A stretch of DNA of 53,414 bases. Origin: Prorocentrum cordatum. Its lineage: Eukaryota. The stretch is taken from the NCBI GenBank assembly GCA_963575745.1, contig CAUYUJ010000318.1, positions 62,001 to 115,414 of the forward strand, given 5' to 3'. Shown one piece after another: positions 1 to 53,414 of the stretch; the stretch's first letter is position 1, and each line of letters begins with the position of its first letter. Below the pieces are notes generated by a model that saw only the letters and a program-made list of their open reading frames with translations, made no database searches and had not been told where the DNA came from. The position numbers were made by a program, and so were the translations under genes.

Positions 1-309
1 TTCTGCGCCAGACCGGCAGTAGCCTCAGGGCTGTTGCACCGACTTGACGAAGAAGTAGAAAAAATACCTGGCAGGCGCCGCGGCGACAGTAATAGACAGA
101 GCTTCGGCGAAGTGGAGCTGAAATGAGTAGGGCGCTGGCCACGTGTAGCACGCGGTCAGACTAAGTACCTCAGTATACCTTCCCCCGACCACCCCTCCCC
201 CGACTCCCCACCCACCTATCCGAATATTCAGGTGCCGCTCACCCTCGACTCCCACCGCGATCGACCTCTGCGCGGGGCAACGTCGCGACCGAATAAAAAA
301 AAAGAGTAA

Positions 310-1350
310 GTAAGGCTTCGGGCTGCGCTCAGATGGCCCCCCCGCGTGGACCCAGCTGGCCTCAGCAGGCGCCCTAGGATCGGGCCGGACGAAAGGGGGG
401 GATTGGGAAAGGGGGGGGTACGAAATGTGCTGCATGCAGCTGGTCTCGGCCCCGCCGAGGGTCCCATTCCTCGATACATGGCCGCCTCCGGCGCCGGGAG
501 GCGCCGGGAAAATCAGCGAATGTGAGCTGATTCTCCAGGCCCCCTTTGCTGTCCCCCCCTTTCGCCCGACCCGACAGGCAGCCCCGGCCAGTCCCAGCAG
601 GCCTCCCCGAGCGAGAGGTCCCTCGGCGGTCCCTGGCGCCCCGGCGGCGCCTCCGGCGGGTGCCTCGCGAGGGCTCCGCGCCCCGGGGCCCGAGCCGCGG
701 CGAGGGCCCCGGGGGCCTGGGGCGAGCGCACGAAGCTCTGCGCGAGATTGCCGCCGTGGTGTCTCGGGTCGGGCGAGAGGGGGGGGGGGTTGGGCAAGGG
801 GGGGTACGAGGTCTGCTGCACGTAGCTGGTCTCGGCCCCACCGCGGGGCCCGCTCTTCGATGCATGGCCGCCTCCGGCGCCGGGAGGCGCCGGGAAAGTC
901 AGCTACGAGTGAGCTGATTCTCACCCCCCCCTTTGCTATCCCCCCCTTTCGCCTGACCCGAGTGTCTTGTTTCGCGACGCGGGCATGGCTGGGGTTGCTC
1001 CCCGCTTCGCGAGGCGTGCCGGACGCGTGGCCGTTCCTCGTGCTCCCAGGGTCTGAGCGACTTCTCTCCACCTGAGTTGCGGAGAGCAGGCCAGACACAG
1101 AGAGGGACGTCCAGGTAAACCGACGTAGCTCCAGATGCATCGAGGCAGATCCAAAGACCTCCAGGGAGGTCCAAAGACCTCCACAAATCGGGGACGCTCC
1201 AGCGCGAGTCGAGGGACAGCCGACGTCGCTTCGCCCCGAGCGAGCGTGGTCGCGTGGCGCCCCGCGGGTAGGTCGGCGAGCAGAGCGGGCGGCTGGTGGA
1301 GGAGCTGCTCGGCGTGTCCATCTGGAGCTGCTCCGGGGGCGGGGGGGCCT
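310..1350 (-). CDS. Putative multi-exon gene fragment, low-complexity protein of unknown function, interrupted by TIR elements at 1071-1196, 764-961 and 380-574
   Basis: Removing the three TIR elements joins minus-strand segments into a stop-free frame (...KRRRLSLDSRWREVAQTLGARG...ASRNKTPRRQSRAELRALAP...GGLLGLAGAA...). No recognisable domain; frame and ends are ambiguous because GC-rich DNA is often open in several frames. Confidence 0.35.
380..574. mobile_element. MITE/introner-like family A, copy 1 (~195 bp)
   Basis: Starts TCGGGCCGGACGAAAGGGGGG and ends CCCCCCTTTCGCCCGACCCGA (TIR); closely similar to 764-961 and 7263-7457; flanks TAGGA/CAGGC look like a decayed 5-bp TSD. Confidence 0.85.
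764..961. mobile_element. MITE/introner-like family A, copy 2
   Basis: TIR TCGGGTCGGGCGA...TCGCCTGACCCGA; perfect 5-bp TSD GTGTC at 759-763 and 962-966. Confidence 0.9.
1071..1196. mobile_element. Short TIR element / probable minus-strand intron
   Basis: CCTGAGTTGCGGAG (1071-1084) pairs imperfectly with CTCCACAAATCGGG (1179-1192); direct repeat CTCCA at 1066-1070 and 1197-1201. Confidence 0.55.
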
Positions 1351-1746
1351 CCGGTGCGGAGGTCCGGGCCCCTCCCCTTCTCGTCCCCTCTCCTCGCTCC
1401 CTGCATCCTTCCTCCCTCCCTCCCTCCCTTCTCGGCCTTCCCTCAGAGCGTGAATTACCTACCCCGCTTTCGCTTCCAGGCAAAACCAAGCCATACCACG
1501 CGCCCCCTCGTCAAGCAGCCTGACCAGTACAGGCTTCAATTTGGCATCGTTTGGTATCTCTTGGAAGCGAGGGTGGTCAAAAGCGAGGTAGGTTTGTTTT
1601 CCCCCTATTCCCTCCTCGGCCTTTCCTCCTCGGCCTCCCTCCTCGGGCTTCCGGTGCGGAGGTCCGGGCCCCTCCCCTTCTCGTCCCCTCTCCTCGCTCC
1701 CTGCATCCTCCCTCCCTCCCTCCCTCCCTCCCTCCCCCCTCGGCCT
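1351..1746. repeat. ~90-bp direct repeat pair at a 300-bp offset, enclosing an imperfect inverted repeat
   Basis: CCGGTGCGGAGGTCCGGGCCCCTCCCCTTCTCGTCCCCTCTCCTCGCTCCCTGCATCCT begins at both 1351 and 1651; ACCTACCCCGCTTT (~1456) pairs with AAAGCGAGGTAGGT (~1580). Confidence 0.75.
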
Positions 1747-1984
1747 GCCCTCCCGCCTCCTCCCGCCTCCTCCGTCCTCCCCCTCCTCGCCCCTCCTCGT
1801 GCCGTCTTCCTCCCTTGGTATGGAAGAGAGCCCATTTCCAGAGTCTGGCAGGCCACTGTGGCCTTTTTTCCAGCGCCTCGCCTCACAGCATCGGGCCGGG
1901 CACACCAGAGAGCGTCTGTTGTGTGCTGATTGGGAGGCCCCCTCGCCCACTTCGTGGTGCCCGCCGCCCGACGGAGAGGGCAGG

Positions 1985-2900
1985 GAAGGAGGTTGGTCTC
2001 TTCAAGATGCTGATTTGTCTGCGCCTGAGCAGTCTCGGGAGGTGATCGATGCCTCTTGTGCCATCATTCGCCTGCAGCAATGGCGGGGGGCGGCACGAGG
2101 TTTCTGTGGCAGCGGCATGGAAGAAGGCATCGGAAATGCTTGTCTCAGGAGGTACTTGTTCCAGCTTGAGCAGATCTCCGAGACAGGAAGGCAGCCTTCA
2201 GAACTCCTGTTGACCAGTTCTGTCGGGGGCGCTTGGCTTGCGACTGGCAAGGCCGAGGCTGGCATCAGCGTCTCCCCCGAATGTCAAAGGTACAAGCGTG
2301 GCCACCCCGAGACCCCCAAGCACAGGTTTTGGGGAGTGCCCGTGCAATGCTGATGCACCAGCTTGCTCGGCCTCAGAAGGCCTGGCGCGCCGTGCCCTCA
2401 CTCGTGGGGGTTGGCCTCGAATGTTTTTGGATGACAGGGCCCATCTATCAGGACACGACTGAGGTCGACCCCCTTACCGCCCAGGAGTCACGGACTTTCA
2501 GCCACCGTTCAGCTCGGGCTCAGCTCGAGACCCGAGAGCCCCTCACTGTGCACGGCGACGCCTCAGGAAGGTGTGACACGCACGCGAGCCCAGGCCGAAG
2601 AGAGTGGGAGTGGCCATCGCTGCGGTCAGCCCTGCTTCTACGCCGTCCTCTCGTTGTTGTACGGTCTGCCCCCTTGGGTGCAGCAGATTGTGCCCAGGGG
2701 CAACTTATTGTTGCTGCTGCTCCCGTCCCTCCTCGTCGTCCTCCTGCGGCTGTGGCAGTTTGTAACATTTGGCAAGAGATGTCAGGTTGGCGGAGAGGTC
2801 GCGTTGCCTGAAGTCCACGTGTTGTGCCGTCGCGAAGTAGTCTGGACCACTTTGAGACAAGCTTCGGGGAAGCGCTTACATCTCGCTGCGGGATAGGTCC
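1985..2900 (+). pseudogene. Degenerate non-LTR (LINE) retrotransposon fragment: zinc knuckle plus RNase H
   Basis: Frameshifted peptides QWRGAARGFCGSGMEEG, CQRYKRGHPETPKHRFW/ECPCN, CFWMTG, LTVHGDASG and QQIVPRGNL follow the CxxC...HRxWxC knuckle and RNase H (GDAS...QTVPRxEL) order of RNase-H-bearing LINE ORF2. Confidence 0.6.
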
Positions 2901-3737
2901 GCGAATCGCACAGCCTAGGAACGGAGCCCTCCGCGCACTGACGTTTCGAGCTTTTCGCTCCCGCGGCATGCTCCAAGAGGGGGGCGTTGCGGACCAACGC
3001 GCTGGCTCGAGTCGAGGTGCGGACGCCTGCGAGTGCGGCGTCCCGTTCTGCGGGCGGTCCGCGCGCGGGGCACGAGCCGATCGCATGTGAGCCGGCTGCG
3101 GGCCGCTGGCGCGTTCAGAGGCGCGCGTCCCGCAGATGTGGGCAAGCCCGTTGCAGCTGCCCCGACCCTCGAAATCGGGTGCACCTGTGGGCGGGCCACA
3201 GCCCCTTCCTGTCAAGTATATCGTGGGGCCATCGTCGGTGGCGGGGTGTATCGCACGGTCGAGGCCCCCCGTCCTTCATCCTGTCCCCGTCCCCCGCCGC
3301 CCGCAGACATCCTGCGATATGAGCTGTACCAGCCGCGGCCGAACGTTGAGGCCAGACCTGCCAAGCTATCGGATCATGTGTTGCCCGAGTCGGTTTGGAA
3401 AGCCTTCGGGGAACACGTGGGCATCTTGAAGGTCATCTTGGCCGCCTGGAGGCCATTCTGACCCTTTCGGGCCTTCTTGGAGGACGTCTTGGAGGGCTCT
3501 TGGGCCGTCTTGGAGGCCATCTTGAGCGTCTTGGAGGCCTCTTCGGCAGCCTGAGAGGCCCCGACCGCCTCCCCCGGGGGTGTGAGGTCGTCGTCCCCGA
3601 TCCGTGCTTGATGGCCCCGGGGCCCGAGGACGGGCCCGGAGAGGCCGAGGTCGAGGAGAGGCACGCGGACGGCGACGGGCACCTCGTCGGCTGCCTGGAC
3701 CTGCCTGCTGCTCCGCCGCCGCCCTTCTCCTCGGCTC

Positions 3738-3754
3738 AGCCATTTTGGCCCAGG
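3738..3754 (+). promoter_or_regulatory. Relic dinoflagellate spliced leader / probable trans-splice acceptor of the ZIP gene
   Basis: AG-CCATTTTGGCCCAGG versus SL 3' part AG-CCATTTTGGCTCAAG (15/17 identical), 83 bp upstream of the ATG and preceded by a pyrimidine-rich tract. Confidence 0.8.
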
Positions 3755-3837
3755 GCACGACCCGAGCTCTGCCCGGCAGCCCCCGCTGCCGCCGGCCGAG
3801 AGAGCGTTCCTCCCCAGCGGGTCCGCCAGCCCGCGAC

Positions 3838-6800
3838 ATGGAGGCGGTGCTGTTCCTGAGCACGCTCTTCCTGTTCCTGCTGTCGCTCGGGGGCGGCCTC
3901 TCCTCGAAGCTCGTGTCCAGCCTTGGAGCCGGCTGGGGGGGCTGTGGTGGCCCAGCAGTTGGCCCGGGCCAGCAGAGAGGGGGGCAGAACGGTCAAGCAG
4001 TGGTGAAGCGTCCTGAGCTGCCTATGGGCGCAGTCAAGCACTGTCACAGCTGATGCGCGTTATCATGAGAAGTGGTTTGGTCGAGCTTGTATATATCCAT
4101 CGTTTTTATCATACGAGCGCTGTTAGTGTGATTCGAACTTAGTGTTTTTCTCAGAGGTTGTGGTGGTAGGCAGGCCTACACGAATACCAGGACGGTCGGT
4201 TCTTGCTCCGAAAGGGGCCCCCTCATGGACACGGCTGGACGCGGCTCGAAAACCTCATAAGTTTCGATCCACAGGAGGGGTCACGGGACCGATTTTGAAC
4301 CCTATTGGCCGTTTTCTCTGGGTTGATCCAGTTTGGATTCGGCGTCACCCCAACATACACTGATACTATGTGTGCGTCGCCCCCCTCCCAGGGGCGATGC
4401 GCGCGCCGACAAATCTTATAGTAGAAGCTCCGTTGTGGGCGTTTTCTGGCCGTACCGCTCGGGAAACTATGTACTAAATGTCCAGGTCGGACGTGAATAT
4501 CCGAGCGGGACACGCGTAGCTCGAGTAATTATGTCCTTCTGCGTCCCACGGATCCCCCAGCCGCCTCCAAGTCCAGCTTGTCGCCCAAGTGGATGGACCT
4601 GGCGAACGCGGTCGCGGGGGGCGTCGTCGTGTCGGTTGCCTTGGTGCACATTCGGCGGCGAGCGAGGGGGGGAAGTGAGAAGGAGAAGGCCTTCTCAGAG
4701 GGCGGCGGGACCTCTCAGAAGCCCTCGCGTCTTCTGAGAAGTTCTCTATTTCGGGGGGGGCTTGGAGGACGTTTCAAGAGGCCAGGGGACTTCCGAGCCT
4801 CCTGAGAAGGCCCGCCCCTTCTCACTTCCCCCCTGGGATCGCCGCCGACACATGCTGGGCGAGGCCTCGGAGGGGCTGGACGACTGGAGCCTGTCTCTCG
4901 GGGCCCTCTTCGCCGGCGGCGGCGAGGGGGAGCCTGCGGGCAACGAGACGGCCCCGGCGGACCCGGCCAGGAGGTTGCACGGAGACGAGGAGCCGCCGAT
5001 GTTGCCGCTCGGCAACATTCGAGAGGAGCAGACAACGGCACCGCTACTCGTCAGATCACCCCAGCCCAACCCGAAGGGCCCAAGTTGCCCTCCATTCCCA
5101 AGGGTGGGGGGGGAAGCCCGGAGCACCGAAGACCACGGATGGGGCCCGCACGCCCCCCCAACCTGAGATTGGGGATGTTTCGCGTCGGGTTGGTGTGGTC
5201 TGGTGGGTTTACCAGCCTCGAATTTATCCCTATCCCTCAGATTGACACGCCGAAAGGCGATGACAATCTTAGGGATGCGCCCTCAAAAAATAAGGGAATC
5301 CCTAAGAGTGGCATCGTGATGAGGAGATGCCCAGCATAGGGATAGGGGTATGTTCCGGGCTGGTAGTTGGTAGTCAAACGTGAGCCTTCGACGGGCCGCA
5401 CGTAGTCTCCTGGATTCACGCCGGGGCATCCCTGGCGGCGGCGCTGGAGGCAAAGCCAAGGGGAGGGTTCCAGCGCCGATCTCTTGGGAGTCCACACGGG
5501 CATCCGAAAGTGTATTACGCAGGCCTAGAGGTTGACACCAACACCAAGATCGGCGGTGTTCCTCCACCGAGGGAGTGGGGACCCCGATCTCGGTGATGGT
5601 GGTAATATTCTGGCTTCCAAGGTGACCGAAATATTACCACCAACACCGAAGTCGAGGGTCATCTCCCCCCTGTGGAGGCAGCCCCCTGTCTTGGTGTTGG
5701 TGCCCATTTCCAGGCCTCCAATGTATGCTCATTCCGTTTTCCGTTCCTCTCAGCATGCTTTTGTTCGCGGGCTTCTTTCTGATCCTGTTCGTGGAGCAGT
5801 TCTTCGGCGGCCACGCGCACGCGGTGAACCGGGAGCCCGACGCGGGGGGCGCGTGCGCGAGTGGCGAATACGCGTCGTCCGACGACGAGTCCGACTCCGA
5901 CGAGGCCAGCGGCGGCCCGAAGAGGGACAAGGTCGAGGTGGTGCATAGGAGCGAGGTGGTCACCGCCTGGATCGAAGAAGGAACACCAGCTTTTGAGCAT
6001 ACTCGTCCAGAGCTCCGCGCGGATTTCTGCGGTCTGCGCTGGAAGCCCCCCCCGGGCGGGTTGCGCGCGCCAGGGAGGGGGGGGGGGCTCAGCGTGGTTC
6101 CAAGAATCCCGCGCGGAGCTCCAAACGTGTATGCTCATGCAGTTTTCCCCCCTTCGACCCTAGCGTCCTGTCTGGGATATTCCTGCACTCCTTCCTGGAG
6201 GGCATCCTGGAGGAGGGCCAGCTGAGACAGCGGCGACTCTCCCGCCCGGCCCGAGTCCGATCGAGCTCCATCCCCAGGCGCCCCCGGGGTCCACCCGGAC
6301 CCTTGTCTCGAGGCGGACCCGGCCGTGGCGACGAGAAGCCCCCGGGAGGTGCCAGGGAGGGCCGCCGACCGGCCCGGCCCTCCTCCGGGCATCGCCGCGG
6401 GCGTGGCCGCGTCGCTGGTCATCCTCGGCGCGATCATGGTCCACAAGTTTTTCGCCGCCTTCGCGGTCGGCAGCGCGCTGCTTCCCGCGGTCGAGCCCAG
6501 GTGGTGGTGGATCGGCAACGTCCTCTTCTCGAGGGAGCAAACGGCGTGGGCGTGGCCTGTCGGAGCTCTCCAGCTATCCAAAGTGTTGAACAAAAACAGG
6601 ACGGAGGTCTTTCGCTGTGTTCGGCCTCTGGGGGCTCTTCGCGGGCCCCAGGGCCACCGAAAAACGGCCTGGGGCGGAACACCGGCCCTGGGGAACGGGT
6701 CGGGACATCGGGGACCCTGCATTGAAGAGTTCAAGAGGTCGGATGACTGAGCTGGGTCGGCGCTGGACCCTTCTCCCCGGCGCGCGGAGCCCAGGGGGCC

Positions 6801-7226
6801 CATCGCGGATCCGAGAACACCGCGTGGAGTTCCGAACGTCTTTGCCTGTTCTGGCTGCGTGGATCCCTCGACCTTCGCTCTCAGCGGCACGGTCGGCATC
6901 TTCCTCGGGGAGGGCCTCGCGGAGGCGCTGGAGGGCCCGGCCACGGACGCGCTCATCTGCCTCGCAGCCGGCTCGCTGCTCTGCGTCGGGGTCACCGACA
7001 TGATCATGCCGGGGATCTCGGGCGGCGGGCAGTGGGGCAAGCTAGGGGGCCACATGCGAACCCTACCCCTACCCCACACGATTTCTGAGGCGAAGTGAAC
7101 CCCACCCTCCCCTTCAGAAATCGTGGGGGGTAGGGGTAGGGTTCGCATGTGGCCCCCTACAAGCGGAAGGTGATCGCATCTTTTCTGGCGGCCCTGATCG
7201 TGGCCTTCGCCGGGCTGTGGGCGTAA
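3838..7226 (+). CDS. ZIP (ZRT/IRT-like, SLC39) zinc/iron transporter, 313 aa, 8 exons
   Basis: Join 3838-3921, 4578-4651, 4854-5018, 5757-5969, 6164-6206, 6394-6528, 6877-7042, 7165-7226 (942 nt, no internal stop). Protein: MEAVLFLSTLFLFLLSLGGG...AVAGGVVVSVALVHMLGEA...LPLGNMLLFAGFFLILFVEQF...GIFLHSFLEGIAAG...AIMVHKFFAAFAVG...LFALSGTVGIFLG...LAAGSLLCVGVTDMIMP...RKVIASFLAALIVAFAGLWA*. Contains the TM4 HSxxEG and TM5 AIxxHK metal-site motifs, an acidic/His loop after TM3 and a terminal WA. Confidence 0.9.
3922..4571. mobile_element. ZIP intervening element 1 (650 bp, TIR + 6-bp direct repeat)
   Basis: CTTGGAGCCGGCTGGGGG pairs with CCCCCAGCCGCCTCCAAG; TCCAGC at 3916-3921 and 4572-4577. Confidence 0.85.
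4652..4848. mobile_element. ZIP intervening element 2 (197 bp, long TIR + 5-bp TSD)
   Basis: TCGGCGGCGA...GGGGGAAGTGAGAAG pairs with CTTCTCACTTCCCCC...TCGCCGCCGA; CACAT at 4647-4651 and 4849-4853; inverted homolog at 34595-34997. Confidence 0.9.
5019..5751. mobile_element. ZIP intervening element 3 (733 bp, TIR, with nested hairpins)
   Basis: GAGAGGAGCAGACAACGG pairs with CCGTTTTCCGTTCCTCTC (15/18); flanks AACAT (5014-5018) and AGCAT (5752-5756). Confidence 0.8.
5521..5717. mobile_element. Fold-back element nested inside ZIP element 3
   Basis: CACCAACACCAAGA / TCTTGGTGTTGGTG and inner TGGTGGTAATATT / AATATTACCACCA arms; AGGCCT at both ends. Confidence 0.75.
5970..6163 (+). mobile_element. 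ZIP intervening element 4 (194 bp), GA...AG intron with long TIR
   Basis: GATCGAAG...TGAGCATACTCGTCCAGAGCTCCGCGCGG pairs with CCGCGCGGAGCTCCAAACGTGTATGCTCA...CTTCGACC; splicing TG|GA...AG|C restores VVTACVLSGIFLHS. The direct repeat is too decayed to define. Confidence 0.8.
6207..6388. mobile_element. ZIP intervening element 5 (182 bp, TIR + 5-bp TSD)
   Basis: CTGGAGGAGGGCC pairs with GGCCCTCCTCCGG; GCATC at 6202-6206 and 6389-6393. Confidence 0.85.
6529..6871. mobile_element. ZIP intervening element 6 (343 bp, TIR + 5-bp TSD with one mismatch)
   Basis: TCGAGGGA pairs with TCCCTCGA; TCTTC (6524-6528) and CCTTC (6872-6876). Confidence 0.8.
7043..7159. mobile_element. ZIP intervening element 7 (117 bp, near-perfect hairpin + 5-bp TSD)
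   Basis: TAGGGGGCCACATGCGAACCCTACCCCTACCCC...CACGATTTCTGA pairs with TCAGAAATCGTG...GGGGTAGGGGTAGGGTTCGCATGTGGCCCCCTA; CAAGC at 7038-7042 and 7160-7164. Confidence 0.95.
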
Positions 7227-7262
7227 TCAGCTGTCCACGCGAGCGCGCGGGGGAGCTATACA

Positions 7263-7457
7263 TCGGGCCGGACGAAGGGGGGGGATTGGGAAAGGGGGGG
7301 TTACGAATTCTGCTGCATGCAGCTGGTTTCGGCCCCACCGAGGGGCCCATCCCTCGATACATGGGCGCCTCCGGCGCCAGGAGGCGCCGGTAAAATCAGC
7401 TACGTGAGCTGATTCTCAACCCCCCCCTTTGCTGTCCCCCCCTTTCGCCCGGCCCGA
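7263..7457. mobile_element. MITE/introner-like family A, copy 3 (probable ZIP 3' UTR)
   Basis: TCGGGCCGGACGAAGGGGG...CCCTTTCGCCCGGCCCGA; TSD ATACA/ATATA; 36 bp after the ZIP stop. Confidence 0.9.
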
Positions 7458-8149
7458 ATATAGCAGAGGTGGTCATCCCCACCGACTTTCTTCTGCTCCG
7501 TCAGATGCGTCACGCTTCGCGTACCCCGCCAGCCCAGCCAGACACAGTTTCCAGACCAGTTGTCGGGGGAAGGTGGGTCGATCCGCATACTTGTAGTGGA
7601 GCGAGCAGGCCAACAACGGTAAGGGTTTAGAGACCTGCGGCAGCTCATGGAGCCATCTCGGACCTGCACTTGGGGGCCCTTTTCGGCCTTTTCAGTCCCT
7701 CCTGAGGCCCTCTTGGGGGTCCTGGGGGCCCTCTGGGGCCCCGCCTCGTGGCCGTCTCGTGCACTGGGTGGGTCCAGCGAAAATTCGCCACGTCTTGGCC
7801 CGTGGCCGCCTCGTGGCCGCCTCGTGCGCTGGGTGGGGCCCGTCGAGGTTTCGCCACGGTGCCGCCCTTGGCCGCCGTTCGCTTGCACCACGTATACTGC
7901 ACGACATAGCTTGCTCCTCTGAGCTTACACATCCACAATGCAATGAGGTAATAACTTCCTATTTCGGGTCCACGCTGGGCAACATTCTTTTTTCCATATA
8001 TCAGTGATGTCATCAGGGAGGCCCCTGTGCCATCGCTCCCATCCGGGTTTGTCCGAACTTCGGGGATTTCAGCGATGGCGCCGCCGTCGCCGTCCCACTC
8101 ATATTCCTTGTCCTCCTCCCCGTCATTCCCCTCGAAATCTTCAATGTCA

Positions 8150-8800
8150 AAGTCCTGCTCAACCGCAGCAGGCAGCACATCTCAGTTCAGCTCTGGTGTT
8201 CCCCAGGCTATCCATATCGCGGGTCGAGGTGCCTCGCACCCCGCACAACAACCTCGCTCCCCGCACTTCCATAACTAAGTCGTGGCCAGCTGATGGTACA
8301 TACTGGCGCTGCATCGTCTTCGTCCTTCTGCACATACTCGCCTGCATCGCCAGACCGTCCTTCCACGCAGCGTCCCCAATACGTCCGTTCAGAGCTTTAC
8401 CATGGCCTTCAGCAGCTTGGTCCGTCGTCCACCTCGACTACTACTAGCAAGAGCGAGACGACGACGTGCCCTTCGCCGCGGTCGTGCACGTGCCCGTGGC
8501 CCCCACAGCGACGGGAGCCAAAGGACAATACCATAGAACCCATTCGAACGAGAACAGCATGATAAACAATAGCGACATCAAAGTGATCGACGGTGGGAAC
8601 TCAGGCCCACAGTCTCAGCTCGAGGGCCCCGTCGTGCGGACACCAGCGGAGGAGCATTCGCGACAGTCGGCATGGGTTCCTCAGGAGGTGTTGCACCAGC
8701 CCCGGCCCGCGAGTACGCCGCTGCAGCCACGCTTCCTCCCCTTCCTTGAGGAAAGTGGCTCCAACGCGAAAGCCATGGCGTAGCGCGTGGCATGGACCAC
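8150..8800 (-). pseudogene. Possible degenerate LINE RNase H / C-terminal relic
   Basis: Minus-strand peptides GGSVAAAAYSRAG...GPRAET and GHDLVMEVRGARLLCGV weakly resemble the RNase H and downstream Cys/His region of the LINE at 43.5-48.5 kb. Confidence 0.3.
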
Positions 8801-8929
8801 GCGTACAACTTACCGCGGACGAATCTTAAGATTCCAGGCAGGTCGAAGCTAAAATGATAGTTTTCCCACAGTCACATCCGCCAATTCTACTTACGCCTGA
8901 CTCACCTCCAGCAGACAGACGGGTGTTCC

Positions 8930-10340
8930 CTTGAACATCTGTCCAACGATTCCCCTCGCTTCGCGGGGTGCACGTCCGGAGTACTCTTGGGGCCATCCTG
9001 TACCGTCTTGGTTACGTCGTCGCGGGGCCTCTTGGGAGCCTCTTTGAGCCTCTTGGGAACTTCTTTGAGGCCTCTCCCCCTTCCCTCATTTTCAAACTCC
9101 CTCCCCATCCCCTTCCAGCGCCAGCTCTAATCATGGGCGCCGCCGTGACCAACTTCCACCTGGCTGGCGCTGCGCCGCACTTCGCCAATTGGGGAAAAAT
9201 GACAGTACACTCCAGTCGCTGTGTGGGCCTTGGGGGGCTTCTATGGGGCCTTTTTGGAGGCTTCTAGGAAACTTCTTGGAGGCCTCTTGGAGGTTTCTTG
9301 GGGCCCCTTGGGGGCCTCTTGGGGGCGCCCTGTGCCGTCTTGGGGCGTTTTTCTGCCGTTTCGCTCCTTCGGAGGCCGTTTTGGGGGCCTCTCGCGGCCG
9401 CCTTGGGGCCCTCTTGGGGTCCTCTCGGGCCGTTTTCGGCGCCTCTTGGACCGTCTTGGGGGCCTCTGTGGGCCGTCTTGGGGCCCTCTTGGGCCGTCTT
9501 GGAGCCCTTTTGGGGACTTTTTGGGTTGTTCTGGGGCGATGTTGGAAGCTGTTTGGGCCGTAGCGGCGAGAGCGTTGAAATATCGCCACAACCATCCGGA
9601 AATCAATGGTTTCGGCATCTGGAGGCGCAGTTGTGGGCGCTCTTAGGGCCCTGTTGGGCCGTCCTTAAAGTTTGTCGGGCCCTCTCGGGCCCATCTTGAG
9701 CCGTCTTGGCGCCCTCGTGGCCCCCCAAGGGGCCCAAAAGGTCGAAGTCATAGATTTTCTATAGGTTGTGGCAAGTTTTTGAGCCCCGGGAGGGGGTGGC
9801 CACTTTGGGCCGACGGATGTGGCGTAGCCCCTGGGGGGGGGGTAGGGGGAGACATAATGATGTAACACATTACAACATGTTGCATGTATGCAATCTTCGG
9901 ATACATTGGATACGTTGCATGAAGGCGTTCGCCAGAAAACGCTGCCGCTCAGCACGCCACCTACGGACGTGGATTCCTTTCGCTTCGCGGGGTGCACGTC
10001 CGGAGCACGTACAGTCCAGTCGTTGTCGGGCCTTTGGGAATTTCTTGGGGGCCCCTTGGAGGCCTCTTTGGGGCCTCTTGGGTCCTCGCGGGGGCGTATG
10101 GGAGGCCTCTTGGGGGCCTCTGGGGGGCCTCTTGGGCCCCCGTGTGGGCGTCTTGCACGCGCTCTTGCGTTCTCTGGTCCCTTCGGAGACTGTCTTGGGG
10201 TACTCTTGGGCCGTCTTGGGGGCCTCTTGGGGCTGTTTGGTGGCCCTCTTCGGACGTTTCGGGGCCCTCTTGAGGGCTTCTTGGGCCTTCCGGGGGCCAC
10301 TTCGGAGGCTGTTTCAGCTGTCCTGGACTTCTGACAGTCG
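8930..10340. repeat. Composite interspersed repeat: conserved blocks separated by degenerate (GGGCCTCTT/GGGCCGTCTT)n
   Basis: Blocks CGCTTCGCGGGGTGCACGTCCGGAG (~8957, ~9981, variant ~15618), TCTAATCATGGGCGCCGCCGTGAC (~9126, ~16801) and GGCCACTTTGGG...CATAATGATG (~9798, ~11711, ~17562) recur. Related tracts lie at 3400-3560, 11470-11990, 18230-18910 and 40620-41500. Confidence 0.85.
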
Positions 10341-10547
10341 AAATAAGCGGGAACGCTGAAATCTTCAATTACTCCGACGGAAGGACCCCACATGAGAATC
10401 TTTTGGGCGAGTCTGGAAAAAGCCCTCACCGTCGTCCTCGTGGTTGGTGAGGCGCCCTGGCTGTCTCCTCCTCTGCGTATATTTTTTCTCGCCCTGGCGC
10501 GGGCCCCCCCCCGCTCTTTACGTTGCCCCCGACCTCGCCCTCTTGTT

Positions 10548-10730
10548 TTGGCTCCGGACATTCAGAAAGTGGCCCGGGAGTGGCGTTCTGGGAACACGAA
10601 GAACACGAAATCGCTTACATTTGGCTCCGGGCATTCAAAATATGGCCCAGGAGTGGTGTTTTGGGAGCACGAAGAATACGAAGAAACCTACAGTTGGCTC
10701 CGGGCATTCAAAATGTGGCCTGGGAATGGC
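10548..10730. repeat. 73-bp tandem repeat, ~2.5 copies
   Basis: TTGGCTCCGG(A/G)CATTCA begins at 10548, 10621 and 10694. Confidence 0.9.
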
Positions 10731-11165
10731 CTTCCGGCAGCGCGAGAGCCCAAAAGTGGCGACAGTTATAAGAATCTGATGACCCGCTCGGATTAGTAAA
10801 TGATCCGCGGGCCCCATAGGGAGGGTGTTCCCGCTTGAGACTTCCTCGCAATTCACCCACACATGTGGCCTGGGAGTGGCTTTCTGGCAGCGCGAGAGCC
10901 CAAAAGTGGCGACACTTACAGGAATTGGATGACCCGCTCGGATTAGTAACATGATCCGCGGGCCCCATAGGGAGGGGGCTCCCGCATAAGATTTCCTCGC
11001 AATTCACTCACAGATGTGTCCTGGGAGTGGCGTTCTGGCAGCGCGAGAGCCCAAAAGTGGCGACACTCATAGGAATTGGATGACCCGCTCGGATGAGTAA
11101 CGTGATCCGCGGGCCCCATAGGGAGGGGGTTCCCGCTCGAGACTTCCTCGCAATTCACTCACAGA
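10714..11165. repeat. ~150-bp tandem repeat, 3 copies
   Basis: GGCAGCGCGAGAGCCCAAAAGTGGCGACA...GATGACCCGCTCGGAT...GATCCGCGGGCCCCATAGGGAGGG recurs with a 150-151 bp period. Confidence 0.95.
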
Positions 11166-11178
11166 CGAGGCCCAAGGC

Positions 11179-11400
11179 GAGTGAGTGAGTGAGTGACTGA
11201 CTGACTGAGTGACTGACTGACTGACTGGTGACGACGATGATCATCACACTCTCTCACGCGCACACTCATCATCATCGTATGTGAGTGTGGATGAGTCAGT
11301 GAGTGAGTGAGTGAGTGAGTGAGTGAGAGAGTGAGTGTGTGAGGGATGATGAGTGAGTGAGTGAGTGAATGAGTGAGGAATGAGTGATGATGATGGTGGG
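11179..11400. repeat. (GAGT/GACT)n microsatellite
   Basis: Directly visible. Confidence 0.9.
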
Positions 11401-12094
11401 TTCCTGTTCCTGCGCGGGGTGTCCAGAGAAAACAAGAAACCCACTTTGGATGTGGGGAAAAAACCATTGGAGAATCAATGGTTTTTGGTTTCTGGAGGTG
11501 TCTTTGGGGGTCCTCTGGGGGCCGTTTTGGGGCGTCCTGGGGTCTTCGTAGGGCCTCTTGGGGCCATCTTGGGCCGTATTGGGGCCATCTTGGACCGCCT
11601 GGGGGCCATCTCGAGCCGTCTTGAGGCCCTGTTGGGCCCCAAGAGGGCCAACAGGCCCGTCATTGATTTTCTATAGGTTTTGGTAGGCTTTTGAGGCGCA
11701 GGAGGGAGGGGCCACTTTGGGTCGGCGGAAGTGGTGTGGCCCCTGGGGGGGGTTTGGGGGGGTACATAATGATGTAACACAATACAATATGTAGCAATTT
11801 TGCAATCATTGGATACATTGGAGACGTTGCATTATAGCCTCAGCTGACCTGCCTCCGGCAACGTCCGGAGCACGTAGCGACTGGGCGTCGGGTGGTTTGC
11901 TTTGCGGGTTTTCGTCGCTGGTCTGCCGTGTCGTCTTCAAGAGGAGCGGCGGATGCGCCACGCTTGGATACATTGGATACGTTGCGTTAACCCTATCCAG
12001 TTAACACCCCCCCCCCCCTTTCCGGTGGATTATAACGCCCCCGCACCCTGGATCGTTATGGCTGCACCGGAAGACCTGGCTGCGGGGACTCGGG

Positions 12095-12364
12095 GCCCAG
12101 CTAGGGCTTCGCAGGGCCTAGCAGTGCTAGGCTTTAGCAGGGCTCCGCAGGGCTCAGCAAAGCTCAGCAGGGCTTAGCAGGGCTTAGCAGGGCCTAGCAG
12201 GACTGACCAGGGCTGAGCAGGGCTTTGCAAAGCCTAGCAGGGCTCAGCAAGGCTTAGCAGGGCTTAGCAAGGCTCAGCGGGGCTTAGCAAGGCCCTGTAG
12301 GGCTTAGCAGGGACTAGCAGAGCCCAGCAGGACTCAGCAGGACTTGGCCGGGCTTAGCAGGGCT

Positions 12365-12366
<2 letters not shown>
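12095..12366. repeat. 10-bp minisatellite (TTAGCAGGGC)n
   Basis: Directly visible; resumes at 14180-14220 and 14830-15350. Confidence 0.9.
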
Positions 12367-14175
<1,809 letters not shown>

Positions 14176-14829
14176 TCAAGCAGAGCGTGGCTTAGCAGTG
14201 CCTAGCAAGGCTTAGCAGACTCAGACTGCTCAGGCTCACTCACACTCAGAATCCGTGCGTGCCCGTTCCTCGGGCTCTCTCGTATTTCTGGGTCCGCGGG
14301 TGCTAAGATAACGCGGGGGTGCGGGGCGGGGGACGCCCTGGGGTGCCCCCCCCCCCCCCCTTGGAAGGCCGACGAAAGACTATTTCTGTAAGGAGGATGT
14401 TTAAAGGAATCGCATGGGAAGAGGAGGAGGAGGAGGAGGAGGAGGAGGAGGAGGAGGAGGAGGAGGAGGAGGAGGAACAGGAGGAGGAGGAGGAGGAGGA
14501 CGAGCTAGGACACAATAAGAAAACACAGGAAAAGCAGAGTTGTGTCTGAGTTGTGGGTCACGGACTTGGGAAGTGCTTGGGTTGTGTGTCAGACACTGGA
14601 ACAGTGCCTGGGTTGTGGGTCAGAGACTGGAGCACTGCCTGGGTTGTGACTGAATCATTCTGCTAAGACTCACTCACGGTCAGACCCATGGTGCTCAGAC
14701 TCACTCACACTCAAAATTCGTGATCCTTCTTGGGATCGTGGTACTATTCATGAGTATGAACATTAGTATTATGATGACTCTTGCTTGGTTTATCATTCGT
14801 ATTGTGATACTCGTGCTCAGACATCAGGT

Positions 14830-15350
14830 CTGGGCAGGGCTTAGCAAGGCTTAGCAGGGCTCAGCAAGGCTAAACCTCGGACCGCGCTCCGGCCCACGCG
14901 TAGCAGGGTTTGGCAGGGTTCAGCAGGGCTTAGCAGGGCCTCGCAGAGCTTAGCAGGGCCAAGCAAGGCCAAGCAAGGCTGAGCAGGGCTTGGCAGGGCT
15001 TTGCACGGCTTAGCAGGGCTTAGCAAGCGCCAACAAGGCTTAGCAGGACCTAGCAGGGCTTAGCAGGGCTTAGCTTCGGACCTCGTTTGGACCAGGGTTT
15101 AGCAGGGCCTCGCATGGCTTAACCGAACTTCGCAGGGCTTGCCTCGGACCAAGCTCGGACCACGCCTACAAGACCATGGCAGGGCGTAGCAGCGCTGAGC
15201 AGGGCTGAGCAGGGCCTGCCTAGCAGGGCTGAACTAGCAGGGCTTAGCAGGGCCCTGTACAGGGCGTAGCAGGGCTTAGCAGGGTTTGGCAGGGCTTCGC
15301 AAGGCCCATCGGCCCGCAGAGCTTAGCAGGGTTTAGCAGGACCTACCAGG
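14830..15350. repeat. 10-bp minisatellite (TTAGCAGGGC)n, degenerate
   Basis: Directly visible. Confidence 0.85.
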
Positions 15351-15569
15351 GATAGGGGTCCACAGAGATCAGGGCTAGATCCTTGACGTTCGTTGCGACA
15401 CCCTCTCTTGGCCTCATTGGGGCGGCCACCGATGGATTTTGTTTTCTGTTTGCGGCGGGTGCTAAGTTTTTCGTTCAGCGAAAACTGCCCGCCTGGAATA
15501 TTGAAAAACCGGGTGCTAAGAATAACCTTTTGGGGGTTTTCTTAATAACTGGATAGGGTTATACATCCG

Positions 15570-17760
15570 CAGGAAACGCTGTTGCTTAACGCGTCACTTC
15601 TGGACGTGGATTCCTTCCGCTTGGCGGGGTGCTCGTCAGGACCACGTGCAGTCCAAGTGTGGGACCTTTTTGGAGCCTTTTGGGGCCTTCTATGGGGGTC
15701 TCTTGGGGGCTTCTTGTGGCCGCCAGGGGGCTTTTTCGGGGCCTCTTGGGGGCATCTTGGGCCTTCTGGGGGCGCTCTCGCGCGGTGTAGCTCCTGCGGA
15801 GGCCGTCTTGGTGGCCTCGGGGCCGCCTTGAGGCTTTCTGGGGGTCCTCTTGGGCCGTTTTGGCGGCCTCTTGGACGGTCAGGGCCCCTCTGAGAGTCGA
15901 CAAAGGCGAGAACGCTTAAATCTTTGAGAAACCATGCGGCAATCAATCAGTGTGGCTCCGCCTCCTCCTCCTCCTCCTCCTCCTCCTCCTCCTCCTCCTC
16001 CTCCTCCTCCTCCTCCCCCTCCGCCTTTTCCGCGTCGTCCTCTTAATGTGGTTCGGACCAGGACGGGGAGCTAAAACACTGTCATCGTGAGGGGGGAAGC
16101 CGGCCACGAAGCGATTCGTCCTTTTGTTGCTTGAGTTTCTTCGTTTTAATGTCTTCCCTTCCCTTTTTTATTTCATGTGCGTCGTTGTTTTTTCATGTCA
16201 GTGGCCCCACGTCGCTGGGATCCTTTTCGTCGTTGGAGCCCTCTTTCGTCGCGGAGTTCCTTTTCGTGGTGTGAATTCCTTTTCGTCGTGCGAGTCCCTT
16301 TTCGTCGTTGGAGTCCCCTTTCGTCGTGGGGGTCCCTCGCGTCGTCGCGGGAGCCCCTTTTCGTCATTTGAGTTCCTTTTCGTCGCGGAGTTCCTTTTCG
16401 TCGTGGAGTTCCTTTTTGTTGATTCGGTCCCTTCTCGTCGTTGGAGTCCGTTTTCGTCGTGGAGTTCTTTTCGTCATGTGAGTCCCTTTTCGTCGTGTGA
16501 GTCCTTTTTCGTCGTTGGAGTCCTCTTTCGCCGTTGGAGTCCCTCGCGTCGTCGCGGGAGTTCCTTTTCGTCATTTGAGTTCCTTTTCGTCGTGGTCGTT
16601 GTGTGGCCTTTGGGAGGCTTCTTTGGGGTTTCTTGGAAGTTTCTTGGGGGTTTTCTCGAGACTTAGTGGGGGCTTCCGGGGGCCTCTTGGGGGCCTCCTG
16701 GAGGCCTCTTGGGGTTTCTTTGATCCTCCTGGGTGTTTCTTTGGGGCCTCTCCCCTTTCCTTCCTTTTCATTATCCCTGCCTTTCCCTTCAAACGCCGGC
16801 TCTAATCATGGGCGCCGCCGTGACAAATTTCCACCTTGCTGGCGCTGCACCGCGGTTCGCCCAGAGGGAAAAAAATACATTACCGTCCAGCCGGTGTGTG
16901 GTTTTTTGGAGGCTTCTTTGAGGCCTCTTGGAAGCTTCTTGTGTTTTTTTTTGGAGGCCTCCTGGGAGCTTTTTGGGGCCTCTTGGGGGCCTCTTGGGGC
17001 CTCTTGGGGGCGCGTTCGGCTGTCTTGCGGCGCTTTTGCGCCGTTTCGCCCCTTGGAAGGCCCTTTTGGAGGCCTCTCCTGGCCGCCTTGGGTCTCTTTT
17101 GGGGTCCTCTTGCGCCGTTTGGGGTGGGGGGCCTTTTGGACCGTCTTGGGGGCCTCTTTGGGGCGTCTTGGGGCCCTCTTGGGTCGTTTTGAGACCCTCT
17201 TCGGAGCCTCTGGGACACTTTATGGGGCCATTTTGGAAGCTGCTTGGGCCGTCGTGGGCCTCTGAGAGTCGAGAAATGGCGAGAACGCTAAAGTCGTAAG
17301 AAAAACCATAGGGCAATTTATGATTTGGGCTTCTGGAGGCGCAGTTGTGGGCGCTCGTGGGGCCCTCTTGGGCCATCCTCGGGGTCGTGGGCTCTCTTGG
17401 GGCAATGTCGGGCCGTCTTGGGGCCGTCCTGGCCCGTTCAGAGGCCATCTTGGGCCGCCTGGGCGCCCTCGTGGGGCCCCAGGCGGACGACGGGGCCCAA
17501 ATTACAGATTGTCCATCGGTTTTGGTTGGGTTCTATCGGATTTTGAGGCGCAGGAGGGAGGGGCCACTTTGGGTCGGCGGAAGTGGTGTGGCCCCTGGGG
17601 GGGGGGGGTAGGGGGGTGCATAATAATGATGATACAATTATGCAATCATTGGATGCACTGGAGACGTTGTATTATAGCCTCCGTGGACCTGCTTCCGGCA
17701 ACACGTCACTTCCGGACGTGGATTCTACAGGCTTGCGACACATCCGCCGACCCCTTTGTT
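15570..17760. repeat. Second copy of the composite GGGCCTCTT repeat, interrupted by (CCT)n and a ~21-bp minisatellite (16200-16595)
   Basis: Same block order as 8930-9960; TTTTCGTCGT(T)GGAGTCCC units at 16200-16595. Confidence 0.75.
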
Positions 17761-20674
17761 ATGTTTTGTTTGCCGAGATACCGGTTCCCAGGTCTTCTTT
17801 GGAAACTGCGGCCCTTGGGCCTTCTTACATACCACTTGGGAGCCTGTTGAGCTGTCTTTAACGCGATGGGAGGACAGGAGGCACATGTGCACAATATGCA
17901 GTGGCACTGGCGGCCCGGGCCCCGGGTCGGCACACTCTCCGAGATCATCCCTCTTGGGCTCACGACTTCTCCCCGGGCCGTCCGGGCTCCTAGGCGGGTA
18001 TCCGAGGGCTACGCCAGGGGAAACAGGAAGAGGAAGGAATGATAGAAAGGGGGGGGGTGATCGTTGTTTTTGTTTGGAGGCCAGGGGAAGGGAATGGTGA
18101 TAGAGGCGGCGGATCGGACTGCCTGGGGTGGCATTGTCGCTACGGCCGGACTCCGTGAGAGTGTCCCGTGGCCTTCGGCCCATCCGGCCGCTGTGCCTGG
18201 GTTGTGGGTGTGAAGCCTCGGGGCTATCCGTGGGGATCTCGTGGGAAGGCTTCTCGCGAGCCTCTTGGGGGCTGTTTCGAAGGCTTTTGGGTGCCTTTGG
18301 GGGGCCTCTTGGGCCCTCTCGGGGACCTTTTCGGGCTTCCTGGGAGTCTCTTCGGGGGGGAAACGTATATTTTCGTTTCAAGGATCCCCTCTTGGGCGTT
18401 GTCTGGGGCATGCTGGTGGCACTTTTTGGCCGTCTTGTGCGCCTCTGGGGCCAGCTTGGAACCCCCTGGGGCCGTTTTGGGGGATTCGTGGGAAGGTTTG
18501 GGGCCGTCGTGGGGCGGTTTTAGGTGTTTTTTTTTTGAATGTTCTTCAACGCCGCGCAGGCCGAAGAGTCGTATATATGCTAGATGTGTTTTTGCTGTTG
18601 GCCTTCCTGGGAGGCGTCTTGGAGGCTTCTTGCAGTGTCTTCGCGGTTTCTAGGGCGTTTTGGATGATCATTCGGCGAGTCTGGGCTCTCTTGGACCGTT
18701 TTGGAGGTGACTTGGGAGGCTTGACGGGGTGTCTTGGAGCTCCAGGCCGAGCCTGCGGAGCCCGGACCGCCCCTGATGAGCTCGGGGGTGGGCCGTCCGC
18801 TGGTGTGTGTGTGTTTGTGTGGGGGATTTCCGGTTTGGGGTTCCCTTGGGGGGGGCGTTATGGCGGGGAAGAATCTCACACACCTATACACCCACAAAGT
18901 GTCGGCGGATGTAATTTCGCAGATCAAGTGGCAGATGCCACCACTATGATTCAGCGCACAACAAAATCAAACAGTGAAGATTCTTGGTTTACCCCGATCA
19001 CATTTCAGGGGCAATTGCAATACACCTTATCCGAAGTACGGCAAGATTGGGAGCAAACCAGCGGCATTGATACCACCATCAGGACACCATCTCAAGGGCC
19101 AACATCATCGAGCAGCGATGTTAGTAGATGCGTGCATGCGCGGAGGGCATGTAGGTTTGTTTCTCTTCGTGCCAAAAGCCAGAACCGCGAGGGGAAATGG
19201 TGGCCCTCGCAGTTCGGGAACGACCGCTTGGGCTTCAGCTCTGCACTGTCGGCACGCCCTTGAGCCATGGGTTGCAGCAGCTGGAGCTTTTACCAACGAC
19301 GTAGGTTTCTTCGGTGGCGTATCTGCTAGACGACGGTCCCTTCGCATTATGAGTGGGGCGGCAGCATCACCCACGGAGGTTTTCATGGCCAGACGTTCCA
19401 ACGAGAACCAGAAGCCAACACGTCTCATGCGCATGCTGGCTGACAAATACGCGCCGCACGCTGTCCGCGAAGTCGTGGGCGAAGTTGTTGAACTTCTCGC
19501 TGCGCAGTCCCGCTGGTCACGCGGGAGGCCGGCACGCGCGACACCAGCCTCATCAGATGGGACATCGTTGCTGTGCGCCGCAGCGGGTTCGACAAGGCCG
19601 CCACCAACCGGGCCTTCGGTCGGCCCCTTTCGGTAGTTTTTTTTCTTCGCCGTTGTGTATATATATGTATATATTCAACACGCGTTGGAGCCCATGGCTT
19701 CCATTCTTCTAGCCAGGTGGAGGATAGTTCGCCATGTGAAATACATGATGGCCATGCAGCTACAGGGCGCGCAGGCGTCGCAAGGAACATGCTTGACGCG
19801 AGCGGTTGGTGAACGGGCGCGCCATCATCCTCATTGTGGGATCAACCAGTAGCCCGATATCCTCGTCGCCTCCTCGACACTCGCTCGCTCGCTAACGAAA
19901 CGGGGGGGAAAGGGACACATGTTTGGCGTCATGGCCGCGACGTGGACGTCGGATCTCGGGCCGCAGCTGCAGCATGAAACTCTCGTCGCTGGTGAGGATA
20001 TTGATTTTTACCGCCAGCGCGGGGCCGCTGACGCGGGCACTGTTATCGTGGATGCCGACAGCTGCAACATCACGGCGGAACACGCGCGCCGCGTGGCCCT
20101 TCGTTGCGTGAGTTTGCCGCCTGCAGCGCCCAAGGTCAGGGCGCCGCCCCGGCACGTCGATGGGCCATTTCAACGTCCGCGAGGGGGTTTCATCCACGAC
20201 CTGGCCTCGCTCACGTTCGCTCAGCGCGCACCTGCCAACCATCGGGGGGGGGGGTGTCTTGAAATCTCAGTTCGACGTGACGCAGGACCTACAACCGGAC
20301 TTTGCGCTTCACCGCAGCAGGCATCACTTCGCGGCGCCAGCGAATGACTGGACCTCCGCCGGCAATCCCGGACACACTCTCATCGGGGCACGCGCCCACC
20401 TCTCGGTGGCAGCGGACCTTGTGGAGGCGTTTCTCATGAGCCTGTTTCATTGTTACTGTTTGGGGTATGACGGGCGTCATGGCCCCCGCCCCCCCCTTTG
20501 ACGTAACGTTCCCCCCCAGTGCGCTCCGGGCAGTGCCGCCGTGCGCATTGGGATCCGCGTAGGTGTCCGCATAGGAGTTTGGTCCGCAGTCGTCGTCGTC
20601 GTCGTCGTCGTCGTCGTGGCTCGTCGCTCGTCGCTCGTCGCACGTCGCTCATCGTCGTCGTGCGCGAGGACGCG

Positions 20675-22109
20675 GCTGGAGCCTGTTTTTTATTCCGGGC
20701 CGATGACGGCAATGATTTGGTGGGGGGCGGACGCGATAGGTGACGTCATGTTTCGCGCCGGCGGCGTCTGGGAATGCCCAGGAATGATGGACGACGGGTA
20801 ACACCAGCATGTCGGTGGCGATATGCACTACAACGCCTGTGTAAACCACAGTGCTTATGTACACCACAGCGCTTGTGTACACCACACCGCCGATGTACAG
20901 CACAGCAGCCGCGTGCAACACAGCGCACGTTCGTGCCACCGTGCTTGCTGGCACAACACTTTTTGTGTACACCACAACGCCTCCGTACACCACATCAGCC
21001 GTGTGCGACACAGCGCAATTATACACCACAATTTTTGCGTGCACTGCAGTGCCTGTGTACACGACGCCTGTGTGCACCACAGCAACCGTGTGCAACATAA
21101 CACCATCCTTGTCTTGTACATATATATATATGTGTAAATATAGAGAGAGAGGGAGAGAGAAAGAGGGAGAGATACATAACATGCTGGCATAAGTTTTTGT
21201 GGCAAAATGGAGCGATTGCGGATTCCAGGGGATACAATAGAGATACATTCCTATGGACAAAGGAGCGCCGCTGGAATCGACGAGTCTTCCCGAATCCGCC
21301 CTCATCACCTTAACTCCTCCAGTTTGCGTCCAGGAGCCTCCAGCTAAATAGGCCGCCCGACAACCAAGTGGACCGATTCAATCGACCATTCTGCGGTGCA
21401 CGCTGACATGCGCACTTGCGCTGTAGCGCCAACCCGCGCGACACGGGGTAACGAGGAGGAGGAGGAAGAGGAGGAGGAGGAGGAGGAGGGGAAGGAGGAG
21501 GAGGAGGAGGTAGTGGAGGTGGAGGAGGATGGAGGACGGCAGAACGTCGCATTCGATTATCGGCATTTTCCTGTCGTGGCGTCTTGTTGTCCGCAGCGGA
21601 TCCTCACGTACATGTTCTTTCTACGTGTCCTATGCACGCAGGCTTTGTGGTGTACACCAGCCTTGCGTTGCACGCGGCTTTTGTGGTGTAGACAGGCGCC
21701 GTGGCGTGCACAGGCGCCGCGGTGCACGCCAGCTTTGGTGCACACAGGTGCTGTGTTGCACATGGTTGCTGCGGTGTACACATTTACACGGGCGCTGTGG
21801 TCTACGCAAGCACTGATGTTCACAGGCGCTGTGTTCCACACGGTTGTTGCGGTGTACGCAGGCGTTGTGCTGTGCACGCGCGCTGTGGTGCACGCGGGCG
21901 CCGTGGTGTTTACAGGCGCATGGGGCAGATCGCCACCTACATGCTGGTTGCGTCGTCGTCGTCGGTCGTCGCTCGTCGCGTCGTGCGCGCGGTCGCGGTT
22001 GTGGTGCCGGAGCCACACGGCGGGGGGGGGCGTTACGTCATACCACCCCCCCGCCCTCCCCTCCTCCATGACGCCCGTCATCGCCGAGCATAAAGAATCG
22101 CGCTCCAGC
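20675..22109. mobile_element. Fold-back element with inverted 18-bp minisatellite arms
   Basis: GCTGGAGCCTGTTTTTTATTCCGGGCCGATGACGG pairs imperfectly with CCGTCATCGCCGAGCATAAAGAATCGCGCTCCAGC; (TGTGTACACCACAGCGCC)-type units at 20810-21110 are inverted at 21630-21920. Confidence 0.6.
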
Positions 22110-23949
22110 TGACCCAGCCATCATTAATGATCTCGCTTATTATTTTCCGCGTCAAGCAGCCGGTGGACGCGGGCGACCAGCGCGTCCCAGGCAGCATTTT
22201 GTCGGACGGACCACGCCGCGGCATCTGAGGCGCGCCCATAGACGCAGGCGGAGGTCAGAGGCCCCCCCGCGGTCATTCAAGGGAAACGCGTGCCGTAGTC
22301 CACGGACGAGGCGGCTGTGCAGATTTGGGACGAACAAACCCGCACTGGGCTGGTCGCTCGCGGGCTCGCGGGGGAATCAAGTTAATTTTCCGTGGCGCAT
22401 GGTGCGCAGCATGGTTTTCGCACGCATGCGGCGCATATGCTCGCGTTAGTCGCTGAAACTAGACAGCGTTCGCTGCCTCCCGCACCGACAGAGCGCGCCA
22501 TCCTGATGCTGGCAGATATTTTCGGACAAGTGATCCGTTCCCCCCTGTTGGGCGAACGCCGCCCCCCAGATGTGTGCGGCCCGAGTCGCCCACGCTGCGC
22601 CTCGCGAAGGGTGTCTTCAAGCCTTCCAGGGCCCTCTCGTCGCGTTCGTGCCGCGCCCCCATGCGCGTCCATGCGTTTTAGGAAGTGCGACGTCGAGGCG
22701 CTCCCTGTCCTGATTTGTGTTGCCCAGGTCCACTCTTGTGTTTGGCGCCGCCACTGCGCGGCGCTGTTTTGCGCGCGCCATCGCGAATTTGGCAGCAAAG
22801 CTTGACGAGTGGAACGAACCGAAACTGCCGACGTTTCTCATGGCCCGGTGGGCCCGCGGTAGACAGGATTGCCGCCATATGGAAACAGACGAACACGGGC
22901 GTTTCCCCAGACTTCCCGCGGCGCGTGCTTGCGACGCCGGCGCGTGCTCGCGACAAATGTCGTTTTGCGCGCTGCCTTCCTCGCGGCAATGGGCGACGCC
23001 GCTGCGGCTGGCGGAAAAACCCAAGGTTCAAGTGCTATTCATTCATTTATCTGGCCAGATTTCTCTTTTGGGGGGTCGCCATCGTTTGGCGCATCCGAGC
23101 ACGGCGGTCCGCGCCATTGTTAATTGGTCGGGGCGCGGGGGACGGGGGCCAGCGAATGGCGTCCCGTGGTCGCTTTTGCAGCGAAGAGTTGTCGAACACT
23201 CTGGCAGCCAGCGGGCCTTGTTCAAGACCGCTGCGGAAAATGTAGGCCGCAATCTACAGAATTCAAAATTCTGGCGTTGTCAGATGTTTCCCCTGCTGTC
23301 AGCAACGAGATTCAATTTCGCACTACATCAGATGTCTTGTCTTCCACTACTTCTTCCGGGTCCCCCCGGTCCGCCCAGCGTGTTTGGCGTTGTTGCCGGT
23401 GGCGAAAATATTGCACGGATTGCCCCCGTTCCGGCGTTTTTGCGATGCGCTCGCGCGCCCTGGTATTCCGCGCATGTCTAGCGTCCAAGCCTGCGGCGGC
23501 CGGGGCGAGTGTTTGGACGCGCAGCATCGCTCAGCACTCGCCGCCGCTTTGCGCGCAATTGACTGGTAGGCTTGGATGGGCTGCTGCGCCATCAGCTACG
23601 GTCGATGTCCTTCGCCCCCGTCCTTACTTTGTGACCCCACGAGGGGGGACTTCAGGAATGGCCCGTTCCCAGAAGCTTGGGGTCCTTCAATGGTCGGCGC
23701 GCTTCCGCGCGGCGCAGGCATTCGCAAGTCTCGGTTTGCCGTCGCCGTGGAAGAGGAGGCGCAGGAGAAGGAGGAGGAGTACGAAAGGGCAGGGAAAGGC
23801 AGAAGAGGATGAGGACACGGATGAGGATTTCATTTCTCGATTCGTCGCCGCTGGATCGCCGAACTGGATTGCACGCGAGGCTCGGTGTGTCCCATCCTGT
23901 TCCACGCGTCTGTACCTATGGCTTGCCTCGCTTGCGCAACACTATGACT

Positions 23950-26050
23950 TTAACGGCTGTGCAAACAGAGCCGCAGAAACGTTCCACAGGTTTGGGACAA
24001 GGGGACGCTGGTGCTGGACGCATTACTGGGATCGGCGTTCCGATTGAGATTGCAGAGTTTCTGCACGAACCATGTTCTCGCGTCAGTGTGGGTTACACTC
24101 GTGGTCCCAACGGCCACGATCCCTGGTTAAAACTGCTCCGTACTATTACTGTCCCCGGTCACGTTCGTGTTGCAGTAGCATTTGGCCCTCACCTTCCTGG
24201 TTGAGATGGGTCACGAACGCGTGTCTGTAGCGTCTCCAGGTCACAAAGTGACACTGTCATCGGAGGCCACGTGAGACCTCCCAGTTTGCGGACGCGTGGC
24301 AGGTCCATGCGATTGCCACCACGCGAGGCCTCCTGGTGCACGAACCAGGTCACGAAAGCGTGGTAAGACCATTGGGTTCTCACCGCTCGAGTCTTCCGAC
24401 AACCCAGGTCACCAACGCATAGCAAGCCGATCTGATTCCTAATAGTTCGACCTTCCCAGGACACGCACCCAGGTCACTAACGAGCAACAAACAGCAACAA
24501 GCCCAACACATGTTCGGCGCCGTCATGTTTTAGGCATCTGCCGATACGGTTGACTCAATCCACGGCCCTCGGTGCAAAGCCTTTCCGCACGTTCTAGACG
24601 AGTTTGTGGTGATCCTTGGGCTCAGTTGTTCGCGCCTTGAGCAAATCGAGACGGTCGTTTCAGCGATCTTTGAAATTTGGGAATGCTCTGATGGGTCTTC
24701 GGCACGTCGGGAGCGGGTCCCGGTGCCCAACACGTTCCCCCACATTGGCCCCGCGTGGTTTCCGCGGCCACGCGCAGAGTAGGCTTGATGGGGAGCAGCA
24801 GGAGAGGAGGAGCAGCAGGAGGAGAAGGACGAAGGAAAGGGAGGAGGAGGAGGAGGAGGAGGAGGACCTTCGGAGCCCTCTCCAGCAGAGTGTGGTCCAT
24901 TTTCGTCTCGGTCAGGGCCGTTTGTCGGGCCGTCGTTGTGCCACTGTGGTCAGGCGTGGTCCCTGCTCGGCGTCCTTCTTGGGTGTATGGGGGTCTTGTC
25001 GGACCGCCCGAGGTCCGCCTGGAACGGCCGTGGTGCCCTCTGCGAGACCTCTGGGCCCATCTCGGGTCTACAGTCAAAACGTTTATTAAGGACGCAAGAC
25101 CCTTGGAGGCCGAAGTTGGATTTTTGGGGCGGGGGGCGGCCAGTGAAAACGGCGCTGGACGGGCCGCAGAGGCAAGGACTCAAGGGTACCCTAGATGAAG
25201 GCACGCGTCCTTACTAGGCGCGTTGACTGTATGTTGAGGGCCTTTGAGGGTTTTCGTATATTGTTGGTCTGTTGAGGCCGCCCGCCAGGGCTTCCAAAAC
25301 TACCAAAGGGGCCCCAACAGGGCTCGACGGTTGCACGTCGCGGCGATGTTTAGGCATACTGGGAGTGTGGATTCCGAACCTCGCTTCCGTAGCCTTCGGA
25401 GGGACATGACGCAAGCCCAACACATGTCCGACAATGATAGACAATTCCAAAAATAGCGCTCGGGGATCTTGAAGGGCACTTGCAGCATCTAACCCAAAGA
25501 ACTTCGTAAACAGGCCTGGGGACACTCGAATCAGTGACTCGCGGCACGACGGTGGATATGTTTCTCCTTGCGTTTTTGCGGTGGTTGCAGTGTTTGTCGT
25601 CCCCTGTTCAGGGCGATGGCGCAGGGTGCCTGGCATCACAGTTGATCCGCCACGAGGGGTGAGCTTCATCATGACGCCGAGGCGCGCGTCATATATCTGG
25701 TTGAGGGGAGTAATTCGTTGATGATGGGAACCAGCCTGGTGTCCGAAGTGTCTTGCGCACCTAGAGGTGCCTAGCGCACCCGAAACATCTGCCTTGTTTT
25801 CTGCGTTGTTGTTGACTGATGCAGTGCGCAGTTAGGTGCATGTGTAATGGTACGCCCCTTTGATATAGGGGTATTTGTTGTTTTCTCTGGGCGTCTTGGA
25901 GATACGATTCATCGTTCGAGGATGCGTACGGTTTATCAGCACGTTCTGAGTTCCACGGCGCGCGGCTGGACAGCATGGAGCGTTTGCATCTCAGCGAAAA
26001 CATGTTCATCCTTACCAGCTTCCGTTATTTCAAGCTATGATCTATTTCTG
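23950..26050 (-). pseudogene. Highly degenerate Ty1/Copia-like RT/RNase H remnant
   Basis: Minus-strand fragments KLTPRGGSTVMPGTL, RESLIRVSPGLF, AIFGIVYH, TRSRRAEDPSEHSQISKIAETTVS/DLLKA and VSWEGRTIR occur in Copia pol order, with many frameshifts and an unrelated insert near 24.75-25.2 kb. Confidence 0.4.
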
Positions 26051-26509
26051 TCGACGGCACGTAGGGCTGCCTCGATTCCAATTCGACAGCCAGCTGGGGC
26101 CGCGATCCCGATTCGATGCGGCGCGAATGACGGGCATCAGCTAGAGCCAGCTGGACTTGGGTGCGGCGATCCGATTTGGCTTCGAGTGGGGACGCTTCGC
26201 TGGTGATCCGCGTTCGCGATTCGGTCCAGCCCAGGCCTGCCGCAGCTCGAGCAGCACTCTCAGTGCGATCATCGCGACGTGTCCACTCATTCATGGTGTC
26301 GATGGTACCATTGCTGAAGTTGCCAGCGCGAGCCCACAGCTTCCCCGTCGTCGGAGCCGCAAGCCTCAGCGTGCTCAGAGACGCATGCTTGCCCCTGTCC
26401 CGAACGACGGGCACGGGCCTCACCACGAGGGGTTAGTCGAAGCATCGGCTGCCCGCCTTGGCGATTCGTCGTGTGTTGGGCCCCGGATTCGAAACAATAA
26501 TGCCTTATG

Positions 26510-26669
26510 AACAGAAACGTTCGGAGCTCCGCGCGGATTTCTTGGATCTGCGTTGGGCCCCCCTCGCGGCGGCGCTTCCGGCGCCGCCTCTTGGCGCGCA
26601 CCGCGCGCCAGGAAGGGGGGCCGAAGTGCGGATCCGAGAAACCCGCGCGAATCTCCAACAGTTTCTGTT
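26510..26669. mobile_element. Hairpin element related to ZIP elements 4 and 6
   Basis: AACAGAAACGTTCGGAGCTCCGCGCGGATTTCT ... GCGGATCCGAGAAACCCGCGCGAATCTCCAACAGTTTCTGTT; shares GAGCTCCGCGCGGATTTCT with ~6010 and GCGGATCCGAGAA with ~6806. Confidence 0.75.
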
Positions 26670-27289
26670 TGTGCCGTTGTGTGTTCTTCCACGGATGTGG
26701 GCCAGGGGGGAGGGTTGACGTTGTCTCAAGTGCCTTCTCCTCCGAATCGACGAACATCTGTTTGGTGGAGTCAGTTGAGGAACATGTGGTACAGGTGATC
26801 TAGTGTTCTGGGTGTCTGAGCCAAGCAGGGAAGGACCACGAGCACACATGATTACATCTGGGGTGGGAGAAAAGGGAAATGATGAAAAGGAGTCCTAAGT
26901 GCGTAGAGGCGGTGGTATCTTAGGGTGGGCTTTTTGACCGAACCCGGCTGGACGTTTCCTTCTTCCAGGGATCGTTTAAACACGACGTTCACCAAATTGT
27001 CTCTTGCGCCTCCACTCCGCCGTTGCACCCCCCCGAATGATCGAGAGGAAACGGAGCGCGTCCCCGAGAGGAGACAGGAGAGGTGGGGGGCAAGCTGGGT
27101 GCGCTCGCGCCATGTCTAGCATCCTACCCCTCCCAACCATCACTTCCAATTGCTCTCATTCCCAACCAGTGGAGTTGGGTCCTTGCTTTGAAGAGACAGC
27201 GCCCCGCGTCCTTCCCGCGTCCTTCCTCCTCCTCCCGCTTCCTCCTCACATCCTGCCTCTGCCCTCCGCATGTCAACCACGTCCATCCA

Positions 27290-28175
27290 CCCCTCGCACG
27301 CTTCGTACCCACATAGGGGACTCCACCCAAGAAGCCTAGCGGCAGTGTCTGCATGGCGCACCCGCACCCGACTCGGCACACCCTTCTCACGTTTCGTGGA
27401 CCCATAGGGAGCTCCACCGAAGGCCCCAGTGGCAGGGTCCGCATGGCGCACCCGCACCTGACCCGGCGCACCTCTCATACCTTTCATAGCCCCATAAGGA
27501 GCTCCACCGAAAATTCCAGCAGCAGGGCCCGCATGGCGCACTCGCACCCGATTTGGGCACACCCCTCACACGTCTCGTGGCCCTGGAGGGAGCTTCATCG
27601 AAGGCCACGGCGCAGGGTCCGAAGGGCGCACCCGCACCCAAATCGGCGCGCCGTTTATACGTGCTGTTGCCCCACGGGAGCTTCTCCGACGGCCCCATCG
27701 ACAGGGTCCGCACAGTGACCCGCAACAGAATCGACCCACCCCTCACACGATTTGCGGTCCCACAAACAAGAGGCCCCAGCGGCAGCGTCCGCGTGGCGCA
27801 CCCGCGCCCGATCCGGCGCACCCCTCACGCGCGTACTGGTTCCATGGGGTGCCCAACGGCAGGCTCCGCACGGCGTACCCGCGCCTGGTTCGGCGCACCT
27901 TTCGCATGTTACATGGCTCCATCGGGGGCACCACCGAAGGCCCCAGCGGCAGGGTCCGCATGGCGTACCCGTGCCCGATTCGGCACACCCCTCGCACGAT
28001 TCGTGGCCCCATAGGGAGCTTCACCGAAGGCCCCAGTGGCAGGGTCCGCATGGCGCACCCGCACCTGACCTGGCGCACCTCTCATACGTTTCGTGGCCCC
28101 ATGGGGGGTTCCACCGAAGTCCCCAACGGCAGGGTCCTCATAGTGTAACTGCATTCGATTCGGCGCACCCCGCGA
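27290..28175. repeat. 90-bp tandem repeat, ~9-10 degenerate copies
   Basis: GCATGGCGCA unit starts at 27351, 27441, 27531 and 28048, with variants at 27621 and 27958. Confidence 0.9.
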
Positions 28176-31100
28176 ACGCCCCGCGAAGCGCGCTGGTCGC
28201 CCCGAAGGACTTCGAGCGACGCGCGCGGGCCGTCCGCGGCGCGGGGCTTGATACATCGGATTGCTGATAGTGGGCCAGTCGCCAGGCAAAGCGCCCAGCT
28301 GTCGGGCAGCACATGGAGGCAGAGCGCAGGGGAGTCCTCGCGACGCGCGCTGGTCGCCTGGAGAAGATTCCAGGGACGCGCGCAGGTCGTCCGCGGCGCG
28401 AGGCCATACAGGTGGGCAGTCGAGATAAGGCGATACTCGGGCGAGCCGTTTCTCGGGTCAGGCCTCGCGGATAAACCCCGCGAGGCCCGGTTCTTGGCGA
28501 GGCCGTCGCCAAACTATGATGACCCTCCGCTCGCCCATAACCCGCTGTCCTCACTACCCACGTCCCGGCCTTCCTGCCAGGCCCCCTCCTCCCTGTCCAT
28601 TTGCCCCGCGATACTCGCTGCTGCATGCATATGGTTGAGTCCTAGTTCTTTTATCCGCCGACGGAAGTCTGAGCGGACGTGGACACCCCCCAAGCACATT
28701 TTTCGTATGGTGCGCAATCAGAACGGAAGCTCTCTAAATTGGACGAGAAAAAGGGGTTGCGGATGAGCAAGAAGATGAGCAACAGGGAGAAGCGAACGAT
28801 GCGGAAGGAAGAGGACGAGGAGGCACAGCCGCAGCAGGAGCAGGAATACGAGGAGCGGGAAAAGCAGGAGGACCCGGGGAAGAGAATGGGGCGAGACGAA
28901 AATGACGAGGAAGGACTCGGATCCATAATTGTGGCCCGCATTGGGGCGAAACGCCATTTTGAACGACGGGGGCAAACCGTCGGTTCGAGCACGAGGCCAT
29001 TCTTGCAGCGGGGCACCGCAATGAAACGCCGAAAGTGTTTTGATAATACAAAGTCGAAACGAAAACACTTTGTGGCATTTAACTTCGACACGTGCAAACA
29101 AGGCAAGTCAAGCGGCCGCGCTCGGGCTGGGCCCAGGGGTGAGAAGGGTAGTGTTCATACTGGGTAATAGTGGATGAGGAGGGGGGGAGGACGACCTCAC
29201 CCTCCCGCCCGCGCCCCGCCTCTGTCACGGCCGCCTGGCCAGGAGGCTGCCCCAGCACAAGCCGCAGGAGATCTCGGCCATCGTGTGGGCCGGCTCCCGT
29301 GACAGCCCGGGCAGCTGGCCGCCCCCGCCCACCGAGGGGGGAGGGGCCGGACTTGGCGGTTCGAGGGTGGGGTTTTGAGAGATGTGGCTCGAAGGGTCGA
29401 GTCAATCCGTATTAAAAAGGATGCACAGTGTAGATGCAGGGGCCTTGGAAGGCATCTGCACCTGGTGAGATCCCCCGGCCCGATCGATCAGCTCCAGCTC
29501 GGCCTGCGCGCGGCAGTGGTTGCAGCGAACGCGGCGAGTCATACGCTGTACCCGAACGTGTCATCACGGATTATGATGCGGAAAAAACAGGCCGCTGCGC
29601 CTCTTACACTAATAAACGCAGGATCCTCCGCTTCCACCGCGCCGACACTAGCCTACAGTAGCTAGGCCCCAATTTACTCGCCACTCCTGTTCAACATCGG
29701 GCATGTTTATCTTTCTCGCCTCGCTTCGTCACACGAGTAGGGCATCTCCTTTCCGCAGCATGAACAGAGAGGATGCAACGACCCCCAGTGGGAGCAGACA
29801 CTGTCAGGGTCACGGGAACAGTTTGGGGGTGGCATAGACGGGATTGCCAGTTGGATTAGGGTTCCCTCGCGCGTGCACGCTCTGATTGCCCTGGAGCGCA
29901 GCACCGTGACGGCGCACGGCCTGCACAGGCGAACGGAGGTACCCCGCTGCGGCGACGAGCACCACTGCCAGCATCGCAGTGGCCATGTCGTACACGGGGC
30001 TACGATGTCGTGCGCGGGGCGTCTCACTGCTGCACGCAGCCTCAGTCGCGCAACGGGTGATGTTGCTATGCGCACAGTAACCATGTCGCAGACACATGAA
30101 AAATGAACTTTGGCTCCGCAAGTCGCTCCGCCGGTTCTGGCCCCCCACGCTTCGTCACGACACGTGGACCATGACACCACTCCAAAGCGTCAGCATCCCG
30201 AGCGTCTCCCAACCAGCCCCGCGGAGTGGAGCGACCTGCCATGCCCCTTTGGGGCATGGCGTGTTGCCGTGGCCGCCGGCGCGACACGTTGTGCAAACGT
30301 ATGTGACCGTTCAGCAGGTGCGAAGCGCGCTCGTGGCTCTATTCGATTCGTGTACGTATGTAGTTTCCGAGGGCGAACAGCCGCCTCCTCCGTTGTGAAG
30401 GGGGGACAATATCGATGTCAGTTGTTTCGTTGTTTGCTGCACACCTGGATCCATCCGAGGCCAGCCAGGGGTCACCATGAGATCATTGTGTGGCCACCTT
30501 CAGAGTCATCATATGGCCACATCGGCTTCACACCGAAGTCCGACTGAGAACGCCGGGGTCATATGTTTGGGACTGGTCGGCGTCATAGCGATGTCATGAT
30601 TTGGCCACACTGATACACAACGGGCGTCGACTAAACATCATCGTGATATTAACGTGTTGCAGCGTTCAGGTCGGATGGATGAGATCGGGATCGCATTGGC
30701 CTCATGCTGGGATTATCCTATTGGGGCAAGTTCGTGGTAATAGTGAGGTGGTGTTGCAGTTTATGTAGTTCCATGGTGGCATCCACGTAGTACCATGTTG
30801 AGTTAATCTCCATACCATATTCGGGAAGTACGTGTGGTTAATTTGGTGTCATTTTGAAAATATTGTGAGATCATGCCCAGGCCATCTATGAGCCATTTCG
30901 GGTTCTGGGTAGCGGCACGCCGGTCATTGTGTAGTCTCAGCGAGGTCGTAGTGTAGGGAAATCCGAGATGCTTCGCGTAACCCCATCAGCCTATCCAGAG
31001 GCGATGCCCAGACGTATTAGTTACCCTGATCAGTGATGAGGCGGAGCGTGCACTGGCAAAAAGGGCTGAGGAAATTGTCATACCCCAATTTGTGTGAAAG

Positions 31101-34100
31101 AGAGTGGAAGGGGGAGGAGGAACCGGAGGAGGGGCAGGGGCAGGGGGAGGAGGGAGCAGGGAGGAAGAGGAGGAATAGGCAGATGAGGAAGTCGCGCCCA
31201 GAGGGTTGGTGGTGTTGGGGCCATGGCGTGGTCATGGTGGCAAGATGTGCAAGGAGTCTCGCTGAACACAGCATTCTATGAGACTCCGAAGTGTCAAAAT
31301 CAGGTCGAGGTACGCAATCTAGTAACCAGAGGACACATATTCCTTTCATGTATTTCGTTTGAGTATTTGTAGTATCTTCTGGAAGCTTCGTTGGTTGGTG
31401 TGGGGGAGTGTCGCACGGGGCTTCAGCCCCGGTGTGCAGTCTGATAAGAGTCGCAGTGCATTGCCGTTTGATGTTGAACCTCGAGGTCTCGCAAACAGAT
31501 CGGGGCCGGCGGCGGGCTGACCACTGCGAAGAAGCTTGTGAGTTGTATGGATGGCGCTCGAGCCTCGCAGCCCACGCAAGGCAGCCTGTGCGCTCGGTCT
31601 TTTCCGCAGCTGCGGGGCGCACATACTTGCAGCTCCGTCCCGGCGTCTGCGTTAACCGCGAAACGTTTTCAATGATGCACGGTGGTCCCCCCCAAAGCTC
31701 TGGTCTGGCAGTTGTGCGCGGGGTCGGCGATCGAATTATTCGCCCAGTATTGGTCGCCGTGCTGGCTGTTGTCGGAGGGGTCTATTTCTCCTGGCGGATA
31801 TCATCCCTTGCGCTAACTGCAGAAGACAGGAATCCTGTGCCTGTTCGTACGAGCCTTCAAGCACGAGACTGGGGCCTTCCTCCTCTCTCCTTCCCCTCTC
31901 TCCTTCGACGACGTCGATAACGATGACGACGACGACAGCGGCGGCGACGACGGCGGCGGCGGCGGAATAATATGCCGAGCAAGTTTGTGTGTCGCCAGCC
32001 CTCCATTCGCCCCCCAAAAATAATCATGTGCCCAGTATTGGAAGGCAGGTATGAGAGACATCTCGCGGTTATCCGATGCACATCGCAGTCCCCTGTCTTG
32101 GTCAGTTTTGTTGTTTGCGTTGTTGCAGCTGCGGGGGTCGGCATTGCCCTCCGCTTTCGTCTTCAGTGTGTCAGTTTCTTGCTCCCCTCTTGCTTCACCC
32201 TGCGCACCTTCGTATTCCGGTGGAGGCGCTTCTTCGAGGCCGTGGCCAAGATCTGCATTTCTCGTCTTCGTGACTTCCCTCCCCAGGCTTGTCCCCATGT
32301 GAAGGGAAGGGGAGTGATGTGACCAAGGGGGACGCCAGGAGTAGGCATGGGTGATGAGGGAGCGAGGAGAGGAGTCGACCACACGTGAGTGTGAACCTTC
32401 GCCAGAGTGACAGTTGGTGCCGGCGCAGTGGGGTCTCCCGACCACGGAATGCGATGCGATATTTGCGGCTTGCGCGCCTGTGTTTCACCGCCCCCCCCAC
32501 CGCCCCCCCAATGCCGGGCGCCAGAGTTTTTGCTTGCCCAGGGCCACCATTACGTGCAGCCGACAGGAGAAATGGCGGAACGTTGTGGGGAGAACGTTTG
32601 GATGCATCCAGACGTTCTCCCGGCAAATTGGGGCGTGCAGTCGAGTGCAGCGTAGTGTTGTCTACCGTACAGGCGTACAGTCGGGGCCCTGAAGAGGGAA
32701 CCCTTTTCGTTGGGGAGGGGCTCCGCGTTCCTTAAGTGTTTCACAGCTTGCCACAGGTTTTCCTTAGGTTTTCGGTAGGAAATCGAAGTTGAACTTATGG
32801 GAAAAAGGGGCCTCGTTCCTTATTTAGGGTTCCTTAGGTCAACGCCCCGACTGTACTCCCACTTCACCCGCCGATCCTGCCCTGGCAGGAACGACGCGCC
32901 TTGGGGAGGGGGTCATGTTTGGGTTTGTTTCCCCCGGAAACGCGCGAGAGGATTTCTAGTATGTTCTCAGGAGGATTGCAACAGGGATGTGCGTAATTTT
33001 GATTCGCAGGTTTTCGTACTCGTAGTCGCCTTCGTAGTTGTGATCGTAGTCGTGATGGTAGTCATAGCCGCTAACTTCCGTAGGCGTAGTCGTAGCTGTA
33101 GTCGTATCGTGGTCGTCCTAATCGTCGTCGTCGTCGTTGTGCGGCGGGTGCCGCGGAGAAATAAACATGTCCATTATTAGCGGGATTTCTCAGTCCGTTG
33201 ATCAGATCGCAGAAAAAGGTAACCAGTTTCCAACTCATGCAACTCCTGGGGGTGGTTCTACAGACCTAGCCAGGTTACGCCATGCCGTCCGCATCGCAAC
33301 TCTTGGGGGCGTCTTGGAGCGTTCTGGGGAGCCTCCATGGGGCGGGGCTTCTTGGGGGGTTCTGGACGCCAGCTGGACGCTTGCCAGGGAGTTACTGGTG
33401 GTGTCGGCGGCAATCTTGGGTTGGGGAGTGTCCGGGTTTTGTTGAAATCCCCCCTCGGTTTTCTTGGAGGCAGTATTTGCCGTCCTGGGGCGATCTTGGG
33501 CCGTCTTGAACGCTGCTCAGGCCGAACAGCCGAGCGCATGATAATGTCACTCAGAAGGCAAATGGGTTTGATCGGTTTGGGTATCTTGAGTTGGCCCCCA
33601 GTATTCCCAAAACGGCCCCAGACGCCCTTGAGAAAGGCCCTCTGACAGTCCCTGTGGGTCGTCTTATATGGTACGTGGGGAGTGGCCGCCCAAACCACGT
33701 GTGCATGGGCCCAGGCAAAGGGGACCAATCACGTGTGGAGCCATCAACGCCAGGCAGTTTCCAGAATTTACGATGAATTCCGGGAATCAGGGGCCTAGGG
33801 CCTTCAAGTAGCAACTGCAATGCTCAATGCAGAACTCGGATGGGCCTGGGGACCTTCCATTGTGTAGCGGGCAGCTTTGCGCGGAGTGGTTCAAGCTTGG
33901 TTTGGACTCCGTATTGAGAACCACCCCGGGGACCCCGGCCGTCTTGGGTGTGACGCCAGGTCGACTTGACCTCCTAACATCTAGAGCAGTAGCTCTATTC
34001 TTCGACAGGGGCCCTCACCCCCCCGCCCACGACCCCTCCTGTCAGTTGCGCCGCGCCGTGTGCGTCTTGCGCACTGTGCGGTGCCTCCCGCGCCACGGGT

Positions 34101-34594
34101 GCCACGCCGCGCGGGCCGTGCGGCGACGACCCTGCGCGCCGCACTGGGCGTGCTGCGCCGCGGGCGCCCAGGCGTGGCGTGCCCTTGTGCGTGCCTTGTC
34201 TGGCCGCCGCAGTGGGCACCGTGTGTGTGCCGCACCCTGTGCGTGCTTCGGCTGCAGTGCCTGACCAGAGATTGTGTTTTCTACCCTCTGGGCCAGAACG
34301 CGCGTTATGCCCCCCCCTTCCCCCTCCTCCTCCTCCTCCTCCTCCTCCTCCTCCTCCTCCTCCTCCTCTTCCTCCTCCTCCTCCTCCCTCTCCTCCTCCT
34401 CCTCCCCCCTCCCCCCTCCCCGCAGTTCTCCCCGTCGTGGCGCCGCGCAGTTCACGCGCCGGGCCGTGCTTGGGCGGTGCGTGCCGCGGTGCGTGCGCGT
34501 CGCCGCGGTGCGTGCCGTGGCGGTGCGGTGCGCGTCGTTCCTCGGGGGCGGGTCCGCAGGCTCTGAGGTCCTGGCGTTGCAGTCGTTTCCCATC

Positions 34595-34997
34595 TCGGCG
34601 GTGAGCCCGGGGGGGAAGCCTCCCAACCTGGCCCTCCTTCCTCCCTCCTCCCTCCTCCTCCTCCCTCCTCCTCCTCCTCCTCCCTCCTCCCTCCTCCTCC
34701 TCCTCCTCCTCCTCCTCCTCCTCCTCCTCCTCCGCCTCCGCCTCCGCCTCCGCCTCCGCCTCCGCCTCTGCCTCCGCCTTCGCCTCCGCCTCCGACTCCG
34801 CCGCGGCGTCAGCAGGGGCCTGGCCGACCTGGAGGGGCGGGCCTCGGCAGAAGGCTCGAAAGTCCCCTGGCCTTCTGAGAAATTCCTGGAGTCTTCCTCG
34901 GAGACACAGGGCACGTCTCAGAGAGCGCGAGGGCTTCTGAGAAGCCCCGCCGCCTTCCGAGGAGGGTCCTCTCCCCCCCCCCCGCGCTCGCCGCCGG
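34595..34997. mobile_element. Inverted homolog of ZIP element 2, expanded by a (CCT)n/(CCGCCT)n tract
   Basis: TIR TCGGCGGTGAGCCCGGGGGGG / CCCCCCCGCGCTCGCCGCCGG; TSD CCATC/CCAAC; internal AAGTCCCCTGGCC and CGCGAGGGCTTCTGAGA match the reverse complement of 4652-4848. Confidence 0.8.
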
Positions 34998-35410
34998 CCA
35001 ACGGGCGTTTGCGCCAACTTTCTGGCCCCAGGGCCCTCACATATCGATCTGGCTCGAAGAAGTACGCAGAGAGATGGGGTTTGTCAGACGGGGCTGGGAC
35101 GAGGATAAATCCGTTCGAGAGCGTTCTGGAACGCTACCAGAGCGTTCCGGAACTCTCTGAGAAGGCCTCGGCGCCCGAGACATTTTCAAGAGATCTCAGA
35201 GATTCTTGATTTATCCCCACCCGATTTTCGCCTCCTCCTGGCTTCGTCGTAGTCCCAGGGCTCGTGTCGTGGTTGTTCGCGCCGTTGGACAATTTTTGTG
35301 CAGCTTCGGATCTCGGCTTTTAGGGGGGGGGGGGGGGGGCGTTCTCGGAGGGGGGCGAGCCGCGCTTCTGGTCGAGCTTGGGGGGGAGTGGTCGGGGCGG
35401 CGGCGGCGGC

Positions 35411-35836
35411 CTGGTCCAGTCAGCCTGCCGACACGAGGCGCTCGCCTACATGGTCGAGGCCTATGGGACCATCGAGCAGGCCAGTGCTCCCCCCCCCCCT
35501 CTTGTCGTCGTCCTCCGCCTTTCCTTCCTCGTCGTCCTTCTCCGTGCTCTCCTGGCCCTCCTCGTCTTCCCATCCCCCCCCTTCCTCCCCACCCTGTCCT
35601 TCCCCCCATCCTCTCCCTTCCCTCCTCCCCACCTCCTCGTCTTCCCATCCCCCCCCCTCCTCCCCACCCCGTCCTTCCCCCCACCCTCTCCCTTCCCCCC
35701 TCCCGCTCCTCCCCGTCCCATGCTCCAACCTCCTTCCCCTTGACCTCCTCTGCCATCCTTCTTCGTTACAAATGGCTCCTCCTCGTCTTCCCACCAGGCG
35801 TGCCCGGAGGACGGGCCGCGTATTTGGTCCGAGAAG
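35411..35836 (+). CDS. Two possible exons of an unknown protein joined by a GC-AG intron
   Basis: CAG|GC at 35479, CAG|G at 35797 and AAG|GT at 35836 give LVQSACRHEALAYMVEAYGTIEQ|ACPEDGPRIWSEK in phase. No domain recognised. Confidence 0.3.
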
Positions 35837-36479
35837 GTATTGAGGCTTGATCCAGCGATTCGTCCTTACAGCGATTAGTGCAAGCAGAGAGGGATGCGAA
35901 TGAGTGTTGCATCGCCGCATGGTGTAGTATGAGTGTCGTCCCTCTCTTTTTCTCCCTTTTTTGCCTCCTGTCTCCGCTCGTGCATGCTTCCTCGTTCTGT
36001 CCATTCACCACAGCCGTTGGCACGAAACCGGTATCTTCTGAACGAGTGCCCGTGCGCTGATAAAACAACGAGTGCGCAGTATTCTGCTGCGTTGCCTTGA
36101 GATTGTCTATCCATCTTGGTTTGCAAACGAAGTGGGGGTTTCAAACTTGAGTTGTTTTTCCGTAGTGCCGCGCAAAAACATGTCTCGAAGCATTGACAAA
36201 GGGCTACCAGGGAGGGGGGGTACTGTCTTCAACACGCGTGCATCAGAAGCTTGCAACAGCTACACGTACCCATCGGGGGCGGACAGAAGCCCCAACAGTG
36301 ACAAGTAGATTAGTGAATTGTCCGTGTTCGGTTCTCGAGAGGGCGCCGTGGCCGTTATTTTCCAGGCGTTCGCCCGCCAGGTTTGGGCCTCAGGTCGTTT
36401 TCACTAAACCACGTTTTACGAAAGGGAGGTCTGTCCATCCCCGAGTCGAAGACGCCTGCGGCGAATCACCGCCGCCCCG

Positions 36480-36900
36480 GTAGACGCGCACTGCAAGTCA
36501 CACCGACTGCAGGCACGCTCCAGCTTCTCAGCGGAGATTCGAGCAGCGGTCTACAGTTAGGAAGACTACGACCCAACCATCGTGACGCTCCGCGAACTCC
36601 AAGTGAGCCACCCACACCAGCACAGCTCAAGAATATACTGGAAATGGGTAGTCTGCGTTTCAAGGTCAGAATGACCATCGACGCAGAGTCCGCCTGCATG
36701 TTCTACCCAGCAAGGACCTGAGGAAACCGGCAGAATGTGCATTACTCCGTCATAATGGCTGGATTGGGCAAATTCTGGACAGGGGTAGCGTACATAGTGC
36801 ACAGTTGCGTGACACACGTGATATGACAGCCGATGGACATACGAATGGTAGTACAGATCGTGAGTTACTCCTACAAGCGACGTCAGGCATTCAGCCATCG
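36480..36900 (+). pseudogene. Ty1/Copia RNase H C-terminal remnant
   Basis: MTIDAES followed by DTRDMTADGHTNGSTDRELL resembles the Copia-type xTxxMxADxxTK terminus. Confidence 0.6.
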
Positions 36901-36939
36901 AGACACGACCTGCAGAAATGCCCGCGGCGAGTCGGGGTG

Positions 36940-37181
36940 GGGGCCGAACAGGTAGTGACACCACCGTCGGTTTTCCGCCGGGGGGGGAGGGTTGAACCGG
37001 TAGTGATCCGCCCGGGTTTTCCGAGAGGAAGGGGGGAGAGGGGGGGTGGTTTGCGGGCGGGGTGTTTGAGCACGGGTTGGGGGGAGGGATTTTCGGAAGG
37101 TGGGGGGACCCCTGGGTTTCGGAGGAAGAGGGGGGGGACTTTGACTTTTCCACAGCAATCCGCCAGTGGATCACGCTCTCT
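36940..37181. mobile_element. Partial copy of the right arm of the 51305-52728 element
   Basis: GAACCGGTAGT..., GGGATTTTCGGA...GGGGGGACCCC... and the terminal GTGGATCACGCTCTCT match 52470-52728. Confidence 0.75.
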
Positions 37182-38349
37182 CCAATATCAAGACAGACGA
37201 CCCAGTCAACCGTAGAATGGAAGAGAAGAAATCTTGGTGTCAAACATGCCTGAAGGAGTGGCTCGATCTGAGTCAAGCAAGTATTTTGATCCATAGTGTC
37301 GGCGGCACTCGAGTAGGATCGTGCTCTTCTGCCGCTTGGTGCGTGGAGGCTGTGACGCGCCGCGGTTCGATGGAAAGCAGTCGCCTGCTCAATTTAGCTG
37401 GGAGTTTTGTCAGCAGCCCAGTTTTGTTGCGCACCCTGGCGCACCGCGGGTGGGTCGTGAGCGGGCCTCCTCTCTCCCCGTTCTCCGTCGTTCCCCTTCT
37501 CCAGGCTTCAGTGGCCTGACCTGGGAAACAGACAGCAGGAGGGAGGCGGGAGGGAGGAGGGCGAGGGAGCGAGGAGGCCGGGCGGGGGGGGGACGCGCGA
37601 GGGCCCCCGCCCCGGCGCGGAGCAGGGCGGCCCGGCCTCTGCGTTCTCGAAGGGCATGATACGCGAGAGCCTCGACCGGTTGCACCAGGACTCGGCGGAG
37701 GGGGGCGGGGGGCGGCGGCTGGCGGAGGCTAGGGGGGGCGGAGGCTGGGGGAAGGCGTGGATCGACGACCCTCAGGACGCGCCATTCAGCAGGATACAGC
37801 CCCCGACCCTCATAGCAGAGTGAGGTCGCTGCCTCACTCAGGTCCACGGCACTTAGGGATGTCCCTAATCATATGGTTGGTCTCGTCGGTTCCAGGGTCA
37901 GATCCCCCCTGCGCAGTTGATGGTTTCGTTTTCCCTCCTTTCTCGCCGCGTCGCGTTCTCTTTCCCCGGCCCTCTCTCTCTCTCGTTCTCTCTCCCGCTT
38001 CCTCCTTCTGTCCCTCGCTCTCTCTTTCTCTCTCTCGCTCTCTTCTTCCCTTCTTGTTTATTTCTCTCTCTCTTTCTGTCTGTCTCCCTCTCTCTCTCTC
38101 TCGCTCTCTTTCTCTCTCTCTCTCTCTCGCCGTGCCCATCCACCCCTACTTCTCGGGCCGAGCGAATGCGGCGACCCCAGGAGCTCGCTCGCCAAGAGTT
38201 CGTCTCGGATTCGGCTCTTCGGTGGAGCTTTCCAGCGCGACCTCAGTCCACGTGCAGTTCGGGGGGGGGGGGGCAATTTATTATTGCTGCCCCCCCCTAA
38301 AGGACGACCACGGCGACTATGACGACGGTGGCGACTGGGAAGATGAGTG

Positions 38350-39910
38350 TCTTTAATAACCCTTGGGGCCTTCTTGCAGACGCCTTTACCGATGGGACCC
38401 GAGTTCAAGGCACCATTACCAAACGCACCCTTACTAAGGATCCGTACGAACGGCAACCTCACCGAAGATCCATGCCGAGGACCCCTGATTGATGGCATCC
38501 TTACCGAGGGCCCACTACTATAGGAAGCCTGCGAAGTGAATCCACAACACAGGGATCCTCACTGAGGGGACCTTTGCTACAAGGCATCCCCACTTAAGGG
38601 CCCCTCACTGACTGGATCCTTGTTAAGGATCCCTTGATGGCGGCCCCTCGTTGCTAACGGACGCGGTTCTGCACGCATCCTCATAAAAAGGTTTCTCGCA
38701 AGGGATCTTGTTTGAAGGATGCGCTTACAAAGGGGAGTATGTTCGAAAGGCCGATTACGTAGAAATGTGGATAACGCATCTCCAGCACGAAGCAGGGCTC
38801 CCACTAGAGATTCCTCATCATTGGACCCATCCCACGACCGAGGCCCGATCCTTCAGCGGAGACCGCGCCCGTCCACGCAGCCCCAGTCCAGTCCAGCCCC
38901 ATGGTCTGTAGCTGTTGGCCCCTCCCACCACCACCCCACGCAGCAAATACTCAGACGAAGGAGCCACTACCACCATATAGGTTTTTGAATTCTAGGCCAG
39001 CTGCAGAAGGTATCCGCAATACGGGCCCTGCACTTACTACAGGGGGAGCGTTATTGAGAGGACCCTCGCGTATGACATCCCCATTGAGGGAGGGGCGCAC
39101 ACAAACACATCCGTAGTAAACCAAGGTCAGTTAACAAGATATCCTTGCCCAGGAGCCCGCATTCTCCTTCAGGGCCCCTCACTCATGACAGTAATTATTC
39201 GTAGAAGGGCATTGCTGCAGGGGTCCGTACCGAACGGACGGTGTCCTCCATAAGGATATGTTACGCACGGCATCATTATCAATAGACGAAATGACGCATG
39301 CGCGCTGACTCCTTAGCACAGGGGGGGGGGCTTACGCAGGGGATCCGTAACAAAGGCATCCCGTCCGTATCGCGGGCCCCTTTTGACAAACGGCATCCAT
39401 CGTATGGAACCCTTACGCAAGGATCTATTTCAGAGGATCTTGCTACAGGGGTCCTCCGTTGAGGGGGCCCTGAAATAAAGGCATCACCAGTAAGACGTCG
39501 CCACTAAAAGTATCCATACTAAAGGCCCAGTGGTAAGATATCCTTCCTCAGGAGCCCGCATCCTTCCCAAGGAGCCACTACTACATGAAGAAGTCGTGAC
39601 GCGATCAGTATTACAGGGTTCCTAACCGACAGGGCACTTGAGACAGGAATCCCCTCCTGAGGGGGGCCTTACTAAACACATTATCGCGACGGATCCTTTA
39701 CGAAGGGATTCGCAACAAAGGGCCAGTACTAAACGAAGCATGAACAATTAATCCTTTCTACAGGGGTCCGTATTGAAGGGTTCTATTTAAGAACAATCTG
39801 TACGAAGGATTCCTCACTGAAGAGATCCAGATTCAGGACTGCTCATTTCAGGGGTCCTGACTAACGAATCCTCTTGCAGGACCCACCACTGCAAGGAAAC
39901 TCAGGGTCCC
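38350..39910. repeat. Ancient degenerate ~20-nt tandem repeat (GGATCCTTACTAAAGG-like)
   Basis: Recurrent GGATCC/GGACCC/GGCATCC followed by TTACT and AAGG; ORF-poor. Exact period not determined. Confidence 0.5.
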
Positions 39911-40148
39911 TTGGTCACAGGCACGCTTACGAATGCAGATGTTCAGACAATCCCCCCCTAAACGAATTATCACGAAGAACCCCTCAGACTTTCGCAGAGG
40001 GGGACTCGACCATTGTACCAGTCTCGTACGATACATTTGCACAACACCATATCCCTAACATGTTTGGCCCTCCCAACGTAGGTCCCCCCCAAAAGGTTGG
40101 GGGATACTTTTATTCTTTAGGCTTGCGCCACACCGCCGACCCCTTGTT

Positions 40149-40415
40149 GTGGATGTTGCACGGGGGACCTTACGCACGGAGCAGAAGCCCCGTGCACATT
40201 TGAAGCAGAAGCAAGTGGAACATCATCGAGCGGCGAAAGGAGCTAAAGTGGTGTGCAGAAGCTGCGAGGAACTCGGGTTCACAGCGCGCAGTTGCCAGGC
40301 TTATCAGTGCAGCGGCGCGTGCAAGAGAGGACTACCAAAGTCGGTGTTCCCCGACCCGCACAATGTCCCGCGCGACGCAAAGAAGGGCACCCTAAAGTGC
40401 AAGACGTGCAAATGA
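40149..40415 (+). other. Cys-rich putative zinc-binding C-terminal fragment
   Basis: VCRSCEELGFTARSCQAYQCSGACKRGLPKSVFP...GTLKCKTCK* has paired Cys motifs; no upstream frame was identified. Confidence 0.35.
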
Positions 40416-42914
40416 TGCCCAATCGGTTGCGCGTACTGGGCAGAAAAGGGAGGACGGGAAGAGGAGGATGGGGGGTGAGGCGGAAAATGGGGGGGAGAAG
40501 CATCGGTGAGGATGAGCTGAAGCGGGGCAGGAAGAGGAGGAGGGGAACGAGGAGGAAGTGTAGGAGGAGGAGGAAGAGGAGGAGGAGGGGGACACTGAGA
40601 TGAGGCTCCGGGTTATGGGGCTGGGCGCGACTCGAAAAACCGGTGTGTTCGGAGATGTCCGTTGGGATCTTGCGGGGGGGCTTCTTGCGGGCCTCTTGGA
40701 GCAGTTTCGAAGGCTCTTGGGGGCCGTTTTGGGGCCTCTTTGTGGCTTCTTGGGCGCCTCTTGGAACGTCTTGGGGGCCTCTTGGGGGGTTCTTGGGGCC
40801 TCTTTGGGGCCTCTTGGGGGCCTCTTGGGGCGTAAGGCTGGGTTTTCCGGTGCGTGGTCTCTCTCTGGAGCCCCTCTTGGGCCCGTCTCCGGGAGGTTCT
40901 TGGGCCGTCTTGGGCGGCTCTTGGGCCGTCTGGGGGCTCTCTTGGGCCGCCTTGGGCGGCTCTTGGGCCGTCTGGGGGCTCTCTTGGGCCGTCTTGGGGG
41001 CGTCGTGGAGGCCTCTTGTGCCGTCTTGGAGCAGTCTTGGGAGTTTCTTGGGCTGTCTTGGAGCGTCGGAAGGCCGAAAAGGCGAAAATGACGAAAACAT
41101 CGAAAAAACAAAAAACACAAATGAAAATCAACGATGTTGGCCTCTTGGGGCGCTCCTCGGGGGCCTCTTGGAGGTCTCTTGGGGCGTCTTGGAGGTCTCT
41201 TCGGGCGTCTTGGAGCCCTCGTGGGGCGTCTTGGAAGCCTCTTGGGGCCTCATGGGCGCTTCTTAAGGCGTCTAGGCGGACTCTTGGGGCGTCTGGGGGC
41301 CTCTTGGAACGTCTGGGAGGCCTCTTGGGGCCTTCTTGGCCCGTATTTGGGCCCTTTTGGGCCCGGAAGAGCGTCGTGAGTCGCTCGTGGTGGGCACCCC
41401 CCTCCCCCCTCCAAATCGACCGGACCGGGTTCCCGGGGGAGGGGTTTGGGGAGGGGGAAGCATCTCACACGCCGATGACCCAAGGGGTCGGCGGATTGCT
41501 TATCAGCGTGTGCTAGCCCTGTGTGTGTTTGTGTGTTTCCCCAGCGGCGGACGATTTACATATCCAGGCAAACGCACACCTGCCACTACATATTTTCCAC
41601 AACTGCTCTGACCAGGGATCGTACGATGGCGAGTTGCAGCCGTCTGCGTTACGCAATTCAGGCCCACCGGCGGCACGCAGCGCGTGTCGGTTCTCATGTT
41701 TTCGTCGTATTGAATGGCTCTGATGAACATGCACGCATTGTCGCTAGCACGCGTTCGGATGATCATGGATGGGGGGAGGAAGAGGTTGAGTAGGAGGGGG
41801 AGGGAGGAGGCAACAGCAGCAGGCGGGAACGGGAGCCAGGAGTTGGCGGCCAGCGCCATTTGCCCTCGAGGAGAATTCGTGCGGTTGCCCCCCGTTGCCC
41901 CCGCCCCCTCCAGCCATTTGTCTGGCTCGGATCGTGCCCTCGACGCTCAGGAATCGCGCTCTTGCTCTAGCTATTTTCACGACTTACTTGATAATCGCGC
42001 TATTGCTTGAGACCTCCTCGCGATTCATGCAGGACTCGCGCTTCAGCAACCCGCCTGCTCGACCTTGCCGCCTGGGCCCGCCTTTCCGACCCGCCCGTCA
42101 GGGCTTACCCCCTATCATCCTGTCTGGCTTTGCCACGTGTTTTCTGCTCCTGACCCCCCTCCTGCTAATCTCTCTCGTGCTCCATCATTCTCCATCCCCT
42201 ATCCTTCTGTTCTGTATTCCCTGTTTTAGGGGCTGCGGCAACTGCACGTGGCAGGTGAGGAAAATGTACCCCAAAGGGGGTTCGATCGACGACGAAGAGG
42301 TCGGGTATTGAGGGTGTGGGATCTGTGTGTTGAGTGGCGTGTGCGAGCATATGAAAGCGAACAGCGTTAGACTGTTTGGATTTTTCAACACCGTTATTGT
42401 TGACCCTCCTCTCTGGTGCCCATTGTGTTTTTTTCAGTTGAAGTGATCCTCCTGGGCACCTACCTTCATTTTTACAAGGGGAAGCCTGCAGGCTCAGATT
42501 GGGTTGCTGGCCCCCAGTTTACAACAGCAGCGGCTCCCCCCTGACACGCCCTCACAATTTATCGATTTGACATTCCTTTCACTTCATCAAGGAGGATCGG
42601 CCAGTAAGAGCAGGTAAGAACAAACAGTTTCAAAATGCTTGCTGTCGTTGATTATTGTCGTGGTTTACTCCGCGATCCACCCGCGACCCACCGCGCGACC
42701 CACCCTGCTCCACCCGCGACCCACCAGGGACCCATTCGTATCCGCGACCCGCGCCCGCGCCCGCCTCATTCGTATCCGCGCCTGCGGGGTGCTGCGTACT
42801 TTTTCCGCTCTGCAGGTTGGGCGACCGCGGTGCGCTCGCCCCACTGGCCGCAGACCCCCCAAGCAATCGCGCAGCTCGGACGTGTCCCTCCGTCGGTCGT
42901 TCCTTGTTCCTCTC

Positions 42915-43112
42915 TAGGCCTTTTAGATGGGATCCGACTAGATAGGGTCGGAGGAGCGCGCCGCATCGCCGATGCATCGGCGATGCGGCTCGAATTGGAG
43001 CCCGATTGTCTTCGCGCCGACGGCGCCGATGTATCGTCGACGTCCCCCATCTGCATCGGCGATGCGGCGTGACCAGCCGACCCCATCAACTCGGACCCCA
43101 TCTGGGAGGCCT
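42915..43112. mobile_element. ~200-bp fold-back element containing a perfect 30-bp palindrome
   Basis: AGATGGGATCCGACTAGATAGGGTCGG pairs with CCGACCCCATCAACTCGGACCCCATCT; GCCGCATCGCCGATGCATCGGCGATGCGGC at 42960-42989. Confidence 0.8.
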
Positions 43113-44342
43113 CTGCACTCCCTCCCCCCATTTCCCGCGTGCTGGCTCCGGCGCTGGCCAGTTCGAGCTCTCCGCGCTCACGCACCTCCTGGCGGGGGTG
43201 GTGCAGTTCACCCGGAACTCGGAGCCCGAGGGCGAGTCCGGGAGCCAGGCGGGAGGAGAGTGGGAGCGGACGGGGGAGGGTGGGGAGGAGGATGGGGTTC
43301 ACTCCCCATAGGTTGAAGGAGTCCTGGGGGCAGAGAAAGGACAGCGGGGTGGGAGTGGCCATCCGCGGAGAGACAGTTGCTCCCCGCCTGGACTTCCATC
43401 CCCCAGGCAGGGCCAGGTGAGCGAGGAACGCGAGCATGAAAGACAGCAGAAGTCTCGGGGGAGAATATTACGGAGCAGCCCCTGTCTTACCCTCCCAGCG
43501 GCCGTCCTGGGCGGCCTTCGGGAGCAGGAGGAGGGTAGACTCAGCATCGCGGAACATGCTTGGGAGGTCCCCCTGGGTGGGGGTACCGATCTTCAGATAT
43601 CCGCTTAAGACTCTGAGCCCCTTTAGGGGTGGGAGAGCACCTTCCGAGTTAGCCACCTGGGGTCAGAGGTACCAGTCTTGCCCCACGCGGTGCAGAAGGT
43701 GAGGCCGTACCGCCCCCAGAAGCTGAACCGATGGTTGGGGTGGAGGCTCTTACCTCCTACCCCTTGGGCCCTCTGGAGAGGGATAACTTCATCTCCGACG
43801 GGGCACGGCTGAGGGCGGCAGCTTTGATCGAATTTCTCGTCGCGAATCGAGAACAGCACAAACACAAGAACTTGGGCCCGATCTTCTGCCACTCGTGGGC
43901 GGACGACTGCCAAACTCGGCCCAACGCGGGGACGGGAGGGACCTCGGGACGCTCGGGACGCGACGCGGTCCAGGGATCGGCTTGGACTGACTCCTATGGA
44001 GCTCTGCGCGCCCGTCGGCGGATCAGCGCCGCCTCAGCATCCCTACGATCGGTCTCTGAGACAAATCCTACAGTGAATTCGCTCCAGTTTGCTCGGGTGG
44101 TTTTACCAGCAAGAAGGTCGGTGCACTCGTTGCCGATGGCACACAATACTTCGCGCTCGCTGGAACAATCGATGTCTTCAACCGACACGTGGGACGGGAC
44201 AAATTCGACAATGTTTCCGCGCCCTTCCCCTCGGCAACCCTGAAGATTCTGGTCCAAAGGTCACCGTTACGTGCATGACCCGCGCACATGCCTGGGGACC
44301 AGACCTTGGGGATGGGGAGGTGGCCGGTTATATATCTCAATT

Positions 44343-44759
44343 CTAGACGCTTCGCGTATCCCCACCAGCCCGTCCAGAAACGACGCCCAGGCGAGTAGAG
44401 GGTCGTCCTGAGGGGCTTTTCGGCGTCTTGGGTGCCTCGGGGGGGCCTCTTTGGGCCGTTTGGGATCCTCTTGGGGGCCTCCTGGGGGCCTCTTGGGGCC
44501 ATCTTGGGGCCTCTTGGTGCCTCCTGGGCGCTTCTTGGGGCCATCTTGGAGGAAATCGATCAAAGAAGAGGGGAGCTTCAATTAGCGCTGCCCCCTCAGA
44601 AGGCCAAAATGGGGCCAAAACCTTAGTAAAATCAATGATTTTGGCTTCAAAGAAGAGGGGAGCTTTAATTAGCGCTGCCCCCTCAGAAAGCCAAAATGGG
44701 GCCAAACCGGTGGAAGAAGAAACGCTCTAAACCACCGACGCCCAGAGGGCTGGTGGGAC
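44343..44759 (-). mobile_element. Helentron/Helitron2-like non-autonomous insert inside the LINE RNase H
   Basis: 12-bp asymmetric inverted repeats TCCCACCAGCCC (44359-44370) and GGGCTGGTGGGA (44747-44758); terminal hairpin ACGC-TTC-GCGT next to CTAG; T-runs on both flanks; internal GGGCCTCTT tract and a ~60-bp duplication. Confidence 0.55.
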
Positions 44760-47700
44760 TTGCCAGTGGTCATCTCTAGGGCCTCAGCGAACGCGGTGGG
44801 CTCAGCACGGGTGACAGTTTGGGACTTCCCCGAGACAGTGGTCGCAAAACCCGCACAGGCTTCCCAGGCGAACGGGCTCCCATCGAGAATCGTTATCGCT
44901 GCTCCGACCCTGCGGCGCCGAGGGCCGTCGGAGAACGCACCCCCACGAACCATCCCCATCCCGAGGACGCAGACAAAACCCTCGGCATCACGGGGTGCGA
45001 AGGCGAAGCAGCCAAGATAATGAGTGACCTGGCTGCTTTTCTTCATCGAAGACAGAGCAGGTGCCGGCTCGGCTAGGGAGACCTCTTTTGCCAGAGATTC
45101 AGACTTCATGGTTGACGCGCGCCTGCTCCATCAGGCGGGAGCTGTCGCCGTAGTCCTTGTGACCACAGTTCTTCTGTGTGGCCGCACCGTCGCAAGTGAG
45201 CGAGACCTCGTATCCAGCAGCTCGGAGGCGGGGTCGTGGCCCACCATGACGTAGGTCGTCCGTTGCCTAAGGCTGTGAAGTTTTGCCGCAGGGCATCTTA
45301 TCGATCGAGCTCCTGACGTCGTCCAATATCGCCGAGTAGTTGCTGGTCATCTCAGCAAACTTGTCGTCGGAGGCTGGAGGGATGAGCCGCGAATGCCCGC
45401 AGTCTGTGTCCCACTGCGTGGCCGAGGCAGGGTCCCAGTTGAGGTCCAGGAGCGCGGCGATCGCGGCGCTGACAGGGCCCTTGACGATGCGCCACTTCCT
45501 CTGTCCAGCACGCTTGAGTTTCGGCACGACGATGTCCCACGCCTTCTGCACGCGCGGAAGAATCGCGGGGTTCCGCCGCCAGAGGGTGACCCATGCCGAA
45601 AATTGTCGCGCGCGGGCCGCCTCGGCGGGGTCGCCGTCGCCAAGCGGGGTAGCGAGGATGGCGGTCAGGCACCGCCCTGGGCCTTTGCCAGCGACGGAGC
45701 GGCCAGCTCGACGGCGAAGGTTGGTGATCTCGTGTTCTGGGACTTCCATCTGCCGGTGCCCTTACAGCGCCTGCGGCGAGCTGCCGGTGCGCCGCGGGCC
45801 TTGGGAGGCGCGGCGGAGCTTGGCGATGCGTCGGACCTTGGCGATGGCCTCGGTCCTCTCGACGGCCTTCTTCATTCCGTCGCGGGCCTTCACCCGCGCG
45901 CGGGCACGACTGGCAGCCGCGTCGCAGCCCAGGTCAGTGGCAGTCGCGGCCGCCCGAGCGGAAACCCGTTGCTTCCTCAATCCCTGGGCCGTATCCTTGG
46001 ACATGGCGGTGGACGTGGAGGCGACCGCAGTCCTGTCGGAGATTGCGAGCCCCGCGCCGCGCTGCATCATTTGCCCAACGTAGCCCGAAGTCTCTACCAG
46101 CAAGTCGGCGACTGTCTCGACAGTGCCTTGCGCGCGAATGATCACGTCATCAACGAAGGTCCTCACCATGATGTCGCGCCGAAACCGAATATAGGCAGCG
46201 TGTTGGAGAAGCCCGAGCATGGCCATCGCAAGCTCGCCTCTGCGGGTCGACCTGGCAACCGGCGGCGCGGTCGGAGGGGTCTCGCTGGGGGCCCAGCGCC
46301 TCTCGCGGAGGCGCCGCGGCGCCAGGGGCATTTGGGGCCCCAGGTCCACGATGACGGCAGTGAAGCCTTGCTCGAGGCCTGCCTTGCACAGGAGGGGGAT
46401 GGAGACGCCGCCGTAGAATTCTTCCAAGTCCAGCAGACATGCGCCGCTGGCCACCGAGATGTGGCGGCGGCGCTCGCCCATGCAGCCGCGGACTAGCGCT
46501 GCTTGAAGCGACTGCGAGCCGCTCGAGCCCCGCGAAGCGGCGCCCCGGAGCTCCGACAGACCCTCGCTCCGTCCTTCAGCCAGCGGGAACCTGACTCGCG
46601 CTCGATCTGGCCGTGGGGCGAGGCCAGCTCTTGGCGAGCTGGGGCAGGTAGACGCTGGGCTTCTTGCGGCTCCATGGCGTCGATGCCCTTCGCTTTCTCG
46701 ACGTTGAGGCGCCCCGCGACTCCGTCGACCCGGTCGACGGCGATGGGTTCGTCGCCCTCCTGATCGGCCGTCTGCAAACCTCTCGCCAAGCATTGCCGCG
46801 TCGGTCCATGATCTGGCCCGGCGCGGCGCGGGCGCAACCTCGCCGCGTCTCGAGCGCCCGCTTGCCGAAAACGCGACGACCATCTGCGAGTGGCTTGCTC
46901 GCGGCCCCGCTCAGAGAACGCTCGGAGGTCTCGATGGGGCCAGGGATCTCGCTTTTACTTTTCTGGCCCAGCATGGAAATAGCTGCCACCCAAGAAGCGA
47001 AGACGCCGCTGGTGTTCTGCTGGGAAGGCTGTCGAGGGCGACCTTGCGAAGCTCTTCGATCTTCCTGCTGAGCGCCTCTCCGGGCGCGGTGGCGAGCGTC
47101 TCCTTGCGCGGCATGGCCTCGCCACCCGCGGCGCCCTTCTGCGAGCGACCAGTGGGCGTCGATGGCGCGCCCGTCGTCTTCTGGCCGTCCTTGGACACGT
47201 TGGCAATCGTGCGCTCGAGACGCCCTCCGCGGAAATGAGTCTCGGCGAAGCCGAGCGCGTCGTTCTGATCAACCCGGGCCTTCATAAACCCCCCAGGGCG
47301 CGGGCTCTGTTCAGGGGCGTTGGCGAGGTAGAAATGGCCGTCCAGGTTAGGGGCCCGATGCGCGCCCGCCGCCTCGGCCGCCAGCCCTGCCCTTGCCGCC
47401 AGCAGAGCTGCGGCCGCGGCCGGCGTCGGCAGCGGCAGGGGCGGGCCGCGCATCAGCCCTTGCAGCGCGCTGTTCAGCGCGCTCTTTGGCCGCTGCGATC
47501 GCCGCGGTGACGAGGGGCCCTGGCGCCCGCCCTGGCCCGGGCGGCGTCGGGGGCAATGGCGGCGCCCGAGGCGGAAGTGGCGGCGCCTGCCGGTGGGCCG
47601 CCCCCATCGCCGCTGCGCAGGCGTTCGGCTGGGGCCGAGCGGATCTCGCGGGCGGTCGCGAGCGCGGCTTGCAGCGCCTCCCGGAGCGCCTCGACCTGCT

Positions 47701-48447
47701 GAACGTGGGCGCCCATCTGGGCCGTGAGGTCGCGGAGGATCTCCTGCTGGCCTTCGTCGCGCTCCTCCAGATCGTCGGCGAAGTCAGCCCCCTTGATCGC
47801 GAGCAGAATATTAGTGCCATCGGTGGTGTATTATCATTCTGGCGGGGGTTGGGGCAGCGGAGCTCATGCCGAGGGACTGACATAATCGCGCTGGCTGTGG
47901 CCGCTCGGGCCGCGATGGCTTCCTCGGTGGCCACCCGCGCGTCGTCCTTTGCCTTGGCAAGGGCCGCCCCGTTGACGACGCGTGCACCGGCGGCCCGACG
48001 GAGAGCAGCTTCCTGCCTCTCGAGACTGTGCGCCGCGTTGTCGACCTCCTGGTGCGGAGTGCGCTGCTTGGCCAGGCTGGTTGTGCAGGTGCTCCGTATC
48101 TCCTCGGCGGCCTGCGCGGGGCGTGCGAAGGCGGGGCTGGCGGCGACCAGCTGGAGCATGCCGACTGGGTCAGCGGGCTGCTTGTCCTCTGCCTACGGAG
48201 GTTGCTTCTTGGACAGAAGGGAACTTTCACATCTTCCCCAAGAGGTTGACGACACCTGTTCCTCCCCGCGCACTCACCAACACATGCGGTGATGCGGAAG
48301 CTTTGCGCCCAGTGTCCACACTTCGAGCACGCCGAGAAGGACCGGCTGCGCCCCATCCGCTGCTGGAGGGAGAAAGGGGTGCCGAGCACAATTGCTTTAT
48401 TTGACCGCGAAGTATCGGTGGCCGTGCCCTGCCACGGGCAAGAACAT

Positions 48448-48469
48448 ATGGAGCCAAACTGGCCACGGA
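48448..48469 (-). promoter_or_regulatory. Full-length spliced-leader copy at the LINE 5' end
   Basis: Minus strand TCCGTGGCCAGTTTGGCTCCAT versus TCCGTAGCCATTTTGGCTCAAG (18/22 identical), ~90 bp before the ORF1 ATG (MGRSRSFSACSKCGHW). Confidence 0.75.
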
Positions 48470-51304
48470 CCTGGAGGAGGAGGAGGAGGAAGAGAGGGGG
48501 CGGAGGAGGATGAAAAGGAGGGGGAGGAACAGGAGTGGGATGGGGACGGTTGGGAGAGCGAAGGGGAGGTGGGCGCAATGGTTTGCCGCACAATTCCAGG
48601 TATGGTCAAGTTGTACTCGGGGAGTTTGACATGATGGCGATGTACGAGGAACTCACTCAACTAGTCAAGAACATGGGAACACACCCAATTGTTCCGATCA
48701 AAAAAACGGCTAATATTGAGCATGGGTATTGTAATGCAGACCGCAGGTGGCATAGTATTTGCTCGTTTGCCGAAGTGGATCGCACGGCTAGTTGCACGAT
48801 GCGTGCGTTTGCGCCCATCATTCATCCATGGGCGGGCACTGACGTTGCGCACTGCTGTGCACATACAGATACATCATGTCATCTATATATATATATATAG
48901 ATATATGGCCAGACGCATATGTATACAGGTATACCTTTTAGTGGTGCAGATGTACACCTGTAAATGTGTATATATATATATGTATGTGTATACACATATA
49001 TATACGTATAGTAAATGTCATCCCTGGAAAAAAAAGAGCAGCAACACCACACAACACATCATTACACTTATTTCATTCCCTTGACAGTGGCAACCGGGCT
49101 CCTCGTAACCCCCTTCCCCCGCGGCGTGCATGCGCTTCGCGTAGTAGGCGATTCGGTGCCCTTGAGCACCTCGCCTCGCCTTGTTGTCCTCCTACCTCCT
49201 CCGCCCTCTCTCCTTCCCCCCCTGTCGTTCTCGTCGTCCTCCTGCGCCTGCCACGTCTCGCCGCAGTTCTTTCGCTTCCCGTCGTTCGTCCCCTTCGTGT
49301 TCTTGCCCCCTCCTCCTCCTCGTCCTCAGTGGCCCCATCGGCATCGGCACGATATTTTATATTATTATTGTTTCTTCCTCTAATCGTCCTCCCTCGCCCC
49401 CATCCCTCGACTCCTCCTCCCGCATTGCTCCAGCATCCCTCACTCCTTTCCTCGGACCTCTGCGCGTTCTCCTTTGGATGGTTCCTGGCCTGCTTATCCT
49501 CCCTCGCAGGTGCATGCAGGCGAACACAGGAGCAGCGCACAAAGAGGCCTGCCATACCTCCTCCGTCGTCCTCCTTGGTCCTCTCTCCCCTCCTCCTCCC
49601 CCTTTCCTCCCCTCGGCCACCAATGTCCGACAGATCCTGGCGCAGGCTCGAGAGACAGCCGACAGGCGGCCCTCTCGTAGACCTGGCAGCCTGGCCAACG
49701 CCCCCCCCTTTCCACCCGCACCCTTGGCCCCCGTGCTTCCGCCGGGTACAGGCTCTTGCAACTGGACCGAACAAGGAAGCTTCTCATCGACCTCCCTCTG
49801 GGCGGGTCCATGGTGGGCCCACGGATCTGGAGTTCCAATTCTGGGAGTTTTTTTTCTTTTGCCTCAAGGAAGAGTCAATGAGGGGCTGGTCAACGAGTGG
49901 CCAGGGCTCTTCTTGCCCAGCGTCTGAACTTGGCCCTTCGCTGCCCCTCTGCCTCTATCGCGCCGTCCTCCGTGCGGGCACCTTGCTGTTGATGCAAGGC
50001 CCGCGCCTTCCAAGAAGCAGCCTCCTTCCAAGAAGCCGCCCCCCCTCTCCCCCTAGTTGTAAGTCGGGCATGTCTCTTTCCAGGAGGAGTATGGAAAAAT
50101 AGCCCCAACAAATAACAGGGTGACCATGTTTCGATGATTGTTTGACTATTTGATTATTGAATGTTGTTGGATACCTCCAAAATCTGCCTGTAGGGGGAAA
50201 TGCCCAGCCTTACCCTAGTTACCACCATCTGCGCGCCGCCAAGTCTTGCCCCCCCCTCCCCCAGCCCGGACGGGCTTGCGAGGCCGACCACGCGCGGTAC
50301 ATGGGCGCCCCCGCTGGCAGGAGAGGGGCACCGGCCTCCCTCTCTCCGCCAGCCCTCCTCTCGTTGTTCGGCACCCTCTGGAGCGCGCGTCTCGCTGGCG
50401 ACCTGGTCGCCTTCTGGTGATCCACACCCGGCGGGGCTGCGCTGCCTTGGAAAAGCAATGCAACAGAATCTTCGATGGTTTGTCTTCGTGGCCTTCGGCT
50501 TTCCGTCGCGTGTGGCCTCCAGGGGTCTTCTCCAGGCCCCAGGATCCTCCGAAACGAGCCCGGGATGAAAAGATCACTCCATGGAAGTCCCCTTGAGGAT
50601 TCTTCGAGACGACCGCCAAAAGACGCATCTTTTTCCCAGAGGGGTGTAGGACCGGGTTACATCGGTCCGGAGTTTTCCGCGCCGCTCTCAGAGTGTTCGG
50701 AGCGCTCTGGAACGGCCGCAGCGCCCGACACATCCTCCAGAGCCTCCAGACCTCAGAGATACCCGATGCGTCCCGGCAGTCCGATGTTGTCCTTTGCCTG
50801 GGTCTCGTCTTGCCACACGTGTCCGAGACAGCGCTCGTATTCCAGAGCCCCTGCCGGGTCCGTGAGGGGTCCGGCCCCGTGTGCCTTCCGGCCGCGCCTG
50901 GCCGCTCGGTGCCCCGGCGTCAGGTGCTACGGATGGTCCTCTGGCGTTCGGTGCTCCGTGGTTGGTGCCCCGCGGTTCCCCGGGTTCCCGTGTGTCGTAG
51001 CGGGCCCGTCCAGTTCTCTCGGTGCAGGTGCTCAGCATGGTTCACGGGTTCGGTGTTTTGTGGTCGGTGGTTCTTTGTGGGCATCACGGGGCCACAGGTT
51101 GTTCGTGCCCTTCGTGTTCTGGCCCTCCACCGTGGAGTGCTCTTCGTTTTCAGCATCCACATTGGAGCTTGGGTCTCTGGTGAAGGAGCTCGTGTGCTTG
51201 ATTCACTTTCTTGCGACCATGATTCGACTCTGTGGTTCTTTGGCGTGGTGTTGGCCCACGGTTTTGCATGTTTTGAACTGCGCTGCGTTACATCATTATG
51301 TTTG

Positions 51305-52728
51305 AAAGAGCGTGTTCTACCGCTGCTGGCGGAAAACCGGGGGGGGTCTCGACCGGTTCGACCCCCCCCCGGGGGGAGTTTCGATCGGTTCGACCCCCCC
51401 CCTCCGGAAAACCGGGGGGGGTCACTACCGGTTCGAACCGCTCCCCCCCCCAGTCCATCATGAAAAGGGGGGGGCTCGCTACCGGTTCGAACCCCCCCCC
51501 TTCTCGAAAACCGAGGGGGGTCACTACCGGTTCGAACCCCCCCCCCTCGAAAACCGGGCGGGGGGGAACAGTGGTGGGGATGGTAGTGGTGGGAACAGTG
51601 GTGAAGGCGGTGGTGAGGACAGTGGTGGGACAGTAGCACAGTGAAGAAAGTGGTGGGGACAGTGGGGACAGTGCGACAGTGATGGGGACAGTGGGGACGC
51701 TGGGACAGCACACTGGGACAGCGGCGGGGACAGTGGGACAGTAGTGGGTACAGTGGGGACAGTGGGACAGTGGTGGGGACCGTGGGGAAAGTGGGGAGAG
51801 TGGGACAATGGTAGGGAGAGTGGGACATTGACACACTGGTGGGGGCACTGGTGGGGACAGCGGGGACAATGGTGGGAACAGTGGGGACAGTGGGACAGTG
51901 GTGGGGACGGTGGTGGTGGGGACAGCGGTGTGGGGACAGTGGGAATGTGGTGGAAACAGTGGGACAGTGGAGGGTACAGTGGTGGTGGGGACAGTGGTGA
52001 GGGCGGTGGCGAGGACGGCGGTGGGACAATGGGACAGAGGTACAGTGGGGACAGTGGTGGGGACAGTGGGGACAGTGGTGGGAACAGTGGGACAGCTCAG
52101 TGGGACAGCGGAGGAGACAGTGGGACAGTGGGGACAGTGGGGATAGTCGGGCAGTGGTTGGGGCCGTGGAGAAAGTGGGGAGAGTGGAACCGTGGTGGGA
52201 ACAGTGGTGGGGACAGTGGGGATAGTGCGGCAGTGGTGGGAACACTGGTGGGGACAGTGGGGACGGTGGTGGAACCAGTGGGGACAGTGGTGGTGAGGCC
52301 AGTGGTGCTGGGAACAGCAGTGGGGGATGTGGCGCGGACGGTGGTAGGGACCTGGAGTCGTTTGCTGGCGGTGAGTGGGGGGGGAGGGGTTCGATCCCGT
52401 AGTGACCCCCCCCAGTTTTCGAGGGGGAGGGGGGTCGGGGGGTGGGGGGGGGTGGGGGGGGGGGGGGGAGGGTTTTGAACCGGTAGTAACCCCCCTTTTT
52501 CCGACGGGGGGGGGGGGTTTCGGAACCAGTAAGTGACCCCCTTCCGGTTTTCTGGAGGGGAGGGGGGAGGGGGTAGGGGAGGGTGGGGGGTTTGCCGGGG
52601 GAAAGGGGGGAAAAGGGGGGGTTCAGCAGGGGTGTGGGGGATTTTCGGAGGGGTGGGGGGACCCCCGGGTTCTGGAGGAAGAAGGGCGGGATTTTCCCAC
52701 AGTCAAGCGGCTGTGGATCACGCTCTCT
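51305..52728. mobile_element. Non-autonomous TIR DNA transposon with 8-bp TSD (hAT-like)
   Basis: AAAGAGCGTGTTCTACCGCTGCT pairs with AGCGGCTGTGGATCACGCTCTCT; TATGTTTG at 51297-51304 and 52729-52736; inverted subterminal repeats (CACTACCGGTTCGAAC) around a (GTGGGGACA)n core. Confidence 0.85.
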
Positions 52729-53414
52729 TATGTTTGCACCTCGAGTGTGTTGGAACCTCATGGTTGAGGTCCACCCGCTAGCATACTTTCCTTTTTTTCC
52801 ACATCCCTATAATGTTATGATTTCTTCTCGTTATTCTCGTTATGATTTCTGTTTGCGCCCGCACTTGGTCATATTCGATTATCTCCAGAAGCAGGGCATT
52901 GCGAGACCTTCTCACCTTTGCGTTTTGTTTATCTTGTTCTCTCTCTCTCTCTCTCTCTTGCTCATGGTTCTACCCCGCTGGTTATACATACACGTATTTA
53001 CCTGGATTCGTCAGGTTATCACGTCTTCCTGTAGGCCTGCGCGTTGTAACAGCACGTGATGACATTGTTAGAAGCAGCATAGAACTCATGCGTTAGTTTG
53101 TGGACTAGCCCCAGATTCTTCCCTCCTCTTCCTCTTCCTAACAAAGCCCATCGATCTCTTCAAAAGCTGATCGATCTCTCCAAAGCGAACCTCCGACAAT
53201 GTCCCAATCCCCCGCCTTGTTCACCATCTACACCCTCTTTCCTATCTCCTCCGCATCCTCCCTCTTACCCTTCCGCGCCTTCCTCAACGTCGGGAGCACG
53301 CTTCCTCAGAGCCTGCGACTCACTGATACTCTTTACCGCCCCCGCCCTCTGTCGACGACGGCGACGACGCGGACGACGAAACGACTCTGAGGTCCGACGT
53401 TGCCAAAAGTAGCC

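What the first reader, a model, noticed from the sequence alone, without database searches (positions are those of the whole stretch)
3838..7226. Intact ZIP gene whose seven introns are all transposon-like hairpins, six without spliceosomal boundaries
Seen in sequence: every interruption is TIR-bounded, and six have a 5-6 bp direct repeat (TCCAGC, CACAT, AACAT/AGCAT, GCATC, TCTTC/CCTTC, CAAGC). Deleting element plus one repeat copy gives a 942-nt stop-free frame with exact ZIP spacing (GV.......HMLGEA, P-x8-GF, HSxxEG, HK, F-x6-G, terminal WA). Sliding the junction through the repeat never gives G[T/C/A]...AG for elements 1, 2, 3, 5, 6 or 7 (element 2 has no AG option; element 7 gives GC..AA or CT..AG). 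Nearby canonical pairs exist, but for most elements they would cut conserved segments (loss of VHMLGE, LGN or AL; an 11-aa insert in TM4). Established: IR-bounded non-canonical introns are known in Amoebophrya and euglenids, while core-dinoflagellate introns are described as GT/GC/GA-AG. Inference: TIRs and TSDs have decayed while exons carry no lesions, so the gene is likely active and the elements are removed precisely by a structure-guided mechanism. That could be non-canonical RNA splicing or DNA-level excision.
Basis: partly seen in the sequence, partly recalled or inferred. Interest (0 to 1): 0.93.

Follow-up and report, generated by a model that had tools for sequence, protein, structure and literature searches.

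The report
Transposon hairpin introns without splice signals
A working zinc-transporter gene of a GC-rich marine protist, probably a dinoflagellate, is interrupted eight times by small transposon-like elements that are cut out of its RNA exactly although none has the usual intron end signals, a kind of splicing described so far mainly in the parasite Amoebophrya and in euglenids.

Summary
Transcript contigs from four studies, one a labelled polyA RNA-Seq library, join the ZIP exons at the predicted places. The joined frame gives 314 aa, identical to protein P0004 from independent JGI/IMG assemblies. It scores 105.6 bits against Pfam Zip, cut-off 35.1.

There are eight introns, not seven: seven in the CDS and one in the 3'UTR. 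None can be read as G[T/C/A]..AG in any allowed register. That includes element 4, which is GA..CC with no room to slide.

Seven have significant terminal inverted repeats. Six have direct repeats of 3-7 nt. The modal target-site duplication is 5 bp. The elements belong to repeated, ORF-less families.

A spliced-leader relic at the transcripts' 5' end marks a dinoflagellate retrogene, so all eight introns were probably gained later. The window is gene-poor and repeat-rich, unlike the compact Amoebophrya genomes.

Best reading: Amoebophrya-type introner-element introns, removed at RNA level, in another and probably free-living dinoflagellate. The enzymology is unknown. The species is not identified, and no DNA reads were available.

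The parts
3738..3754 (+). Relic of the dinoflagellate spliced leader, AGCCATTTTGGCCCAGG (15 of 17 identical to the 3' part of DinoSL), preceded by an AG. It marks the 5' limit of all four main transcript contigs.
   Evidence: 1 match with 2 mismatches, 0.09 expected in the window, 7 of 100 shuffles with any match. table 8: the main contigs start at 3739, 3743, 3760 and 3767. DinoSL sequence as printed in the abstract of PMC2606063 and the supplement of PMC10666404.
3838..3914 (+). Exon 1 (ATG at 3838). The 5'UTR runs from about 3739.
3915..4570 (+). Intron 1, 656 nt. Direct repeat GTCCAGC (3915-3921 / 4571-4577). Inverted repeat 3922-3947 / 4546-4571. Possible ends: GT..AA, TC..AG, CC..GT, CA..TC, AG..CC, GC..CA, CC..AG, CT..GC.
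   Evidence: (I7). Folding z -2.5.
4571..4646 (+). Exon 2.
4647..4848 (+). Intron 2, 202 nt. 5-bp target-site duplication CACAT (4647-4651 / 4849-4853). Inverted repeat 4652-4703 / 4797-4848. No register ends in AG. Many other RNA contigs start matching exactly at 4652, the family's terminus.
   Evidence: I3; tables 5 and 7. z -8.7. A diverged copy lies at 34833-34996, minus strand.
4849..5015 (+). Exon 3.
5016..5753 (+). Intron 3, 738 nt, composite. Direct repeat CAT (decayed A[A/G]CAT). Terminal inverted repeat GAGAGGA / TCCTCTC. Nested hairpin elements at 5210-5365 and 5521-5717. Possible ends: CA..AG, AT..GC, TT..CA, TC..AT.
   Evidence: (I4, I5, I6). z -10.8.
5754..5969 (+). Exon 4.
5970..6160 (+). 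Intron 4, 191 nt. No direct repeat, so the joint is fixed as GA..CC. Terminal TCGAAG / CTTCGA plus long arms 5994-6053 / 6078-6137.
   Evidence: (I2). z -6.2. P0004 and the orthologs keep the Ser that a GA..AG joint would delete.
6161..6199 (+). Exon 5 (39 nt, includes the HSFLEG motif).
6200..6386 (+). Intron 5, 187 nt. Direct repeat GGGCATC. Inverted repeat 6206-6234 / 6361-6389. No register gives G[TCA]..AG.
   Evidence: (I8). z -2.5.
6387..6524 (+). Exon 6.
6525..6872 (+). Intron 6, 348 nt. Direct repeat CTTC (decayed [T/C]CTTC). Only an 8-nt terminal inverted repeat (TCGAGGGA 6529-6536 / TCCCTCGA 6864-6871), with no significant hairpin. This is the only intron for which the listed contig pieces show mismatch-free cover of the window's own unspliced form.
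   Evidence: X1 record 3, 6499-6902; X2 record 8, 6499-6878; X9 record 14, 6552-6704; z +0.4.
6873..7037 (+). Exon 7.
7038..7159 (+). Intron 7, 122 nt. Target-site duplication CAAGC. A near-perfect 53-nt inverted repeat, 7043-7095 / 7107-7159. Possible ends: CA..TA, AA..AC, AG..CA, GC..AA, CT..AG, TA..GC.
   Evidence: I1; z -11.7.
7160..7261 (+). Exon 8: end of the CDS (stop TAA 7224-7226) and the start of the 3'UTR.
7262..7459 (+). Intron 8, in the 3'UTR, 198 nt. Element TCGGGCCGG...CCGGCCCGA with decayed 5-bp duplication ATACA / ATATA. Possible ends: AT..AT, TC..TA, CG..AT. What is removed is the element plus 3 nt, not plus 5.
   Evidence: z -9.8.
7460..7600 (+). 3'UTR exon. Its end is not resolved: the contigs carry about 350 more nt that were not placed within 7600-8500.
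   Evidence: tables 2 and 8.
379..574 (+). A further copy of the intron-8 element family (90% identical, full length).
764..961 (+). A further copy of the intron-8 element family (85% identical), with a perfect 5-bp target-site duplication GTGTC.

Best explanation
This is an expressed ZIP-family metal-transporter gene. It is most likely a retrogene of a GC-rich dinoflagellate with a large genome.

After its birth the gene was invaded eight times, seven times in the CDS and once in the 3'UTR. The invaders are small non-autonomous DNA transposons with terminal inverted repeats, mostly making 5-bp target-site duplications. Each insertion now behaves as an intron.

In the RNA, each element plus about one duplication copy is removed. 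This restores the pre-insertion reading frame. None of the eight has a G[T/C/A]..AG boundary.

The introns are therefore of the 'introner element / non-canonical intron' kind described in Amoebophrya. In the proposed mechanism the inverted repeats pair in the pre-mRNA, bring the two junctions to the base of one helix, and so define what is cut out.

Shown here: transcription; the exact joints; the absence of canonical ends; the transposon nature of the inserts.

Inferred: removal at RNA rather than DNA level (well supported); guidance by the hairpin (a correlation only); the catalyst. I consider a spliceosome with relaxed end recognition somewhat more likely than an endonuclease-ligase route.
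For: Joints and protein:
- the same eight joints in 4 of 4 runs from four studies, X17 being a labelled polyA RNA-Seq library.
- the joined ORF equals P0004 (JGI/IMG, 4 contigs).
- Pfam Zip 105.6 bits against a cut-off of 35.1.
- orthologs P0002 (253 of 311 identical) and P0003 (241 of 306) are colinear across all 7 coding joints.

No canonical ends:
- 0 of 8 introns allow G[TCA]..AG in any register.

Transposon nature:
- inverted and direct repeats far beyond chance.
- the intron-8 family has two more copies in the window, one with a perfect 5-bp duplication.
-, table 7: 17, 12, 10 and 2 contigs (X1, X2, X9, X17) start matching at the first inverted-repeat base of element 2 (4652; 4654 in X17) with unrelated upstream sequence.
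- no Pfam domain in 8 ORFs taken from introns 1, 3 and 6, and no Rfam family at threshold.

This locus is the source of the transcripts:
- X1's main spliced contigs (records 1 and 4) show no mismatch over the listed pieces, about 800 nt.
- Yet 3 of 35 target-duplication positions have diverged since insertion, and element 4's duplication is lost.

RNA-level removal:
- Mismatch-free contigs through intron 6 stand at about 2-4% of the spliced depth in X1 and X2, with a partial one in X9. Intron 1 has almost no cover in any run.
- The one intron without a significant hairpin is the one with detectable retention.

Dinoflagellate retrogene:
- Spliced-leader relic at the 5' limit of the transcripts.

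Weak lead towards the spliceosome:
- The last 40 nt are more pyrimidine-rich than the first 40 nt in 7 of 8 introns, means 0.64 against 0.39.
Against: - Only contigs could be laid, not raw reads. Strand, ends and true levels are not shown.
- The kind of X1, X2 and X9 is not on record. Only X17 is labelled RNA.
- No DNA run held the locus, so empty-site DNA was not tested.
- Hairpin guidance is not universal. Intron 6 has z = +0.4, and introns 1 and 5 only -2.5.
- Other copies of the same families are abundant and un-excised in RNA contigs. Depth over 4656-4839 is 1301 in X1 against 294 for the exons. A hairpin plus inverted repeats is therefore not sufficient for removal, or those copies sit in other contexts.
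- The cut positions relative to the stem follow no fixed ruler. The nucleotides removed beyond the inverted repeats sum to 3, 5, 6, 7 or 9.
- The species is not identified. The dinoflagellate assignment rests on one 17-nt relic plus genome style.
Confidence: 0.75

Rival explanations
1. The removal is real and at RNA level, but it is not spliceosomal. A structure-specific endonuclease cuts at the base of the inverted-repeat helix and an RNA ligase joins the exons. This would resemble tRNA or HAC1/XBP1-type splicing, or the uncharacterised pathway of euglenid nonconventional introns, which yields circular introns.
For: - 0 of 8 introns have G[TCA]..AG.
- Intron 4 is pinned to GA..CC. In the predicted fold the last exon base pairs with the last intron base, so both cuts lie at the foot of one helix.
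- Five introns fold far better than shuffles, z from -6 to -11.
- The review passages read say that euglenid nonconventional introns are excised as circles by an unknown mechanism that may be spliceosome-independent.
Against: - There is no constant cut geometry relative to the stem.
- Intron 6 has no significant helix yet is removed in more than 90% of the depth.
- The 3' ends are pyrimidine-rich in 7 of 8, as in spliceosomal introns.
- In Fritillaria, comparable introns are reported to be handled by the U2 spliceosome (title in the reference list and review passages).
- No Rfam family reached threshold.
Confidence: 0.2
2. The transcripts come from an element-free paralog or allele. The copy in the window would then be a dead, transposon-riddled gene.
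For: - Dinoflagellate genes are often multi-copy, and retrogenes are common (abstract starts of PMC5585692 and PMC12014239).
- No DNA run was available to count copies.
- Two protein alleles exist, F6 and L6.
Against: - X1's main spliced contigs (records 1 and 4) show no mismatch to the window over the listed pieces (about 800 nt). Its joints include the UTR intron, and its contigs start at the relic leader.
- The target duplications have diverged at 3 of 35 positions, and one is lost. A paralog that split before the insertions should differ at dozens of silent and UTR sites.
- All 314 codons are intact, with GC3 0.94.
- Mismatch-free contigs run from exon 6 through intron 6 into exon 7 in X1 and X2.
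Confidence: 0.05
3. The elements are excised from DNA (programmed or somatic precise excision, as with ciliate IES), and the mRNA is transcribed from the cleaned copy.
For: Removing an element plus one duplication copy is what precise transposon excision would produce.
Against: - The assembled DNA keeps all eight elements.
- The spliced form is 93-98% of the depth in three runs, so most nuclei would need the excised form. That is at odds with the assembly.
- Intron 8 removes the element plus 3 nt, not plus 5, and intron 4 has no duplication left to guide a precise excision.
- An unspliced intron-6 form is present in the same libraries.
Confidence: 0.04
4. The joints are artefacts. Either reverse transcriptase switched template across hairpins flanked by short direct repeats, or the assembly collapsed.
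For: Non-canonical 'junctions' flanked by direct repeats are the known signature of reverse-transcriptase template switching (titles and abstract starts of PMC2923612 and PMC4176328). Six of 8 joints have repeats of 3-7 nt, and most of the elements are strong hairpins.
Against: - Intron 4 has no microhomology and intron 8 only 2 nt.
- The joined form is the overwhelming form in 4 of 4 studies and in separate JGI/IMG assemblies.
- With the elements retained the ORF is destroyed, yet it is conserved at about 80% identity and colinear with two orthologs.
- Contig words of 31 nt cannot bridge a 0-7 nt repeat unless reads carry the joint.
Confidence: 0.03

Closest known systems
Amoebophrya (Syndiniales) non-canonical introns / introner elements (Farhat et al. 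2021, PMC7789003; passages read)
   Same: RNA-validated introns with no consistent terminal dinucleotides. Inverted repeats join the 5' and 3' ends. Short direct repeats overlap the exon/intron boundaries. The families are repeated, carry no transposase ORF, and look like MITEs. Many can sit in one gene.
   Different: The inverted repeats here are mostly longer (26-60 nt against 8-20 nt). The direct repeats are modally 5 bp (3-5 nt there). The host genome here is gene-poor and repeat-rich, with one detectable gene in 53 kb. Amoebophrya has 232-273 genes per Mb and few transposons. The loss of U1 snRNA proposed there could not be examined here. P0001's cluster lists only Logan and JGI/IMG as sources.
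Introners of core dinoflagellates: Polarella and Symbiodiniaceae (Roy et al. preprint 10.1101/2020.10.14.339549) and the 'introner elements' of Prorocentrum cordatum (PMC10666404)
   Same: Transposon insertions with inverted repeats and target-site duplications create introns. There are several families with different duplication lengths. The genome style is GC-rich with long repeats, and P. cordatum is reported at 59.7% GC for the genome and 65.9% for CDS. Spliced-leader relics mark retrogenes.
   Different: Those introns are described with GH donors (H = A, C or T) and AG acceptors, recruited from the duplication or carried by the element. The annotation pipelines were restricted to GT/GC/GA-AG. 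Here 0 of 8 introns can be read that way.
Nonconventional introns of euglenids (review PMC11282704)
   Same: Non-canonical borders, pairing of the two intron ends, duplication-like repeats at the junctions, and a suspected MITE origin.
   Different: The usual CAG (+4 to +6) / CTG (-8 to -6) pairing motif is absent in 0 of 8 introns in any register. The lineage differs. Circular excision products were not testable.
Non-canonical MITE-derived introns of Fritillaria borealis (Henriet et al. 2019; seen only through the review passages and reference list)
   Same: Recently gained introns derived from MITEs that lack GT-AG.
   Different: Fritillaria introns have preferred ends (AG-AC, AG-AT). Here there is no shared dinucleotide. 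That host is an animal.
Introners of Micromonas and Aureococcus (as summarised)
   Same: DNA transposons with inverted repeats and target duplications that generate introns on a genomic scale.
   Different: Those keep canonical splice motifs, one carried by the element and one recruited from the duplication.

Membership tests
Amoebophrya-type introner-element non-canonical introns (Farhat 2021) | The intron is validated by RNA | tested here: met
   8 of 8 joints seen in 4 of 4 runs. The joined protein equals P0004.
Amoebophrya-type introner-element non-canonical introns (Farhat 2021) | Boundaries differ from the canonical motif, with no shared dinucleotide pattern | tested here: met
   0 of 8 introns allow G[T/C/A]..AG. 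Ends at register 0 are GT..AA, CA..GA, CA..AG, GA..CC, GG..CC, CT..AC, CA..TA, AT..AT.
Amoebophrya-type introner-element non-canonical introns (Farhat 2021) | An inverted repeat complementary between the 5' and 3' ends of the same intron (8-20 nt there) | tested here: met
   Present in 8 of 8, at 7-60 nt. Seven are clearly beyond chance. Intron 6 has only 8 nt and no significant fold.
Amoebophrya-type introner-element non-canonical introns (Farhat 2021) | A direct repeat of 3-5 nt overlapping the exon/intron boundaries | tested here: met
   6 of 8 have repeats of 3-7 nt. Intron 8 has 2 nt and intron 4 none. Random expectation is 0.74 nt.
Amoebophrya-type introner-element non-canonical introns (Farhat 2021) | Repeated families within the genome, without a transposase ORF | tested here: met
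   Extra copies lie in the window for the families of introns 2, 4 and 8. Many other RNA contigs match elements 2, 3, 7 and 8 at 90-95%. No Pfam hit in 8 ORFs from introns 1, 3 and 6.
Amoebophrya-type introner-element non-canonical introns (Farhat 2021) | Host is Amoebophrya, with U1 snRNA apparently lost | not testable with these tools
   No whole genome is held. No Rfam hit in the window. The window's low gene density argues against an Amoebophrya-like genome.
Dinoflagellate U2-type spliceosomal intron (G[T/C/A]..AG) | 5' end GT, GC or GA together with 3' end AG | tested here: not met
   0 of 8 in any register compatible with the RNA joint. In-frame canonical alternatives nearby would change the protein and are not the joints seen.
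U12-type (AT-AC) intron | AT-AC or GT-AG ends with a conserved 5' motif and branch-site motif (motifs recalled, not taken from a call) | tested here: not met
   0 of 8 carry [AG]TATCC at the 5' end or TCCTTRAY. Intron 8 is AT..AT.
Euglenid nonconventional intron | Pairing of CAG at +4 to +6 with CTG at -8 to -6 (as given in the review) | tested here: not met
   0 of 8 in any register.
Non-autonomous DNA transposon with terminal inverted repeats (MITE-like) | Terminal inverted repeats, a target-site duplication of fixed length, multiple copies, no ORF, small size | tested here: met
   Inverted repeats. 5-bp duplications: CACAT, GCATC, CAAGC and GTGTC perfect; three more with one mismatch. Copies. 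Sizes 122-738 nt. No Pfam domain in 8 ORFs from introns 1, 3 and 6. The superfamily is not assigned.
ZIP (Zrt/Irt-like) metal transporter, Pfam PF02535 | Whole-protein score above the curated cut-off | tested here: met
   P0001 scores 105.6 bits, cut-off 35.1, covering profile positions 3-299 of 323. All 30 Atlas feature hits fall in the Zip family set.
Dinoflagellate retrogene tagged by a relict spliced leader | A DNA-encoded remnant of DinoSL at the 5' end of the gene | tested here: met
   A 15-of-17 match at 3738-3754, preceded by AG, at the 5' limit of 4 of 4 main contigs. Whether a fresh leader is trans-spliced onto it was not visible in the contigs.

The most novel reading that the evidence does not exclude
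Free-living dinoflagellates with large genomes, and not only the parasite Amoebophrya, may have a general pathway that removes hairpin-forming transposon insertions from pre-mRNA whatever the boundary sequence. The pathway might even be independent of the spliceosome.

If so, insertions into exons would be nearly harmless, which would help explain the massive intron gain in this lineage. It would also mean that pipelines restricted to GT/GC/GA-AG have mis-modelled or missed a sizeable class of dinoflagellate genes.
Probability: 0.3. Interest if true: 0.9.

Novelty: new member of a known kind. Interest (0 to 1): 0.72.

Why it matters
1. One gene gives eight RNA-verified examples of introns with no spliceosomal end signals. 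Intron 4 has a joint that cannot slide, which fixes the cut sites to the nucleotide. That is a clean substrate for asking how such introns are recognised.

2. The host looks like a free-living dinoflagellate with a large genome, not Amoebophrya. If so, loss of U1 snRNA cannot be the general explanation. The phenomenon would also become testable in organisms that are cultured and already have many RNA data sets.

3. The spliced-leader relic dates all eight introns to after a retroposition event. This is direct evidence that intron gain by transposon insertion continues in this lineage.

4. A practical point: gene-prediction pipelines for dinoflagellates that accept only GT/GC/GA-AG would mis-model this gene. 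Every canonical alternative deletes or inserts residues. In the two word-based searches the only near-identical proteins came from transcript assemblies.

Tried and rejected
Identifying the species:
- No whole genome is held, and there are no earlier notes.
- Pfam on 16 long ORFs and 148 further ORFs of the window gave nothing usable. The only hit was one sub-threshold DUF6234.
- GC3 periodicity finds no second clear gene.
- Rfam at gathering threshold gave 0 hits in the window.
- The protein Atlas gave mixed taxa: Perkinsozoa, Apicomplexa, Haptophyta.
- The cluster look-ups carried no organism names.
- A haptophyte source such as Emiliania huxleyi was considered. Its genome is 65% GC with many GC-AG introns (PMC4028052), and I recalled, without checking, that its introns hold 10-11-nt repeats. 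I set it aside because of the spliced-leader relic and the very low intron retention seen here. It is not excluded.

Other searches that led nowhere:
- A scan of JGI metagenome contigs for genomic orthologs found only three distant ZIP loci (33-45% identity over short segments, L001-L003). dN/dS and presence or absence of the elements in relatives could therefore not be computed.
- My second word-based protein search used too strict a cut-off and added nothing.
- Exact-match scans of viral contigs for the cores of elements 7 and 8 gave 0 hits each.
- Two of the three folds were cut at 150 nt and are meaningless. They were redone on whole introns.
- Rfam at E <= 1 on the gene gave only sub-threshold miRNA-precursor look-alikes, that is, generic hairpins. 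There was no group I/II or tRNA-like match.

Structure and placement:
- No fixed cut geometry relative to the stem could be found.
- About 350 nt at the 3' end of the transcript contigs could not be placed within 7600-8500.

Literature:
- Read et al. 2013 (Nature) is not held.
- Within the held library, none showed introns of this kind (inverted-repeat-bounded, not G..AG) in a core dinoflagellate or a haptophyte.
- The spreadsheets of PMC10666404 (its Tables S1 and S2 on introner elements) were not among the two supplementary files held as text. They may bear on this.

Full report
**1. What is in the sequence**

The stretch 3838-7226 holds an ATG-to-TAA gene in pieces. Single exon pieces score only weakly against Pfam Zip. 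The best is 6388-6528, with E = 9e-5.

A search with that 47-aa exon found three full-length proteins of 309-314 aa. All come from transcript-type assemblies (Logan, JGI/IMG), and one is 100% identical over the exon. The full proteins are clear ZIP transporters: P0001 scores 105.6 bits against a cut-off of 35.1.

**2. RNA evidence**

No run held more than 0.34 of the stretch's sampled words, which is about the share made up by exons plus UTRs. No DNA holder was found.

I laid the contigs of four runs from four studies on 3000-8500. X17 is a labelled polyA RNA-Seq metatranscriptome. The kinds of X1, X2 and X9 are not on record.

All four runs show the same eight joints:

| Joint | Skipped (nt) | Ends at register 0 | Slide (nt) |
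|---|---|---|---|
| 3914>4571 | 656 | GT..AA | 7 |
| 4646>4849 | 202 | CA..GA | 5 |
| 5015>5754 | 738 | CA..AG | 3 |
| 5969>6161 | 191 | GA..CC | 0 |
| 6199>6387 | 187 | GG..CC | 7 |
| 6524>6873 | 348 | CT..AC | 4 |
| 7037>7160 | 122 | CA..TA | 5 |
| 7261>7460 (3'UTR) | 198 | AT..AT | 2 |

Depths of the joined form are about 294 (X1), 165 (X2), 68 (X9) and 8.5 (X17).

Joining the window's exons at these joints gives 314 codons with no lesion. The product is identical to P0004 (JGI/IMG, seen on 4 contigs) and differs from P0001 by F6L, the T3853C variant seen in X2, X9 and X17.

Two orthologs are colinear across all seven coding joints: P0002 (253 of 311 identical) and P0003 (241 of 306). Beyond them, the nearest relatives among 1.84 billion representatives are only 39-41% identical.

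**3. No canonical ends**

For each intron I listed every register that the repeat allows. None of the eight gives G[T/C/A]..AG.

Its joint is fixed at GA..CC. The neighbouring GA..AG option would delete Ser180, which P0004, P0001 and both orthologs keep.

They are not the joints seen.

U12 motifs and the euglenid CAG/CTG motif are absent in 0 of 8. The U12 motifs are recalled; the euglenid motif is.

**4. The interruptions are transposon-like**

Inverted repeats bound the introns:

- i1: 26 nt, 85% complementary
- i2: 52 nt, 83%
- i4: 60 nt, 73%, plus terminal TCGAAG/CTTCGA
- i5: 29 nt, 72%
- i7: 53 nt, 92%
- i8: arms of about 35 nt
- i3: a short terminal repeat plus two nested hairpin elements
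- i6: 8 nt only

Against 20,000 random position pairs in the window, the terminal inverted-repeat scores reach or exceed the 95th percentile in 8 of 8. The direct repeats (7, 5, 3, 0, 7, 4, 5, 2 nt) compare with a mean of 0.74 nt and P(>=5) = 0.009.

Whole-intron RNA folds beat dinucleotide shuffles strongly for i2, i3, i4, i7 and i8 (z from -6.2 to -10.8). They do so weakly for i1 and i5 (-2.5), and not at all for i6 (+0.4).

The intron-8 element has two more full-length copies in the window. The copy at 379-574 is 90% identical. The copy at 764-961 is 85% identical and has a perfect 5-bp duplication, GTGTC. Element 2 has a diverged copy at 34833-34996, and element 4 has fragments near 26500-26660.

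In the RNA contigs, 17 (X1), 12 (X2), 10 (X9) and 2 (X17) records begin to match at the first inverted-repeat base of element 2 (4652; 4654 in X17). They carry unrelated upstream sequence, so they are other transcribed copies of the family (table 7).

The modal duplication is 5 bp:

- Perfect: CACAT, GCATC, CAAGC, GTGTC
- One mismatch: A[A/G]CAT, [T/C]CTTC, ATA[C/T]A
- Six bp: TCCAGC
- Lost: element 4

The 8 ORFs tested from introns 1, 3 and 6 hit no Pfam domain. Rfam shows only sub-threshold miRNA-precursor look-alikes.

Of the 25 longest inverted-repeat pairs shown for the whole window (28 were found), 8 lie in this gene's introns, which make up about 5% of the window.

**5. Which organism**

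The window is 60.0% GC. The CDS is 69.1% GC, with GC3 of 0.94.

AGCCATTTTGGCCCAGG lies at 3738-3754. It matches 15 of 17 positions of the 3' part of the dinoflagellate spliced leader. Only 0.09 such matches are expected in the whole window, and 7 of 100 shuffles have any. The leader sequence is as printed (abstract; supplement).

The match is preceded by AG and marks the 5' limit of all four main contigs, which start at 3739-3767. That is the published mark of a dinoflagellate retrogene (abstract starts of PMC5585692 and PMC12014239).

By inference the gene was born without introns, and all eight were gained later.

The window shows one detectable gene in 53 kb, many tandem arrays and a 1.8-kb (TAG)n tract. 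Amoebophrya genomes are compact, with 232-273 genes per Mb and few transposons, so the window does not look like one.

Its GC values resemble those published for Prorocentrum cordatum, 59.7% for the genome and 65.9% for CDS. I could not establish the species. A haptophyte source is not formally excluded.

**6. How it most likely works**

*RNA-level removal (well supported).* X1's main spliced contigs (records 1 and 4) match the window without a mismatch over the listed pieces, about 800 nt. X1's joints also cover the UTR intron. Meanwhile 3 of 35 duplication positions have changed since insertion, and one duplication is lost. So the transcripts come from this locus, or from identical copies that also carry the elements, and not from an older element-free paralog.

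Mismatch-free contigs run from exon 6 through intron 6 into exon 7, at depth 5.4 in X1 and 6.6 in X2. A partial one in X9 stands at 4.6. This is about 2-7% of the spliced depth. Intron 1 has almost no cover in any run. That pattern fits pre-mRNA better than DNA contamination.

The retained intron is the only one without a significant hairpin. This is a single observation in favour of structure helping removal.

*Guidance by structure (inferred).* The joints lie at or within the duplication next to the inverted repeat. For intron 4 the predicted helix runs through both cut sites.

There is no fixed ruler, however. The nucleotides removed beyond the inverted repeats sum to 3, 5, 6, 7 or 9. Un-excised family copies are also abundant in RNA: depth is 1301 over element 2 in X1, against 294 for the exons.

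*Catalyst (unknown).* The 3' ends are pyrimidine-rich in 7 of 8 introns. This follows from purine-rich left arms in either orientation, and it hints at spliceosomal recognition. The absence of any G..AG and the helix-foot geometry keep an endonuclease-ligase route open.

**7. Rivals**

- *Element-free paralog.* Rejected on the divergence argument in section 6.
- *DNA excision.* The assembly keeps all eight elements while the spliced form is more than 90% of the depth. Intron 8 removes the element plus 3 nt, not plus 5.
- *Reverse-transcriptase template switching*. Intron 4 has no microhomology. The joined form dominates in four studies and in separate assemblies. The ORF exists only after removal.
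- *Canonical splicing nearby.* Contradicted by the joints and by the proteins.

**8. Comparison with what is known**

The closest match is the introner-element class of non-canonical introns in Amoebophrya A25 and A120. There, inverted repeats are 8-20 nt, direct repeats are 3-5 nt, more than 60% of introns are non-canonical, and U1 snRNA was not found.

Core dinoflagellate introners are described as creating GH..AG introns. A 2024 review gives 'other boundaries' only for Amoebophrya. The P. cordatum study reports introner elements in 2.4% of introns, but it mapped with tools limited to GT/GC/GA donors. A 2024 review of transposon-derived introns lists Fritillaria, Amoebophrya, Polarella and euglenids.

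Seven literature searches found no report of this kind of intron in a core dinoflagellate or a haptophyte within the held library. Subscription papers and some supplements were not visible to me.

**9. Verdict**

The feature is real and the gene is active. I file the introns as a new member of a known kind: Amoebophrya-type introner-element introns in another host, probably a free-living dinoflagellate with a large genome. The mechanism is unresolved and is now testable.

Interest is 0.72. It is held down by the unidentified species and the lack of raw RNA and DNA reads.

Noticed in passing
window 12365-14175: A (TAG)n microsatellite of about 603 copies (1.8 kb), flanked by 10-nt TTAGCAGGGC arrays at 12134-12367 and 14901-15074. 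It explains the low GC and high GC skew of that bin.
   Followed up: no
window 3500-3540, 9381-9515, 10043-10167, 11500-11650, 40676-41339, 44422-44549: Recurrent tandem arrays with 10-11 or 21-nt units of the type GGGGCCTCTT / GGGCCGTCTT. The copy just upstream of the ZIP gene (3184-3551) is covered by many RNA contigs with mismatches, so such arrays are transcribed elsewhere too.
   Followed up: partly
window 7600-8500 and beyond: The main transcript contigs (1549-1575 nt) carry about 350 nt of 3' sequence beyond about 7600. It was not placed in 7600-8500, where cover is almost nil. There may be a further, long 3'UTR intron. A GTAAGG lies at 7619-7624.
   Followed up: partly
window 5210-5365 and 5521-5717 (inside intron 3); 42916-43112: Hairpin elements are nested inside intron 3. 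The one at 5521-5717 starts and ends with AGGCCT, as does a separate hairpin element at about 42917-43112, which suggests another family.
   Followed up: partly
window 3853; proteins P0001, P0004-P0006: Allelic variants of the ZIP protein occur in different data sets: F6L (T3853C) and L to F in LVI[L/F]GAIM. P0005 (207 aa, on a 1582-nt contig) starts exactly at the exon 3/4 joint, with L in place of Met107. It may be an isoform that differs at intron 3.
   Followed up: no
window 10713-11172 and 27288-28169: Tandem repeats with long units: 151 nt x 3.1 at 90% identity, and about 90 nt x 6 plus 3.5.
   Followed up: no
window 20859-21869: A cluster of long, imperfect inverted repeats with arms up to 80 nt, 590-750 nt apart, built from GTGTACACCACA-like units.
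   Followed up: no
window 4652, 5019, 5972, 6529, 7263: Five of the eight elements begin with TCG and end with CGA: TCGGCGG, TCGAGAGG, TCGAAG, TCGAGGGA, TCGGGCC. This may reflect one transposon superfamily with 5-bp duplications, or chance in GC-rich DNA.
   Followed up: no
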